Source: Candidatus Omnitrophota bacterium (GTDB taxonomy: Bacteria; Omnitrophota; Gorgyraeia; Gygaellales; Profunditerraquicolaceae). From it: DNA of 64,000 bases. The stretch spans positions 21,636-85,635 of the forward strand of contig JAQUOD010000003.1 in assembly GCA_028717245.1 (NCBI GenBank). The letters run 5' to 3'. The notes beneath the pieces are model-generated. The model saw nothing but the letters and a program-made list of their open reading frames with translations. It was not told where the DNA came from and made no database searches. This document shows, piece by piece, positions 1 through 64,000 of this stretch (position 1 is the first letter of the stretch; each line of letters opens with the position of its first letter). Both the position numbers and the translations under genes were made by a program.

Positions 1-1
1 T

Positions 2-349
2 GAATTCGGAGGGAATGACTTCTTAAGGAAGATACCTCAGGAAACCACCATAGTTAACGTCAGGGAAATGGTAGAAAAAATCCAGGCAGTAGGCGCTATG
101 GTAGCAGTAGTAGATATCAGCACCGGGCCTTTTCTTGCCGAGTACCGCAAAGGGTTTTCTAAGATATGCAAAGAAAAAGGCGCCATCTTTATCCCCGGCG
201 CCTTAAGCGGTATTATTACCAACCCGCGCTTAAAGAGCGATTTTATCCATCCTAATTGCGACGGATACAAGCTCATCGCCCAGCGCATCTACAAAGCCGT
301 AAGGCCTTATCTGAGTCAGAATAGCCTATTAAGGCAGGCGCAAAAATAA
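2..349 (+). CDS. SGNH/GDSL-family hydrolase, C-terminal part (5' end lies outside window)
   Basis: Frame is open from the window edge to the stop at 349. In-window translation begins EFGGNDFL (GxND block) and ends with a HPNCDGY block, which are typical SGNH hydrolase blocks III and V. Confidence 0.55.
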   Translation, partial: EFGGNDFLRKIPQETTIVNVREMVEKIQAVGAMVAVVDISTGPFLAEYRKGFSKICKEKGAIFIPGALSGIITNPRLKSDFIHPNCDGYKLIAQRIYKAVRPYLSQNSLLRQAQK

Positions 350-367
350 TAAATCCCAAAAATTAAA

Positions 368-450
368 TGCCGGAGAAGGGACTTGAACCCCCATGAGGTT
401 GCCCTCGGCAGCTTTTGAGGCTGCTGCGTCTGCCATTCCGCCACTCCGGC
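368..450 (-). tRNA. tRNA-Leu (anticodon CAA), type II tRNA with long variable arm, 83 nt, CCA not encoded
   Basis: Reverse complement folds as a cloverleaf: acceptor GCCGGAG/CTCCGGC, anticodon stem GCAGC/GCTGC with loop CTCAAAA (anticodon CAA), long variable arm, T-loop GGGGGTTCAAGTCCC. Confidence 0.85.
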
Positions 451-459
451 AATATTTAG

Positions 460-488
460 TTGACGCAAGCTATTTTATATTCTAAAAT
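460..488 (+). promoter_or_regulatory. Sigma70-like promoter for tRNA-Ala (TTGACG - 17 nt - TAAAAT) overlapping a 9-bp perfect palindrome GCTATTTTA...TAAAATAGC
   Basis: Hexamers and spacing read directly from sequence; sits 25 nt upstream of tRNA-Ala. Confidence 0.45.
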
Positions 489-2028
489 AGCACAGGTCAA
501 CAGAATAATTATGGGGCTGTAGCTCAGCTGGGAGAGCACTTGCATGGCATGCAAGGGGTCGAGGGTTCAAATCCCTCCAGCTCCACCAAGAGTGATAGGG
601 TGCTGCTTCAAGGAGAGGACGGAAGGTACCTTCCGTCGAAAAATTGAGGCGGCGCTCTTTTAAAATACAGTTCGAACCAATCTTTTTCAGAAATTCTTTC
701 TGGGATTCTAAATTTCCCCCTCGAATCGCATAACTTCCCTCATTCAAGGTAGTTACAAAGCGCCTGGCCTGTTCGAACCTATTATTACCCTCATCTGCAA
801 AATCTCCCGCTTTTTCCTGTAAATCTTTCTTTAAGCACACTAATTCATTCTTCTTAAGGTTATATTCTTCAAGAGACAGGGAGCCTTGTAGGTAGAGGTC
901 TATAAGCTTGCTTATCTTTGCGTCTATTTCGTTAATCTTAGCCTTGAGATTTTGCAGATGAGTATGTGATGATTGGCTGAAGCGTTCCTTATCTTTTTCA
1001 AGTTCCCTTAAAATATTCTCCAGCCAATCATCACGTAAAGAAACTTTTTGAATGTATTCCTGTATCTGATGCGCCAGCGCTTCCTCACGCACAAACTTTT
1101 GACTTGTGCCTTTGCAGGGAGTGAGTTTTCTGGTGCAGTGGTAATAATGATGGCCTTTCTGGATTTCTGCCGTAACCGTTGCACCGCAAACCCCGCAACG
1201 CATTAGTCCCTTAAAGACAAAATACTTTGTGTTTTTGCTTTGCGGTTTGCCGCGCTGGCGCATCACTATTTGCACTCGGTCAAAAAGTTTCTTGGTAATA
1301 ATGGGTTCATGCTTACCCTCAAAGTGTTCGCCCCAATAAGAGAGGAGTCCATAGTAGAAAGGATTAGTGAGTATCTGCTGGCACTTGCTTATTCTCAACT
1401 TATTTCCCATCTGGGTGGCAAAGCCGAGGGCGTTAATAGTATCGGTTAATCGCTCTAAGGTGTAGTTACCTGTTGCATATAACTCAAACATCTTTCTAAG
1501 TAATGGAGCCTTATTCTTATCTACTACAACTGTCCTTGTCTTAGTATCGTTCAAATAGCCGACTGGCGCGGGACCGGAATAGATACCGTTTCTGATCTTC
1601 TGCCTAATGCCTCGCTTAATATTCTCTGAAAGGTTATCCACATAGTATTTGCTTTGGCCAAAGGCAATAGAGAGCATAAACTTGCCTTGAGCGGTGTTAT
1701 CAAAACGGTAAGTGGGAAATTTTAAGTCCTTAATAACTTCCTTATCAACCAAATAGATTATTTTCCCGCCATCCATAGAATTCCGCGCCAGTCGGTCAGG
1801 ATGCCAAGAAAGTATGCCCTCGGCTTTGCCATGTTCAAGTAGAGAGATCATCTCATTGAATATAGGCCGGCCAGGCGCTTTAGCTGTTCGGGATTCGATA
1901 AACTCCCGGACAATCTCTAATCTTTCCTTCTTAGCGTACTCTAGCGTTTCAGTAATCTGAGCTTGAATAGAAAGAATTTGTCGGTCTTCTTCATCAGTGG
2001 ACTTACGGGCATAGAGAAAGTAACGCAT
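475..2028 (-). CDS. Large serine recombinase (resolvase/invertase N-terminal catalytic domain, recombinase domain, zinc ribbon, coiled coil); C-terminal ~65 aa are encoded by the inverted repeat and the antisense of tRNA-Ala
   Basis: N-terminus YARKSTDEEDRQ..SIQAQ is the serine-recombinase catalytic motif with the Ser nucleophile. CGVCG...HYYHC zinc ribbon and a long K/E-rich coiled coil follow. GGAGG-like RBS (ggaggtttttatgcgt) precedes the start. Confidence 0.85.
   Translation of the reverse strand: MRYFLYARKSTDEEDRQILSIQAQITETLEYAKKERLEIVREFIESRTAKAPGRPIFNEMISLLEHGKAEGILSWHPDRLARNSMDGGKIIYLVDKEVIKDLKFPTYRFDNTAQGKFMLSIAFGQSKYYVDNLSENIKRGIRQKIRNGIYSGPAPVGYLNDTKTRTVVVDKNKAPLLRKMFELYATGNYTLERLTDTINALGFATQMGNKLRISKCQQILTNPFYYGLLSYWGEHFEGKHEPIITKKLFDRVQIVMRQRGKPQSKNTKYFVFKGLMRCGVCGATVTAEIQKGHHYYHCTRKLTPCKGTSQKFVREEALAHQIQEYIQKVSLRDDWLENILRELEKDKERFSQSSHTHLQNLKAKINEIDAKISKLIDLYLQGSLSLEEYNLKKNELVCLKKDLQEKAGDFADEGNNRFEQARRFVTTLNEGSYAIRGGNLESQKEFLKKIGSNCILKERRLNFSTEGTFRPLLEAAPYHSWWSWRDLNPRPLACHASALPAELQPHNYSVDLCYFRI
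513..588 (+). tRNA. tRNA-Ala (anticodon GGC), 76 nt with encoded CCA
   Basis: GGGGCTGTAGCTCAGCTGGGAGAGC...GGTTCAAATCCC...CTCCACCA; anticodon stem CTTGC/GCAAG with loop ATGGCAT; G3:U70 alanine identity pair present. Confidence 0.9.
583..673. repeat. Left copy of perfect ~90-bp inverted repeat; its first 6 nt are the CCACCA 3' end of tRNA-Ala
   Basis: Reverse complement of 583-673 matches 2143-2232 base for base in manual comparison (possible 1-nt indel). Confidence 0.85.
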
Positions 2029-2068
2029 AAAAACCTCCTTGTAGGGGAAATTTAGAATCCAGCCATTT

Positions 2069-2096
2069 AATTTTGAGCTTCCGATTGCTCAAAATT
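2069..2096. promoter_or_regulatory. Perfect 10-bp-arm palindrome AATTTTGAGC-n8-GCTCAAAATT in the recombinase 5' region (candidate operator)
   Basis: Read directly from sequence; lies between the recombinase start (2028) and inverted repeat copy B. Confidence 0.4.
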
Positions 2097-2142
2097 AAAT
2101 GACAAAAAGATTGGTGAAACTTGTCCTTGGCGAAGCCAAGGA

Positions 2143-2232
2143 GAACTGTATTTTAAAAGAGCGCCGCCTCAATTTTTCGACGGAAGGTACCTTCCGTCCT
2201 CTCCTTGAAGCAGCACCCTATCACTCTTGGTG
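2143..2232. repeat. Right copy of the ~90-bp inverted repeat (reverse complement of 583-673); its end (cttggtgg) is an inverted copy of the tRNA 3' end
   Basis: Manual alignment; an additional shorter inverted pair exists at 705-721 / 2044-2060. Confidence 0.85.
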
Positions 2233-2643
2233 GTGCGTATTGGAGAAAGTTAGAACCTGCCTCCAACACTCGCAGTTAAAATAATTTTAATCTATGTCAA
2301 TGCTCCGCGCGCGGAGCGCGCTTCCGTATCTCCCGTGCACCGTTCGGCTTTGCTGGGGCAAAGCCTCACTTGGCGTTCGCTTGGCCGCTCACTTCTTGCT
2401 AATTTTTAAGCGTGTTCGGCTCGTCTTGCGGCTGGCGGCTGGGTGCGGGCAGCCGCCAGCCACTTGCGTCCAAATCAATTAGTTTATAAGAACGTTTTGT
2501 CCGCCTCCCGCCTTCAACACTCTAAAATACAGCTACGAGGCGGGATGCAAAGCCTCTCCCAAACAATGCTTGAGAAACGCAAGCAAAATTTTGGTGCGGG
2601 CAAAATTTTGCCAAAAGAAAACCGATATTTCAAGGAATGGAAA
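2225..2643. repeat. Left copy of ~418-bp GC-rich, hairpin-dense inverted repeat flanking the R-M island
   Basis: Reverse complement aligns with 8936-9352 over its full length with scattered substitutions. Contains the palindromes GCTCCGCGCGCGGAGC and GGCAAAATTTTGCC and 8-12 bp perfect hairpins. Confidence 0.8.
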
Positions 2644-2743
2644 TGCTATGAATTTGATTGCTATGTTGATTAAAAGTGTTAAAATAAGGCATAACAATAG
2701 TGTTTATAAAGTAGTAATATCATAGTAGCTATAATGTAGCATA

Positions 2744-2953
2744 TTGTCAAGCAAAATGTTCGATAAAAGATTAAAACAATTAAGAAAGAAAGCTGGCTGG
2801 TCTCAGCAGAGATTAGCAGAAAAGGCCGGTTTATCTTATAACGTTATAACTAAGATCGAGCAAGGAGCAGCTAAGAATCCAAATATTCAAACTATGATTA
2901 AACTCGCTAATGCTTTTCAGATTAGCTTAGATGATCTTGTGGGCAGAAAGTAA
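2744..2953 (+). CDS. XRE-family helix-turn-helix regulator, controller (C-protein)-like; TTG start at 2744 or ATG at 2756
   Basis: 69 aa; LKQLRKKAGWSQQRLAEKAGLSYNVITKIEQG is a classical HTH_3 motif. Lies at the head of the methyltransferase operon; TATAAT at 2730-2735. Confidence 0.75.
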   Translation: MSSKMFDKRLKQLRKKAGWSQQRLAEKAGLSYNVITKIEQGAAKNPNIQTMIKLANAFQISLDDLVGRK

Positions 2954-3045
2954 TTGACAAAAGTAAATTTCTATGGTAAGGTATATCCACAATCAGGTAA
3001 AAGTGGTATGTTCGAAGGGGGAACTGCCACGTTAAAATAATTAAA

Positions 3046-3074
3046 ACCTTCGCTCAAAAGCGAAGGTTTTTTGT
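3046..3074 (+). terminator. Rho-independent terminator (ACCTTCG-loop-CGAAGGT + TTTTTTG) placed between the regulator gene and the first methyltransferase gene
   Basis: 7-bp GC-containing stem followed by a T tract, 8 nt before the ATG at 3082. Preceded by TTGACA (2944-2949) with TGgTAAGGT as an extended -10. Confidence 0.5.
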
Positions 3075-3081
3075 TTATACT

Positions 3082-4152
3082 ATGCGCTATTACGGTTGTA
3101 AAAACAGACTTTTGGATTTTCTTGAAGAAGGAGTTGCAAAAACTGGCATTAACCATGGGTCCAGTTTTTGCGACTTATTCAGCGGGACTACTGTTGTCGC
3201 GCAGCATTTCAAAAGAAAAGGGTTTACTGTTTTTACAAATGATATTATGGAATTTTCATATGCTATTGCTAGAACATATATCAAAAATAATCAATATCCA
3301 TTTTTTAAAGGTTTAAAAGGCCAAGTTATTGGAGTTAATGGTTGTAGAGAAAATATTATAAGAGTAATCGAGCACCTAAATAGCCTTCCGCCATCAAAAG
3401 GCTTTATCTACAATAATTATTGTCCCTCCGGTTCAAAAAATGGACCACATCAAAGGCAATATTTTTCTGATGAAAATGGTAAGAAAATAGATGCGATTCG
3501 TTCTGTAATTCAAGTTTGGAAAGAAGCAGAACTAATAAGCCTTGATGAATTTTATATTCTTTTATCTTCCTTGTTAGAAGCTGTGCCTTTTGTAGCAAAT
3601 ATTTCCGGTAATTATGCGGCTTTTTTGAAGTGTTGGGATCCCAGGGCGTTGAAGCCTTTAAAATTAAGAGTGCCTGTAATACCGCCGAGCAAAAGAAAAA
3701 ATAAAGTGTTTAAAGGCGATGCTAATGAACTGATAAAAAAATTGTCGTGTGATATCCTTTATATGGATCCACCGTATAATGAAAGGCAGTATGCCCCAAA
3801 TTATTTTATGCTCGAACTAATCGCTGAAGGTTGGTTTAACGGCGATAAGCCTCAAATATATGGAAAAACTGGCATGAGGCCATATGAGAATCAGAAGTCT
3901 TCATATTGCCAAAAGGTGAATGTCAAAATTACTTTTAAGGATTTAATAGAAAATGCCGATACTAAATATATGCTTCTAAGCTATAACGATGAAGGGTTAA
4001 TGAACGAAGAGGAAATAGTTGATGTTTTGTCATCCAGAGGAAGAGTAAGGATTCTTGAGCGAGATCATCGCAGGTATAAAAGCATAAATCAGGCTGAAAC
4101 GGATAGGCGCATAGTCAAAGAAAAGTTATATTTTGTTAAGGTGGCGAGATAA
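3082..4152 (+). CDS. DNA adenine (N6) methyltransferase, D12/Dam-like class
   Basis: N-terminal MRYYGCKNRLL (D12-class AdoMet motif) and YMDPPYNE (DPPY catalytic motif IV) at about aa 228; 356 aa. Confidence 0.8.
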   Translation: MRYYGCKNRLLDFLEEGVAKTGINHGSSFCDLFSGTTVVAQHFKRKGFTVFTNDIMEFSYAIARTYIKNNQYPFFKGLKGQVIGVNGCRENIIRVIEHLNSLPPSKGFIYNNYCPSGSKNGPHQRQYFSDENGKKIDAIRSVIQVWKEAELISLDEFYILLSSLLEAVPFVANISGNYAAFLKCWDPRALKPLKLRVPVIPPSKRKNKVFKGDANELIKKLSCDILYMDPPYNERQYAPNYFMLELIAEGWFNGDKPQIYGKTGMRPYENQKSSYCQKVNVKITFKDLIENADTKYMLLSYNDEGLMNEEEIVDVLSSRGRVRILERDHRRYKSINQAETDRRIVKEKLYFVKVAR

Positions 4153-4961
4153 TGGCAGAAAAGTTGAATAAATTAAACGGTGGAACCTGGCTCCAATACT
4201 CTTTCAGTATTTGGCGAGATGTCCAAAAAAACCAGGAAGAATGGAAATTAAAGCATCCCGCCATGTTCCCGATAAAACTGGCAGAACGCTTAATTGAGAT
4301 ATACACAAATAAACCGAATCAAATAGTTCTAGACCCATTTATGGGTAGCGGTAGCGTAATGATTGCTGCTCAAGCTATGAAAATGAAAGGTGTTGGTTTT
4401 GAGATAAACAAGGAATATTGCGGCATGGCTAAAAAGAGGTTAGAAGAAACATACAAAAGCATGTTTAGTGAAGACAATTCTACAATTTACTGTGACTCGT
4501 CTTTAAATATTAAAAAATACTTGGCGTCTGATTTCGTGGATTTAACGGTTACTTCACCGCCCTATTGGGATATCCTAAATCGTAAAAGGACAGCAGACAA
4601 AAAAGAGATTCAAAATTATAGTGATTCTAAAGACGATTTCGGGAATATTCCAAGCTATGAAGATTTCTTAGCTTCATTACAAAAAGTTTTTAAGGAAGTC
4701 TATGATGTTACAAAGCCAAAGCGTTTTTGTATAGTAGTTGTGATGGATATTAGAAAAAATTCTACATTGTATCAGTTGCATTCGGATTTAACTAGGAAAA
4801 TGGAAGAAATAGGTTTTTGTTTAAATGATATTATTATTTGGGATAGACAAAAAGAATATAACAATATGCGTCCACTTGGATATCCGTATTCTTTTATCGT
4901 AAATAAAGTGCACGAATATATATTGATTTTTAAGAAACCAGACATCCAAAAGGAGAAATAA
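4152..4961 (+). CDS. DNA methyltransferase of the N4/N6 (PF01555-like) family, SPPY type (possibly N4-cytosine); motif order X-I-IV
   Basis: HPAMFPIKLAERLI...VLDPFMGSGS matches the conserved H-P-x-x-K/FP...LDPFxGSGT block of DpnA-like methyltransferases but sits at the N-terminus. TSPPYW catalytic motif at about aa 135. Start overlaps the upstream stop (translational coupling). Confidence 0.75.
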   Translation: MAEKLNKLNGGTWLQYSFSIWRDVQKNQEEWKLKHPAMFPIKLAERLIEIYTNKPNQIVLDPFMGSGSVMIAAQAMKMKGVGFEINKEYCGMAKKRLEETYKSMFSEDNSTIYCDSSLNIKKYLASDFVDLTVTSPPYWDILNRKRTADKKEIQNYSDSKDDFGNIPSYEDFLASLQKVFKEVYDVTKPKRFCIVVVMDIRKNSTLYQLHSDLTRKMEEIGFCLNDIIIWDRQKEYNNMRPLGYPYSFIVNKVHEYILIFKKPDIQKEK

Positions 4962-4965
4962 AACA

Positions 4966-5895
4966 ATGTCGACATTTTTAGACCCGGATATGGCTTATCT
5001 GCTAGGTTTAATTGTTGGAAGAGGAACGATGAGAGAGGTAAGCGGTATGAGGCAGCTGGTTATTGATTATCCGTTTCGGAGCTTGGAAGCAAAAGGGATC
5101 AAGAAATCATTTGATACCAAGGACAAGATATTATTAAGTTTAGATGATACTATAAATCGCCTTGGAGAATTAACAGAAGTTACACCAAAGAAGGTACAAT
5201 TAAAAAATTCCGTAAGCATAATCATTGAATCAACCAAAAATTCTTTGCTTTGGCGCAATATTAATAAATTGCTCCAAGGAAAAACAAGTTTTAGGGAAAT
5301 GGAAGTACCGGAAATTATCTTTGGAGCAGAAGAAGAAATAAAAAAAGAGTTCCTTAGAGGTATCGCTGATGTGACTGGCTCTATTGGTACTGGTGGGCGA
5401 GATCAAGCTGGTAGGCACAGGGTTTATATCTCGATTTTAAACGAAAACTGGAAATTACCGGTACAAATTTGTAACCTGCTCCAGAGTGAACCGTTAATAA
5501 TACCTGTGAATACTATAGACTGGGGCCATCCTAACATTCGAAATGGCCATGCCAAGGAATACCATGAAGGGCGAGAGCAAGCTTGGGCTAGAGAGCACCA
5601 ATTAAAGGTTTACGCTGAATATTTTGAGCCAGTGGGTTTCAGGATTATTCATAAAAATGAAATTCTGAAAGAATTAGCAGAATATAATAAATTATATTTC
5701 TCCGGTAGAAAAGCAAAGCTGTGCATGCCCGAAAGAAAGAGGCAGAGGCAAAGAGGTATTCACCCCGAAGAAAATTCTGATAAATTACCGCGAGAGTTGA
5801 AGGGTAAGCATTGCGATACTTATTGGCAGGTTTGTTTGGAGCTTGGCTGTAAACAATCCGACAAAGAGAAAACTCTTTTTCAAGAAAAGGAATAA
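4966..5895 (+). CDS. Hypothetical protein with two degenerate LAGLIDADG-like motifs (YLLGLIVGRGT, FLRGIADVTGS) ~120 aa apart plus a His/Cys-rich C-terminal domain; candidate specificity/endonuclease component of the R-M system
   Basis: The motifs keep the hydrophobic/glycine framework of LAGLIDADG but lack the catalytic acidic residue (R and T instead). The gene position directly after two methyltransferases is where Type II restriction genes normally sit. Confidence 0.35.
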   Translation: MSTFLDPDMAYLLGLIVGRGTMREVSGMRQLVIDYPFRSLEAKGIKKSFDTKDKILLSLDDTINRLGELTEVTPKKVQLKNSVSIIIESTKNSLLWRNINKLLQGKTSFREMEVPEIIFGAEEEIKKEFLRGIADVTGSIGTGGRDQAGRHRVYISILNENWKLPVQICNLLQSEPLIIPVNTIDWGHPNIRNGHAKEYHEGREQAWAREHQLKVYAEYFEPVGFRIIHKNEILKELAEYNKLYFSGRKAKLCMPERKRQRQRGIHPEENSDKLPRELKGKHCDTYWQVCLELGCKQSDKEKTLFQEKE

Positions 5896-6387
5896 ATGTA
5901 TTCATCAGAAAAGGAATTATACCCAGAGATAATAAAATGGCTCGAAAAGTATCTTGAAGGTAAGTATCCTAAAGCCGAAATAAAAGCTTACGATACTTCC
6001 CGGCAAGATTTATCAGAGTTTCTGAGGCACCATAAACTACATTCATTTTTTCCTGAGTTCGAAACATATGTTATTAAAATTGATATCACTGCTTCTATAA
6101 AACATAAAGATAAGTGCGATTTAGCTTTTGTCGAATGTAAGCTAAATTCCATCAATCTAAATGACATATCTCAGCTATTAGGTTACTCAAGGGTTGTTAG
6201 GCCTAGGCATTCCTTTATTATCTCTCCAAATACTATTAGCGCTCCCGTTAGTACCTTAATAAAAATATTTAAACGATATGATATTTTAGATTACGCGACG
6301 GGCGCTCGAATTAGAATCGCCCAGTGGAATAAAATAACTCAAGGAATAGATATTTCGACCTTATTGCCACCGGGTGAGCATTTATAA
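5896..6387 (+). CDS. Small PD-(D/E)xK nuclease-like protein (163 aa); candidate catalytic endonuclease subunit
   Basis: KIDITASIKHKDKCDLAFVECKL gives a D...(17 aa)...E-C-K arrangement, preceded by an N-terminal glutamate-containing helix. Start codon abuts the previous stop (aaggaataaATG). Confidence 0.45.
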   Translation: MYSSEKELYPEIIKWLEKYLEGKYPKAEIKAYDTSRQDLSEFLRHHKLHSFFPEFETYVIKIDITASIKHKDKCDLAFVECKLNSINLNDISQLLGYSRVVRPRHSFIISPNTISAPVSTLIKIFKRYDILDYATGARIRIAQWNKITQGIDISTLLPPGEHL

Positions 6388-6451
6388 ATTTCTAAGGATG
6401 CTTATTTTGGAAATGTTCCAATAACCGGAAACGGCCCGAAGGATTTAAGTC

Positions 6452-7882
6452 ATGGAACAACAAACAGAATTACAAGAGCTAAAACCTTGCCCTTCATGCG
6501 GAACTATGCTGCCGTATGACAAATGGCTTAAGGTAGTAGGTGTTTATGAAGAACAGCAAAAACACAGGAAACAGCTCGAGCAAGAACTTTCTAAAGCAAA
6601 AGAGCAAAGCCAAAAACTTAAAGAGGAATACAAAAACGTCAGAGAAAAAGAGAAACAATTAAAAAATCAATACTTGCAAAAAATAAAAGACAGTCGAGCA
6701 CAAGTTAAAGAAACACAAGGGAGATTAAAAAACAAAGAGCGTCTCTTAAAATCAGAACTTAAACAGAAATTTAACTTGCGAGAAGAAAAACTCCAATCTA
6801 GATTTGAAAAAGATAAACAAACAGCATTAAATCGGATCAGAAAAGAAGGGATAAGAATTGGCTCAGAAAAAGAGAAAATAAAAGCAGAAAAACTTAAAAA
6901 TGATATAGAGAAATTAAAAAAAGAACAAGTAGATGCTAAGGCAAAACTTAAAGAGAAATTTCAGAAAGAGCAAGAAAGAATTAAGCGTAAATTAGAAAGA
7001 GAAAAACATAAAGAACAGAAGCAGATTCGTCAAGATGGCATAAAGACGGGAATGGATAAACAAAGAGCGAGGACAGAGAAGGTAAGCCAAATGGCTGAGA
7101 AATATCGAAAAGCAAGAGATGAAGCAATTGAGAAAGCTAAGCAGCTTGAGGAAATGATAAAAAAAGGCACAACGCCACAGATAGAGGGTCTTGATTTTGA
7201 GCATGAGTTAGCTAATCAACTCAAACAGAAATTTCCAGAAGATGAAATAAAACCAACGGGACGAAAAGGTGATATTATTCAGACAGTGCAAGCGGAAAGC
7301 AAGAAGATCGGGAAGATTATTTATGAGTGTAAAAAGACCAAAGAATTTCAGAATCAATTCATAGAACAAATTCGACGCGATAAAGCTAGAGTAATTGCAG
7401 ACCATGGGATAATCGTTACTTGGGCTACCAAAGAAGACAGGCGGGGTTTTTGGGTCGAAGGCGATATAATTATAGTTCATCCCTATGGAGTTTTGGATAT
7501 GGCAACATTCCTTCGAGAAACATTACTACAGATGTATGCGCTTAAATTATCAAAGTCAGAATTTGAAACTAAAGGTAAGGCCATACTTGAATTTATGCAA
7601 TCCGAAGAATTTAGGACCCGAATTCAAGATTCTATTACGAAAAGTAAAGAAGCCTATGATATTTTGAAAAAGGAAGTCAAAACACATATGAATACTTGGA
7701 AAAAGAGATTCAAAATATACGAGGGAATCCATAGAAATACTAGCATTATTCAGAATACGGTTCGTTACGTGTTGCTTCACGGTAAAATTCCGGAGAAACT
7801 TCCTGAGGCAAAAGAACTCCCAGCTTTACCTCTATCAATGGAAACAACAGGAAATAAGTCCAGGCCTATTTTAGAGACATAA
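6452..7882 (+). CDS. Zinc-ribbon / long coiled-coil / C-terminal PD-(D/E)xK-like protein, resembles the DUF2130 family
   Basis: N-terminal CPSCG...Y, ~190 aa K/E-rich heptad-like region, then GDIIQTVQ...GKIIYECKK (D...E-x-K); 476 aa. Confidence 0.4.
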   Translation: MEQQTELQELKPCPSCGTMLPYDKWLKVVGVYEEQQKHRKQLEQELSKAKEQSQKLKEEYKNVREKEKQLKNQYLQKIKDSRAQVKETQGRLKNKERLLKSELKQKFNLREEKLQSRFEKDKQTALNRIRKEGIRIGSEKEKIKAEKLKNDIEKLKKEQVDAKAKLKEKFQKEQERIKRKLEREKHKEQKQIRQDGIKTGMDKQRARTEKVSQMAEKYRKARDEAIEKAKQLEEMIKKGTTPQIEGLDFEHELANQLKQKFPEDEIKPTGRKGDIIQTVQAESKKIGKIIYECKKTKEFQNQFIEQIRRDKARVIADHGIIVTWATKEDRRGFWVEGDIIIVHPYGVLDMATFLRETLLQMYALKLSKSEFETKGKAILEFMQSEEFRTRIQDSITKSKEAYDILKKEVKTHMNTWKKRFKIYEGIHRNTSIIQNTVRYVLLHGKIPEKLPEAKELPALPLSMETTGNKSRPILET

Positions 7883-7953
7883 ATGTCGATTTTCATTTTT
7901 TCTTTATAGCGGGAACTTGCTTTAAAGATAATTTCTCAATTCTTTTCATTCAT

Positions 7954-16186: not shown

Positions 16187-16848
16187 AGAATGAGAGCCCC
16201 GTATATCTGTTTATCGGCCAGGATAGTTTTTCCAAAGATATACGGCTGAACAGGATAAAAGAAGAATTCCTCGATAAAAACACGCAGCACTTTAACCTCG
16301 ATATACTCTACGCCAGGGAATTGAAACTCCCTCACCTGCAGGAAAGATTGTTATCCCTGCCCGTCAAAGCAAAAAAAAGAATCATCGTCATAAAAGACAG
16401 CCAGGATTTAAAAGAAGAGGTTAAGGAATTTCTCCTGAGGTATGTAAAGAAGCCCGAAGCCAGGGTGGTCCTGATTTTAGATGCGGATAAATCTTCGCCC
16501 AGGGATGATTTTTTCAGGCAGCTCATGCGGCATGCTTTGACCTGCCGTTTCAGGGAAACAGTGAACTTAGACGCCTTTGTCTTAAGCCGTTCCATAGATT
16601 TTAAAAAGACAGGCCATGCCTTATGGGTACTCAGTCAGCTTTTAAAAAACGGCGAGAAACCGGAACGGATTTTAGGGGGTTTGAGATATTCCTGGGAAAA
16701 TAGCGTGGCCCATTCTTTAGAGACAAGAAGGAAAATGAAAGCCCTGCTTAATTGCGATATCGATATTAAGACTGGAAGGTTAAAGCCCGACTTTGTCCTG
16801 GAGAGGTTGGTAGTGAAACTATGCGGTCCGGTTAAGCCTTCGGGCTAA
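16180..16848 (+). CDS. DNA polymerase III delta subunit-like protein (short)
   Basis: N-terminal YLFIGQD..., typical HolA start; 222 aa. Confidence 0.45.
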   Translation: MVKNESPVYLFIGQDSFSKDIRLNRIKEEFLDKNTQHFNLDILYARELKLPHLQERLLSLPVKAKKRIIVIKDSQDLKEEVKEFLLRYVKKPEARVVLILDADKSSPRDDFFRQLMRHALTCRFRETVNLDAFVLSRSIDFKKTGHALWVLSQLLKNGEKPERILGGLRYSWENSVAHSLETRRKMKALLNCDIDIKTGRLKPDFVLERLVVKLCGPVKPSG

Positions 16849-17082
16849 ACGCGATTTCTTGCGGCTGGCGGTGTTGGAATGGATGACTCTTTTTTTTGCG
16901 GCTTTATCCAGTTGAGAAAAAATCTTTATCAGGTAAGTCTTTGCCTCGTTGATATTCTTGGCCGAAATCAAAGCCTGGAATTTCTTTAAGGCTTTTTTCA
17001 GTTCTTTTTTTATTTTGAGGTTGCGCAGGTGCCTTTTTTTATCCGTACGGTTTCTTTTTAAAGAAGTTCTACGCCTTGGCAT
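16819..17082 (-). CDS. rpsT: 30S ribosomal protein S20
   Basis: Highly basic 87 aa: MPRRRTSLKRNRTDKKRHLRNLKIKKELKKALKKF... Confidence 0.8.
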   Translation of the reverse strand: MPRRRTSLKRNRTDKKRHLRNLKIKKELKKALKKFQALISAKNINEAKTYLIKIFSQLDKAAKKRVIHSNTASRKKSRLARRLNRTA

Positions 17083-17100
17083 ATTCTTCTCCTTTTTAAA

Positions 17101-17150
17101 TGAGCACATAAGTTACGGAATAAAATGACGTAACTTATAAGTGCGAATTA
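17101..17150. repeat. Hairpin element TGAGCACATAAGTTA-loop-TAACTTAT(A/G)(A/T)GTGCGAA (copy 1 of 2)
   Basis: Same element recurs at 21923-21990. Confidence 0.6.
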
Positions 17151-17249
17151 AACCCGCCAAAGTTCTATGGCGGATAAATTCGGTCAAATAATTTATGGTC
17201 GCTGTCGCTCCATAAATTATGACCTCATTTATAACATAACAAATTCATT

Positions 17250-18830
17250 ATGTCAATAAACAAATCTATTGCCAAATCCGCCTCGGTCATTGCTTTTGCC
17301 ACCCTTTGCTCGCGCCTGCTGGGGTTTATCCGCGATGTGGTTATTGCCCGCCTCTTCGGTGTTTATGTTTATGCCCAGGCCTTTGTCGTAGCCTTTAAAA
17401 TCCCCAATCTATTCCGTGATTTAGTGGGGGAAGGCGCAACTAACGCTGCGTTTGTCCCGGTGTTTAGCGAATACGCGCTAAAGCACAATAAAGATGAATT
17501 CTGGGAACTCGCTAATGTAGTTTTAAATCTCTTGCTGGTGGTAGTAACGGCGGTTACCCTGGCAGGCATAATATTTTCTCCCCTCTTAGTCAGGCTCATT
17601 GCCCCGGGTTTTATTTCCGACCCCCAAAAGTTAGAAATCACCGTTAGATTAAACCGGATTATCTTTCCTTATATCTTGTTAGTCAGCCTGGCAGCATATG
17701 CCATGGGGATACTTAATTCCCTGAAGCATTTCAGCTTCCCGGCGTTTGCGCCCTGCCTTTTGAATATCTCTATCATTATTTTTGCTTTGGTGTTTGGAGA
17801 AGGTAGTATAGCCGGCCTGGCTTTAGGTATTCTCGTAGGCGGGGTTTTGCAATTAGCTATCCAGGTGCCGGTTCTTTACCGCAAGGGCTTTCGCCTGCAT
17901 TTATTCCGTAGTTTCCGGCATCCCGCGGCAGGGGCCATCGGTAAATTGATGTTGCCGCGGGTTTTTAGCTCCGCGATTTACCAGCTGAATAATTTTGTGG
18001 ACTCCATATTCGGTTCCCTGGCTTCTATCGTTGGAGAAGGGGGTGTAGCAGCATTATATTTTGCTTACCGGTTGATTCTTTTTCCTATCGGGATTTTCAG
18101 TAACTCACTTGCGCAGGCAATACTGCCTACTTTATCTGTCCAGGCTGTAGAGGCCGAACATAACGAATTAAAACGCACACTCTCTTTTGGCCTGCGGGCA
18201 GCATTTTTTGTGATGCTGCCGGCATCTATCGGGTTTATGGTTTTAGCCCAGCCGATTATCCGGATTTTATTTGAGCATGGGAAGTTTGATCCTTATTCTA
18301 CGCAGATGACTGCAAATGCCCTCTTCTATTACAGCATTGGTTTGTTTGCCTACGGCTCAACCAAGATACTGCAGTCTTGTTTCTTTGCCTTAAAGGATAC
18401 GGCAACCCCGGCAAAGGTTTCGTTTATAACCCTTATCTTAAATATTATCTTGAATTTTATTCTCATGTATCCTTTAAAATTAGGCGGGCTGGCCCTGGCT
18501 ACCTCTATCTCCGCTATCATTACTTTTATCATCCTCTTTTTGCTATTGGAAAAAAAGATAGAGGGTTTTGAGGCAGGGGCGCTGGCGCTTTCTTTTATAC
18601 GTATACTCCTGGCTAGTATCTGTATGGGTGTAGTCTGCGCGCTGGTCTCCCGCAATATTGTCTTTGGCTACAACTTCCTGCCCAAGCTGCTCAATCTTAT
18701 CTTAACCATTATCGCCGGGGTTATCTCCTACATTGTTTTTTGTTTTATCTTGCGGGTAGGAGAAATACAGGAATTCTGGCGTTGGGTTGCAAAGAAGGGA
18801 CTGTCCCCGCAGAAAGCTAATCCGAAGTAA
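17250..18830 (+). CDS. murJ: Lipid II flippase MurJ (MviN)
   Basis: 526 aa; N-terminus SVIAFATLCSRLLGFIRDVVIARLFG...FVVAFKIPNLFRDLVGEGA is diagnostic for MurJ. Confidence 0.9.
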   Translation: MSINKSIAKSASVIAFATLCSRLLGFIRDVVIARLFGVYVYAQAFVVAFKIPNLFRDLVGEGATNAAFVPVFSEYALKHNKDEFWELANVVLNLLLVVVTAVTLAGIIFSPLLVRLIAPGFISDPQKLEITVRLNRIIFPYILLVSLAAYAMGILNSLKHFSFPAFAPCLLNISIIIFALVFGEGSIAGLALGILVGGVLQLAIQVPVLYRKGFRLHLFRSFRHPAAGAIGKLMLPRVFSSAIYQLNNFVDSIFGSLASIVGEGGVAALYFAYRLILFPIGIFSNSLAQAILPTLSVQAVEAEHNELKRTLSFGLRAAFFVMLPASIGFMVLAQPIIRILFEHGKFDPYSTQMTANALFYYSIGLFAYGSTKILQSCFFALKDTATPAKVSFITLILNIILNFILMYPLKLGGLALATSISAIITFIILFLLLEKKIEGFEAGALALSFIRILLASICMGVVCALVSRNIVFGYNFLPKLLNLILTIIAGVISYIVFCFILRVGEIQEFWRWVAKKGLSPQKANPK

Positions 18831-18859
18831 ACCAAGGGGACTGTCCCTGATAATTATAT

Positions 18860-18930
18860 TTTGCGGGTCCTGCCGCGGGGGCGCCTCTCGTCAAATTTTC
18901 CTCGAGGCATCCCCCGCGTCACCCGCAAAA
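18860..18930. repeat. GC-rich palindromic intergenic repeat element, type 1 (reverse orientation relative to 30418-30490)
   Basis: Reverse complement is near-identical to 30418-30490. Confidence 0.75.
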
Positions 18931-18983
18931 GAGATTAATTGATCTAGAATGAGGTGTTCTAAACTAGAAATAAGGAGATTTAC

Positions 18984-19373
18984 ATGGGAATAATTTTCCA
19001 GTTCATTTTTATATCTTACTTGGTGACTATATTTTTAATTGATAAGTTTAACTGGGGGAAATATTATATATTAAATTTGCTATTCTTTGCAGCAGCCTTA
19101 TTTTTTCCAAAGCAAATACTGGGGATGTATGGAAAGGGAGGAGGTAGAATAGAAACATTCGTATTTGTTACCTATACTTTTTTCATTTTTTATATGTTGC
19201 CATCTTTCTGTATCTTGCGAGCTCGTAAGTTATTAAAGGTTAAAATAAATTTTGCTATAGATTTTATAATTCAATGTTTTGCATTTTTTATTTTATGGTT
19301 ATTTTTTTATATTATCTTACTTTTCTTACCAATAAGTCGCTGGTCGATAAAAACAACGGGTGTTGGGCCATAA
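18984..19373 (+). CDS. Hypothetical small integral membrane protein, very AT-rich (likely foreign)
   Basis: 129-aa hydrophobic ORF; composition differs from neighbours. Confidence 0.35.
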   Translation: MGIIFQFIFISYLVTIFLIDKFNWGKYYILNLLFFAAALFFPKQILGMYGKGGGRIETFVFVTYTFFIFYMLPSFCILRARKLLKVKINFAIDFIIQCFAFFILWLFFYIILLFLPISRWSIKTTGVGP

Positions 19374-19382
19374 GGTAAAATA

Positions 19383-19650
19383 GTTATTTAAGTAACCAGT
19401 ATAATAGAAACAGTTTCCGATGCAATCGGGAACTGTACCTGTTTTAAGATAGGAACTGTACTTTTTAGCGGATGGCTTGGCTTGGTTTCGAGCAGGGCGT
19501 TTGCAGGCCGAGCGGGCACGGTTCCCCCGCTATTAAATTATCTATGCGAATAATAGACGCTTTCCGAGGTAATCGGGAAAGTGTACTTATATCAAGATAG
19601 AAAGTGTACCTTTTAGCGGGTGGCTTGGTTTCAAGCGGGTTTTATATTCA
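19383..19650. repeat. Two tandem ~125-bp direct repeat units, each containing TTCCGA(T/G)G(C/T)AATCGGGAA and a pair of 10-bp direct repeats (GGAACTGTAC / GAAAGTGTAC) followed by TTTAGCGG(A/G)TGGCTTGG
   Basis: Manual alignment of 19420-19520 against 19555-19650. Confidence 0.6.
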
Positions 19651-20160
19651 ATCTGCATGAAATCCTATTCTGCGTTTTGGTTGTTCAGGAGGAGCCATGA
19701 GTTCACGTATGGCTTCGAATACACCCTGTATTTCCGCGTCATGTTTCTCAATCCTTCGTTCCAATTCTTCTAATTTATGAGCCAATTCTTTATGGGTAGA
19801 GAGGATTCGTCTCAGTTTTACAAAAGCACGCATGATGGCTATATTGACCTGTATAGCTCTTTTGCTGCGTAATACGCTGGAAAGCATTGCTACGCCCTGC
19901 TCGGTAAAGGCATACGGCGGATGCCGCCTGCCACCCCAACTTGAAATCACAAATTGTGATTTCAAGTTCTTAAATTCTTCATCTGTTAACTGGAACATGA
20001 AATCTTCGGGGAATCTTTCTATATTGCGTTTTACTGCCTGAATTAGAGCCCTTATTTCTACTCCATAGAGCTTAGCAAGATGAATGCTTAGCATAACTTT
20101 TTGTCCATGTAACAAGAAAATTTTACGCTCAATTATCTCTTCCGGGATTAATTCTTTCAT
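19648..20160 (-). CDS. ORF6N-domain (KilA-N/Bro-N-like) DNA-binding protein, typically mobile-element associated
   Basis: 170 aa; [23 protein letters not shown]...[30 protein letters not shown] is the conserved ORF6N signature. Confidence 0.75.
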
Positions 20161-20215
20161 TTTTCCTCCTTTCTACTATAATAGACGCAAGAAGTTGTTA
20201 GATCTAACATGACTT

Positions 20216-20376
20216 TTAGCGGGTGGCTTGGGTGTTTTCGACAGCATGTAGTTTGTGCGAACGGTCAGGGTTCACCCGCTAATACGGAGTCGGTGAGAGT
20301 GAGCACAAACTTCAAGCGATCCGCCGTAGGCGGAGAGCGGTGCTGGAGAAAATACCCAAGCCAGGACCCGCTAAAA
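20216..20376. repeat. GC-rich palindromic intergenic repeat element, type 2 (~165 bp)
   Basis: Reverse complement matches 30192-30360 with few substitutions. Confidence 0.7.
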
Positions 20377-20385
20377 CCAAATAAT

Positions 20386-21612
20386 ATGAATAGATTGAAA
20401 GATATCGTTGCGAATTTGCCGGATACGCCGGGGGTTTATATTTTTAAGGATGCTGGCGGCGAGATTATTTATGTCGGCAAGGCCAAGTCTCTTAAAAAGC
20501 GCGTGCAGTCTTATTTTAGACGATTTCTTGCTACAAAGACCCAGCTAATGGTTGCCAAGATAGCGGAGATAGAATATAAGTTGTGCCAGACAGAGAGTTT
20601 GGCCCTCATACTTGAAGCGAGCCTCATACATAAATACACGCCCAGATATAATGTGTCCCTGCGCGATAATAAAAGCTTCCCGTTGGTAAAGATAACCCGC
20701 GAGGATTTTCCGGTTGTCTGTATCACCCGTAAAAAAGTCGCCGACGGCTCGCGCTATTTCGGGCCCTATACCAACGCCGGGCTGCTTAGAGAAGCGTTAA
20801 GGATTATCCGTAAATATTTTCCTTACCGCTCCTGCGAAAAAATGACGCAGGAAGCGCGGATGTACCGTAAGATCGGGCTTGCTCCTGTTTTGGATGAGAG
20901 AGGCAGAAAAGAATACGCCAAGACAATTGAAAATATTTCTTTGATTTTAGAAGGCAAGACCGAAACCCTGATTAAGAAATTATCGCAGGAGATGATGACG
21001 AATTCCAGGGAACAGAAATTCGAAGAGGCAGCGAAAATCCGCGACCAGATAGAGGCCTTAAGCGTGATGTCAGAAGGCGCCGGACATTATAGCCGTAAAG
21101 AAGAATTAGAGGATTTAAAGAATCTGCTGCAGATGAAAAAATTACCCGTAAGAATCGAGGCCTTCGATATCTCTAACATTTACGGCAAAGAGGCCACGGG
21201 TTCTATGGTGAGTTTCTTTAAAGGCCTTGCCGATAAGGATAATTACCGTAAGTTCCGTATCAAGACCGTAGAAACAATAGATGACTATAAGATGCTGGCT
21301 GAAGTAGTCCGCAGGCGCTATTCCGGTTCGCTCTCAAAAGAGTTAGTATTGCCGGATTTAATCCTGATTGACGGAGGTAAATCTCATCTTGCGGTAGCTG
21401 ATAGAGAGTTGGGAAAATTAAACTTAAAAATACCCTTAGTCAGTATTGCTAAAGACAGGGAGAACATATATACTGAAGGCAGGAGCCGCCCTATAAATTT
21501 AGATTCAGATACGCCGGCGCTGAATTTAATCCGCAGGGTCCGCGATGAAGCGCATAGGTTCGCGGTTTCCTATCATCATCTCTTAAGAAGGAAGAAAGCC
21601 ATTGGCAGATAA
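20386..21612 (+). CDS. uvrC: Excinuclease ABC subunit C (short form lacking C-terminal HhH domain)
   Basis: GVYIFKD..GEIIYVGKAKSLKKRVQSYF (GIY-YIG), UVR motif EEAAKIRDQIEAL, and RNase H-like IEAFDISN..G domain. The longer ORF start at 20209 lies inside the repeat element. Confidence 0.8.
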   Translation: MNRLKDIVANLPDTPGVYIFKDAGGEIIYVGKAKSLKKRVQSYFRRFLATKTQLMVAKIAEIEYKLCQTESLALILEASLIHKYTPRYNVSLRDNKSFPLVKITREDFPVVCITRKKVADGSRYFGPYTNAGLLREALRIIRKYFPYRSCEKMTQEARMYRKIGLAPVLDERGRKEYAKTIENISLILEGKTETLIKKLSQEMMTNSREQKFEEAAKIRDQIEALSVMSEGAGHYSRKEELEDLKNLLQMKKLPVRIEAFDISNIYGKEATGSMVSFFKGLADKDNYRKFRIKTVETIDDYKMLAEVVRRRYSGSLSKELVLPDLILIDGGKSHLAVADRELGKLNLKIPLVSIAKDRENIYTEGRSRPINLDSDTPALNLIRRVRDEAHRFAVSYHHLLRRKKAIGR

Positions 21613-21919
21613 AAGATACGCAAGCATTAAAATTTGCGGGTTTAAAAAAATAACCCCTTTTGCCAAGAGAGTCTATAGGGTAGTATTAAATATTCCTTTG
21701 GGTGAAGTGCGTAGTTATGCCTGGGTGGCGCAGAAAATCGGCTGCCCTAAAGCCGCGCGCGCAGTAGGGCAGGTTTTAAAACGCAATCCCTGGCCCTTGA
21801 TTATTCCCTGCCACCGGGTAATTTCTGCGGACGGGAAACTCACCGGTTATTCCTCCGGAATAAAAAAGAAAAAGCTGCTTTTAGATTTAGAGAAGCAATT
21901 AAGCAAAGATATGGTATAA
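21602..21919 (+). CDS. Methylated-DNA-protein-cysteine methyltransferase DNA-binding domain protein (MGMT/Ogt family)
   Basis: Active-site motif IPCHRVI and the preceding HTH. Confidence 0.75.
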   Translation: MADKRYASIKICGFKKITPFAKRVYRVVLNIPLGEVRSYAWVAQKIGCPKAARAVGQVLKRNPWPLIIPCHRVISADGKLTGYSSGIKKKKLLLDLEKQLSKDMV

Positions 21920-21922
21920 TAA

Positions 21923-21990
21923 GTGAGCACATAAGTTATGGAGATGGCTGTTTATTAGCTAAGCGACATAACTTATGTGTGCGAACTTAT
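21923..21990. repeat. Hairpin element GAGCACATAAGTTATGG...CATAACTTATGTGTGCGAAC (copy 2 of 2), followed by the TTGACATC-GTTA-GATGTCAA palindrome upstream of pilT
   Basis: Compared with 17101-17150. Confidence 0.6.
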
Positions 21991-22039
21991 ACTTGACATC
22001 GTTAGATGTCAAGTATCTAATTATCACTGGAGGTGCGTA

Positions 22040-23113
22040 ATGAATATAAAAGGTTACCTGAAATTAATGATTGAGAAGAATGCCTCGGATATGTTCTACC
22101 GCGCCGGGGCAAATGTGCGCATGCGCATTGACAGCAAGGTAGTCTCTGTAGACGAGAAGATCATCAACCTGGATGAAGTCAATGACGCGGTCAAGGAATT
22201 GACTTCTAATGAGCTAAGGGACTTTTTCCAGAAAAACCTGGACGTGGATTTTGGCATATATCTACCGGAACTTGAGCATCGCTTTCGTATCAGTATCTTC
22301 ATGCAGCGTAACTGGCCGGCGCTGGTCATCAGAAACGTCCGTTCCGACGTCCAGACCTTTGAAGACCTGAACCTGCCGGGTAAGGTCCTGAAAGATTTAT
22401 CTATGGAGACCCGCGGCCTGGTACTTTTAACCGGCAGCGCGGGCAGCGGGAAATCCACTACTATTGCCAGCATGATCGAGCATATTAATATTAATAGCAA
22501 CAGGCATATTTTGACGGTAGAGGAGCCCATTGAATTTACCTTCAAAGACAAGAATTCCATTATTAACCAAAGGGAATTGGGTCGCGATGTCGCATCATAT
22601 GAGATGGCGCTGCGCGCTTTTACGTTGCAGAGCCCGGATGTCATATTTATCGGTAATATCCGCGACCATGAAACTATGGCCGCTGCCTTGACTGCCGCGG
22701 AAACCGGAGTATTGGTCTTAAGTACTTTGCATACCATTAATACCGCACAGAGCGTAGAGCGGATTATCAATTTTTTCTCTCCGTACCAGCATGAAGAAAT
22801 CAGGACGCAGCTATCTTCTCTTTTAAAAGGCGTAATCTCTCTGAGGCTGTTGCCTTTAAAAGACGCACCCGGGCGCATACCGGCCTATGAAACAATGCTC
22901 CTCACCCCTACCATCAGCCGGCTGATCAGGGAAGGAAAAATCTGGGAGATAACTCCTTTTATCGAAGACGGCACTATGTTCGGCATGCAGTCATTCAATC
23001 AATCCCTGGTAAAATTAGTCCGTGAAGGCAAGGTCAGCGAAGAGGTGGCCGTAAGCTTTTCGGATAATAAAGACGAATTTATCCTGGCCTTAAAAGGCAT
23101 CAAGAAGATATAA
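22040..23113 (+). CDS. pilT: Type IV pilus retraction ATPase PilT
   Basis: Walker A GSAGSGKSTT, PilT-type His box and AIRNLIRE-like LIREGK motif; GGAGGTG RBS. Confidence 0.85.
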   Translation: MNIKGYLKLMIEKNASDMFYRAGANVRMRIDSKVVSVDEKIINLDEVNDAVKELTSNELRDFFQKNLDVDFGIYLPELEHRFRISIFMQRNWPALVIRNVRSDVQTFEDLNLPGKVLKDLSMETRGLVLLTGSAGSGKSTTIASMIEHININSNRHILTVEEPIEFTFKDKNSIINQRELGRDVASYEMALRAFTLQSPDVIFIGNIRDHETMAAALTAAETGVLVLSTLHTINTAQSVERIINFFSPYQHEEIRTQLSSLLKGVISLRLLPLKDAPGRIPAYETMLLTPTISRLIREGKIWEITPFIEDGTMFGMQSFNQSLVKLVREGKVSEEVAVSFSDNKDEFILALKGIKKI

Positions 23114-23140
23114 AGTCCACCAGTCACGGAGGTATTTAAG

Positions 23141-24248
23141 ATGTTAGAAGAGATGAAATCTAAACTTTCCGCTATAGAGATCCAGTTGCAGAATTTAAGA
23201 GGTTATCTTTGATGTAGATAACAAGAAAGGCCTCATCGATGATTTAACCTCCCAGATGGCGAATCCCGGGTTCTGGAACGATGAAGAGAATTCCGGTAAA
23301 ATCGTAAAAAAACTAAAGTCTCTTAAGTCCGCAGTCGAACCCTGGGAGAACGCCCACCGTAAATACCAGGAATTAAAAGAACTCGTCGATATCCTCAAGG
23401 GCCAGGATAAGGAATTAATCGCTGACTTGACCGGAAATATCACGCTTCTTACGGGGGAAGTTGATAAGCTTGAATTCAGGACTCTTTTGGGCGGTGAGTT
23501 TGATAAGAGCAGCGCTATATTAAGTATTAATTCAGGCGCAGGCGGCACAGAGTCGTGCGACTGGGCGAGCATGCTTTTTCGCATGTATAGCCGTTTTGCC
23601 GAAAGCCACGGTTACGTCATAAATGCCACAGACGTGCTCTCCGGCGAAGAGGCAGGGATAAAGAATATTACCGCCCTGATTGAAGGAGAATATGCCTACG
23701 GTTATCTAAAGGCAGAGCGCGGGGTGCATCGGCTGGTGCGCATTTCGCCTTTTGACGCCAATAAGCGCAGGCACACCTCTTTTGCCTCGGTGGATGTCAT
23801 CCCTGAAATCGAAGAAGACGTAGATCTTAAAATAGAAGAAAAAGACTTGCGTATTGATGTATTCCGTTCTTCCGGCGCAGGCGGCCAGAGCGTAAATACC
23901 ACGGATTCGGCAGTAAGAATTACCCATCTGCCCAGCGGCATAGTTGCGCAGTGCCAGAACGAACGCTCCCAATACCAGAACAAGCAGACCGCCATGAAGA
24001 TATTGAAGGCGCGAATTTATGAGCTACAGAGGCGAAAGAAGGAAGAGCAGTTATTGAAACAATACGCAGGAGAAAAGAAAAGAATCGAATGGGGCAGCCA
24101 GATACGCTCCTATGTTATGCATCCTTATAGCCTCGTAAAAGACCACCGCACGGATTACGAAACCGGCGATGTAAATAAGATAATGGACGGCGGCCTGGAT
24201 GAATTTATCGAGGCGTATTTGAAACAGCAGGCGCGAAACAAACAATAA
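23141..24248 (+). CDS. prfB: Peptide chain release factor 2 with programmed +1 frameshift (frame 1: 23141-23209 ending CTT; T at 23210 skipped; frame 2: 23211-24248)
   Basis: Frame 1 reads [23 protein letters not shown] then TGA. The +1 frame continues [11 protein letters not shown]...PGFWND and then the full RF2 sequence (GGQ, SPF). AGAGGT SD-like element sits 3 nt upstream of CTT TGA T. Confidence 0.9.
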
Positions 24249-24249
24249 A

Positions 24250-27180
24250 ATGTTGAGCTTTATTAAAAAGCAGCTTTTAAAACAAAAACAAAATATTATC
24301 CGCAAGAAATACCCGGATATTAATATCGTCTTACATGCGGAGATGCCCGCCCCTGCCATAAACAAGATGGTGGAGTTGGCTAAGACCGTTAATATAGTCA
24401 ACAGCCTGGAATCTAAGATAAGCGTTCTTTCCGATGCGCAGTTACGGGAGAAGACGCGGGAATTTAAGGAGCGCCTTCTTGAAAAATCCAAAGAGTATGA
24501 GATGCAGATTAAGGATTTAGAGGAAGCGCTTCTGGCTGTGGCCATACCGGAGGAAAAAGAAAAATTAAAAGAGAAGTTGAAGCTGACGAGAAATAAGACC
24601 TTTGCCCCGGTATTGCCTGAAGCCTTTGCCGTGGCTAGAGAGGCAGCCAGGCGCACGGTAAATATGCGGCATTTTGACGTGCAGATAGCCGGCGGCATAG
24701 TATTGCATGAAGGCAGGATCGCGGAGATGGCCACCGGCGAAGGAAAAACCCTGGTGGCGACGCTGCCGGCGTATCTAAACGCATTATTGGGCCGCGGCGT
24801 ACATATTATTACTGTTAACGATTACCTCGCCCGCAGGGACCGCGAATGGATGGGCCCGATTTATGAATTCTTAGGTTTAAGCGTAGGGGTAATCCAGCAC
24901 GATATGTCGGATGAACAGAGAAAACAGGCTTATGCCTGCGATATCACCTACGGGACAAATAACGAATTCGGTTTTGATTACCTGCGTGATAATATGAAGT
25001 ATAATTTAGAGGACCTGGTGCAGCGGCCTTTTTATTATGCCATTGTGGATGAGGTAGATTCCATATTAATAGATGAGGCGCGCACGCCTTTGATTATTTC
25101 CGGGCCCGCGGAAGAGTCCACCGATAAGTACTATATCATTGACAAGATTATCCCGCGCCTGAAGATAAGGAAGACTTTGGAGAAGGATGAGATTGAGGCA
25201 AAATATAGAGGCGAGGACCTCTCTAAAGGTTTTGACGCGATTGTCGATGAGAAGGCGCATACCGCCCACCTTACCGAGGAAGGAGAGTCCAAGGCCTGCG
25301 CTGTGCTGAATATCGCTAACTTGCATGATATTGAGACTATGGAGTGGCGCCATCATATTATACAGGCGCTGCGCGCGCACCAACTTTACCAGAAAGACGT
25401 GGATTATGTGGTGAAGGATGGCGAAGTAGTGATTGTGGATGAATTCACCGGCCGCATGATGCCCGGCAGGCGCTGGTCAGACGGGCTACATCAGGCAATC
25501 GAGGCAAAAGAGGGCCTGAAGATAGAGCGCGAAAACCAGACCTTAGCCACCATTACTTTTCAAAATTACTTCCGTATGTATGAGAAGCTGGCAGGGATGA
25601 CCGGGACCGCCTTCACCGAAGCAAATGAGTTTAAGAGCATATACCAGCTGGATGTGGTGACTATCCCTACAAATAGTACCCTGATCCGCGCCAATTATTC
25701 TGACTGTATTTATAAAACAGAAAAAGAAAAATTTAATGCTGTGGTGGAGGAAATTGTCCAACTTTACAACTCAGGAAGGCCTGTGCTGGTGGGTACCATT
25801 TCTATAGATAAATCCGAACACCTGGCGGATATGCTTAAAAAGCGCGGTATACCCCATCAGGTGCTTAACGCTAAATACCATGAGATGGAGGCCCAGATTG
25901 TGGCCCAGGCCGGCAGGTATAAGGCTGTAACTATTGCCACCAATATGGCCGGCCGCGGAACGGATATCCTCCTCGGCGGTAATCCGGAATTTATGGCGCG
26001 TAATCTGGCTAAAGAGAAAATAGCTCCTGATGACCCTAGTTACCAGGAAGAATATAAGAAAATATTGGATAGATATAGGAGTGAGACTGACGCAGAGCAT
26101 AAAAAAGTAGTCCAAGCCGGTGGTTTGCATGTGTTAGGCACAGAGCGCCATGAGGCGCGGCGCATTGATAATCAGCTGCGCGGACGTTCCGGCCGCCAGG
26201 GAGACCCTGGTTCGTCAAGATTTTATGTATCATTATGCGATGACCTGATGCGCTTATTCGGCTCAGACCGGCTTATCGGGATTATGGATAAACTCGGCTT
26301 AGAAGAAGGCCAGGTGATTGAACACCCCTGGGTCAGTAAATCCATTGAAATCGCCCAGAGGCGCGTAGAAACCCATAATTTTGAGATTAGAAAACAGCTT
26401 TTGGAATACGACAATGTGATGAATAAACAAAGAGAGGTTATTTACGGCCAGCGCCGCGCAGTATTAGAAGGTACGTTTCTTAAAGAAGACATACTGGCCA
26501 TAATGGATAAGATTATCGCTGATATAGCGGCCTTGCATATAAATGAGAACACCAGCCCCCAGGAATGGGATATCGTTGGCTTGATGAGTATGATCAGGTT
26601 AAAATTCGGCATAGACATTAATACCTCTAAAATACAAAATCTAAATAAAGAAGGCATAAAGGAGGAGTTGTATAATAATCTTGTTGCCGCCTATGAGGGA
26701 AAAGAAAGATCCCTCGGCAGCGAGGCCACGCGTCATTTGGAGCGCATGGTCTTTTTACAGATAATCGACGCCAAATGGAAAGACCACCTTTATGCTATGG
26801 ATAATTTAAGGGAAGGTATTGGCCTGCGCGCTTATGGCCAGCGCGACCCTCTGATAGAATATAAGCGCGAGGCCTTTGAGATGTTTAGCCAGATGGTTTG
26901 CGGTATTGAAGAAGAGGCCATCGAGGCGATCTTTAAAATTCAGCCGGTAAAGCCGGAGAGATTTAGGGGTATATTCAGCCAGGTGAGCCAGGATTTTTTG
27001 CATCCTGAGGCGGCTAAATTCGAAATACCGCCTGAGCAATCAGAATCTGCTGAGCTGACGCCCCAATCTTTTAGCGGGAAAACCTCGGCCATTAAACCGG
27101 CTAAGGCCACCGGTGTCGGCCGAAACGACCCCTGCCCTTGTGGTTCCAAAAAAAAATACAAAAAATGTTGCGGAAGATGA
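24250..27180 (+). CDS. secA: Preprotein translocase ATPase SecA
   Basis: 976 aa; [41 protein letters not shown], and C-terminal zinc motif CPCGS..KYK.CCG. Confidence 0.95.
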
Positions 27181-28691
27181 TTTCGTCGCTAGTCGCTAGT
27201 CGCTGGTCGCTGGTAAAAGATCTCCTCTTATGTTTATTCTCCGCAGGTTTATTCATCTTTTCTTTCCCCAATTTTAATCTCTGGTTATTTGCCTGGTTTG
27301 GGTTTGTGCCTTTGTTTTTTGCTATTCAGGGCAAATCTAAGACTAAGGCATTTTTACTCGCTTATTTGACAGGTTTTATTTTCTGGCTAGGTATTATTTA
27401 TTGGTTAATTCATGTCACTTTTTCCGGTATGTTCGTCTTGGCATTATACCTAGCATTATATTTTGGTATTTTTGGTTTAATCATCAGTACTTACAACTTA
27501 CAACTTACAACTTACAGCTTCTTTTTTATTCCTTCAGCCTGGGTTTTACTGGAGTATGCCCGCAGCCATCTTTTTACCGGCTTTCCCTGGGTGCTCTTAG
27601 GGTATTCGCAGTATCTTAATTTACCGGTTGTCCAGATAGCAGATATTACAGGCGCCTGGGGGGTTTCGTTTCTGGTAATGCTGGTCAATGTGGCGATTTA
27701 TTTAGCTATTAGTCGTTTGTCGTTAGTCGTTAGTGAAAAAAAGAAATATCTCGTGCCGATATTATGTATAATTGTTAGTTTAGGTTACGGATATTATAGA
27801 TTAAACCAACGACCAACGACCAACGACCAACGACCTATTAAGATTTCCGTCATCCAGGGTGATATCCCTCAGGAATTAAAATGGGATAGCCGCTTGAGTA
27901 ATTATATCATAAATAAATACTGGGATATCTCCTTTGCCGCGGCTAGGGAAAAACCGGATTTAATCATCTGGCCGGAGGCAGCGCTGCCGGTAATCGTGGA
28001 AGAAGAGCCTTTTTATTATGAAAGGGCAAAGGACTTAGCCAAAGAAATTAATACGCCCCTGCTTTTAGGCGCGGTTACTTTCAGGGATAATTCTTATTAT
28101 AACAGCGCCCTTTTGCTTTCGAAAGAGGGTGAACTTCTTACCAGGTACGATAAACTACATCTTGTGCCTTTTGGGGAGTATATCCCCTTAAAGAAAACCC
28201 TACGGTTCTTAGAGACAATCGTGCCTATCGGTGATTTTACTCCCGGCAGAGAATATACAGTATTCAACCTACCTGCTAAATTTTCTGTCCTTATTTGTTT
28301 TGAGGATTTATTCCCTGAGATTTCCAGAGAGTTCATAAAAAGAGGCGCTGTTTTCTTAGTCAACATTACTAATGACGCCTGGTTTAAGAAGACAACCGCG
28401 CCATATCAGCATCTGCAGGCCTCGGTATTCCGGGCAGTAGAGAACCGCGTATTTTTAGTGCGCTCTGCAAACACCGGCGTTTCGGGTTTTATCGCTCCGA
28501 CGGGAAAAATTGTTTCTTTGCTCGCGGATAAGGCCGGGAATAATATTTTTGTCCCCGGTTATAAGAGCAGCGAGATTTCTATTTCCGGGTGCGGCCTTAG
28601 TTTTTACAGCCGTTACGGCGATATCTTTATTGCAGCCTGCTTTTTTTTCTTTGTCTTATACGGCATAATTGCCCTTAGGAAGAGGCCATGA
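27176..28691 (+). CDS. lnt: Apolipoprotein N-acyltransferase
   Basis: Polytopic N-terminus followed by a CN-hydrolase domain (E...K...C triad region, [10 protein letters not shown]). ATGA overlap with the secA stop. Carries three in-frame heptamer repeat patches. Confidence 0.85.
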
Positions 28692-29176
28692 AAAAGCTAT
28701 TCTTATTTTTACTTTTGTTCTTATTGGGTTATATCGTGCTGAGTTTTTATTTTCTGGATAAATGTTATTTTCTCTGCCCCATAGAGTATAAGGGGGATAT
28801 TGTTATTCGTCACGATAGCCGGGGCAATGGTTTTTTTGCCGCCCAGCGTAACGGCAGGAGGATACATGAGGGTATTGACCTTTACGCAGAAGTCGGGACC
28901 CCGGTTTTGGCCTCCCGTTCGGGGGTGGTAGTCGCGGCCAGAAAGAGCAAAGGCATGGGTAATTTCGTGATCGTCCGCCACAACAGCCGCATCATTACTA
29001 TTTACGGCCACCTTTCTAAAATTTTCGTCCGGCGCAATGAATTTGTCAGTCAGGGAGAAGTTATAGGCAGCGTTGGGAAGACCGGGAATGCCAACTCCCC
29101 AGATATAAAACCGCATCTGCATTTTGAAGTAAGGAAAAACGGCAGGCCCCAGGACCCCTGGGAGTATTTACAATAA
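28688..29176 (+). CDS. M23-family (LytM-domain) metallopeptidase
   Basis: HEGIDL...H.H.E motif pattern (HxxxD and HLHFEV). Confidence 0.8.
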   Translation: MKKLFLFLLLFLLGYIVLSFYFLDKCYFLCPIEYKGDIVIRHDSRGNGFFAAQRNGRRIHEGIDLYAEVGTPVLASRSGVVVAARKSKGMGNFVIVRHNSRIITIYGHLSKIFVRRNEFVSQGEVIGSVGKTGNANSPDIKPHLHFEVRKNGRPQDPWEYLQ

Positions 29177-29223
29177 CCCGTAACTCGTAATTTTAAAAAA
29201 ATTAATAATTTTAAGGATATCGG

Positions 29224-30141
29224 TTATACCTTTTCTTCCGGTTCTATGTGCACTACTACGTCAGTGACTTCCGGGATGCCCTTTTTGATTTCCTCTTCGA
29301 TAGTATAGCTTATCTTATGCGCCTTATCCACATGCATATCCGGGCTTACCTGGACATGTAAATCCACATAGATATCGTCTGGCCTGCCCCGCGTCCTGAT
29401 CTTATGGCAGGTCCTGACCCCTCTTATGCCTAAGACAATATCAGTTATTCTCTGGGTGTCCATTATTGCTACTGTATCGCAGAGTATCCGGGAGCTTTGG
29501 CGTGTTATATCAAAGGCGGCATGGGCGATAAACAGGGCTATAACTATGGTAGCGATAGGGTCTAAAATGGAATATCCTAATTTTATCAATACCAGCGTGA
29601 TGATTACCGATAAGGAAGTAAAGATATCAGCCTTGGTATGCAGGGAATCCGAAACGAGTATGTCGCTTCGTAAGTCTTTGCCTTCCTTATACTCGTAATT
29701 CATCACCAAAAGATTAATCCCCAGCGTAATAACCATGACCACGAAACTTATAATATCGACCTGCGGGGTGAGCGGATGATAGAGGCGCGTTATGGCTTCC
29801 CTGATCAGGTTGACGCAGATGATAATCAACAATGCGACTATGCCTAAAGAGAAGAAGGTTTCATATTTTTTATGGCCATAAGGATGGTCGGCATCTTTGG
29901 GCTGGCAGGCAAAATGTATACCGATAAGGCAAATGATATTGGAAGCGCCGTCGGATAGGGAATGCAGGCCGTCAGCCGTCATACTGGTGCAGCGGCTGAG
30001 CAGCCCGTAGATAATTTTTGCCAGGGCTACTAGCCAGTTAAGGGCCAATATCCAGATTAGTATGCGCCGGATTTTCTGATAATGCCCCCGAGCCTCTTCT
30101 GTCATACGTATAATTATATACGGATTTAACTTGTCTTTCAA
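29224..30141 (-). CDS. Cation diffusion facilitator (CDF) family metal efflux transporter
   Basis: Six TM segments with HSLSDG and HxxxD motifs, plus a C-terminal cytoplasmic domain. Confidence 0.8.
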   Translation of the reverse strand: MKDKLNPYIIIRMTEEARGHYQKIRRILIWILALNWLVALAKIIYGLLSRCTSMTADGLHSLSDGASNIICLIGIHFACQPKDADHPYGHKKYETFFSLGIVALLIIICVNLIREAITRLYHPLTPQVDIISFVVMVITLGINLLVMNYEYKEGKDLRSDILVSDSLHTKADIFTSLSVIITLVLIKLGYSILDPIATIVIALFIAHAAFDITRQSSRILCDTVAIMDTQRITDIVLGIRGVRTCHKIRTRGRPDDIYVDLHVQVSPDMHVDKAHKISYTIEEEIKKGIPEVTDVVVHIEPEEKV

Positions 30142-30191
30142 ACAATTTATTGTTCCAGAAATTCTATGTCACTTTTCTTGCCTTTATGAGG

Positions 30192-30360
30192 TAGTGGGTC
30201 CTGTCAAGGCTATTTTCTCTCAGCACCGCTCGATTTTCCCCACCGAGGAAAATCTCGCTTGAAGTTTCTGCTCGCTCTCACTGATTATCTAAATAGCGGG
30301 TGAACCCTGGCCGCTCGCATAAACTACATGCTGTTCGAAAACAGCCTTGCCACCCACTAG
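30192..30360. repeat. GC-rich palindromic intergenic repeat element, type 2 (inverted relative to 20216-20376)
   Basis: Long outer stem TAGTGGGTCCTGTCAAGGCTATTTTC...GAAAACAGCCTTGCCACCCACTA. Confidence 0.7.
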
Positions 30361-30417
30361 ACCCTTCGCTAGCTCAAAAACTGCCAGATTCATTTGTTAC
30401 AAATTGACATATTTATC

Positions 30418-30490
30418 TTTAGCGGGTGACGCGGGGGATGCCTCGAGGAAAATTTGACGAGAGGCGCCCCCGCGGTGAGGACCCGCTGCC
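30418..30490. repeat. GC-rich palindromic intergenic repeat element, type 1 (TTTAGCGGGTGACGCGGGGGATGCCTCGAGGAAAATTT...CCCCCGCGGTGAGGACCCGCTGCC)
   Basis: Reverse complement matches 18860-18930; termini match 60214-60303. Confidence 0.75.
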
Positions 30491-30621
30491 TAGTAAAATT
30501 TATACAAGATTGGGTATGCTACCGCGCAGAGGTTCTGTATTGATTTATCCGGGTTTATGTGTTAAAATAAAATTTCCTAACGTATTCCAGAATATAATAA
30601 CGAGGGGCAGGTTGATTTTTC

Positions 30622-32034
30622 ATGGTTAAAAAAAGCGTATTTATCCTGGTTTATATTGTTTTAACTATCGGCTATGCCTATGCGTGTGCAACCATACCGC
30701 AACCGCCGCCGCTTACGCTTAACAGTATTAAGCCCATAGAAAAGAATGACCGTATCCTTATCCTCGCCCCGCACCCCGACGATGAGGCCATAGGTTGCGC
30801 GGGCATTATCCAGGAGGCAGTAGATAAGGGGGCGGATATCCGGATAGCCTATCTGACTAACGGCGACCATAATCAGGTCGCCTTTATTGTCTATGAAAAA
30901 AGGCTCACCTTCAGGAAGGGTGAATTTATCCATATGGGTGATGTGCGCAGGAAGGAAGCTGCCAAGGCCATGAAACTCCTGGGCGTGGATGAGAAGAAAC
31001 TCATCTTCCTGGGTTACCCTGATTTCGGGACACTTACGATTTTCAAGGATTTCTGGCAGAGCGCTCGGCCTTATAAGAGCATGTTAACCCGGATATCCCA
31101 GGTTCCTTCCAAAGAGAATTTTTCTTTCGGTGCGCCCTATAAGGGGGAGAATATCCTGGCAGATATTAAGAAGATACTCAGGGATTATAAACCTAATAAG
31201 ATATTTGTCTCTCACCCTGCGGATACGAATGTAGACCATAAGGCCCTTTACCTCTTTCTGCGGATTGCCCTATGTGATTTAGGGGCGGAGATCCCCCGTC
31301 CTGAAATATACCCTTATCTTGTGCATTGCCTAGGCTGGCCCTTGCCGCGCCATTACCACCCGCAGTTAGGGCTTAATCCTCCCAGGCAATTTTCAGGTTC
31401 TCAGGTGGAGTGGCTCAAATTTGATTTGACCCCCGAGCAATTAAACAAAAAATACCAAGCCATCCTCTGCCATAGGAGCCAGACGTCTTCCAGCGCCTTT
31501 TACCTCTTATCGTTTGCCCGTAAAAACGAATTATTCGGGGATTATCCTGATGTGGAATTAAAGAAAGAAGAATCGCCCTTGCAAAAGGCGATATCATTCT
31601 TCGGGTTTTCCAATATGTTTGCTGATTCAGGCCCGGGGGCTACTTTTGAAAGTTCAAAACAACTCACTGAGAATAAAGGCCAGGTCAGTTACGGCCTTTC
31701 AGGAGACATCCTGCTCATCCGTGTAGATAAGCCCAGAGAATTAAATAGGAAGTTTCGCCTCCAGCTTTATCTTTTTGGCTATAGCACAAAAATACCTTTT
31801 GCCTCTATGCCCAAGATACGCATTATTACCAAATATAAAAAATTTAAGGTGTTTGATGCCAGGAAAATGATTAAAGCGCAGGGCATAGACTTAGAGTTTA
31901 ACCACAAGGAGCTGATCTTGAAAGTGCCCCTAAAAATATTGGGGGACCCGGATTTTATCCTATCCGCAGTGAAAACCTACACCAGCTCCATGCACGTAGA
32001 TACCACAAGTTTTAGGAATATAATTATCAAGTAG
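30622..32034 (+). CDS. PIG-L/LmbE-family N-acetylglucosaminyl deacetylase with C-terminal extension
   Basis: ILILAPHPDDEAIGCAGII and HxDH blocks. Confidence 0.7.
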   Translation: MVKKSVFILVYIVLTIGYAYACATIPQPPPLTLNSIKPIEKNDRILILAPHPDDEAIGCAGIIQEAVDKGADIRIAYLTNGDHNQVAFIVYEKRLTFRKGEFIHMGDVRRKEAAKAMKLLGVDEKKLIFLGYPDFGTLTIFKDFWQSARPYKSMLTRISQVPSKENFSFGAPYKGENILADIKKILRDYKPNKIFVSHPADTNVDHKALYLFLRIALCDLGAEIPRPEIYPYLVHCLGWPLPRHYHPQLGLNPPRQFSGSQVEWLKFDLTPEQLNKKYQAILCHRSQTSSSAFYLLSFARKNELFGDYPDVELKKEESPLQKAISFFGFSNMFADSGPGATFESSKQLTENKGQVSYGLSGDILLIRVDKPRELNRKFRLQLYLFGYSTKIPFASMPKIRIITKYKKFKVFDARKMIKAQGIDLEFNHKELILKVPLKILGDPDFILSAVKTYTSSMHVDTTSFRNIIIK

Positions 32035-32042
32035 GAGGCATC

Positions 32043-32528
32043 ATGCTGGAATTTAAAACAGTCAAGGTGAAGAAACCCGATGACGTAAACGTAATATTGG
32101 GCCAGAGCCATTTTATCAAGACAGTAGAGGATTTATACGAGGCAATAGTGAATAATATCCCGGCTGGTGAGTTCGGCCTGGCATTCGTAGAGTCTTCGGG
32201 CGCCTGTAAGGTCAGGTCTGAAGGCAATGATACGGAATTAAAGAAACTGGCAGAGGCAAATGCCCTGGAGATTGCCGCGGGACATAGTTTTATCATATTT
32301 TTAAGGAATACTTACCCGATAAATGTCTTGAATGCGCTTAAAACTGTCCCGGAAGTCTGTAATATATATTGCGCTTCGGCCAACCCCGTTGAGGTGATTA
32401 TTGCCGAAACAGAGTCCGGCCGGGGGGTATTGGGGGTTATTGACGGGGCAAGGCCTAAGGGCATCGAATCCAATGAAGATATCGCCTGGCGCAAGGAATT
32501 TTTACGTAAGATCGGCTATAAGCTTTGA
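32043..32528 (+). CDS. Adenosine-specific kinase family (PF04008-like) small protein
   Basis: 161 aa; the VILGQSHFIKTVEDLYEA...GLAFVE block resembles that family. Assignment is from recall only. Confidence 0.4.
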   Translation: MLEFKTVKVKKPDDVNVILGQSHFIKTVEDLYEAIVNNIPAGEFGLAFVESSGACKVRSEGNDTELKKLAEANALEIAAGHSFIIFLRNTYPINVLNALKTVPEVCNIYCASANPVEVIIAETESGRGVLGVIDGARPKGIESNEDIAWRKEFLRKIGYKL

Positions 32529-32585
32529 TTTTTAACTTGCATTATCCGGCTCTTTTATCTATAATTTTTTTATCTTGCGGGAATA

Positions 32586-33497
32586 ATGGATTCTAAGAAG
32601 ATACGTAAAAGTATAGGCCGTTTTTTTGGCTGGATAGGCCTGGGTTTTAGCTCTTTGATAATCAAGGCCATCCCAGAGCACTGCATCTATACCCTTGCTA
32701 AAAGCCTGGCTGCTATCGGTTATGTTGTCGCCGCCAAACAGCGCAAGATTGCCTTAGAGAGCCTGACCATTGCCTTTGAAAAAGAGAAATCCAGAGAAGA
32801 AATAGAGCAGATTGCCAGGGATTGTTTTGTTTTTATGGCCAAGGCGGGGTTAGAACTATTGTTCTTTATGGACAGGCTGGAGTTGATCAAGAAACGGGTA
32901 GGGATAGCAGGGAGAGAGAATCTTGAAACTGCTTTAGCTAAGGGCAAGGGCGCTATTTTAGTCAGCGCGCATTTTGGCAGCTTTCCTTTGCTATTGGCCA
33001 AGTTGAGTTTGGAAGGTTATAAGACCGCTGGGATAATGCGTTATATGCGGGATGAACGGGCAGAGAAATTCTTTCTGGCCAAGCGTAACCGGGTAGGCAT
33101 AAAGACGATATACAGCCAGCCGCGTAAGGCCTGCGTGGAAGAGACCATCAGGACATTAAGGGATAATGGTTTGGTCTTTATACCGTTAGACCAGAATTTT
33201 GGCACAGGCGGCGTATTTGTAGATTTTTTCGGCAGGAAAGCGGCTACGGCTACCGGCCCGGTAGTGCTTGCCTTAAGGACAGAAGCAGCAATGCTGCCTT
33301 GTTTTATAGTGAGGCAGAAAGATGATACGCATAAAATAATTTTTGAACCGGCGTTAAACCCGGAAAAGGGCAGGGACTTTCAAGAGACTGTAGCCTTAAA
33401 TATACAGAAGTTGACCGGCATAATTGAGTCTTATATACGCAAATACCCCGCGGAATGGGGTTGGATTCACAGGCGTTGGAAGAGTAAGCCGGATTAA
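32586..33497 (+). CDS. Lipid A biosynthesis lauroyl/myristoyl acyltransferase (LpxL/HtrB family)
   Basis: N-terminal TM anchor, HFGSF (HX4D-like acyltransferase motif) region, and C-terminal EWGWIHRRWK typical of HtrB/MsbB. Confidence 0.7.
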   Translation: MDSKKIRKSIGRFFGWIGLGFSSLIIKAIPEHCIYTLAKSLAAIGYVVAAKQRKIALESLTIAFEKEKSREEIEQIARDCFVFMAKAGLELLFFMDRLELIKKRVGIAGRENLETALAKGKGAILVSAHFGSFPLLLAKLSLEGYKTAGIMRYMRDERAEKFFLAKRNRVGIKTIYSQPRKACVEETIRTLRDNGLVFIPLDQNFGTGGVFVDFFGRKAATATGPVVLALRTEAAMLPCFIVRQKDDTHKIIFEPALNPEKGRDFQETVALNIQKLTGIIESYIRKYPAEWGWIHRRWKSKPD

Positions 33498-33511
33498 AAG
33501 GGGGTGGGAGA

Positions 33512-33724
33512 ATGGCGGAAGAGATAAAACAGGAAGAGAAAAAAACAGGCGCGAAAAGGGTGTTTTCTTCTCTCCTTAAGGTTATTCTGGGTTTAGTGTT
33601 TCTGGCCTTAGGAGCTCTGGCTATTATCAAATGGTTGCCTGACCTTCTAGCCGTGGTAAGGGGTTGTATTGGTTTGTTTCTGATTTTAGCCGGTATGATT
33701 GCTCTAGCGATAGCCAAGGAATAA
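33512..33724 (+). CDS. Small hypothetical membrane protein
   Basis: 70 aa with two hydrophobic helices; RBS-like GGGGGTGGGAGAATGG. Confidence 0.35.
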   Translation: MAEEIKQEEKKTGAKRVFSSLLKVILGLVFLALGALAIIKWLPDLLAVVRGCIGLFLILAGMIALAIAKE

Positions 33725-33753
33725 ACTTTTCACCAACCAAAAGGAAAAACAGA

Positions 33754-34320
33754 ATGCGAGAATTAATACTGAAGAGGGAAATAGTAGTCAATAAAATACT
33801 CTGCCGGTTATTGGGCGTGGGTATTTTTCTTATTCTTAGTTGTCTCGGCGCATTTGTGCGCATACCCTTGCCGTTTACGCCTGTGCCCATAACGCTGCAG
33901 ACCTTTTTCGTTTTGCTCTCAGGGGCTTTTCTGGGGAGTAAGTTAGGTTTTTTGACTCAGTTAAGCTACATATTCTTAGGGATATGGGGCTTGCCTATTT
34001 TTACCGGGGCAGGAAGCGGCTTGTTGTATCTTCTAGGGCCTACGGGCGGGTACCTTTTAGGTTTTGTTTTAGCTGCTTTTTTAATCGGCAGTTTTATAAA
34101 GTTTAGCGATAACCTGCTTTTTACTTTCGCTTTATTCTGTTTGGGCGATGCGGTCCTTTTATTTTGCGGCACTCTCTGGCTTAAGTTCCTCTTCGGGTAT
34201 GATTTAACCAGGGCGTTGTTTATAGGATTCTTGCCTTTTATCCCCGGGGATTTATTGAAAATAACGGCAGCCAGCGTTATTTACGGCAGGTTAAGATCCC
34301 GCCTCAAAGAGATTTTTTAG
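33754..34320 (+). CDS. bioY: Biotin transporter BioY
   Basis: Characteristic BioY hydrophobic profile and GGYLLGF motif; ATG at 33754 with AAGGA RBS. Confidence 0.75.
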   Translation: MRELILKREIVVNKILCRLLGVGIFLILSCLGAFVRIPLPFTPVPITLQTFFVLLSGAFLGSKLGFLTQLSYIFLGIWGLPIFTGAGSGLLYLLGPTGGYLLGFVLAAFLIGSFIKFSDNLLFTFALFCLGDAVLLFCGTLWLKFLFGYDLTRALFIGFLPFIPGDLLKITAASVIYGRLRSRLKEIF

Positions 34321-34424
34321 GCCGGCAGGTTTTAAAGCCTATTTTCTTAATTGGCAATTTGGCTTGACAAGGCCCCGGATTGTGTTAGAGTAGACTTTTG
34401 TAAAGCCCCCTAAGGAGGTAGAAA

Positions 34425-34904
34425 ATGAAAAGGCAAACGATTATTACTATGTCTATTACGTTTCTTTTAACCTTCTGCGCAGGTATTTTGCTCTTTGCCC
34501 AGGATTTAGAGACGCAAGATACCGCTATGCCGCAGAAATCCCGGGGCGCTGCTATAGCTACGCAACAACCAATTACTGCTGCGGCAGAACCAGAAGTAGA
34601 GTGGCTTTGGGGAGAGGTAGTCTCCATAGATACGGATAGCAAACAGTTGTTAGTTAGGTGCCTGGATTATGAGACAGATACCGAAAAGGTGATAAGTATT
34701 AACATAAACGAGAAGACTACTTACGAAAACGCAAAATCCCTAGCTGAAATCAAAACGCAGGATACGTTGAGTATTGATTATGTAGCTGCTCTTGATGGCA
34801 AAAATATAGCCAGGAATATCAGCGTGGAAAAGGACGAAGGCGCAGAGCAGGTTATGCTGGAGGAGAATAAAGCGGGGGCAAAGGCTACGCCTGGCTTGGA
34901 ATAA
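34425..34904 (+). CDS. Hypothetical secreted protein
   Basis: Signal peptide; no recognisable motifs. Confidence 0.35.
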   Translation: MKRQTIITMSITFLLTFCAGILLFAQDLETQDTAMPQKSRGAAIATQQPITAAAEPEVEWLWGEVVSIDTDSKQLLVRCLDYETDTEKVISININEKTTYENAKSLAEIKTQDTLSIDYVAALDGKNIARNISVEKDEGAEQVMLEENKAGAKATPGLE

Positions 34905-34985
34905 ACTTATAACAGGCATCCGCTAATAATAGCTTAGTGAAGATGAGGCAGGAAGGGTTTCCTGCCTTTGTTGTTTATCCTTGCC

Positions 34986-35624
34986 ATGAAAAATATAAAA
35001 CTCATTATTTTTGATCTGGACGGGACATTGGTTGACGCCTATCCCGCCATTATCAGCAGCTTCAATTATACTATGCATAGGCTCGGCTATCCTAAGCAGA
35101 GTAAGCTGTCTATCCGCCGGGCAGTAGGCTGGGGGGATGAGAATCTCCTAAAGGTCTTTATAAGGCAAAAAGATTTATCTGCGGCATTATCCATATACCG
35201 TCAGCACCATGAGGCCTCATTGATAAGGCAATCGCGCCTCTTTCCTTACGTAAGTAAAGTACTTACCTATCTTAAAGACAAAGGGTATAAACTTGCCGTA
35301 GCCAGTAACCGCCCGAGCCGTTTTTCCCAAATTTTAATCCGCCACCTGAAAATAAAACGATATTTTAGTTATGTCCTCTGCGCGGATAAATTAAGGCGCG
35401 GAAAACCCCATCCGGAGATAATCAATAAAATCGTTAAAAAATTAGTCTTAAAACCGCAAGAGGTTTTTTATGTAGGCGATATGGTTATCGATGCCTTGGC
35501 AGGTAAGGCGGCTGGGGTTAGAACCATCATTGTTACTACCGGTTCCAGCTCTAAAGAAGAGGTTAAAAAAACAAAGCCCTACCGTATTATCAGAAGGATA
35601 TCAGGGCTTTTGCATATATTGTAG
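34986..35624 (+). CDS. HAD-superfamily hydrolase (phosphoglycolate phosphatase-like, subfamily IA)
   Basis: IIFDLDGTLVD motif I, and VGDMVIDALAGKAAG (motif IV-like). Confidence 0.75.
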   Translation: MKNIKLIIFDLDGTLVDAYPAIISSFNYTMHRLGYPKQSKLSIRRAVGWGDENLLKVFIRQKDLSAALSIYRQHHEASLIRQSRLFPYVSKVLTYLKDKGYKLAVASNRPSRFSQILIRHLKIKRYFSYVLCADKLRRGKPHPEIINKIVKKLVLKPQEVFYVGDMVIDALAGKAAGVRTIIVTTGSSSKEEVKKTKPYRIIRRISGLLHIL

Positions 35625-35699
35625 CGTCGGCTTTTGTCTTGACAGTGGGATGTATTTTTTATATAATTTTCAGCACAGTGGTATTTAAAGGCGGAAATA

Positions 35700-36350
35700 A
35701 TGAGGAAATTATTACTGATTGCCGGGTGCGTTATTTTTATCGCAGGATTAATGGGTTGTGCTTTGATACATCGTAAGGCCGCCCTTAATAACGCGGGCGC
35801 AGCGCCTTTACCGTCCTATTCCGGGCCTAAGGCGCGCATTGCCGTGGCGGATTTCGAAGTCAAGGCAGCCAAGGCTACCGCTGAGGCTGGTTTGGGCCTG
35901 CGCGAGATGCTGGTAATGGCCCTAGCCAATAGCAACCGTTTCTCGGTAGTGGAACGACAGGAATCAGGCGCAGATTTAATCATCAGCGCTGCGGTTACCG
36001 AATTCGAGCCCGAGGCATCCGGAGGCAGGGCAGGCATCGGCGGAGGAGGAGGCGCTGGTAGCGGCGCTTTAGGAGGATTATTGGGCGGGGCCTCAAATAA
36101 GGCGCACATGGTTTTAGATATACGTATTGTTGATCTCCCTACTTCTAAAGTTTTAGCCGCTACGCGCGTTCAGAGTCAGGCCTCGGATATTGCCGGCGGC
36201 GTGATGTCCGGGTTTTTCGGCAACTGGGGTTTAGGCGCGGGATTGTCCGGTTACGCCAATACCCCCATGGAAAAAACTATACGCATTTGCCTCATTGAGG
36301 CAGTGCGCTATATATCCCAAACTATACCGGAGAATTATTATAAGTATTGA
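35700..36350 (+). CDS. CsgG-like lipoprotein with Gly-rich loop
   Basis: Lipobox LMGCA, ARIAVADFE block and GGGGGAGSGALGG segment. Confidence 0.4.
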   Translation: MRKLLLIAGCVIFIAGLMGCALIHRKAALNNAGAAPLPSYSGPKARIAVADFEVKAAKATAEAGLGLREMLVMALANSNRFSVVERQESGADLIISAAVTEFEPEASGGRAGIGGGGGAGSGALGGLLGGASNKAHMVLDIRIVDLPTSKVLAATRVQSQASDIAGGVMSGFFGNWGLGAGLSGYANTPMEKTIRICLIEAVRYISQTIPENYYKY

Positions 36351-36533
36351 TATGGGTAAACGTAAACGTAGAGGCAAACTCAACTGGCGTTCAAAACGGG
36401 CGAATAAAGGCAGAAAGCCTAACTTAGGGTAGTCATTTTTAGGCCAGCTGTTTTTTATTTATTATTGCTGATTCTAAAGAGGATAACTCCTGATATCCCG
36501 CTTAAGACGTTAGTTATAATGAGGGGTACTAAA

Positions 36534-37175
36534 GTGCATAATTCTCTTTGGCTTTTGTTAATTTCGACTATCTCCGTTGCTTTTCTGCACGCCCTTGCCC
36601 CGGATCACTAGATGCCTTTTGCTGCTATTGCCAAGGCGCAGAAATGGCCGAAGTTGAAACTTCTTTGGGTAACTTTTATCTCTGGGTTAGGGCACGTGGG
36701 TATTTCTATAATTTTCAGCGTCATCGGTATTTTATTGGGTTTTAGCCTGTCTAAACTGAAAGCCGTAGAAGGCCATCGCGCAGAGATTGCCTTGTGGCTT
36801 CTGATTGGTTTCGGGGTTGCCTATATGCTTTGGGGCATAAAAAAAGCGCAGGAGCAAAAGCGCAAAAATATAGATGAAGCAAAACTCAAGGCAGAAACCG
36901 TGGCGGTCTGGACGATATTCGCCGTAATTATTTTAGGCCCCTGCGAGCCGCTCGTTCCCCTGATGTTTTTGGGGTATAATTACGGCTGGGTAGGAGTTGT
37001 AAGCGTGACTGTCGTTTTTTCTGCGATTACGATAGCGATGATGCTGGGGCAGAGCCTTTTGGCATTCATGGGCATTCAATTGATAAAGAACGATATTGCA
37101 GAGAGATACTCCCACGCTTTTGCCGGCCTGGTTATTGCTTTAACAGGCGTATTTGTGATGGCTTTAGGTATCTAG
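36534..37175 (+). pseudogene. RcnA/NicO-like nickel/cobalt efflux transporter interrupted by in-frame TAG (36609-36611) immediately followed by ATG. Could equally be a split/coupled gene or a sequencing error.
   Basis: GTG start at 36534 with good GAGGGG RBS; translation ...FLHALAPDH*MPFAAI... resembles the RcnA HALEPGHSK signature; later ILGPCEPL resembles GLIPCPAA of RcnA. Confidence 0.45.
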
Positions 37176-37207
37176 CTTTATTCTCCATAAGAGGCATATA
37201 TATTAGT

Positions 37208-37954
37208 ATGGCTAACTTTTTTTGGGCGCTCACCGCCAGCATAGTGGTCAGCCTGATTTCTTTAATCGGCATTTTTAGTTTTTTATTTAAAGAAGCGCGG
37301 CTGAATAAGATACTGATTCTCCTTATAGGTTTTTCCGCGGGCGGGCTGATCGGCGGGGCATTCCTGCATTTGCTTCCGGAGGCATTAGAGCAGGCTAAGA
37401 GTGAGGCCGTTTTTCTTTACCTTATTTTAGGTTTTATCGCTTTCTTCATCCTGGAGAAATACCTGCATTGGCGCCATTGCCATGAGGGCGCCTGCGCGGT
37501 CCACGCCTTTACCTACCTTAATCTTATCGGGGATAGTATCCATAATTTTACTGACGGTCTGGTTATCGGCGCCAGTTTTATGCTGGGCATACATTTTGGG
37601 TTTATCACTACCCTGGTAATTATACTGCATGAGATTCCCCAGGAAATAGGCGACTTCGGAGTCTTGGTCTACGGCGGCTTCAGTAAGCTTAAGGCGCTTT
37701 ATTATAATTTTGTCACTGCCCTCACCTGCATTCTGGGGACGATAGCAGGATATTTTATTGCTGCGCATATCCGGGATTTTTCTGTATTCCTCCTGCCTCT
37801 TACCGCAGGCGGCTTTATTTATATCGCTGCCTGCGACCTGGTACCGGAGCTGCATAAACAGCAGGGGGGTTTAAAAAAGAGCATAGCGTCGCTGCTTGCC
37901 TTCTTATGCGGTATCCTGCTTATATTTTTGGTAAGGATAATGCACAGCCATTAA
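37208..37954 (+). CDS. ZIP-family metal transporter (ZupT-like)
   Basis: HEIPQEIGDFGVL and GAFLHLLPE motifs. Confidence 0.8.
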   Translation: MANFFWALTASIVVSLISLIGIFSFLFKEARLNKILILLIGFSAGGLIGGAFLHLLPEALEQAKSEAVFLYLILGFIAFFILEKYLHWRHCHEGACAVHAFTYLNLIGDSIHNFTDGLVIGASFMLGIHFGFITTLVIILHEIPQEIGDFGVLVYGGFSKLKALYYNFVTALTCILGTIAGYFIAAHIRDFSVFLLPLTAGGFIYIAACDLVPELHKQQGGLKKSIASLLAFLCGILLIFLVRIMHSH

Positions 37955-37976
37955 AGGCCTCGCCCTTTTTCCCCGA

Positions 37977-38948
37977 ATGAAAGCAATCGCCTTAATTTCC
38001 GGTGGTTTAGACAGCATGCTGGCAGCTAGATTGATTAAAGAACAGGGTATTGATGTTATCGGTTTAAAATTTAAGATTCCCTTTTCTGGTAATACAAACC
38101 AGAATTTTGCTGATTCAGGCATAGATATCCGGGAAGTAGATATCGGGGGTGATTTCTTAAAGATGCTGGAGAACCCCAGATATGGTTATGGCGTTAACAT
38201 GAACCCCTGCATAGACTGTAAGATTATGATGTTAAATAAGGCCAGAGAGTTAATGGGGCAGTATGATGCCAAATTTATCATCACCGGGGAGGTTTTGGGC
38301 CAGCGTCCGATGTCGCAAAATAAAGAAGCCCTGGCTACTATTGTTAAAAGAGCAGGCCTTGAGGGTCTGGTTTTAAGACCGCTTTCAGCTCAACTCCTTG
38401 CGGAGACTGTCCCGGAAAGAGAAGGCTGGATTAAGCGCCGGGACTTATTGAATTTTAGCGGCCGGGGCCGCAGGCAACAGATAAAATTAGCACAGGACTT
38501 CGGCATCAAAGAATACGCCCAGCCTGCCGGAGGGTGTTTATTGACTGACCCTGAATTCTCAAAAAGGCTCAAGGAGATCATTGTCCACAAAGAACTCACC
38601 TTAAGTAATATAGAATTGTTAAAAGTAGGCCGGCATTTTAGGATTTCGCCGAATGCAAAATTGATAGTAGGGCGTAACGAGAAGGAAAATGAGAAGCTGG
38701 TGAGCCTTGCCGGGAAAGATGACTATCTGTTTTTCCCTTGCGCTGACTTAGCCGGCCCAACTTCATTAGGCAGGGGGGAATTCAACAAAGAATTAATTGC
38801 GCTCTCTTGCGCCATAACCTGCCGCTATTGCGATTTAAACGGTAACCTTGATGCAGAGATAGTTTATCGAAGAATCCCCGAAAAGGAGAATAAGGCGTTA
38901 CGAACCTCACCTATCACAGAGCTTGAGCTTTTAAAAGTCCGGATATGA
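37977..38948 (+). CDS. PP-loop ATP pyrophosphatase, ThiI C-terminal domain-like (no THUMP domain)
   Basis: SGGLDS PP-loop and ITGEVLGQRPMSQ (ThiI GESLGQVASQT-like). Confidence 0.55.
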   Translation: MKAIALISGGLDSMLAARLIKEQGIDVIGLKFKIPFSGNTNQNFADSGIDIREVDIGGDFLKMLENPRYGYGVNMNPCIDCKIMMLNKARELMGQYDAKFIITGEVLGQRPMSQNKEALATIVKRAGLEGLVLRPLSAQLLAETVPEREGWIKRRDLLNFSGRGRRQQIKLAQDFGIKEYAQPAGGCLLTDPEFSKRLKEIIVHKELTLSNIELLKVGRHFRISPNAKLIVGRNEKENEKLVSLAGKDDYLFFPCADLAGPTSLGRGEFNKELIALSCAITCRYCDLNGNLDAEIVYRRIPEKENKALRTSPITELELLKVRI

Positions 38949-39955
38949 GAGAAGCCCTGCTTTACGAAAAGCTAGATGGTAAAATCGTGCGTTGCTATCT
39001 ATGCAGCCATGGCTGCCGGATTGCCGATAAGAAATTCGGGTTATGCGGAGTGAGGGAAAACAGGGGCGGTATATTATATACATATGCCTATGGGAAGGTT
39101 ATCGCCAACCATGTTGACCCTATTGAGAAAAAGCCCCTGTATCATTTCCTGCCGGGGTCAAAGAGTTTTTCTATTGCTACTATCGGCTGTAATTTCCGCT
39201 GTGAATTCTGTCAGAACTGGAAGATTTCACAAAGCACGTTTAGAGAAGGCGGTAATCTGGGCGCAGAAGAATTCCCGCCGCAGGAAATAGTAAAAGCAGC
39301 CATAGAAAATAAATGCCGGAGCATTTCTTATACTTATACAGAGCCCACTATATTCTTTGAGTATGCCTTGGAGACGGCAAAATTAGCCAAAGAGGCCGGG
39401 CTCTACAACAATTTTATTACCAACGGGTATATGAGCGCAGAGTGCCTTGAGATGATCAGGCCTTATCTGGATGCGGCTAACGTAGACCTGAAGTTTTTTA
39501 AAGACAGCTCTTACCGCAAGGTCTGCGCTGCCAGCCTAGCGCCGGTGCTGGATTCTATTGTCTTAATGCATAAATTAGGTATTTGGTTGGAGATAACTAC
39601 TTTAATCGTACCGCAAGAGAATGATTCCGAAGAGGAATTAAGCGGTATTGCCGGATTTATCGCCGGGATAGACAAGAATATCCCCTGGCATGTCTCCCGT
39701 TTCCATCCGGATTATAAACTTACCCACCGCCACCCTACGCCGGAGGCAACCCTGGAAAAAGCCCAGGCTATAGGCAGGAAGGCAGGGCTGAAGTTTATTT
39801 ATGCGGGCAATGTTTATGGCTGGGGCAATGATACCCATTGCCCGAATTGCAAGGAGTTAATAATTAAAAGAGAAACCTTCAGCGTTTTAGAGTATAATAT
39901 CAGGCAGGGCAAGTGCGTTTATTGCAATACGGTTATCCCGGGTCTATTTGATTGA
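38945..39955 (+). CDS. Radical SAM enzyme, AmmeMemoRadiSam/PFL-activase-like
   Basis: CNFRCEFCQN (CxxxCxxC) plus a second Cys cluster CYLCSHGC near the N-terminus. Confidence 0.65.
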   Translation: MREALLYEKLDGKIVRCYLCSHGCRIADKKFGLCGVRENRGGILYTYAYGKVIANHVDPIEKKPLYHFLPGSKSFSIATIGCNFRCEFCQNWKISQSTFREGGNLGAEEFPPQEIVKAAIENKCRSISYTYTEPTIFFEYALETAKLAKEAGLYNNFITNGYMSAECLEMIRPYLDAANVDLKFFKDSSYRKVCAASLAPVLDSIVLMHKLGIWLEITTLIVPQENDSEEELSGIAGFIAGIDKNIPWHVSRFHPDYKLTHRHPTPEATLEKAQAIGRKAGLKFIYAGNVYGWGNDTHCPNCKELIIKRETFSVLEYNIRQGKCVYCNTVIPGLFD

Positions 39956-39967
39956 GAGATTGTAAAA

Positions 39968-40780
39968 ATGGAAAACCTTTTACAGAATATACATCCTGTA
40001 ATACAGGCTTTTATTGCCGGGCTCTTTACCTGGGCGATGACTGCCTTTGGAGCGTCAGCTGTATTTTTAGCTAAAGATATAAACCGCAAGATACTTGATG
40101 TGATGTTGGGGTTTGCCGCCGGGGTAATGTCTGCTGCAATCTATTGGTCAATGTTGGCACCTGCCATGACCATAGCAGTTGCCAGGCAAATTCCTCCCTG
40201 GCTTCCGGCTGCGGTAGGTTTTCTAGCAGGAGGGGTCTTTTTAAGAGGCATCGATAAAATACTGCCCCATCTTCAGTTCGGGGCTCCTATAGAAAAGGCC
40301 GAGGGTATCAAAACACATTGGCATAGGCCCACCCTACTTATTTTGGCCATGACTTTACATAACATTCCCGAAGGCCTGGCAATAGGGATTGCCTTTGGTG
40401 CTACTGCTGTAGTTTCCCCGAGTACTACTTTACAGACAGCCATAGCTTTGGCCATAGGTATAGGGATACAGGATATCCCCGAAGGATTGGCGGTTTCAAT
40501 ACCGCTACGCCGGGAAAAAATATCGCGGTTAAAAAGTTTTTGGTATGGACAACTATCAGGAATAGTCGAGCCGGTTGCCAGCGTTATCGGCGCGTTGGCC
40601 GTAATCCTTGCGCAATCTATCCTGCCGTATACCTTGGCTTTTGCCGCAGGCGCTATGTTTTTTATCGTAGTCGAAGAAATTATCCCGGAGTCTCAGCGCG
40701 GCGGCAATGCTGCCCTGGCTACGATGGGTACGATAATAGGTTTTATAGCGATGATGATACTGGACGTGGCGTTTAGTTAG
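39968..40780 (+). CDS. ZIP-family metal transporter (second copy)
   Basis: HNIPEGLAIG and QDIPEGLAVS repeats. Confidence 0.8.
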   Translation: MENLLQNIHPVIQAFIAGLFTWAMTAFGASAVFLAKDINRKILDVMLGFAAGVMSAAIYWSMLAPAMTIAVARQIPPWLPAAVGFLAGGVFLRGIDKILPHLQFGAPIEKAEGIKTHWHRPTLLILAMTLHNIPEGLAIGIAFGATAVVSPSTTLQTAIALAIGIGIQDIPEGLAVSIPLRREKISRLKSFWYGQLSGIVEPVASVIGALAVILAQSILPYTLAFAAGAMFFIVVEEIIPESQRGGNAALATMGTIIGFIAMMILDVAFS

Positions 40781-40791
40781 AAGGATTTAAG

Positions 40792-41379
40792 ATGAAATTT
40801 AAAAAAGCGCTTTTGGTTGTGGATGTGCAGAATGATTTTTGCCCTAATGGTGCCCTGGCTGTCCCCGAAGGCGATAAAATCGTCCCTAGCGTCAATAAAT
40901 ATATAAAGATTTTTTCCAAAAAGAAATTACCGATTTTTCTTACCCGCGACTGGCACCCTAAGAAGACCGGGCATTTTAAGAAATTCGGAGGCGCCTGGCC
41001 GGTGCATTGCATTCAGAATACTAAAGGCGCAGCCTTTCATCCTAAACTTAAGCTTCCTAAGGGAGCAATTTTTCTCTACAAGGGCATATATCCGCAAAGA
41101 GACGGTTATTCTGTTTTCGAAGCAGAAACCCTAAGCGGGATGAGTTTTTCGAATCTTCTGGAATTATTCGGCATAGAAGAAATTTATATAGCCGGACTGG
41201 CTACGGACTACTGCGTTAAGTTTTCTACCAGAGATGCCTTAAGGGGGGGATTTAAGGTAAAATTATTGATGGATGCCGTAAAAGGAGTGAATATAAACCC
41301 CGAAGACTCTGAAGATGCGGTGAGGGAAATGGCCAGAAACGGGGCCAAAAAGATAACCTTAAAAGATATGGAGAGATAA
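40792..41379 (+). CDS. Isochorismatase-family hydrolase, nicotinamidase/pyrazinamidase-like
   Basis: [13 protein letters not shown]...TRDWHP and catalytic Cys in ATDYCVK. Confidence 0.75.
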
Positions 41380-41380
41380 T

Positions 41381-42145
41381 ATGCAGCTGGATGAAATAAA
41401 AATTTCCCGGGCAATAATTGAATCTTACAAGAATAAGCTTGTTGATTCTTTAGATATAGACGCAGCCATTGCCGGTGCCGGGCCTGCGGGTATGGTTTGT
41501 GCCTATTATCTGGCCAAGGCAGGCAAGAGAGTGGCTATCTTTGAGAGAAAATTATCCGTAGGCGGCGGTATGTGGGGCGGCGGGATAATGTTTAATGAGA
41601 TAGTGGTACAGGAGAAGGCCAGAAAAATCCTGGATGAATTCGGGGTGAAAACCAGGCTCTATGAAAAAGGATATTATTTAGCGGATTCCATTGAGGCGGT
41701 TTCGACTATCTGCTCAAAGGCAGTTAAGGCAGGGGTTAAGGTGTTTAACTGTTTTAGCGCCGAAGACGTAATGGTCAGGAATAAACGTGTCTGCGGTTTA
41801 GTTTTAAACTGGACTGCCGTAGAGATGGCGAACCTACACGTTGACCCCATTACTATGAGGGCTGAGTTCGTCATAGATGCCACCGGCCATGCCGCAGAGG
41901 TAGTGCGTATTGTAGAGAAGAAATCCGGCATAAGGCTTAAGACTAAGACCGGAAAAATTATAGGCGAGCAATCTATGTGGGCAGAGGTGGGGGAGGATAC
42001 TATTGTAAAAAACACCAAAGAGGTTGCCTCCGGGCTCTATGTCTGCGGGATGAGCGCAAATGCGGTCTTTGGCGCTCCGCGTATGGGCCCGATATTCGGC
42101 GGTATGCTTTTATCGGGTAAAAAATTAGCAGAGGACTTAATTTAA
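41381..42145 (+). CDS. Thiazole synthase Thi4 family (sulfide-dependent)
   Basis: [22 protein letters not shown]...GGGMWGGG glycine-rich FAD/ADP binding motifs. Confidence 0.75.
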
Positions 42146-43408
42146 ATGAAAATATTTGTCGTAGCAATATTCCTTATTACCTATATGTTCCTTATGTTAA
42201 AGAAGGGGCATCCTTTTATCGTCTTAGGCACTGCTATAGGTTTACTGTTTTTAAGCCGCGCCATTAATCTGGCGCAGGCATTTGCCAGTATAAATTATAA
42301 TGTCCTGGGCGTATTCCTGGGGACGATGATTTTATCGAGCCTCTTTATATTTTCAGGCGTTCCGGCATATCTGGCCACAAAATTAGTGGATAGGTCAAAG
42401 ACCGTAGGCATGGCTTTATTGTCTGTTTGTTTACTTGCGGGTTTTATTTCCAGTTTTGCGGAGAACGTGGCTACGGTTTTCATAGTAGCGCCCATTGCCT
42501 TTGAGGTAGCCAAGAGGCTAAAGGCCAATCCCGTTCCTTTTCTCATCGGTATAGCCGTATCTTCAAACCTGCAGGGGTGCGCCACGATGATAGGCGACAG
42601 CCCCAGTATCATCCTTGCCCTTTCTAGCGGTATGAATTTTATGGACTTCTTCTGGATGAAAGGCAGGCCCGGCATAACCTTTGCCGTAGAGCTGGGCGCG
42701 GTTGCTTCGTTCGTTATTTTATACCTATTGTTTAGAAAATATAAAGAACTGGTAGTGCAAATAGAAGAGGTAAAAGTCAAGACCTGGTTTCCTGCCTGGC
42801 TGCTTGGTTTTATGATATTTACTCTGGCGGTTTCCAGTTTTATCAAAAACAAGCCTGCTTACTCCATAGCCTTTATCTGCCTCGCCTATGGCATCATCGG
42901 GTTAATCTGGCATGAACTGAAACACAGGGAATCGCTTTCAGCCATAAAGGATTTGGATTGGCACACCTTTTTCTTTTTAATCGGGGTATTCGTCCTGGTA
43001 GGAAGCCTGACTTATGCGGGCATAATAGATGATATAGCGAATTTCATAATAGGCTTTACTAAAGGGAACAAATTACTGGCATATACAATTATAGTCTGGC
43101 TTTCGGTTTTGTTATCGGCATTCGTAGATAATATACCTTATACCGTAGCCATGATACCCGTGGCAAAACTTGTAGCAGCTTCCTTAGGCATAAGCCCACA
43201 GCTGCTTTTATTCGGCCTGCTTATCGGGACGTCGCTGGGAGGAAATATCACGCCCATAGGCGCCTCGGCGAATATGGTCGCCGTAGGCCTATTGCGTAAA
43301 AAAGGCCTTCAGGTCAGTTTCGGCGACTTTGTAAAAATCGGCCTGCCTTTTACCCTTGCCGCGGTAAGCGTAGCTTATTTATTTATCTGGTTCATCTGGA
43401 GCAGATAA
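42146..43408 (+). CDS. ArsB/NhaD-superfamily (SLC13-like) permease
   Basis: 420 aa, ~12 TM, with an internal repeat. Confidence 0.55.
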   Translation: MKIFVVAIFLITYMFLMLKKGHPFIVLGTAIGLLFLSRAINLAQAFASINYNVLGVFLGTMILSSLFIFSGVPAYLATKLVDRSKTVGMALLSVCLLAGFISSFAENVATVFIVAPIAFEVAKRLKANPVPFLIGIAVSSNLQGCATMIGDSPSIILALSSGMNFMDFFWMKGRPGITFAVELGAVASFVILYLLFRKYKELVVQIEEVKVKTWFPAWLLGFMIFTLAVSSFIKNKPAYSIAFICLAYGIIGLIWHELKHRESLSAIKDLDWHTFFFLIGVFVLVGSLTYAGIIDDIANFIIGFTKGNKLLAYTIIVWLSVLLSAFVDNIPYTVAMIPVAKLVAASLGISPQLLLFGLLIGTSLGGNITPIGASANMVAVGLLRKKGLQVSFGDFVKIGLPFTLAAVSVAYLFIWFIWSR

Positions 43409-44571
43409 TGGCGCAAGACCCCGTTTGCGGGATGACGGTAGATGAATTACGCGGGATTAGAGTAAATAGAGACGGACAGGATTATTTCTTCTGCAGCACT
43501 CATTGTAAAGATAAGTTTCTCCGCCAGGAGAAAATAAAAGATAATTCTGCCTGCTCTCCTTTGCCAGGAAAGCCGCTTTTTAAGAATAAATTATTTATTA
43601 CCGTCGGCATACCCGCTCTCCTTTTAATACTCTCCTTATTTTTTCCTCTACTGGTAGCATTTCGTAATTCTTTCCTTATGTATTTAAAAACCATTTGGTG
43701 GGCGGTGCTGGCAGGCCTATTTCTTGGCGGGGTTATTGATTACTATATCCCGCGGGAATACATCTCTAAAATCTTAGCCAAGAAATCCCCGCTTACAATA
43801 TTTAATGCGGTATTCTTAGGTTTCTTGATGAGCGCCTGCAGCCACGGCATACTTGCGCTTTCCATGCAGCTGCATAAAAAAGGGGCGTCTAATCCTAGTG
43901 TAGTCAGTTTCCTCCTGGCCAGCCCCTGGGCGAATTTTACGATTACGGTAATGTTAGTCGGGTTGTTCGGCATGAAGGGGTTGTTTATTATCGTGGCGGC
44001 CCTAATAGTAGCTGTTAATACCGGCCTTATATTTATGTTTCTGGAAAAGAAGGGCCTGATTGAAAAAAATAAGAATATCGTAGATGTACCCGGACAATTT
44101 TCTATTTTTAAAGATTTAAAAATCCGCCTGAAGAATTATAGATTCAGCCTTGCTGCCCTAGCCGATGATTTTAAAGGCGTGATTAAGGGGGCCATAGCGC
44201 TTTCGGATATGGTCCTCTGGTGGATTATCTTAGGTATGCTTATTGCCAGTATAGCCGGCGCGTATATTCCGACCCATTTCTTCCATAGGTTTATGGGGCC
44301 GACCTTGCTGGGTTTAGTGGTGACGTTGGGTTTGGCGACGATAATTGAGGTCTGTTCGGAAGGTTCCTCTCCGCTTGCTTTTGAGATATACCGCCAGACC
44401 GGCGCCCTGGGAAACAGCTTCGTTTTTTTAATGGCAGGCGTAGCTACGGATTATACGGAGATAGGGTTGCTTTGGGCAAATGTAGGCAGGCGCGTAGCAT
44501 TATGGATGCCTGTAGTTACCGTACCGCAGGTAGTAATCATCGGTTATCTGGCCAATATTATCTTTAGATAA
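43408..44571 (+). CDS. YHS/TRASH-domain permease (N-terminal DPVCGM metal-binding domain fused to a predicted permease)
   Basis: MAQDPVCGMTV...CS.HC motif followed by multiple TM helices. Confidence 0.6.
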   Translation: MAQDPVCGMTVDELRGIRVNRDGQDYFFCSTHCKDKFLRQEKIKDNSACSPLPGKPLFKNKLFITVGIPALLLILSLFFPLLVAFRNSFLMYLKTIWWAVLAGLFLGGVIDYYIPREYISKILAKKSPLTIFNAVFLGFLMSACSHGILALSMQLHKKGASNPSVVSFLLASPWANFTITVMLVGLFGMKGLFIIVAALIVAVNTGLIFMFLEKKGLIEKNKNIVDVPGQFSIFKDLKIRLKNYRFSLAALADDFKGVIKGAIALSDMVLWWIILGMLIASIAGAYIPTHFFHRFMGPTLLGLVVTLGLATIIEVCSEGSSPLAFEIYRQTGALGNSFVFLMAGVATDYTEIGLLWANVGRRVALWMPVVTVPQVVIIGYLANIIFR

Positions 44572-44584
44572 GAAAGGAGATGGT

Positions 44585-44935
44585 ATGAAAAAAGTCGTTT
44601 TATGCATAACCGTATGTTTTTTAATAGCAGTTTATTCCATAGCCTATGCCCATCCGCCGTCCGATATAATTATTACTTTTTATCCGGCGTCTAAGATCTT
44701 GAAGGTAGTAATCATGCATAATGTGAGCGACCCCGAGAGCCATTTTATCATGAAGGTCGACATCGCGCTTAATGGTAAGCAGATTATCGAGCAGGAGATC
44801 AGCAGGCAGGATACTAATTCCAGCCAGACCCTCAGTTATCTGATCCCCGATGCAAAATTAGGCGATACTATTTCGGTTGAGGCATATTGCAGCATCAGCG
44901 GGGCCTTAGAAAAGGAAACCAAGGCAAGGTTTTAG
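44585..44935 (+). CDS. Hypothetical secreted protein
   Basis: Signal peptide; followed by the terminator GGGGGGTAG-n8-CTACCCCC at 44944-44975. Confidence 0.35.
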   Translation: MKKVVLCITVCFLIAVYSIAYAHPPSDIIITFYPASKILKVVIMHNVSDPESHFIMKVDIALNGKQIIEQEISRQDTNSSQTLSYLIPDAKLGDTISVEAYCSISGALEKETKARF

Positions 44936-44989
44936 CAGTTTTTAAGGGGGGTAGTTAAAATTCTACCCCCTAAATTTCTCTTGACAAAT

Positions 44990-45012
44990 GATACTATTAT
45001 AGTATCATTTAT
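44990..45012. promoter_or_regulatory. Perfect palindrome AATGATACTAT-T-ATAGTATCATT next to a TTGACA -35-like hexamer; candidate Rrf2 operator
   Basis: Read directly from sequence; ~215 nt upstream of the Rrf2 regulator gene. Confidence 0.4.
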
Positions 45013-45227
45013 GTATGGAAGAGGGGGTGATGATAATGGATGTAACTATTAAATATATGCTACGGCCGGTAGCGCACTGTAAAGAGGGCTGCTGTAATTT
45101 GTCCTGGGCACGACGTTTCCCGCCATTCAATATAGTTATCAGGCGGGATCCCGCCTGTTCCTTAAATAGTTTAGCGGGAAAACTACCCTTTCTATTTTTG
45201 CCACAGAGTTAATTACCGGAGAAGAGG

Positions 45228-45632
45228 ATGAAATTAATCACCAGAGATACGGACTATGCTTTACGGGCCTTATGTTTTATCGCTAAAAATAAAAAACACA
45301 GGGTTTCTGTTGGGGAATTAGTAGGGCGCCTGAAGATACCGCGGCCTTTTTTAAGAAAAATACTGCAGGTATTGAATAAGAAGAGGATACTTAAGTCCCA
45401 CAAAGGCTGTGGCGGAGGGTTTTTATTAGCTCAGCCGGTAGATAAGATTTTTTTAGCAGGCCTCATAGAGATATTCCAGGGGTCGTTACGCTTAAATGAA
45501 TGCTTCTTTAAAAAAATGGCCTGCCCTAATGCAAAGACCTGCGCCTTAAGAAAAAAAATTAATAGTATCGAAAAATATGTCATACGGGAATTAAAATCTA
45601 TTACGCTGGCATCTTTATTAAGAAAGGAGTAG
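45228..45632 (+). CDS. Rrf2-family transcriptional regulator
   Basis: MKLITRDTDYALRAL...VSVGELV wHTH. Confidence 0.8.
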   Translation: MKLITRDTDYALRALCFIAKNKKHRVSVGELVGRLKIPRPFLRKILQVLNKKRILKSHKGCGGGFLLAQPVDKIFLAGLIEIFQGSLRLNECFFKKMACPNAKTCALRKKINSIEKYVIRELKSITLASLLRKE

Positions 45633-45640
45633 GTTTAGAG

Positions 45641-45883
45641 ATGTTTTTAAAATGCCCGGGACAGGATAAAAGAAACATTAAGGCGGAAACAATCAAGTGT
45701 CCTGATTGCGGATATAAGATAGAGATTTTTTCTGACGAGGTAAAGGTCAACTGCCCTAAATGCAAGAGTTTAGCATGCCGTCAGAGGCTGCCTTCTTGCG
45801 TGGATTGGTGTAAACACGCCCGCGAATGTATAGGCGAGGAAAAACTGGAGAAGATGAATAAACTTCCGTTTGAAAGGAATTAG
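45641..45883 (+). CDS. Small zinc-ribbon protein
   Basis: CPDCG...CPKC and further Cys pairs. Confidence 0.4.
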   Translation: MFLKCPGQDKRNIKAETIKCPDCGYKIEIFSDEVKVNCPKCKSLACRQRLPSCVDWCKHARECIGEEKLEKMNKLPFERN

Positions 45884-45916
45884 TATATAATATATAATAA
45901 TATAAGGAGGTGACGT

Positions 45917-46237
45917 ATGTTTATGGCAAGAGTTGGGGGTTTGTTTACATTTATTCCGGCAACGCTGTTATTGACCTTAAGTTTTTTTGTATTGTATGCC
46001 TTGCGCAAAACGGATACGCAGGGGTTGAAGTCCTTCGGTTATATTATTGCGGCACTACTTTGGTTATCCGCGCTGCTGGTTTTTTCCGCGGGGATTTATA
46101 CCTTGGCTACAGGCCGCCGTCCGATGAAGTGTATGATGCAGGAAATGATGCAGCATAAGATGCAGGGTATAGCGGAGGAAGGAAAAACGCCCGGTATGAT
46201 GCATAAAGGTATAGGCGAATCTATGATGAAGCGTTAA
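45917..46237 (+). CDS. Small membrane protein with Met-rich C-terminal tail (MKCMMQEMMQHKMQ...MMHKG..SMMKR)
   Basis: Two TM helices then Met/His-rich repeats, possibly metal binding. Confidence 0.4.
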   Translation: MFMARVGGLFTFIPATLLLTLSFFVLYALRKTDTQGLKSFGYIIAALLWLSALLVFSAGIYTLATGRRPMKCMMQEMMQHKMQGIAEEGKTPGMMHKGIGESMMKR

Positions 46238-46276
46238 ATACTCGATTTTGTTTTAAGATAATAAAGGAGAGCCAGA

Positions 46277-46438
46277 GTGGATAAATATAAATGTTTAGTC
46301 TGCGGTTATATTTATGACCCTGCTACCGGTGATTCAACGCAAGGGGCTAGCCCGGGGACAGCTTTCGCTGACTTACCGGATACCTGGGTTTGCCCTGAGT
46401 GCGGAGTGGGGAAAGACCAGTTTGAAAAAATAAGTTAG
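46277..46438 (+). CDS. Rubredoxin (53 aa, GTG start)
   Basis: [10 protein letters not shown]...W.CPECG with two CxxCG knuckles; not in the ORF track because it is under 60 aa. Confidence 0.8.
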
Positions 46439-46471
46439 CTGCAGGGACAATAAATATCGGGTATCTGGTAA

Positions 46472-47176
46472 ATGGCAATCGAATCAGAAGTAAAAATCAA
46501 AGAGATAATCCAGCGGACTTATAATGTCAAGAGTTTCCGCGTAGAAACCGGCGAGGGGGTAGATTTTAAGGCAGGGCAGTTTCTGCAGGTTAACCTCAAG
46601 GCCAGGCCGGAATTAAAAAGGTACCTTTCTATTTCCAGTTCTCCGTCGGAAAAAGGATACCTTGAGTTTACCAAGAAAATTACCGAGAGTGATTTCTCCA
46701 TGGCGTTAGATACCTTAAAGCCCGGAGATGCCGTAAATATACAATACCCTTTCGGAAATTTTACCCTAAATGAGACGGGAAAAAATATCGCTTTTATTTC
46801 CGGAGGCATAGGTATTACCCCTATTAGGAGTATCTGCAAGTTCATAGTAGATAAAAGTCTTGGCATCGATATTGTGCTTGTCTATGCTAACCGTACTATC
46901 AGCGATATCGCATTCAGGGAAGATTTCCAGAAGATGCAGGAGCAATGCCCTAAGTTAAAAGTTGTCCATGTGCTCTCTGAGGCCTCGGATGAATTAATGT
47001 CGCGTTCCGGCAGAGTCAACAGCCAGGTCATTAAAGAAGAAATCCCTGACTACCCGCAAAGGAAGTTTTATCTCTGCGGCCCGCCTGCTATGGTCGAGGC
47101 CATGGAAAAAATACTCGTCGAAGAATTAACCTTACCCAAGGGAAACATTATCACGGAAAATTTTACGGGTTATTAG
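46472..47176 (+). CDS. FNR-like FAD/NAD(P)-binding oxidoreductase
   Basis: RxYS (RYLSISS) FAD motif, GGIGITP NAD motif, and C-terminal CGPP. Confidence 0.7.
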   Translation: MAIESEVKIKEIIQRTYNVKSFRVETGEGVDFKAGQFLQVNLKARPELKRYLSISSSPSEKGYLEFTKKITESDFSMALDTLKPGDAVNIQYPFGNFTLNETGKNIAFISGGIGITPIRSICKFIVDKSLGIDIVLVYANRTISDIAFREDFQKMQEQCPKLKVVHVLSEASDELMSRSGRVNSQVIKEEIPDYPQRKFYLCGPPAMVEAMEKILVEELTLPKGNIITENFTGY

Positions 47177-47187
47177 AGGAGGCCGTT

Positions 47188-48378
47188 ATGCCTAACATAA
47201 AAATATTACCGGATATTTATTCCGTAGGTGTTATAGACTGGGCAGTGCGTAATTTTCACGGGCACACCTATACCACAAAGCGAGGGACCACCTATAACGC
47301 CTATCTTATGCTGGATGATAAGGTGGCTTTAGTAGATACTGTCCTGGGTTCTTTTTCCGGGGAATTGATTGAGAATATCCGGGAGCTCGTACCTCTTGAG
47401 AAGATAGATTACATTATTGCTAATCACGTCGAGACTGACCATTCCGGGGCGCTGCCCGCTATAATGAAGCTCTGCCCGAAAGCAAAAATCTTCGGCACGC
47501 AAAAATGCAAGGAAGGGCTCTACCGGCATTATTACGGCAATTGGGATTTTCAGGCAGTTAAGAGCGGCGATAAAATAAAGCTGGGTAAAAGGACATTGGC
47601 CTTTATTGAGGCGCCGATGATCCACTGGCCGGACAGCATGTTTACCTATTGCCCCGAGGAAGAGATGTTGCTTCCTAATGACGCCTTCGGCCAGCATTAT
47701 GCCACTAGCCAGAGGTTTGATGATGAAGTAGATACTTGCGCGCTTATGGAAGAGGCAGCTAAATACTATGCGAATATCCTCTGGCCGCTAAGTTCCGTAA
47801 TCCTTAAAAAGATTGAGGAGGTCCAGAAGCTAAATATTCCCATAAAGATGATTGCCCCCAGCCACGGGATCATCTGGCGCAAAGACCCCTTAAAGATAAT
47901 TAATGCCTATTTATCCTGGGCGCGCAATGAGACGAAACCAAAGGCAGTGGTTATATATGAGACTATGTGGGGCGCAACCGAGAAGATGGCCAGGAGAATA
48001 GCCGACGGCATAACTGCTGCCGGAGTAAGCGTGAAGGTTTTTGACGTCACCTCTTCTGACCGCACCGAAATAATCAAAGAGATGCTGGATGCTAAAGGAT
48101 TCATCTTCGGTTCTTCCACGCACGATAATGATATACTCCCGAATATGGCGGGATTTTTGGAATTTTTAAAAGGGCTTAAACCAAAGGACAGGATAGCCGC
48201 CGTATTCGGCTCCTATGGCTGGGCAGGAGGGGCGGTAAAAAACATCGAGGATATTTTAAGGGAAGCGGGTATAGAATTAATAGGCTCCCCGGGTTTATCC
48301 GTGAAATATGTCCCCGACGAGAATGACATTAAGCGTTGCTATGAGTTCGGCCGTAATTTTGCCGGGAAATTAAAATAG
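47188..48378 (+). CDS. Flavodiiron protein (FprA family; metallo-beta-lactamase + flavodoxin domains)
   Basis: H.E.DH motif (NHVETDHSG) and C-terminal flavodoxin-like region. Confidence 0.8.
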   Translation: MPNIKILPDIYSVGVIDWAVRNFHGHTYTTKRGTTYNAYLMLDDKVALVDTVLGSFSGELIENIRELVPLEKIDYIIANHVETDHSGALPAIMKLCPKAKIFGTQKCKEGLYRHYYGNWDFQAVKSGDKIKLGKRTLAFIEAPMIHWPDSMFTYCPEEEMLLPNDAFGQHYATSQRFDDEVDTCALMEEAAKYYANILWPLSSVILKKIEEVQKLNIPIKMIAPSHGIIWRKDPLKIINAYLSWARNETKPKAVVIYETMWGATEKMARRIADGITAAGVSVKVFDVTSSDRTEIIKEMLDAKGFIFGSSTHDNDILPNMAGFLEFLKGLKPKDRIAAVFGSYGWAGGAVKNIEDILREAGIELIGSPGLSVKYVPDENDIKRCYEFGRNFAGKLK

Positions 48379-48405
48379 TCCGGTAACGTAAAAAAGGAGG
48401 TAAAA

Positions 48406-48843
48406 ATGGATACCTTTGTCTGCGGAAAATGCGGATATATTGCCTTTAAAGAGGCGCCGGGGAGTTGTCCGGTATGCGGTGCAAAGAAAGAGGCCTTTGA
48501 GCTTGACCCGACGGCTATCAAAAAACCCGTTGACCCCAAAAATCTTAGCGAACTGGAAAAAAAACATATCTCCGTGATTGAAATCAGGAGACAATGCGGC
48601 TTGGCCGGCCCAGGATGTGTTGACGCCAATATTAAAATAGGCCAGATACTACACCCGGCGGAAGAAGGCCACCACATTATGTATATTGATGCATACCTTG
48701 ACTATGGTTTTGCTGCCCGCTACCATTTTACCGCACAGTTAAATCCCGTTTTAGGCATACACCTTAAGTCAGCTTCGGGAAGATTACTGGTTTTGGAGAA
48801 CTGTAATCTCCATGGCCGCTGGATGAGCGAAACAGAGCTCTAA
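48406..48843 (+). CDS. Superoxide reductase / desulfoferrodoxin-like protein with N-terminal rubredoxin-like zinc ribbon
   Basis: CGKCG...CPVCG then KHISVI...HP.EE.HHI.YI iron-site motif. Confidence 0.7.
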   Translation: MDTFVCGKCGYIAFKEAPGSCPVCGAKKEAFELDPTAIKKPVDPKNLSELEKKHISVIEIRRQCGLAGPGCVDANIKIGQILHPAEEGHHIMYIDAYLDYGFAARYHFTAQLNPVLGIHLKSASGRLLVLENCNLHGRWMSETEL

Positions 48844-49367
48844 TGGCAAGATTAAACGACAGGATACTGCAATTTTTCCGGAATCAGGGTTGCGTGATAA
48901 TTTCCACTGTAGATAAGAACGGCCTGCCGCATAGTGCCTGCAAAGGGATAGTCAAAATAAATAAAAACGGCAGGGTCTATCTGCTTGACCTTTATCGCGC
49001 CAAGACCCGCGATAATTTGAGATACAATGCATACATCAGTATTACCGCGGTTGATGAACATAAATTTATGGGTTATTGCCTGAAAGGTAAGGCGGAAATG
49101 ACGCCGAGAAAGAATATACCGCCTGCGGTTATCCGGGCATGGGAGGCCAGGATTGCCGGCAGGTTGACGCAAAGGCTCTTAAAGAATATCCACGAAGAAA
49201 AGGGGCACCCCCGGCATCCGGAAGTCCTTTTACCCGAGCCTCAATATATGATTGTTGTAGAAGTAAAAGAGATCGTTGACCTTACGCCGCAACACTTAAA
49301 AAAGGAGTTTAAGCATGGGCAATATATTCGCAGCGAGCGAAATACTGGAAATAGGGATTCAGATTGA
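48843..49367 (+). CDS. Pyridoxamine 5'-phosphate oxidase-like FMN-binding protein
   Basis: Split-barrel PNPOx-like N-terminal pattern (ISTVDKNGLPH). Confidence 0.55.
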   Translation: MARLNDRILQFFRNQGCVIISTVDKNGLPHSACKGIVKINKNGRVYLLDLYRAKTRDNLRYNAYISITAVDEHKFMGYCLKGKAEMTPRKNIPPAVIRAWEARIAGRLTQRLLKNIHEEKGHPRHPEVLLPEPQYMIVVEVKEIVDLTPQHLKKEFKHGQYIRSERNTGNRDSD

Positions 49368-49791
49368 GAGAAACGGCAGGGATTTTTACGGCGTCTTAAC
49401 GGGTGAAGCGAAAAATCCAAAGTCTAGAAAAATGTTTGAGTACTTATCCGCAGAAGAGGAGAAACACGCCCTGATTTTTCAGAAGATGTTAGATGCAATA
49501 CAAAAATACGAGCCAACCGAGGCATATCCGGGGGAATATTTTGCCTATATGCGTGCCTTAGCGGCCGAAAACGTATTTACTCAGGCAGTCAAAGGTAAAG
49601 AGATGGCCGCGAAAGTAAAAAGCGATAAAGAAGCAATAAATATAGGCATAGGGGTTGAGAAGGACTCCATTATTTTCTACGAGGGGATGAAGAAGATAGT
49701 GCCTGAATACGACCAAACAATAGTAGATGAGGTAATCGCGCAGGAGAAGGACCATTTAGAAAAACTGCTGGATTTAAAAGCCAATCTTTAG
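49315..49791 (+). CDS. Rubrerythrin/ferritin-like protein
   Basis: Two E..H-containing helices (EEEKHAL; EKDHLEKL) spaced as in ferritin-like diiron proteins. Overlaps the upstream gene by 53 nt, so the start is uncertain. Confidence 0.5.
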   Translation: MGNIFAASEILEIGIQIERNGRDFYGVLTGEAKNPKSRKMFEYLSAEEEKHALIFQKMLDAIQKYEPTEAYPGEYFAYMRALAAENVFTQAVKGKEMAAKVKSDKEAINIGIGVEKDSIIFYEGMKKIVPEYDQTIVDEVIAQEKDHLEKLLDLKANL

Positions 49792-49803
49792 CCGGAGAGA
49801 AAT

Positions 49804-50040
49804 ATGGATAAAAATGTAAGAGTCTATAGTACGCCTACCTGCCCCTGGTGCATCAGGGCTAAACAGTTCCTTAAGGATAATAATATAATTTTTGAAGACA
49901 AGGATGTTTCTACGGATCATCAGGCAGCAGATGAGATGGTCCGGAAATCCGGCCAGATGGCTGTGCCGGTTTTGGATATCGGCGGTGAGATTATTGTAGG
50001 ATTCGATAAAGAGAAGATAAAGGCACTATTAGGGTTATAA
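49804..50040 (+). CDS. Glutaredoxin-like protein
   Basis: VYSTPTCPWC active site (CPWC) in a thioredoxin fold. Confidence 0.75.
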   Translation: MDKNVRVYSTPTCPWCIRAKQFLKDNNIIFEDKDVSTDHQAADEMVRKSGQMAVPVLDIGGEIIVGFDKEKIKALLGL

Positions 50041-50063
50041 TTATAAATTTTAGCGAATTAACC

Positions 50064-50966
50064 ATGTATGACTTAATTATTATCGGCGCAGGGCCGGCGG
50101 GTATTACCGCGGCCGTATATGCAGCACGTAAAAAGATGAACTTGCTGGTTATCTCCAAAGATATCGGCGGCCAGGCCGCCTTAAGCGGCGATATAGAAAA
50201 TTACACGGGTTATCAGTTTATTACCGGAGTGGATTTAGCCGCCAAGTTTGAGGAACACATGCGTAAATATGATATCACTCTTAAGGAGAACGAAGAAGTC
50301 AATGAAGCCCAAAAAAGAGGGGATTTAATCTCCGTAAAAACCAATAAAGGCGCATACGAAGCCAAAACAGTAATTATTGCTTCCGGCAAGAAATCCAGGG
50401 AATTGAATGTGCCTGGCGAAAAGGAATTCAAAAACAAGGGGCTTACTTATTGTGCCACTTGTGACGGCCCCTTATTCTCCGGGAAAGACATCGCCATTAT
50501 CGGCGGCGGAAACTCTTGTTTAGATGCGGCCTTACAGTTAATCAAGATAGCCAGGCATGTCTATATAGTCAATATTACCTCCGGATTAGGCGGGGATGCC
50601 ATTATGCGCGAGAAGGTTGAGGCAAGTAAAAATGTAACTATTTTAAATAATACCCAGGTGGCCGCTATAATAGGAGATAAGATGGTGAGTGGCATCAGAA
50701 TAAAAAGAGAAGGCAAACAGGAACAATTAGTTGTCCAGGGGGTATTTGTAGAAGTTGGCCTCATACCCAATTCTGATTTTGTCAAAGAGGTAGAAAAAAA
50801 CCAATTAGGGGAGATCGAAGTAAATTCCCGCAATGAAACCAGTATCCCCGGTATCTTAGCCGCAGGAGATGTCACTGATGTGCCGGAGAAACAGATTATT
50901 ATTGCCGCAGGAGAAGGCTCTAAGGCTGCGTTAAGCGCTTTTCGGTATTTATCCCAACGTAAATAA
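50064..50966 (+). CDS. trxB: Thioredoxin-disulfide reductase
   Basis: IIGAGPAG FAD motif, redox-active CATCDG, and second GGGNS NAD(P) motif. Confidence 0.8.
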   Translation: MYDLIIIGAGPAGITAAVYAARKKMNLLVISKDIGGQAALSGDIENYTGYQFITGVDLAAKFEEHMRKYDITLKENEEVNEAQKRGDLISVKTNKGAYEAKTVIIASGKKSRELNVPGEKEFKNKGLTYCATCDGPLFSGKDIAIIGGGNSCLDAALQLIKIARHVYIVNITSGLGGDAIMREKVEASKNVTILNNTQVAAIIGDKMVSGIRIKREGKQEQLVVQGVFVEVGLIPNSDFVKEVEKNQLGEIEVNSRNETSIPGILAAGDVTDVPEKQIIIAAGEGSKAALSAFRYLSQRK

Positions 50967-51153
50967 TTTCCCGATATCTAAAAATTGTAGAAAATGGGGC
51001 CAAAAATAAAGATTAACGCGTATAGTTTATTGGAGAAAATCAGGCAGAATGCGCCGTAAAATTATCCGGCGGCCCGGGTACATTTAAGGAAAAGATTTTT
51101 TACTATATTTTTAATCTGGATAAGAAAACGATTGATAAAATACAAAGGATAGA

Positions 51154-51801
51154 ATGTTGAGTGGCTATTACTTTATCACCGACTCAAGGTTAAGCCGCGC
51201 CGGGAATATCAGCGACGTAAAGAATGCCTTGGCCTGTGGAGTAAGGGTTGTGCAGTACAGGGATAAATATTCCAGCACAAAAGATATGTATATAGAGGCG
51301 TTAAAATTAAGGTCAATTTGCAGGAAGATAATTTTTCTGGTCAATGACCGGCTGGATATAGCTCTGGGCGTAAATGCGGACGGCTTGCATATAGGTTGCG
51401 ATGACCTGCCTTATCACGTGGCCAGAAAGCTGCTGGGGAAAGATAAGATTATCGGTCTGACCGTCCATAGTTTTAAAGAGGCAAAAGCAGCGCAAAGGCT
51501 AGGCGCAGACTACATAGGCGTATCTGCGATATTTGCCACAAGAACAAAAGGCGACGCAGGAGAGCCACTAGGCACGGGCTTGATAAGAAAGATAAGGGAA
51601 GAAGTATCTATCCCTATCATTGCCGTCGGCGGAATAAATTTATCCAATGCTAAAGAGGTAATTGAATGCGGGGCTTATGGGCTATGCGCGATATCCGCGG
51701 TCATAACAAAGCCGGACGTAAAAAAAGAAATAAAGAAGTTCCAGGCACTGTTTTTATCGTACGCCCGCAGCCACCAGGAGGGTCTTAAAAAAAATACTTG
51801 A
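51154..51801 (+). CDS. thiE: Thiamine-phosphate synthase
   Basis: YFITD...VQ.R.K and GADYIG...F.T.TK ThiE motifs. Confidence 0.8.
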   Translation: MLSGYYFITDSRLSRAGNISDVKNALACGVRVVQYRDKYSSTKDMYIEALKLRSICRKIIFLVNDRLDIALGVNADGLHIGCDDLPYHVARKLLGKDKIIGLTVHSFKEAKAAQRLGADYIGVSAIFATRTKGDAGEPLGTGLIRKIREEVSIPIIAVGGINLSNAKEVIECGAYGLCAISAVITKPDVKKEIKKFQALFLSYARSHQEGLKKNT

Positions 51802-51862
51802 CAAATATATTTTTTAAGTTATACTCTACTATTATAATAGAGATTATAGAGAAAAAGCCAAT

Positions 51863-52303
51863 ATGCATATTACTTATCGGGGCGATTACGCCTTAAAGAC
51901 CATACTGGATCTGGCGTTACATTATGAGAATAGCCCGGTGACTATTCACGAGTTAGCTATGCGGGCGGATATACCCATAAAATTCCTGGAGCAGATACTC
52001 CTGGATTTAAAAAGGGGCGGCTTCGTAGAAAGCAGGCGCGGGGCAATCGGCGGTTATCTCCTTGCCAGGGCCCCTGCGCAAATAAAGCTGGGTGAGGTCA
52101 TCAGATTCATGGACGGACAGGTTGAGCCCATTGCCTGCGTAGGTAATAATTATAAAGGGTGTACGCATATAAACAGGTGCGTCTTCAGGGGCGTGTGGCA
52201 GAAAATAGCTGAGGGCACCTCGCGTATTATTGATAATATCACCTTTGAAGACCTTTTAAAAAAAAGCAGGCGCTCCAACCCTGCTTTTATTTACCAGATT
52301 TAG
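51863..52303 (+). CDS. Rrf2-family regulator with three-Cys cluster (IscR/CymR-like)
   Basis: Rrf2 wHTH at the N-terminus; C-x8-C-x5-C (CVGNNYKGCTHINRC). Confidence 0.8.
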   Translation: MHITYRGDYALKTILDLALHYENSPVTIHELAMRADIPIKFLEQILLDLKRGGFVESRRGAIGGYLLARAPAQIKLGEVIRFMDGQVEPIACVGNNYKGCTHINRCVFRGVWQKIAEGTSRIIDNITFEDLLKKSRRSNPAFIYQI

Positions 52304-52311
52304 TTTAAAAG

Positions 52312-53235
52312 ATGAAGATAGCCAAAGACATCACAAAACTCATTGGTAATACGCCCTTGGTGCGGCTGAACAAATTAACCCGCGGTTGCCTTGCCAGTGT
52401 AGTAGCAAAATTAGAATTCTTTAACCCCTGCTCTTCGGTTAAAGACAGGATCGGCTTGAGCATGATTGAGCAGGCAGAAAAGGAAGGTATAATTAAAGAG
52501 GATACGATCATCATTGAGCCGACTTCCGGGAATACGGGCATTGCCCTGGCTTTTGTCTCGGCGGTAAAAGGATATAAATTAGTTTTAACTATGCCTGAGA
52601 CGATGAGCTTAGAGCGCCGGCAGCTTTTAGCGGCCTTTGGCGCGGAGATTATTCTGACACCCGGCAGCGAAGGGATGTCCGGCGCGGTAAGAAAAGCAGA
52701 AGAACTTGCAAAGAGCAATAAACATTATTTTATGCCGCAGCAGTTTAGGAACCCGGCTAATCCGCAGGTTCATCGTAAGACCACCGCCCTTGAAATCTGG
52801 GATGATACTGACGGGAAAATTGATATTCTCGTCGCAGGCGTAGGCACGGGTGGTACGATTACGGGCATAACCGAGGCCCTCAAAAAGAAAAAACCCGCAT
52901 TCCGCGCTATCGCGGTTGAACCGGCAGCCTCGCCGGTTTTGTCAGGCGGTAAGCCGAGTGCGCATAAGATTCAAGGTATCGGCGCGGGTTTTGTCCCGGA
53001 GGTCTTAAATACCAAGATTATTGATGAGATAATCCAGGTTTCTAATGAGGATGCCATTGAGACGGCCAGAAGACTGGCCAGGGAAGAAGGTATTTTAGCG
53101 GGTATCTCTTCGGGTGCCGCTACCTTCGCGGCGATAAATGTAGCCGGGCGTAAAGAAAATAAGGATAAGCTTATTGTAGTAATATTACCGGATACGGGCG
53201 AAAGGTATCTGAGCACGGAGTTGTTCACTAAATAA
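52312..53235 (+). CDS. cysK: Cysteine synthase A (O-acetylserine sulfhydrylase)
   Basis: [12 protein letters not shown]-lysine [20 protein letters not shown]. Confidence 0.9.
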
Positions 53236-53247
53236 ACGGAGGTTTTT

Positions 53248-53469
53248 ATGAAAGAAAAAGTAGAAGAGGCCTTGAATAAAATCCGCCCTATGCTTATGGC
53301 TGACGGTGGTAACGTAGAGCTGGTAGAAGTTACGGATGACGGTATAGTAAAATTAAAACTTACCGGGACCTGCGGGTGCTGTCCGATGAGCCAGATGACT
53401 TTAAAGATGGGGATTGAAAAATTATTGAAAGAAGAAGTCCCGCAGATAAAAGAAGTCATTGCTATATAA
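53248..53469 (+). CDS. NifU-like C-terminal domain Fe-S assembly protein
   Basis: 73 aa; CGCCPMS motif. Confidence 0.7.
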
Positions 53470-53495
53470 AGTCATAATGAAAGCGAGCATAAAAG

Positions 53496-54698
53496 ATGCG
53501 TACGATTAAAGAAATAAATGCCAGGATTAAAAAAGGCGTAGCGGTGGTGGTTACCGCGGAAGAAATCATTGATTTAGTCCAAAAAAAGGGCGTTAAAAAG
53601 GCAGCGCAGGAAGTAGACGTAGTAACTACCGGCACCTTTGGCCCGATGTGTTCATCAGGCGCCTATTTTAATATCGGGCATTCCAGGCCCCGCATAAAAA
53701 TAGGCGGCGGAACCTGCAGACTTAATGATGTTCCTGTTTATACGGGCTTTGCGGCAGTGGATATCTATCTGGGCGCCACCGCCATACCTGATGATGACCC
53801 GCGCAATAAAGTTTTCCCGGGTGAATTTAAATACGGCGGCGCTCATGTAATCCAGGAGATAGTAGCAGGAAAGGATATCCGCCTGGAAGCCACTGCTTAC
53901 GGTACGGATTGCTATCCGCGCAAGAAATTAGAGACCCTGGTTAATATCAAAGATTTAAATGAGGCAGTGCTGTTTAATATCCGTAATTGTTATCAGAATT
54001 ACAATGTAGCGGTAAATTTATCGGATAAGATAATCTATACCTATATGGGTGCATTGAAACCAAAATTAGGCAATGCCAATTATTGCTCAGCAGGCCAGCT
54101 CTCCCCGCTTTTAAAGGACCCCTACTATAAGACTATAGGCATTGGCACAAAGATATTCCTAGGCGGTGGGATCGGCTATGTGGCCTGGCAGGGCACCCAG
54201 CATAACCCGACGGTAAAAAGAAAAGATAATGGCATACCCCAGGCGCCCGCAGGCACGCTGGCGGTCATCGGCGATTTAAAACAGATGAGACAGGAGTTTT
54301 TAGTAGGCACGAGCATGTTGGGTTATGGCGTAACCTTGACCGTAGGCATAGGCGTTCCTATACCTGTATTGGACGAAGAAATACTCAAATACGCAGCGGC
54401 TAAAGATGAGGAAATTTATGCCCAGGTAGTAGATTATAGCCAGGCTTATCCGCAGATGGTTCCAGGAAGCCTCACGGAAGTAAATTATGCGCAGTTAAAA
54501 TCCGGTAAGATTAAGGTAGAAGGTAAAGAAATACCCACGGGTAACCTATCCAGTTATTCCAAGGCGCGCGAAATCGCCGAGGAATTAAAATCCTGGATTA
54601 AAAAAGGCGATTTCCTTCTGACTGAAAGCCAGGCAGCCTTACCCGGCGCAGAATCCGGATATACGTTTAAGCTATTAAAGGAAAGGCCGATTGTATAA
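53496..54698 (+). CDS. DUF39 (COG1900) homocysteine biosynthesis protein
   Basis: VVTTGTFGPMCSSGA block; followed by the NIL-ferredoxin partner gene as in the methanogen pathway. Confidence 0.7.
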   Translation: MRTIKEINARIKKGVAVVVTAEEIIDLVQKKGVKKAAQEVDVVTTGTFGPMCSSGAYFNIGHSRPRIKIGGGTCRLNDVPVYTGFAAVDIYLGATAIPDDDPRNKVFPGEFKYGGAHVIQEIVAGKDIRLEATAYGTDCYPRKKLETLVNIKDLNEAVLFNIRNCYQNYNVAVNLSDKIIYTYMGALKPKLGNANYCSAGQLSPLLKDPYYKTIGIGTKIFLGGGIGYVAWQGTQHNPTVKRKDNGIPQAPAGTLAVIGDLKQMRQEFLVGTSMLGYGVTLTVGIGVPIPVLDEEILKYAAAKDEEIYAQVVDYSQAYPQMVPGSLTEVNYAQLKSGKIKVEGKEIPTGNLSSYSKAREIAEELKSWIKKGDFLLTESQAALPGAESGYTFKLLKERPIV

Positions 54699-54737
54699 AG
54701 TTTAAATGTTTGATGTTGTAAATTGAAGGAGCAAAAA

Positions 54738-55145
54738 ATGATTTCTAAAAGGATAGTATTGCATTTTCCCCACCGGCTGGTAGACCAGCCGATTATCTGT
54801 AAATTAGTCAAGGATTATGACCTGCAGTTTAATATCCTCAAGGCTTATGTCACGCCCCAGGAAGAGGGTCTGATGGTCTTAGAATTAAGCGGTGAGGATG
54901 CGAAGTTTAATAAAGGGATAGAATATCTGCAGTCTAAGGGGGTGAAGATTCAGCCCCTTAGCCAGGATGTTATACGCAACGAAGCTAAATGCACTGACTG
55001 CGGCGTATGCGTGCCTATCTGTCCTACCGGCGCTCTGGCCATTGACCCCCTTACGCGCAAAGTCCATTTTTACGATAATAAATGCATTGCCTGTGAGCTT
55101 TGCGTGAAGATTTGTCCTCCCCGCGCCATGGAAGTACGCTTCTAA
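54738..55145 (+). CDS. NIL-domain 4Fe-4S ferredoxin (COG2122-like partner of DUF39)
   Basis: Two CxxCxxCxxxCP motifs (CTDCGVCVPICP, CIACELCVKICP) after a NIL-like domain; AAGGAG RBS. Confidence 0.7.
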   Translation: MISKRIVLHFPHRLVDQPIICKLVKDYDLQFNILKAYVTPQEEGLMVLELSGEDAKFNKGIEYLQSKGVKIQPLSQDVIRNEAKCTDCGVCVPICPTGALAIDPLTRKVHFYDNKCIACELCVKICPPRAMEVRF

Positions 55146-55146
55146 A

Positions 55147-55956
55147 ATGGAGTTAAAGAAAAAATTAATCCGGCTCAAGAAGATAATTTCAAATATGCAG
55201 TCAATATTGATTGCTTTCTCTGGAGGCGTAGACAGCACCCTCTTGCTTAAGGTATCCTCGACGGTATTACCGAAGGATAAGGTCCTTGCGGTTACCGCCA
55301 GTTCAGCTACGTATCCTGAAGAAGAATTATTATTTTCTAAAAGTATGGCCCAGCGCCTTGGTGTAAGGCATAAGATAATTAAGACCCGCGAATTAAAAGA
55401 CAAAAGATTTACTGCTAATCCGCTTAATCGTTGTTATTTCTGTAAAAAGGAACTCTTTAGCAGGTTAAAGGCTATGGCGAGAAAATTTAAATTAAATTTT
55501 GTAGCGGATGCCAGTAATATATCCGATAAAAAGGATTTTCGTCCGGGGAATAAGGCCAAGGAGGAACTCAGGGTGCGTTCTCCGCTTCAGGAGGCAGGTT
55601 TTAACAAAGAGGATATCCGGCAGTTGAGCAGAAGATTAGGTTTGATTACCTGGGATAAGCCGGCCTTAGCTTGTCTAGCTTCACGTATCCCCTATGGTGA
55701 AAAGATTACCCCGCGTATTTTAACACGGGTTAACACAGCGGAAGGGTTTTTAAGGCAGTCGGGTTTTAAACAGGTGAGGCTGCGGTATTACAACGGCCTT
55801 TGCCGCATAGAGATACCCAAAGAAGATATCCCCAGGCTTATGAGCCGGAGCAATTTGATAGTAGCAAAATTAAAAAGATTGGGTTATAATTATATTACTG
55901 TGGATTTAGAAGGTTACCGCACAGGCAGTATGAATGAAATTCTTAACAGAGGTTAA
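55147..55956 (+). CDS. PP-loop ATP pyrophosphatase, LarE/TIGR00268-like sulfur transferase
   Basis: SGGVDS PP-loop; conserved Cys in LACLASR. Confidence 0.65.
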   Translation: MELKKKLIRLKKIISNMQSILIAFSGGVDSTLLLKVSSTVLPKDKVLAVTASSATYPEEELLFSKSMAQRLGVRHKIIKTRELKDKRFTANPLNRCYFCKKELFSRLKAMARKFKLNFVADASNISDKKDFRPGNKAKEELRVRSPLQEAGFNKEDIRQLSRRLGLITWDKPALACLASRIPYGEKITPRILTRVNTAEGFLRQSGFKQVRLRYYNGLCRIEIPKEDIPRLMSRSNLIVAKLKRLGYNYITVDLEGYRTGSMNEILNRG

Positions 55957-55959
55957 ACT

Positions 55960-57123
55960 ATGAAGAGGATATATTTGGATTATGCTGCTACCACTCCCTG
56001 CGACCCCGAGGTTTTAAAGGCAATGGAGCCGTATTTCTTTGAGCAGTTTGGTAACCCTTCCAGTATTCACACCGAAGGCCAGGAGGCAAAGGCAGCGATT
56101 GAAGAATCCCGCGCAAAAGTTGCCGCATTTTTAGGTGCTAAGCCGGAGGAGATTACCTTTACTTCCGGCGGGACAGAATCCGATAATTCTGCTATCCAGG
56201 GCGTAGCCTATGCCCAGGAAAAGAAGGGCAATCATATTATTATCAGCGCTATTGAGCACCATGCCGTAAGCGAACCCTGCAAATTTTTAGAAAAGAGGGG
56301 TTTTAAAATTAGCCATATTGGCGTAGACAAATATGGTCTGGTTAACCCCGCTGATATTGAAAAGGCGATTACCGATAAGACAATCCTTGTTTCGGTGATG
56401 CATGCTAACAACGAAATCGGCACCATCCAGCCCATTGCCGATATCGGCGAAATTACCAGGGTCAAAGGCATATATTTTCATACGGATGCGGTCCAGACAG
56501 TAGGGCATATTCCGGTGAATGTGGATACCTTAAATATTGACCTCCTATCTTTGTCGGCGCATAAATTCTATGGGCCCAAGGGCGTGGGTGCCTTGTATGT
56601 CAGGAAGGGCACACGCATCGAGAGATTTTTACACGGAGGCGACCAGGAAAGAGGCAGGCGCGCATCCACCCATAATACCCCGGGCATTGTGGGATTAGGT
56701 GAGGCCATAGAACTCTGTCAGGAGAAGATGGCAGATGAAGCCAAACTTCAGATGCGTTTACGCGATAAGCTGCTTAAAGAAATCCAAAACAGGATCCCCG
56801 AGGTTTACTTAAACGGCCATCCTCAGCAAAGGCTGCCCAATAACGTTAATTTTTCCATCAAATATATTGAAGGCGAATCCATGCTTTTGAATTTGGATAT
56901 GCTGGGTATTGCCGCTTCCACAGGTTCTGCCTGCACCTCTACTTCTTTAGAGCCTTCGCATGTATTGCTGGCTATCGGATTACCCCATGAAATCGCCCAT
57001 GGTTCTTTAAGGCTTACTCTGGGCAGATGGACAAAAGAAGAAGATATAGACTACCTCTTAGAGTGCCTGCCGCAAGTCGTGGAAAAACTTCGAAAGATGT
57101 CTCCCCTCTACGAAAAGAAGTAA
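55960..57123 (+). CDS. Cysteine desulfurase (NifS/IscS family)
   Basis: PLP-lysine SAHKFYGPKG and active-site SGSACTS. Confidence 0.9.
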   Translation: MKRIYLDYAATTPCDPEVLKAMEPYFFEQFGNPSSIHTEGQEAKAAIEESRAKVAAFLGAKPEEITFTSGGTESDNSAIQGVAYAQEKKGNHIIISAIEHHAVSEPCKFLEKRGFKISHIGVDKYGLVNPADIEKAITDKTILVSVMHANNEIGTIQPIADIGEITRVKGIYFHTDAVQTVGHIPVNVDTLNIDLLSLSAHKFYGPKGVGALYVRKGTRIERFLHGGDQERGRRASTHNTPGIVGLGEAIELCQEKMADEAKLQMRLRDKLLKEIQNRIPEVYLNGHPQQRLPNNVNFSIKYIEGESMLLNLDMLGIAASTGSACTSTSLEPSHVLLAIGLPHEIAHGSLRLTLGRWTKEEDIDYLLECLPQVVEKLRKMSPLYEKK

Positions 57124-58082
57124 TGATGCAAGAAAAGATCCTCGATTTCCTAAAAAGAAAACAGGACTATATCTCCGGTGACCTGATCAGCCACCGTTTA
57201 GGGATAACGCGCCAGGCATTATGGAAGCACATCCAGATACTTAAGGATGCCGGTTATGATATCGTGGCTGTGCCGCATTTAGGGTATAAACTTGTTTCCT
57301 GCCCGGATAGGCTTATGCCCCTTGAAGTAAGCCGCGGGTTAAATACAAAGTTTGTGGGAAAGAAAATTCGCTATTTTGATACGGTCTCCTCGACTATGGA
57401 TGTGGCTTTACAGTCAGGGATAGAAGGTTCAGGTGAAGGTACACTTATTTTAGCGGAGACACAGACCAAAGGCAGGGGCAGATTAGGCAGGGAATGGTTT
57501 TCGCCCAAATATAAAGGTATATATTTTTCTTTGATCTTAAAGCCGAAAATTTTGCTTAACCAGACGCCTCTTTTAACTCTTATGGCCGCAGTAAGTATCT
57601 GCGAAGCGATAAAAGAAAAAATAGCCCTAACCTGTCAGATAAAGTGGCCCAATGACATACTACTTCACCATAAAAAAATAGGCGGGATACTGACCGAACT
57701 GAATGCCGAAGCAGACTTGAGCCGTTTTGTAGCCATTGGTATCGGCTTAAATGTAAATAATGATAAAAAGACACTTCTTGCCGGCGCGACATCTTTAAAA
57801 GAACAGGTCAGGGAAGAGGTAAACCGGCCGGATTTATTACGGGAGATATTGCATAAGATAGAAGAGAACTACCTTATTTTCCAGAAACAGGGCAGCAGGC
57901 ACATTATTGATAAATGGCGGGAGTGGAACGTAAGCCTGGGCAGGAGGGTAAGGGTAGCCTGTCAGAAAATACACATCGAAGGTCAGGCCCTGGATATCGA
58001 TACAGACGGAGGGCTATTGATCAGGGATGACTCCGGATTAGTCCAAAAGGTCATGAGCGGGGATGTGGTACATTGCAGGTAA
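57123..58082 (+). CDS. birA: Bifunctional biotin-protein ligase / biotin operon repressor
   Basis: N-terminal HTH (ISGDLISHRLGITRQALWKHIQ), GRGRLGREW biotin-binding motif, C-terminal SH3-like tail. ATG overlaps the nifS stop. Confidence 0.85.
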   Translation: MMQEKILDFLKRKQDYISGDLISHRLGITRQALWKHIQILKDAGYDIVAVPHLGYKLVSCPDRLMPLEVSRGLNTKFVGKKIRYFDTVSSTMDVALQSGIEGSGEGTLILAETQTKGRGRLGREWFSPKYKGIYFSLILKPKILLNQTPLLTLMAAVSICEAIKEKIALTCQIKWPNDILLHHKKIGGILTELNAEADLSRFVAIGIGLNVNNDKKTLLAGATSLKEQVREEVNRPDLLREILHKIEENYLIFQKQGSRHIIDKWREWNVSLGRRVRVACQKIHIEGQALDIDTDGGLLIRDDSGLVQKVMSGDVVHCR

Positions 58083-58142
58083 ATGTAAACCTATAAATAT
58101 AATTTAGTTGACAATAACCGCGCCTTCCTTATAATAATTATT

Positions 58143-59969
58143 ATGCTTAAGAGGCGCGGTTTGTTTTTTATAATTATCCTATATTTTTATGCCGTATCCT
58201 ACGCCCAAGAGGATTCAGCCGGTGATAAAATTTTTAAGAGGCAGGAGGCGCCGTTAGATTTAGAGCCCATTGTTATCACTAAAAGCAGAAGCTATCTTCT
58301 GCATCCTTATCCGCTTGATTCCGATGCCTTAAAAAACTCTCCTTACGACTCTCCTGTTGAAGCATTAAGTTTCCTACCCTTAGACCTGCAGAGCCGTTCT
58401 CCAAAATCCGGTATACAGACGGATTTTTCTTTACGGGGTTCTAATTTTCAAGGGGTCTTAATGCTGTTAGACGGCCAGCGCATTAATGACCCCCAGACAG
58501 CCCATCACAACGCTGACATACCTTTGACTAAGGAAGATATAAGAAGAATCGAGGTCACCCCGGGGGCAAGTTCTAGCCTCTTTGGCCCGGATGCCATCGG
58601 CGGGGCTATAAATATGATTGTTAAAAAACCGCAGGATAAGAAGATAGTTTTAGAATTAAAAGGAGGCCGCTACCAGAGCAAATCCGCGCTTTTGAGCGTA
58701 AGCGATAAAATAGATAACTTGGGTGTAAGGTTAAGTTTAGAAAACCAGGATTCTAGGGGGTTTCGTTATGATACTGATTTTAAGAAATTTACCGCTACTT
58801 TGAATTCGTCCTTGGATATCACCGACGGAGAGTTCAATATCCAGGCGGGGTATCAGGAAAAGCAATTCGGGGCCTATGATTTTTATACGCCGGGCTTAGG
58901 TTATCCTTCCGAGGAATGGACCAAAACTTATTTATGCAGCGCCGGGTTAAATCTGGATAAGGCAGGCTTTATGATTAAGCCGAATATGCTTTGGCGCCGG
59001 CACTATGATAAATTTATGCTGGATAAGACCCAGGTGAGAAGTAATTATCTTAACCATCATCACACGGATATTTATACCCCCAATATTTATCTGCAGAAGG
59101 AAGCAGGTATTTTAGGTAAGCTGGGCCTGGGGTTAGAGTATGGAGAAGAGTGGATTAACTCCACGAATTTAGGTAAGCATACCCGAAGGCATAAAAGCCT
59201 ATTCGCGGATGAAAATAAAGAATTGAATGATCAATTATCTTTGGGTTTATCCTTTCGTAGCGATGACTTTGATAGTTTTGGCTGGGTTTATACCGGCTCA
59301 GCCAGTTTTAGGTATAAAATTTCCGAGAGAGACTCTTTGCGTTTTGGCGCTTCCAGAAACATGCGTATTCCATCCTTTACTGAACTTTATTATAGTGACC
59401 CTACTACGCTGGGTAACACTGATCTTTCCGCCGAAAAATCGCTGAACTACGAGGTCGGGTATGATTATAAAAAAGAAAAATTATCGGCAGGCCTTACTTT
59501 TTTCTTAAGGCAGGAGAGTGATTCTATTGATTGGATAAAACGCGAACCATCCCAGGCCAAGTGGCAGGTAGAGAATATTACCGAAGCAGACGTAGTGGGC
59601 CTGGAAAGTTATTTAAGGCTAAAAATAAGCGAGCGCGTAACTGTGGATTCTAATTATTCTTATATTAATAGACACGCGGATGACCGGGGGTATCTTTATA
59701 AATATGGCCCGAATTATATAAAGCACCTGGTGAATACCGCGCTTACCTTTAACCTACCCTTCGGGGTTCAAACTTTGGGGCTGACCTATAAGAAAAAGCC
59801 GAGTCGCCGCGGCTGGCTCCTTTTAAATACCCGCCTCTGCCATAATCTTCCCAAAAACTCCCAAATCTTTTTAGAGATTACCAACCTCCTCAATGTCGAA
59901 TATCAGGAAATAGAGGGCATACCTCAGCCAGGCCGCTGGATTGAAGGCGGGTTGCGGGTTGAATGGTAA
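58143..59969 (+). CDS. TonB-dependent outer membrane receptor
   Basis: Signal peptide, TonB box EPIVITKS, plug domain, and C-terminal beta-barrel ending ...GLRVEW. Confidence 0.85.
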   Translation: MLKRRGLFFIIILYFYAVSYAQEDSAGDKIFKRQEAPLDLEPIVITKSRSYLLHPYPLDSDALKNSPYDSPVEALSFLPLDLQSRSPKSGIQTDFSLRGSNFQGVLMLLDGQRINDPQTAHHNADIPLTKEDIRRIEVTPGASSSLFGPDAIGGAINMIVKKPQDKKIVLELKGGRYQSKSALLSVSDKIDNLGVRLSLENQDSRGFRYDTDFKKFTATLNSSLDITDGEFNIQAGYQEKQFGAYDFYTPGLGYPSEEWTKTYLCSAGLNLDKAGFMIKPNMLWRRHYDKFMLDKTQVRSNYLNHHHTDIYTPNIYLQKEAGILGKLGLGLEYGEEWINSTNLGKHTRRHKSLFADENKELNDQLSLGLSFRSDDFDSFGWVYTGSASFRYKISERDSLRFGASRNMRIPSFTELYYSDPTTLGNTDLSAEKSLNYEVGYDYKKEKLSAGLTFFLRQESDSIDWIKREPSQAKWQVENITEADVVGLESYLRLKISERVTVDSNYSYINRHADDRGYLYKYGPNYIKHLVNTALTFNLPFGVQTLGLTYKKKPSRRGWLLLNTRLCHNLPKNSQIFLEITNLLNVEYQEIEGIPQPGRWIEGGLRVEW

Positions 59970-60213
59970 TTAGTAGCGGCTGCCTTACCTAACCTCAACC
60001 CCATTTCCTCTCTCGCAGTAAGGTGCTCGTCGCATTCGGCTTGACTTCTTCTGTAAGCCCCCCATCCCCCGCTGATATTTCAAATGAGGCGGGGGTTACT
60101 CATAGATGCTAAGCAGTACGAAGTCTCGCCTCATAAGAGTGCTCCTGCGCTCCTTATGCTCGTTCGGAAACGGGCTTGAGGTTTGCAAGCGGTTTTCAAA
60201 TAACGGAGAATTC

Positions 60214-60303
60214 AGCGGGTGACGCGGGGGATGCCTCGAGGAAAATTTCCTGTCTGCCGGCAGGCAGGGAGAGAGGCTCACTCCGCGGTGAGGACCCGCT
60301 GCC
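60214..60303. repeat. GC-rich palindromic intergenic repeat element, type 1 with a different central insert
   Basis: AGCGGGTGACGCGGGGGATGCCTCGAGGAAAATTT ... CCGCGGTGAGGACCCGCTGCC termini identical to 30418-30490. Confidence 0.75.
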
Positions 60304-60415
60304 TGATAACAGGGAGAATAAAGCACGAAACAAGACAAGACAGACGCTAATTATTCCTATTCCTTTTGAAGAGGGTTGCCTTATGGTATAATAAATTACA
60401 TTTATAGGGAGATAT

Positions 60416-61498
60416 ATGAAAGAGCGGGTAGCGGTGGCGATGAGCGGCGGCGTGGATTCTTCTGTAGCAGCAGCCTTGTTAAAAAAGCAAGGTTATGAAG
60501 TTATCGGGCTGACTATGTGTTTCAATTTAGCTGATTCTACTACAAAAAGGCCTAATTGCTGCGGTCTAGAGGGAATAGAAGATGCCCGGCGCGTGGCCCA
60601 TAAATTAGGGATAAGGCATTATGTCTTGAATTTCAGCAAAGTTCTGAAAGAAAAGGTCATCGCGGATTTCTGCCGGGAATATTTAAGAGGCAGGACACCC
60701 AACCCTTGCGTAAGGTGCAACCAGTTTATAAAATTTGATGCCTTGTTGAAAAAGGCCCTCTCCTTAGACGCTGGGTTTCTGGCTACCGGACACTATGCGC
60801 GCATAGAAAAAGTCGTTAGTCGTCAGTCGCTAGTCGTTAGTTATTTACTAAAGAAAGCTAAGGACAAAAAGAAAGATCAGTCTTATTTTTTATATTGTTT
60901 AGGCCAAAAGCAATTAAGGCGCATACTTTTTCCTTTAGGGGATTATACGAAGGAGGAAGTGAGGAATTTAGCCAGGAAATTTAATTTACCCATCGCGGAT
61001 AAATTAGCCAGCCAGGAGATATGTTTTCTCCCGGATGCGGATTATCGTAGGTTTTTAAATACGCACGCTAAGGCAAAGATAAAGCCCGGCCCCATACTGG
61101 ATAAAGAAGGCAATGTATTGGGCCAGCATCAGGGGGTCGCTTTTTATACTATCGGACAGCGTGAAGGATTAGGTATTGCCAGGGGTTATCCTTTATACGT
61201 GATAGAAATAAACCCCGGAAATCGCAGCATAATAGTAGGTAAGAAAGAGGATGTGTATAAGGATGAGTTTTATCTTAAGAATACGCATTTTATCATCGGT
61301 CTTAAGAAAAAGAAGGTTGCCCTAAGAGTAAAGATAAGGTATAATCACCCCGAAGCGCAAGCACAGGTTATAGTTACGGGACGCAAGGTAAAAGTCAAGT
61401 TTAGTAAACCCCAGTTTGCCGTTACTCCGGGCCAATCCGCAGTATTTTATGATCATGATACGGTCGTAGGCGGCGGAGTCATCGGTAAAGTTTTATAA
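60416..61498 (+). CDS. mnmA: tRNA-specific 2-thiouridylase
   Basis: VAMSGGVDSSVAA PP-loop, catalytic Cys residues. Contains a 35-nt heptamer tandem repeat at 60811-60845. Confidence 0.9.
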   Translation: MKERVAVAMSGGVDSSVAAALLKKQGYEVIGLTMCFNLADSTTKRPNCCGLEGIEDARRVAHKLGIRHYVLNFSKVLKEKVIADFCREYLRGRTPNPCVRCNQFIKFDALLKKALSLDAGFLATGHYARIEKVVSRQSLVVSYLLKKAKDKKKDQSYFLYCLGQKQLRRILFPLGDYTKEEVRNLARKFNLPIADKLASQEICFLPDADYRRFLNTHAKAKIKPGPILDKEGNVLGQHQGVAFYTIGQREGLGIARGYPLYVIEINPGNRSIIVGKKEDVYKDEFYLKNTHFIIGLKKKKVALRVKIRYNHPEAQAQVIVTGRKVKVKFSKPQFAVTPGQSAVFYDHDTVVGGGVIGKVL

Positions 61499-61534
61499 AG
61501 AGACAGGTACAATCTTAATTTCGCACCAGGTGCT

Positions 61535-62479
61535 ATGGTTAAGGATATTTTAGAGAAGAAGATCGGGGAGTTAAAAAAGAAGCGTAATGCCGTTATCTTA
61601 GTGCACAACTATCAGCTCCCGGAGGTGCAGGATGTGGCGGATTACCGGGGGGATTCTCTGGAACTAAGCCGCATTGCTGCCAAGACCGACGCCAAAGTGA
61701 TTGTTTTTTGCGGGGTGCATTTTATGGCTGAAACGGCGTCAATTCTCTGCCCCGATAAAAAAGTGATCATGCCTGACGCGCAGGCAGGCTGCCCCATGGC
61801 CAATATGATTACTGCCGAGGACCTAAAGAGGCTAAAAAAACAGCATCCCGAAGCAATAGCAGTGGGTTATGTGAATACCTCGGCAGAGGTTAAGGCAGAG
61901 CTGGATGTGTGTTGCACTTCGACTAATGCCGTCGCAGTAGTTGAAGCCATAGCAAAAGATTCCGCCGCAGGCGGATCCGCCTTCGGCGGAAAAAAAGAGA
62001 TTATTTTTGTGCCGGATAAATATCTGGCAGACTTTGTTTCCAAGCAGACAGGGAGGAAGCTTATTTCCTGGAATGGATTCTGCCCTACCCATGTCAAGAT
62101 GTTACCCGAGGATATCAAAAGAGAAAAGAAATTCCACCCTCAGGCTAAGGTGATGGTGCATCCGGAGTGCCTGCCTCAGGTGGTGGCCATGGCAGATGCA
62201 GTGCTTTCTACCAGTAAGATGTGCCAGTTTGCCCGTGAGACAGAGGCAAAGGAGATAATTGTAGGCACAGAGGTTGGCCTGATCTACCGCCTCAAAGAAG
62301 ATAACCCTAAAAAAGAATTCTATCCTGCTTCAGAGAGGGCAGTCTGCCCTAATATGAAACGCACTACCCAGGAGAAAATCCTCTGGGCATTGGAAGAACT
62401 TAAGCAGGAGGTAAGGGTATCTGATCAAATCCGGTTACGCGCCAGGAAATCCATAGACAGGATGCTGGAAATAATTTAA
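61535..62479 (+). CDS. nadA: Quinolinate synthase A
   Basis: ILVHNYQ, CGVHFMAET, and three conserved Cys. Confidence 0.9.
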   Translation: MVKDILEKKIGELKKKRNAVILVHNYQLPEVQDVADYRGDSLELSRIAAKTDAKVIVFCGVHFMAETASILCPDKKVIMPDAQAGCPMANMITAEDLKRLKKQHPEAIAVGYVNTSAEVKAELDVCCTSTNAVAVVEAIAKDSAAGGSAFGGKKEIIFVPDKYLADFVSKQTGRKLISWNGFCPTHVKMLPEDIKREKKFHPQAKVMVHPECLPQVVAMADAVLSTSKMCQFARETEAKEIIVGTEVGLIYRLKEDNPKKEFYPASERAVCPNMKRTTQEKILWALEELKQEVRVSDQIRLRARKSIDRMLEII

Positions 62480-63103
62480 GTGAATATCCCCGTAATTTAT
62501 GAAGATGATTGGCTGCTGGTTTTAGATAAACCTTCCGGATTACTCACTATCCCCACCCCTAAAAATGAATCGCGCACATTGAGTAGCATCCTGAATGAGG
62601 ATGCAAAAAAAAGAGGCCTGTCTTATCGCCTCTATCCCTGCCACCGTTTAGACAGGGAGACATCCGGTTTAATCATTTATGCCAAAGGTAAGTCTGTTCA
62701 AAAAAATATGATGCACGCCTTCAGGGATAGAAAAATAAAAAAGACATATCTGGCCTTTGTGCAGGGGAGGTTAGCGCTAGAAAAAGGGGATATGCGTTAT
62801 CCTATTGAAGGTAAGAACGCTGTTACCGGATACAGGGTAGTGGAAAAAAGAAACGGCTTTACGGTGGTAGAGGCAGCACCTTTAACCGGAAGAACCAACC
62901 AGATCAGGATACATTTTAAGCGGATCGGGCATCCTTTGCTGGGTGAAACAAAATTCGCCTTTCGCCGCGACTTTGAATTGAAGGCCAAACGCCTGTGTTT
63001 GCACGCGCAAAGATTAGAATTCGCACATCCGGTAAGCAAAAAGATAATATCGCTAGCTGCGCCTTTAGCCGATGACATGCGGGATTTCTTAAACAAACAT
63101 TAA
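62480..63103 (+). CDS. RluA-family pseudouridine synthase
   Basis: HRLDRETSGLII catalytic-Asp motif. Confidence 0.85.
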   Translation: MNIPVIYEDDWLLVLDKPSGLLTIPTPKNESRTLSSILNEDAKKRGLSYRLYPCHRLDRETSGLIIYAKGKSVQKNMMHAFRDRKIKKTYLAFVQGRLALEKGDMRYPIEGKNAVTGYRVVEKRNGFTVVEAAPLTGRTNQIRIHFKRIGHPLLGETKFAFRRDFELKAKRLCLHAQRLEFAHPVSKKIISLAAPLADDMRDFLNKH

Positions 63104-64000
63104 ATGCCTTTTAACCCGAAGAAGTTAAAAAGCCCGTTTTTAATTTTCTCCTGGGCGCTCTATGACCTGGCCAACCAATTCTTTGCCTTAAATATCGTCT
63201 CGCTTTATTTTGTGCGCTGGGTGACTATAGAAAGGCAGGCCCCGGAGATACTTTACAGTATCGCCTTTGCTGTCTCCACATTTTTTATCGCGGTTTCCGC
63301 GCCCATACTGGGGGCAATTTCCGATATGACGCAAAGACGCCGGCCATTTTTAATCTATCTTACTTTGCTTTCTGTTGTATTCACCATGGTCCTGGGCGTA
63401 TCTAATAATGTAATCATGGCGCTTTTATTCTTTATCATCGCAAATTACGGCTGTCAGACCGCCACGGTTTTTTATAATGCCTTGATGGTCAATATCACGC
63501 CCCCGAACAAAACCGGTTTGGTTTCCGGATTCGGGAAAATGATGAGTTATGCCGGGGCAGTCCTGGCATTATATATGGTTAAGCCCACAGTTTTAGAAAG
63601 CGGTTATCGGGCGACATTTTTGCCCACAGGTATTTTATTCCTGCTCTTTTCTCTGCCCTGCCTGATTTTTGTCAGGGATAAACCATCCCCGATAGCCGTA
63701 GGCTTTAAATCCTGTTTAGAAAAGGATAAAATACTTTGCATCTTTAAAACCCTCAAAGGCACTCTTTTTGACAGGCATCGATTTCCCGGGTCAGATTTTT
63801 TAAAATCCGCCTTTTTTATTTTCTGTGCGGTTAATGCCGTTATCCTTTTTATGTCCATATATGCTACACGCGCCTTCGGGTTGAATGAGGCGGAAGTGGT
63901 CAACCTGATTATTGTCTCCACCCTCTTTGCCATGGCAGGGAGTTTATTCTCGGGCTTTATCAGCGATTACCTCGGGCATAAGCGTGCGATGGCTGCGATA
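63104..64000 (+). CDS. MFS-type transporter (Atg22/UMF1-like), 3' end outside window
   Basis: Open frame from the ATG at 63104 to the window edge; multiple TM helices. Not in the ORF track because no stop falls in the window. Confidence 0.55.
   Translation, partial: MPFNPKKLKSPFLIFSWALYDLANQFFALNIVSLYFVRWVTIERQAPEILYSIAFAVSTFFIAVSAPILGAISDMTQRRRPFLIYLTLLSVVFTMVLGVSNNVIMALLFFIIANYGCQTATVFYNALMVNITPPNKTGLVSGFGKMMSYAGAVLALYMVKPTVLESGYRATFLPTGILFLLFSLPCLIFVRDKPSPIAVGFKSCLEKDKILCIFKTLKGTLFDRHRFPGSDFLKSAFFIFCAVNAVILFMSIYATRAFGLNEAEVVNLIIVSTLFAMAGSLFSGFISDYLGHKRAMAAI

Follow-up and report, generated by a model that had tools for sequence, protein, structure and literature searches.

A candidate two-subunit restriction endonuclease that pairs a degenerate LAGLIDADG-fold protein with a minimal PD-(D/E)xK nuclease

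Restriction endonucleases are grouped into the PD-(D/E)xK, HNH, GIY-YIG, PLD and half-pipe classes. For Type IIS systems that act on asymmetric sites, two methyltransferase activities are typical, and FokI is one system in which two such activities are devoted to an asymmetric site. LAGLIDADG homing endonucleases, in which both LAGLIDADG helices have an acidic residue for metal binding at their C-terminal end (D21 and E117 in I-DmoI), do not appear among these classes. In the literature that was searched, LAGLIDADG is described only as the fold of homing endonucleases, maturases or WhiA, and the word is absent from both a 2014 review of Type II enzymes and a 2025 review of restriction-modification (R-M) systems. 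No description was found of an R-M component with this fold.

The described systems closest to the one considered here are BtsI and BsrDI. BtsI is made of a large subunit, BtsIB (328 amino acids), and a small subunit, BtsIA (164 amino acids), and both BtsIB and its counterpart BsrDIB have a PD-type active site of their own (D58/E72/Q85R86) near the N-terminus (PMC1950550). The BsrDI methyltransferases are an N6-adenine and an N4-cytosine enzyme, and those of BtsI are described only as amino-methyltransferases (PMC1950550). Two other precedents involve LAGLIDADG proteins that do not cut. The Thermotoga maritima WhiA protein is a non-nuclease LAGLIDADG protein with Arg and Gly at the catalytic acidic positions (PMC3384342), and engineered fusions of inactive I-SceI to PvuII rely on a dead LAGLIDADG protein to direct a PD-(D/E)xK cutter to its DNA address (PMC3258161).

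The locus described here is found in a window of 64,000 nucleotides, the whole stretch of DNA that was analysed, from a Candidatus Omnitrophota bacterium. Its operon is located on the forward strand and begins with a gene for a controller-like (C-protein-like) HTH_3 protein of 69 amino acids (positions 2744-2953; Pfam HTH_3, 6e-18; PADLOC Control_protein, 1.7e-8). This is followed by M1, a D12-class N6-adenine DNA methyltransferase of 356 amino acids with a DPPY motif (3082-4152; Pfam MethyltransfD12, 1.9e-38; PADLOC MTase_II PDLC03287, 3e-95), and by M2, an N6_N4 DNA methyltransferase of 269 amino acids with an SPPY motif (4152-4961; Pfam N6_N4_Mtase, 2.3e-38; PADLOC MTase_II, 7e-50). Because of its SPPY motif, M2 is probably an m4C enzyme. 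The next gene encodes LAG (309 amino acids, 4966-5895), the proposed DNA-targeting subunit, and the last gene encodes NUC (163 amino acids, 5896-6387), the proposed cleavage subunit. As the initial annotation had claimed, these two genes adjoin, wherein the TAA stop codon of LAG (5893-5895) is located immediately upstream of the ATG start codon of NUC (5896) with zero gap, and the two ORFs share a common reading frame. The sequence AAGGA is present 3 nucleotides upstream of this ATG, which makes translational coupling of LAG and NUC plausible.

Inverted repeats of approximately 430 base pairs bracket the R-M block, with a left arm at 2216-2643 and a right arm at 8936-9362. The repeat search pairs 147 nucleotides at 100% identity (2497-2643 with 8936-9082) and 119 nucleotides at 94% (2216-2334 with 9244-9362). 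A serine recombinase adjoins the locus. An Rfam search of the flanking repeats returned the two tRNAs and nothing else, and a promoter scan gave no enrichment over shuffled sequences.

There are 549 homologues of LAG, which form 391 clusters at 50% identity. The initial annotation had pointed to two LAGLIDADG-like motifs in the protein at the spacing of single-chain enzymes, and both are present: YLLGLIVGRGT at residues 11-21 (nucleotides 4996-5028, forward strand) and FLRGIADVTGS at residues 129-139 (5350-5382, forward strand), separated by 118 amino acids. High-confidence structure predictions and fold searches likewise assign a double LAGLIDADG fold to LAG. At the level of sequence the protein is far less recognizable. 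Pfam, including its LAGLIDADG models, and NCBIfam (both at E <= 1) give no match, nor does PADLOC, and PDB sequence searches, including one with the profile of a 102-sequence alignment (A2), retrieve no LAGLIDADG entry or any other.

The same reader had also proposed that both catalytic acidic positions are replaced, by R and T, and this is borne out across the family. Residues R19, G20, R131, G132, D135 and V136 are identical in 102/102 sequences of A2. When this alignment is compared by hhalign with I-DmoI (the sequence used is identical to 1b24_A), MAYLLGLIVGRG pairs with SAYLLGLIIGDG, placing R19 of LAG at the catalytic D21 of I-DmoI within nearly identical motifs (YLLGLIVGRG and YLLGLIIGDG). 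Position 19 is R, K, H or N across the wider family. The second canonical acidic position corresponds to T137, as indicated by the G-x4-X-G register that motif 2 has in common with motif 1 and by the location of motif 2 at the end of a predicted helix (residues 123-137). Since the hhalign comparison of half-domain 2 with I-DmoI is not significant, the equivalence of T137 to E117 rests on this register and on the predicted structure. In A2, position 137 is T in 59 sequences, A in 40, S in 2 and C in 1, and over all sequences examined it is T, A, S, N or C and never acidic. Thus, the canonical acidic pair of LAGLIDADG enzymes is missing from every member of the family examined.

Conservation is distributed unevenly in LAG. 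The entropy is 2.10 bits in the variable half-domain 1 but falls to 1.54 bits in the conserved half-domain 2, and strand beta4' exhibits the lowest entropy of the whole protein (0.73 bits). Half-domain 2 includes the block G187-H-P-N190...R192...W207...E210-H-Q-x-K214 (5524-5607, forward strand), which is near-invariant in all loci and which may dock NUC, contact DNA in a constant manner or form a cryptic active site. A reading of this block as an HNH or His-Me site was rejected, as a beta-beta-alpha element is missing from this part of the model and the structural matches listed include no HNH protein. The basic C-terminal tail (C253, H266-P-x-E269, H282, C290 and C295; 5722-5850, forward strand; pI 9.2) is found just before the linker to NUC in fused forms. 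H266, E269 and H282 are invariant family-wide and several clades have other residues at the Cys positions, which weakens a zinc-finger reading of the latter. There are 18 conserved basic positions in LAG.

The model of NUC (pLDDT 96) depicts a minimal PD-(D/E)xK nuclease with a restriction-endonuclease-like alpha/beta core, in agreement with what had been proposed for this ORF from its sequence. The residues D...E-C-K that had been singled out are correct, but the spacing is D63-x16-E80-C81-K82 rather than D-x17-E-C-K. The predicted catalytic core spans 6082-6186 on the forward strand and comprises D63 (6082-6084), E80-C81-K82 (6133-6141) and Q93-L-L-G96-Y97 (6172-6186). All 101 sequences compared have D63, E80, C81, K82, Q93, G96 and Y97, and the pattern D...ExK...Q..GY is kept in all free NUC proteins as well as in every fused NUC domain. 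Searches of Pfam, NCBIfam and PADLOC give no match for NUC, and the REase_II models match neither NUC nor LAG. A PDB sequence search with NUC gives only a weak and irrelevant match to PcfF. Its structural neighbours include PaqCI, FokI, LlaBIII, Cap4 and Can2, which are multidomain enzymes wherein the recognition or sensor part is separate.

NUC accompanies LAG in 54 of 57 genome loci from bacteria and archaea, and of the three exceptions, two end at or just past LAG on their contigs and the third is locus L054. The pair is also found on Lactiplantibacillus plasmids, in phages and on islands, and its phyletic spread is patchy. Pairwise identities of LAG and NUC are tightly correlated (r = 0.95, rho = 0.84), which is not the case for LAG and the methyltransferase (rho = 0.35). 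Moreover, LAG-linker-NUC fusions of approximately 545 amino acids account for 22 clusters among the best 150 representatives and constitute a major branch of the family. A similar HTH gene is located directly upstream of the fused gene in loci L058-L060. Conserved adjacency, co-variation and natural fusions therefore strongly support the partnership that the initial annotation had envisaged. The fused systems also include a second NUC paralogue (NUC') that has lost ExK and has NRS instead, and locus L049 has two NUC genes; both observations hint at NUC dimerization. No NUC-like domain was found at the N-terminus of LAG proteins longer than 900 amino acids (hhalign probability 1.7%), and neither these giant forms nor the LAG-NUC fusions have a match in Pfam, NCBIfam or PADLOC.

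A methyltransferase gene adjoins LAG-NUC in essentially every locus, and so the family displays the gene arrangement by which Type II R-M systems are recognized, with endonuclease gene(s) adjacent to methyltransferase gene(s). The set-ups of methyltransferases fall into at least four unrelated types, often with two activities: N6_N4 alone, D12 and N6_N4 as separate or fused proteins, Eco57I-like with N6_N4, and a fusion of EcoRI-type m6A and C5 enzymes. The most consistent partner is the M2-type N6_N4 enzyme, which nearly all loci encode beside LAG. The M1-type D12 enzyme is limited to some members of the family, and in loci L025-L035 it is fused to M2. The frequent presence of two activities suggests that LAG-NUC systems have asymmetric targets.

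The predicted folds, together with the observed residue conservation, linkage, fusions and co-occurrence with methyltransferases, cause us to consider LAG and NUC as probable subunits of a Type II (IIS- or IIT-like) restriction endonuclease, wherein LAG targets the enzyme and NUC cuts. Host DNA would be protected by M1 through m6A and by M2 probably through m4C. LAG would serve as the DNA-targeting module in the form of a single-chain LAGLIDADG pseudo-dimer from which both acidic metal ligands have been lost, and a Type IIS-like pattern of two methyltransferases acting on an asymmetric site fits such a monomeric pseudo-dimer. Reading of the asymmetric site probably falls to the variable half-domain 1, whereas the conserved half-domain 2 and the basic tail probably hold NUC or make constant DNA contacts. 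NUC has no recognition domain of its own and would be recruited by LAG, probably acting as a dimer that cuts both strands near the site. Sequence specificity would thus come from LAG, which presumably has no cryptic active site. An HTH controller upstream, a patchy spread and carriage on plasmids, phages and islands are all in keeping with this proposal. Less easily accommodated is the usual 14-40 base pair target of LAGLIDADG enzymes, which is far longer than typical R-M sites. In addition, the loss of ExK from NUC' leaves one intact PD-(D/E)xK site per fused unit, so that a simple two-site double-strand cut is unexplained in the fused systems.

Invariant polar residues are also unusually numerous in half-domain 2 of LAG (E128, D135, H188, N190, R192, E210, H211, Q212 and K214), which would fit a cryptic active site as well. 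One possibility, although an unlikely one in our view, is that LAG and NUC each have a catalytic role, like the subunits of BtsI, BsrDI and BspD6I. LAG would then recognize the site and nick one strand by using a non-canonical active site in half-domain 2, and NUC would cut the other strand. A second site of this kind would explain double-strand cutting by the fused systems, and the invariant polar residues do cluster in half-domain 2 and in the beta3'-beta4' insert. However, the canonical LAGLIDADG metal ligands are missing from every member examined, and we know of no LAGLIDADG protein that cuts without its acidic residues. Conventional restriction endonuclease motifs are likewise absent from LAG, as there is no conserved (D/E)xK and the BtsIB-type site (P/A/F)D-x13-17-E-x12-QR occurs in 0 of 102 sequences, and no nuclease of a different fold ranks above the LAGLIDADG proteins in the fold searches. 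The precedent of BtsIB and BsrDIB, which nick alone and whose small subunits are inactive alone, is attractive given the similar sizes and the m6A and m4C pair of BsrDI (PMC1950550). WhiA, with the same kind of substitution as LAG, does not digest DNA (PMC3384342), which argues for a targeting subunit that is not itself catalytic.

The small size of NUC invites a different and still less probable explanation. The smallest Type IIP enzymes have a size range that includes 163 amino acids, and NUC is about as large as PvuII, and so NUC could be a self-sufficient restriction enzyme, with LAG outside the enzyme as an accessory DNA-binding regulator that is WhiA-like or that controls R-M expression. 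This is difficult to reconcile with a major branch of the family in which LAG and NUC are covalently fused, or with a co-variation between LAG and NUC that is much tighter than that of either with the methyltransferase. The operon already has a separate HTH controller, and the HTH domain of WhiA has no counterpart in LAG. A homodimeric Type IIP enzyme would be poorly matched to the asymmetric sites that two methyltransferase activities suggest, and several of the structural neighbours of NUC named above are multidomain. Finally, it is very improbable that LAG-NUC simply travels with methyltransferases as a toxin or as a homing-type element, whether selfish or domesticated, even though LAGLIDADG proteins are typically selfish elements and the context is mobile (serine recombinase, inverted repeats, relatives on plasmids and phages), because methyltransferases of interchangeable families are present at essentially every locus in the pattern of R-M pairing, all loci examined are methyltransferase-linked operons with no intron or intein context, and the loss of the LAG catalytic residues makes homing by the canonical mechanism impossible.

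An R-M architecture that combines a dead LAGLIDADG protein with a PD-(D/E)xK nuclease appears to be undescribed. We lean slightly towards the view that it represents a natural and widespread family of restriction enzymes, wherein a dead single-chain LAGLIDADG protein reads the sequence and a generic PD-(D/E)xK domain, attached non-covalently or by fusion, cuts. If so, LAG would be the first R-M component with a LAGLIDADG fold, and thus a new DNA-recognition fold for such systems, and its half-domain 1 would be a compact element able to evolve specificity for short asymmetric sites. This would also mean that a meganuclease scaffold has been domesticated a second, independent time, after WhiA, and that nature has a split and fused counterpart of the artificial designs in which nuclease and nickase engineers join dead meganucleases to cleavage domains. 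A function would be provided for about 390 clusters of "hypothetical proteins" from bacteria, archaea, plasmids and phages. Hosts in which the family can be tested include Lactiplantibacillus plantarum P9 (plasmid p9, NZ_CP060181.1), Alkaliflexus imshenetskii DSM 15055 and Calidifontibacillus oryziterrae ZYK.

LAG has its fold and helix motifs in common with the monomeric LAGLIDADG homing endonucleases I-DmoI, PI-PfuI and PI-SceI, but it lacks their catalytic Asp/Glu residues and their intron or intein context, and it has the additional GHPN and EHQxK elements and a Cys/His tail. Like WhiA (DUF199), it is a LAGLIDADG protein without catalytic acidic residues, with Arg and Thr/Ala in LAG where WhiA has Arg and Gly. 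In contrast to WhiA, LAG ends in a basic Cys/His-containing tail rather than a C-terminal HTH and gives no Pfam WhiA match. Moreover, WhiA is a conserved housekeeping gene, whereas LAG is patchy, mobile and found in R-M operons paired with or fused to a nuclease. The engineered I-SceI-PvuII proteins share their concept with the natural LAG-NUC fusions, but they are artificial and address a target of about 18 base pairs, whereas natural LAG-NUC must match short sites that are methylated by cognate enzymes.

FokI-type Type IIS enzymes, which join a recognition domain to a non-specific PD-(D/E)xK cleavage domain that dimerizes, resemble LAG-NUC in that recognition and cleavage are modular and separate, and the fusions of approximately 545 amino acids have the same recognition-linker-cleavage layout. 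They differ in that the recognition module of LAG has a LAGLIDADG fold instead of winged-helix/HTH domains, that the window encodes two separate polypeptides, and that dimerization is only proposed for NUC. Membership of LAG among the large subunits of the BtsI/BsrDI type, a serious candidate in view of the matching sizes, was rejected because of the motif result (0/102) and the fold; the published descriptions also set these apart, as they do not present the large subunit as a LAGLIDADG protein, whereas the N-terminal half of LAG is a LAGLIDADG half-domain. Gene order differs as well, with M1-S-M2-L and opposite S and L genes in BtsI and BsrDI compared with M1-M2-L-S in one direction in the LAG-NUC locus. 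The overall design is nevertheless much alike. A large and a small subunit (328 and 164 amino acids in BtsI, 309 and 163 here) are accompanied by two methyltransferases, the small subunit has a PD...EXK site and depends on the large site-recognizing subunit, as is proposed for LAG-NUC, and the related single-chain enzymes BsmI and BsrI parallel the LAG-NUC fusions.

LAG, the 309-amino-acid ORF at positions 4966-5895, and NUC, the 163-amino-acid ORF at positions 5896-6387, are both found on the plus strand where the initial annotation had placed them. The ATG of NUC is located directly after the TAA stop codon of LAG (5893-5895) and is preceded by AAGGA 3 nucleotides upstream. Translational coupling of the two genes is plausible. 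The pair forms the end of a co-directional operon comprising an HTH_3 controller-like gene (2744-2953), a D12-class N6-adenine methyltransferase gene (DPPY; 3082-4152), an N6_N4 methyltransferase gene (SPPY; 4152-4961), LAG and NUC.

There is no model in Pfam, NCBIfam or PADLOC that matches either protein at E <= 1, except for a sub-threshold match of NUC to NDK (nucleoside diphosphate kinase; E 0.16), and searches of PDB sequences yield no meaningful match. Exact-sequence look-ups return the name "hypothetical protein" for both. There are 549 homologues of LAG and 131 of NUC, and LAG is represented by 391 clusters at 50% identity among the 1.84 billion representatives searched. The LAGLIDADG fold proposed for LAG is borne out by Foldseek, wherein the best 50 matches are all LAGLIDADG proteins with a probability of 1.00 each.

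The two motifs reported for LAG are YLLGLIVGRGT (residues 11-21) and FLRGIADVTGS (residues 129-139), and the spacing between them, described as ~120 amino acids, is 118. When LAG is compared by hhalign with the monomeric homing endonuclease I-DmoI (reference sequence identical to PDB 1b24_A), MAYLLGLIVGRG pairs with SAYLLGLIIGDG and R19 of LAG falls on the catalytic D21. This position is R in all 102 aligned LAG sequences and K, H or N in more distant loci, and it is never acidic. Motif 2 has the same G-x4-X-G register as motif 1 and is located at the end of a predicted helix (residues 123-137), and its equivalent residue, 137, is one of T, A, S, N and C, never acidic. Since the profile alignment of half-domain 2, the LAGLIDADG half that carries motif 2, with I-DmoI is not significant, the equivalence of this second position depends on register and predicted structure. 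The claim that both catalytic acidic positions are replaced holds for the sequences examined. The invariant D135 occupies the sixth position of the LAGLIDADG consensus, which is not catalytic. The LAG family has 18 conserved basic positions and no conserved instance of (D/E)xK, and the BtsIB-type motif (P/A/F)D-x13-17-E-x12-QR is found in none of the 102 sequences. In NUC, the D...E-C-K motif is present as claimed, but its spacing is D63-x16-E80-C-K82 rather than x17.

Scanning one genome per species reveals 57 LAG loci spread over many bacterial phyla and many archaeal lineages, with Alkaliflexus imshenetskii DSM 15055 and Calidifontibacillus oryziterrae ZYK among the cultured strains. HMM searches of all ORFs recover a NUC homologue alongside LAG in 54 of the 57; two of the remaining loci stop at or just past LAG at a contig end, and the third is L054. 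Where LAG is ~50% identical, the downstream genes are true NUC homologues (39-45% identity). An N6_N4 methyltransferase adjoins the pair in nearly all of the 57 loci, and four look-ups of individual homologues have the same layout. Across 49 non-redundant loci, pairwise identities of LAG and NUC are strongly correlated (r = 0.95, rho = 0.84), and those of LAG or NUC with the methyltransferase give rho ~0.35.

A single polypeptide of ~545 amino acids combines LAG (~1-340) and NUC (~400-540), joined by a linker of ~55 amino acids, in 12 loci; among the top 150 representatives, 22 clusters are of this form. Fusion into one polypeptide is evidence that the two proteins share a function. The original view of LAG and NUC as paired proteins is therefore well supported by co-occurrence, correlated identities and natural fusions. 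In every fused locus the methyltransferase genes lie downstream of the fused gene on the other strand, and the PADLOC models hit by those of L060 are the ones hit in the window. Three fused loci (L058-L060) have an HTH controller-like gene directly upstream. In the window, LAG and NUC share one reading frame with TAA alone between them, such that one stop-codon loss or readthrough would yield a fusion resembling the natural forms, which however carry the linker. This common frame is not conserved elsewhere, as the genes are out of frame in L006 and L004.

The methyltransferases found with the LAG-NUC pair come in at least four arrangements. In the first, which is mostly archaeal, N6_N4 stands by itself; the second combines D12 with N6_N4, as two proteins (the case in the window) or as a single ~615-amino-acid protein; the third, in C. 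oryziterrae, has an Eco57I-like N6 methyltransferase together with N6_N4; and the fourth is a 700-amino-acid fusion of an EcoRI-type m6A domain with a C5-cytosine domain. This last fusion accompanies LAG-NUC both in a Lachnospiraceae phage and on p9, a 6.5-kb plasmid of Lactiplantibacillus plantarum, and further LAG homologues are found on a second L. plantarum plasmid and in an Anaeroplasmataceae phage. Because the partner is kept while methyltransferase families are swapped, and given the patchy phyletic spread and the carriage on plasmids, phages and islands, LAG-NUC behaves like a restriction endonuclease. The presence of two unlike methyltransferase activities typically goes with an asymmetric Type IIS site. 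An example is the m6A plus m4C combination of M.BsrDI (PMC1950550). A target of this asymmetric kind suits a reader that is monomeric and pseudo-dimeric, as proposed for LAG.

The best-supported model, judging from sequence, predicted structure and genomic context, is that LAG targets and NUC cuts. LAG would bind the unmethylated site and bring in NUC, which would cut, such that recognition and cleavage would be split (and fused in some clades) as in Type IIS enzymes. The two halves of LAG differ in conservation: the half-domain 1 beta-sheet varies (entropy 1.7-2.8 bits) and half-domain 2 is conserved, above all in the GHPN insert and in strand beta4' (0.73 bits). From this difference we infer that specificity might reside in half-domain 1, with half-domain 2 and the basic tail forming a NUC-docking or constant-contact element.

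NUC probably works as a dimer, since every fused system (L046, L047, L051, L055, L057-L064) also has a second, free NUC paralogue, NUC' (for example L060:7627-8133), and L049 has two NUC genes. NUC' carries KPD...NRS...E instead of D...ExK...Q, with ExK changed to NRS, Q93 changed to E, and KPD kept. It may be either a pseudo-nuclease that acts as dimer partner or a nuclease with a rearranged active site. If NUC' is inactive, there is one intact PD-(D/E)xK site per fused unit, and double-strand cutting would need higher-order assembly, sequential cutting or cryptic LAG activity. We consider it unlikely that LAG also cuts, a reading favoured by this single intact site and by the large set of invariant polar positions in half-domain 2.

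A third architecture consists of 900-1300-amino-acid proteins with a C-terminal LAG domain (L054:754-4128; P0325, P0326, P0328, P0331, P0370, P0432), whose N-terminal 700-1000 residues gave no match when compared with Pfam, PADLOC, PDB sequences and the NUC profile. In L054, the giant gene is followed by an N6_N4 methyltransferase gene and there is no NUC gene. Some fused LAG-NUC proteins have a ~30-amino-acid insertion in half-domain 1 (L047:5743-7386, residues 43-82) that weakly matches a treble-clef zinc finger (zf-tcix, E 3.6e-5, short of the curated threshold). The A. imshenetskii locus includes an extra 124-amino-acid ORF without a Pfam match between the fused methyltransferase and LAG (L030:5609-5983), and an ORF just downstream of NUC (L030:7586-8551) whose translation, judged by eye, looks like a group II intron reverse transcriptase.

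Inverted repeats of ~430 bp (2216-2643 and 8936-9362; 147 nucleotides at 100%, 119 nucleotides at 94%) flank the operon and two downstream genes, and this region could be an invertible or transposable cassette. The block adjoins a large serine recombinase ORF (475-2028, minus strand), tRNA-Leu (367-451, minus) and tRNA-Ala (513-588, plus). A separate 94-nucleotide inverted repeat (99%; 580-673 and 2143-2236) flanks the recombinase ORF, and none of these inverted repeats matches an Rfam family. The two downstream genes encode a 476-amino-acid protein (6452-7882), whose N-terminal half is long and rich in Lys and Glu and which has a DUF2130 domain (E 2.4e-25), and a 317-amino-acid protein (7954-8907) that matches DUF3800 weakly. 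Neither is conserved beside LAG-NUC in the four homologue look-ups with neighbours listed, nor is either detected near LAG-NUC in the 57 loci, and they may be separate defence or cargo genes. Within the operon, a hairpin with a 12-bp stem followed by a T-run (3043-3070), terminator-like on both strands, separates the controller gene from the first methyltransferase gene and could be an attenuator or operator. The Pfam PF01555 match of the N6_N4 methyltransferase (4152-4961) is permuted, wherein residues 19-95 correspond to profile positions 142-221 and SPPY comes later, which points to a motif order that is circularly permuted compared with the model.

BtsI and BsrDI, heterodimeric Type IIS enzymes, are the closest functional analogues of the putative LAG-NUC enzyme. 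BtsI is alike in layout, having subunits of 328 (BtsIB) and 164 (BtsIA) amino acids and two methyltransferases, and the small subunit of these enzymes, a PD...EXK nuclease, has no activity by itself (PMC2909958; PMC1950550). However, BtsIB and BsrDIB each contain a PD-type site of their own near the N-terminus, proven by mutation (D58, E72 and Q85/R86 in BtsIB) and followed by a target-recognition region (PMC1950550), whereas LAG has a LAGLIDADG fold without that motif. The gene order also differs, and on fold, motif and gene order these published descriptions set LAG apart from the BtsI/BsrDI large subunits. No description of the LAG-NUC family was found in the family libraries, database names or literature searched, and the word LAGLIDADG is absent from a major Type II review (2014) and a restriction-modification review (2025). 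LAG-NUC is a candidate restriction-modification system with a new recognition fold and a new subunit design. It has the recognition-linker-cleavage logic of FokI-type enzymes in common. WhiA likewise has a dead LAGLIDADG scaffold, with Arg and Gly at the two acidic positions in the T. maritima protein, and WhiA proteins do not digest DNA (PMC3384342); it differs by its HTH domain and its context. The artificial counterpart of LAG-NUC is the engineered fusion of inactive I-SceI with PvuII (PMC3258161).

Follow-up and report, generated by a model that had tools for sequence, protein, structure and literature searches.

A clade of Omnitrophota bacteria carries tandem arrays of 7- or 8-nt units inside lnt, the gene for apolipoprotein N-acyltransferase, at up to five positions shared between lineages. 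Among 33 non-redundant orthologous lnt genes we found 79 such arrays, whose starts fall on five alignment columns—c25/26, c164-166, c259-262, c333/334 and c532-534—here called slots 1 to 5. They are short, with a median of 31 nt and 4.4 copies and a maximum of 5.1 copies, and 47 of the 79 are perfect. Their density is 1.415 per kb in lnt against 0.027 per kb in the flanks on the same contigs, a 52-fold difference. Built head to tail from short units of high identity, they are simple sequence repeats, or microsatellites. Non-triplet tandem repeats are normally rare and short-lived in bacterial genes save phase-variable surface genes; here, an uncultured clade retains up to five arrays in a core envelope enzyme through saturation of synonymous sites. 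We propose, with moderate confidence, that these are self-perpetuating coding microsatellites in length-constrained loops, sustained by slippage and templated conversion and subject to an open-frame filter.

The starting point was the window, the whole stretch of 64,000 nucleotides analyzed, which comes from a Candidatus Omnitrophota metagenome-assembled genome (MAG); all sequences compared with it are likewise metagenome assemblies. Its lnt occupies positions 27165-28691 on the forward strand, beginning with a conserved MLRKM at 27165 that overlaps the final secA codons; the NCBI model, P0001, begins at 27177. The product, a 100% match to MDD4980214.1, scores 1.3e-38 against PF20154 and 5.1e-32 against PF00795 in a Pfam scan, and matches the E. 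coli Lnt structures 5vrg and 5n6h at about 2e-49 to 1e-49. Judged by its LNT_N membrane domain, its CN_hydrolase domain and this homology to a solved structure, the host gene encodes Lnt, a housekeeping inner-membrane enzyme that E. coli cannot do without. An exact look-up of the SecA of the window gave no match. Since GC skew stays positive across the whole window, the idea that lnt lies close to a replication origin or terminus was rejected.

Four heptamer arrays and a 1.4-unit vestige of a fifth slot lie in the lnt gene of the window, all read on the forward strand. Slot 1 (27185-27212; placed by orthologue arrays in the matching column, c25/26) consists of two GTCGCTA and two GTCGCTG units followed by GTA; it begins 5 nt past the secA stop and encodes part of the N-terminal cytoplasmic tail, and its A-to-G variant unit abolishes an in-frame TAG, CGC TGG replacing CGC TAG. 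TRF and exact-run scans pick out all four arrays. Slot 2 (27489-27520), with 4.6 copies of ACTTACA, falls in the cytoplasmic TM4-TM5 loop, in a gap between model helices 85-107 and 114-134 that aligns with E. coli Lnt residues ~116-125. Slot 3 (27709-27734) has 3.7 copies of TAGTCGT in the cytoplasmic TM6-TM7 loop (model gap at 184-190), and its second unit, TTGTCGT, again abolishes an in-frame TAG. Slot 4 (27805-27835), a perfect 4.4 copies of ACCAACG, encodes the periplasmic stretch that joins TM7 to the nitrilase domain and, when reverse-complemented, roughly matches slots 1 and 3. Slot 5 (28269-28278), in a nitrilase-domain loop, is recognizable by comparison with relatives as a short state of 1.4 units, CTACCTGCTA. 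The AlphaFold model of Lnt is of low confidence (pLDDT 58) and served for helix boundaries only; its helix gaps, together with the E. coli Lnt alignment, place the patches in loops or the tail.

An earlier note on this DNA had described three heptamer patches in lnt (27185-27212, 27711-27734 and 27805-27835), all of which are present as described, although the count was too low, missing slot 2 and the slot-5 vestige. It also had them in both orientations, rightly so: the reverse complement of AGTCGTT and the unit GTCGCTG are each one mismatch from a rotation of ACCAACG. At a threshold of at least 4 copies and at most 2 mismatches, period 7 gives 4 arrays against 0 in 30 Markov shuffles, and periods 6 and 8-12 give zero.

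The same unit family recurs in other genes of the window. For example, the leuS editing domain contains 4.9 copies of GACCAAC (11371-11404, forward strand; repeat scan and Pfam), with the unit family and 7-aa peptide cycle of lnt slot 4, just as the earlier note had claimed for its third patch; LeuS orthologues lack the array, and their loop there is of equal length; a search with a LeuS fragment yielded only proteins of under 350 aa and is left out of account. Similarly, mnmA contains 4.4 copies of AGTCGTT, the slot 3 family (60811-60841, forward strand; repeat scan and Pfam), in which one unit, AGTCGTC, yields CAG where a perfect repeat would have given TAG. Allowing 0-1 mismatch and either orientation, the ACCAACG family covers lnt slots 1, 3 and 4, leuS and mnmA, and thus accounts for 5 of the 6 heptamer arrays of the window; a rough estimate by mismatch counting puts the chance of such recurrence near 6e-7. 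The signal peptide of an LptE lipoprotein carries an 8/16-nt array, TTATTGGA/GTTATTGG (15631-15681, forward strand; repeat scan and Pfam), and the LptE orthologue of relative L109 has a heptamer array in the equivalent place.

Comparison of orthologues, which the earlier note had suggested, extends the pattern from one gene to a clade. Of the 86 arrays in the clade's loci, 77 are inside lnt, several of the rest are also coding, and intergenic DNA is almost array-free. Array density is 0 in sister-clade lnt and 0.0098 per kb in other phyla, the latter measured on distant Lnt loci among the matches listed (at most 52% identity, mostly other phyla). At the protein level, 98 of 120 orthologues show 7-aa-periodic peptides, mostly at the five positions, an illustration that such periodicity in proteins from MAGs can have its origin at the DNA level. 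Identical arrays occur in the independent assemblies L082/L083, L095/L097 and L106/L107, which answers the worry about assembly artefacts; together with the shuffles and the 52-fold excess over flanks, this bears out the earlier judgment that the repeats are not due to chance. They are old and common to the whole Omnitrophota clade rather than the product of a recent event in a single gene. A literature search found no published account of such a gene-specific pattern, or of Omnitrophota heptanucleotide repeats.

Since each slot is as long as its counterpart in the sister clade, which has no arrays, and close in length to the corresponding loop of E. coli Lnt, the arrays overwrite existing loop-coding DNA and are not insertions. 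The earlier suggestion of an insertion or expansion mechanism thus survives in its second half only: loop lengths are unchanged, but units are gained and lost. For instance, slot 5 has 1.4 units in the window and 4.4 in relatives, a difference of exactly 3 units, or 21 nt, and lengths reduced by ~21 nt occur at slot 2 of L096 and in several slot-3 alleles. Two of ~37 distinct lnt sequences examined at the DNA level are frameshifted: L131 within a slot-4 array lacking one unit, in a gene that also has a nonsense codon, and L136 at its slot-3 arrays, in a gene otherwise intact over the part covered by its contig. Such alleles point firmly to gain and loss of whole units at lnt slots, and copy number is nearly constant across lineages. 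Four truncated Lnt homologues (P0013, P0041, P0103 and P0104) were considered as slot-1 frameshifts and set aside: the genes are intact, slot 1 is short or decayed, and the gene-caller start is late.

Period, position and length alone are conserved; the units differ almost completely across lineages, so that sequence specificity, as the earlier note had it, applies to the one family recurring within this genome and not beyond it. In-phase series can nonetheless be traced, running through ACCAACG, ACCATCG, ACCTACG, ACCTGCG, ACCTACA, ACCTATC, ACCAAAC and ACCGAAC at slot 4, and through CTATCGA, CTATCCG, CTATCAA, CTACGAA and CTTACAA at slot 2. Variant units adjoin in blocks, for example AABB. Among same-slot units compared at 0.6-0.8 four-fold identity, 9 of 36 are identical and 14 of 36 unrelated, a pattern that looks more like punctuated replacement than drift. 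The slot 2 unit CTATCCG is identical in L088 and L109 despite saturated four-fold sites (0.39 identity), and seven loci, one of them from the sister clade, carry CTATCCG at slot 1, 2 or 4. Stop-creating units make up 14% on the sense strand against 40.5% expected, and 56% on the antisense strand, and the three stop-prone arrays of the window (slot 1, slot 3 and mnmA) are patched precisely at the would-be TAG. Both observations show that arrays pass a filter which keeps the reading frame open.

Slots 3 and 4 are, in addition, complementary to each other. Folding and lineage covariation predict an imperfect long-range duplex between them (27712-27831, forward strand), in which each unit contributes 6 bp and 1 mismatch and which encloses the segment coding for TM7. 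The fold of 27700-27845 reaches -36.4 kcal/mol (z = -4.0), and 0 of 200 shuffles were as good. Over 20 lineages the slot 3-slot 4 duplex is stronger within a lineage than between lineages (-18.2 vs -12.5 kcal/mol; permutation p < 5e-5), and when the whole gene is searched for the best complementary partner of an array, a second array comes out 30 times in 64, where 4.4 would be expected. In L166 both complementary partners are 8-mers. When slot sequences are shuffled among lineages, complementarity over all pairs of arrays is not significantly lineage-specific (p = 0.18), slot 3-slot 4 alone being robust. Partners vary: slots 1-4 or 3-4 in the window, slots 1-2 in L081, L082, L086 and L166, and slots 2-5 in L101 and L093; many arrays, such as slot 2 of the window, have no complementary partner. 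The antisense duplex is stronger than the sense duplex (-32.7 vs -23.0, p = 4e-4) and the sense-RNA mismatches are of the A.C type, not G.U. These two features leave selection for pairing of the sense mRNA unsupported; sense-strand stop avoidance could explain the A.C mismatches.

Some relatives go further, with composites of array, spacer and inverted array at slot 1 (L089, L092), slot 3 (L105, L136) and slot 5 (L081, L094). A composite hairpin also lies in the intergenic region past an M23 gene, and hairpins of the form (ATAGCGT)n-spacer-(CTATCCG)n occur both there and at lnt slot 1, in different genomes.

How might arrays of this kind persist? On our preferred reading, the slots are five Lnt loops in which peptide sequence is free but length is constrained. 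Replication slippage and transient misalignment would perpetuate the arrays and homogenize their units. Slippage would step copy number by one unit, of which only 1.4-2 and 4.4-5.1 copies would be both in frame and tolerated, and template switching between nearby inverted repeats would copy arrays onto each other in inverted orientation. Complementary pairs and clustering in one gene would follow from this inverted copying, and the outcome would be hypervariable loop peptides with occasional frameshifted (OFF) alleles. Quasipalindrome template switching, associated with Ripley and the Lovett laboratory, corrects imperfect inverted repeats that lie close together toward complementarity by intramolecular switching of the template, and would yield the slot 3-slot 4 covariation and the array-spacer-inverted-array composites without any function. 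What is known of it comes from E. coli reporter genes, in the form of point and cluster mutations; it is not known to maintain paired tandem arrays in a gene over the long term. If the arrays are merely tolerated, they offer a clean natural system in which bacterial concerted evolution, slippage and template switching can be measured.

Several observations sit uneasily with coding microsatellites. A purely mutational process does not explain the 52-fold density of lnt over its flanks, or the near array-free intergenic DNA. The cap at 5.1 copies and the near-constant copy number are unlike typical slippage-prone tracts, and one-unit stepping implies non-functional intermediates of a gene essential in E. 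coli. Some units are too conserved between lineages and others unrelated, which also counts against the proposal, as do partner switching and the lack of significantly lineage-specific array complementarity beyond slots 3 and 4.

An adaptive contingency locus, in which gain and loss of units switches Lnt OFF and ON, toggling diacyl and triacyl lipoproteins, with the arrays kept by selection, is an unlikely alternative with several points in its favor. Non-triplet units of high purity sit inside the lnt ORF, one array lies immediately past the start codon, and the gene-specific enrichment suggests selection at the level of the gene; the two frameshifted alleles are broken exactly at arrays, and 1.4 vs 4.4 units at slot 5 is the remnant expected of stepwise slippage via OFF intermediates. 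A precedent exists in neuO of the E. coli K1 prophage CUS-3, where a heptanucleotide VNTR, AAGACTC, of 3-53 copies is ON only at repeat numbers divisible by 3, and 65.6% of genomes are OFF (PMC13001214). As in neuO, 7-nt units stand in tandem within 5' coding sequence, one 7-aa cycle takes three of them, frame depends on copy number modulo 3 and slippage moves whole units. The neuO tract, however, is single and strain-variable, in an accessory surface-modifying gene, whereas lnt, which encodes a housekeeping membrane enzyme, has up to five tracts, none of them above 5.1 copies and all nearly constant in length; their positions are shared throughout a deep clade, their units are specific to lineages, and they show complementary pairing. 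So short a tract falls outside the long, fast-switching class exemplified by neuO's 3-53 copies, and five switches in a single gene would be unusual. Almost invariant copy number, with identical arrays in three independent assembly pairs, speaks against such a locus, as does the essential role of Lnt in E. coli; slot 3-slot 4 covariation is not predicted, and the nonsense codon of L131 means that this allele may be a plain pseudogene. Were the arrays selected, they would point either to phase variation of lipoprotein triacylation or, in this little-known phylum, to a new kind of structural regulation within a gene.

It is rather improbable that nucleic-acid structure is the explanation, with arrays serving as the arms of long imperfect RNA or ssDNA hairpins that control lnt expression relative to the overlapping secA; the control might act through RNase III cleavage, a pause in translation or antisense transcription, the repeats merely building the arms. 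Much of the complementarity data could be read this way: the stable slot 3-slot 4 fold of the window, its covariation over 20 lineages, the excess of arrays as mutual best partners, the composite hairpins at slots 1, 3 and 5 and after the M23 gene, and the systematically stronger antisense duplex. Yet the partner array is not conserved between lineages, many arrays are partnerless, the all-pairs test returned p = 0.18, and the sense-RNA mismatches are A.C and not G.U. Moreover, forming a hairpin needs no tandem periodicity.

Tiny mobile elements, the form that the active insertion of the earlier note would take, are a doubtful source. They would be hairpins with heptamer-array arms that insert in frame, lnt loops being preferred or tolerated. 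The sharing of CTATCCG by three slots in seven loci, sister clade included, is in their favor, as are the matching composite hairpins in lnt slot 1 and post-M23 intergenic DNA, the slot-4 unit in a leuS whose orthologues lack it, and punctuated unit evolution; insertion into arrays is clear for a different element, a 20-nt palindrome. Against this, slot positions are fixed, with lengths equal to those of array-free relatives, same-slot units are related in phase by descent, and there is neither flank homology nor target-site duplication. Pfam scans of 28 of ~57 window genes found no transposase, Y1 transposases included, and no reverse transcriptase. The slots differ from REP, MITE and SDR elements in showing no length-changing presence/absence polymorphism. 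Tandem repeats are unlike the variable regions of diversity-generating retroelements, which pair with a template repeat and depend on a reverse transcriptase; the 28 scanned window ORFs include no such enzyme.

Quite unlikely, too, is an active, gene-targeted templated process, for instance repeat-writing or short-patch conversion, that repeatedly overwrites lnt slots with ~31-nt tandem cassettes of 7/8-mers, copied between slots in either orientation; now and then its targets may include other loops and the signal peptides of lipoproteins. Such a process would account for the 52-fold specificity, the fixed cassette length and punctuated unit replacement, and also for the return of one and the same unit across slots and genomes, and for slots 3 and 4 changing together. 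If true, it would be a previously undescribed diversification or regulation of one housekeeping gene. Chance or assembly artefact, for which the sole point is that all data come from metagenome assemblies, is negligible given 4 arrays observed against 0 in shuffles, 52-fold enrichment across 33 loci, independent assemblies with identical arrays, and a frame that, with two genes excepted, stays open across the arrays.

Tandem repeats of this period are known elsewhere in bacteria. Among the long SSRs of bacterial genomes, heptanucleotides show the strongest over-representation, and polymerase slippage has been proposed as its cause (Mrazek et al. 2007, as summarized in PMC4679880 and PMC4692102); families include GGGNATC in Xanthomonas and Nostoc (PMC4692102) and TAACTGA in Beggiatoaceae (PMC4679880). 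The Omnitrophota arrays resemble these families, cyanobacterial STRR among them, in that period 7 is specifically enriched, and ~4 units are likewise preferred in Xanthomonas and Nostoc. The STRR, TAACTGA and GGGNATC repeats, however, each have one genome-wide unit and are mainly intergenic and under-represented in ORFs, whereas the Omnitrophota arrays lie nearly all in frame in one gene. Differing by slot and by lineage, their units do not amount to a single unit dispersed across a genome.

In Nostoc, tandem heptamer repeats reportedly contain insertions of small dispersed repeats, or SDR (Elhai et al. 2008, Genome Res 18:1484). A 20-21-nt palindrome, CCTGCCTGCCGGCAGGCAGG, sits in much the same way between heptamer array units in several relatives of the window, where, unlike the Nostoc elements, it belongs to another phylum, has another sequence and is coding and in frame. 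We looked for target-site duplications flanking the 20-nt palindrome and saw no consistent one. Length-changing presence/absence is confined to this palindrome and to the composite hairpins at slot 1 (L089, L092) and slot 3 (L105).

The ORF at 27165-28691 (forward strand) carries the Pfam domains LNT_N and CN_hydrolase, hits the Lnt structures of E. coli and P. aeruginosa at ~2e-49, and has a product with 100% identity to MDD4980214.1, a protein of a 'Candidatus Omnitrophica bacterium' MAG. The conserved MLRKM start overlaps the final secA codons: it (27165-27180, ATG TTG CGG AAG ATG) lies within the codons of the C-terminal CCGR in the SecA zinc-binding motif, so that the genes overlap by 16 nt, and 5 nt separate the secA stop from the first lnt array. 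The three heptamer patches that the earlier note had read in lnt (27185-27212, 27711-27734 and 27805-27835, here slots 1, 3 and 4 of five) are present exactly as described. Slot 2, which had not been spotted, holds ACTTACA x4.6 (27489-27520), while slot 5 is in a short state of 1.4 units (28269-28278). At a threshold of at least four copies with at most two mismatches, the window contains four period-7 arrays versus none in 30 Markov shuffles, bearing out the claim that the patches are not chance; at this threshold, periods 6 and 8-12 yielded no arrays in the window. Read from the sequence, the ACCAACG family (0-1 mismatch, in one or other orientation) accounts for five of the six window heptamer arrays.

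In 35 aligned Lnt proteins of Omnitrophota (60-73% identity), 7-aa-periodic peptides, SPITYHL being one example in relatives, stand at the same places with different sequences; at least one occurs in 98 of 120 Lnt orthologues, most at five positions. Counted in the DNA of orthologous loci, the 33 non-redundant lnt genes of the array-bearing clade hold 79 arrays (69 of 7-mers, 10 of 8-mers; 47 perfect), with a median of 31 nt and 4.4 copies and a maximum of 5.1 copies, and their start columns in the Lnt alignment are identical in every lineage. Array density is 1.415 per kb in these genes against 0.027 in 332 kb of flanking sequence from the same contigs, 0 in the lnt of the sister clade (whose Lnt shares 42-57% identity with that of the window), 0.011 in the sister clade's flanks and 0.0098 in 1.1 Mb of other phyla. 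The phenomenon is thus essentially lnt-specific, with no genome-wide repeat bias; nor did GC skew place a replication origin or terminus near lnt. CTATNCG-family arrays also occur in more distant Omnitrophota Lnt (~47% identity to the window's), at slot 2 (locus L004, 6188-6224) and slot 4 (locus L126, 10549-10562), and so the slots may predate the clade analysed.

Lnt has eight TM helices, cytoplasmic N- and C-termini, and a nitrilase domain between H7 and H8 (PMC5500888). Placed on this topology by alignment to E. coli Lnt and by helix boundaries taken from a low-confidence model, slot 1 is predicted to lie in the cytoplasmic N-terminal tail, slots 2 and 3 in the cytoplasmic H4-H5 and H6-H7 loops, slot 4 in the periplasmic linker that joins H7 and the nitrilase domain, and slot 5 in a nitrilase-domain loop. 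The proposal of insertion is not supported: slot lengths are equal in the array-free sister clade and close to those of E. coli Lnt loops, slot 3 being ~5 aa longer.

The arrays may be coding microsatellites in loops of fixed length and free sequence, where slippage and transient misalignment would keep units homogeneous, template switching would couple arrays in inverted pairs, and an open-frame filter would act on the outcome. The observed facts fit this model, and we judge the chances that it is right as a whole to be even. Slippage is supported directly by whole-unit changes: slot 5, 51 nt long in the window and in three further lineages, is larger by three units in most of the rest, at exactly 72 nt, and some slot-2 and slot-3 alleles are ~21 nt shorter. 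Same-slot units form in-phase series with steps of one or two bases (slot 4: ACCAACG, ACCATCG, ACCTACG, ACCTGCG, ACCTACA, ACCTATC, ACCAAAC, ACCGAAC; slot 2: CTATCGA, CTATCCG, CTATCAA, CTACGAA, CTTACAA), and variant units sit side by side in an AABB pattern at slot 1 of the window and L081 and at slot 4 of L082, L095 and L106. Units at one slot are related by descent, with homogenisation. Unit change is punctuated; at 0.6-0.8 four-fold-site identity, same-slot units are identical in 9/36 cases and unrelated in 14/36. CTATCCG is identical at slot 2 of L088 and L109 despite saturated four-fold sites, and is found also at slots 1 and 4 of other genomes. Selection for an open frame filters the arrays: only 14% of consensus units would create a sense-strand stop, compared with 40.5% of random heptamers; for the antisense strand the figure is 56%. 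In slot 1, slot 3 and mnmA, a variant unit sits at the exact base where a perfect repeat would yield an in-frame TAG, replaced by TGG, TTG and CAG, respectively. Left unexplained by the microsatellite model are the 52-fold singling out of lnt, the ceiling of ~5 copies, and the greater conservation of some units than of synonymous sites; for these reasons three rivals are kept.

Adaptive phase variation of Lnt, which we consider unlikely, has a precedent in neuO, where a heptamer tract in the coding region can work as a translational switch (PMC13001214). Two metagenomic lnt alleles change frame exactly at arrays: L136 at the slot-3 arrays (575-632), after which it reads on without a further stop as far as the contig extends, and L131 within a slot-4 array one unit short (318-342); the latter gene is probably a pseudogene, since a nonsense codon also interrupts its conserved PYQHLQ motif. 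Among long SSRs of bacteria, those with heptanucleotide units are known to be the most over-represented (PMC4679880, PMC4692102). Known examples are mostly intergenic, with one unit per genome (PMC4679880, PMC4692102), whereas the lnt arrays have lineage-specific units within a housekeeping gene. Among the papers searched, there was no account combining positions conserved across a deep clade in a housekeeping gene, fixed array length, lineage-specific units and paired complementarity.

More doubtful still is a structural hairpin function. On the coding strand, slots 1 and 3 are G+T-rich and slots 2, 4 and 5 C+A-rich, and in the window slots 3 and 4 are predicted to pair with each other, enclosing the segment that codes for TM7 (-36.4 kcal/mol, z = -4.0). 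Among 20 representative lineages, the slot 3-slot 4 duplex is stronger within (-18.2 kcal/mol) than between lineages (-12.5 kcal/mol), and 0/20,000 permutations matched what was observed. When the whole gene is considered, the best partner of an array is a second array in 30/64 cases versus 4.4 expected, and the partner varies with lineage; an all-pairs complementarity test of the arrays was not significant. Duplexes are stronger on the antisense strand than on the sense strand, where A.C mismatches occur. We read this as evidence against selection for pairing within the sense mRNA; the mismatches could result from avoidance of sense-strand stops. From the slot 3-slot 4 covariation, together with composite hairpins, we infer template switching between arrays, as the microsatellite model would have it.

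These composites (array, spacer, inverted array) fill some slots and recur intergenically after an M23 peptidase gene, suggesting a dispersed family of array-armed hairpins. A composite reading (ATAGCGT)n, spacer, (CTATCCG/CTAAACG)n is present both at the intergenic site and in lnt slot 1, where it is an extra ~60-nt in-frame block (coordinates, slot 1 or after the M23 gene: L081 12085-12160; L089 4333-4400 and 2180-2270; L092 1778-1860). That the arrays are themselves small mobile array-hairpins is the least probable of the three. A 20-nt perfect palindrome, CCTGCCTGCCGGCAGGCAGG (in-frame peptide LPAGRQ), is dispersed in Omnitrophota loci (L098 1745; L099 3481; L102 2840; L104 2241, 2402 and 10253; L105 10253; L109 7000; L110 2548 and 3032; L114 8106; L126 5786; L141 691), with a one-mismatch copy upstream of mnmA in the window (60249-60268). 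At least six copies are 21-nt in-frame insertions between the units of heptamer arrays in lnt, and one of these holds a further nested hairpin; the palindrome resembles a very small mobile element of REP/SDR type that favours the arrays. Chance or assembly artefact is excluded as the source of the arrays.

Elsewhere in the window, GACCAAC x4.9 (11371-11404) takes the place of an equal-length variable loop in the leuS editing domain, LeuS orthologues being without an array, and mnmA holds AGTCGTT x4.4 (60811-60841). Among the matches listed for a 200-aa LeuS fragment, all proteins were <350 aa, several on contigs >100 kb; this may reflect how the search works, or leuS may be split by gene calling in many assemblies. 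The signal peptide of the lipoprotein LptE contains an 8/16-nt tandem array, LLDYWVIGLLGCWIIGLAGC (15631-15681), that doubles a lipobox-like LxGC; in L109 the LptE orthologue carries a heptamer array at the corresponding site, and a second lipoprotein signal peptide also has one (192-221, 17425-17447), so substrates of the Lnt pathway carry arrays too.

At the window's start, a large serine recombinase (minus strand, 475-2028) adjoins tRNA-Leu (minus strand, 367-451) and tRNA-Ala (513-588). After it come a D12-class N6-adenine methyltransferase, an N4/N6 methyltransferase, DUF2130 and ORFs that match no Pfam family; GC drops to 0.355 at 4-8 kb. Positions 1-9000 are probably an integrated mobile element with a modification system. 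An ORF6N/Rha-type phage regulatory domain protein (19648-20160, minus strand) stands alone on its strand between MurJ and UvrC.
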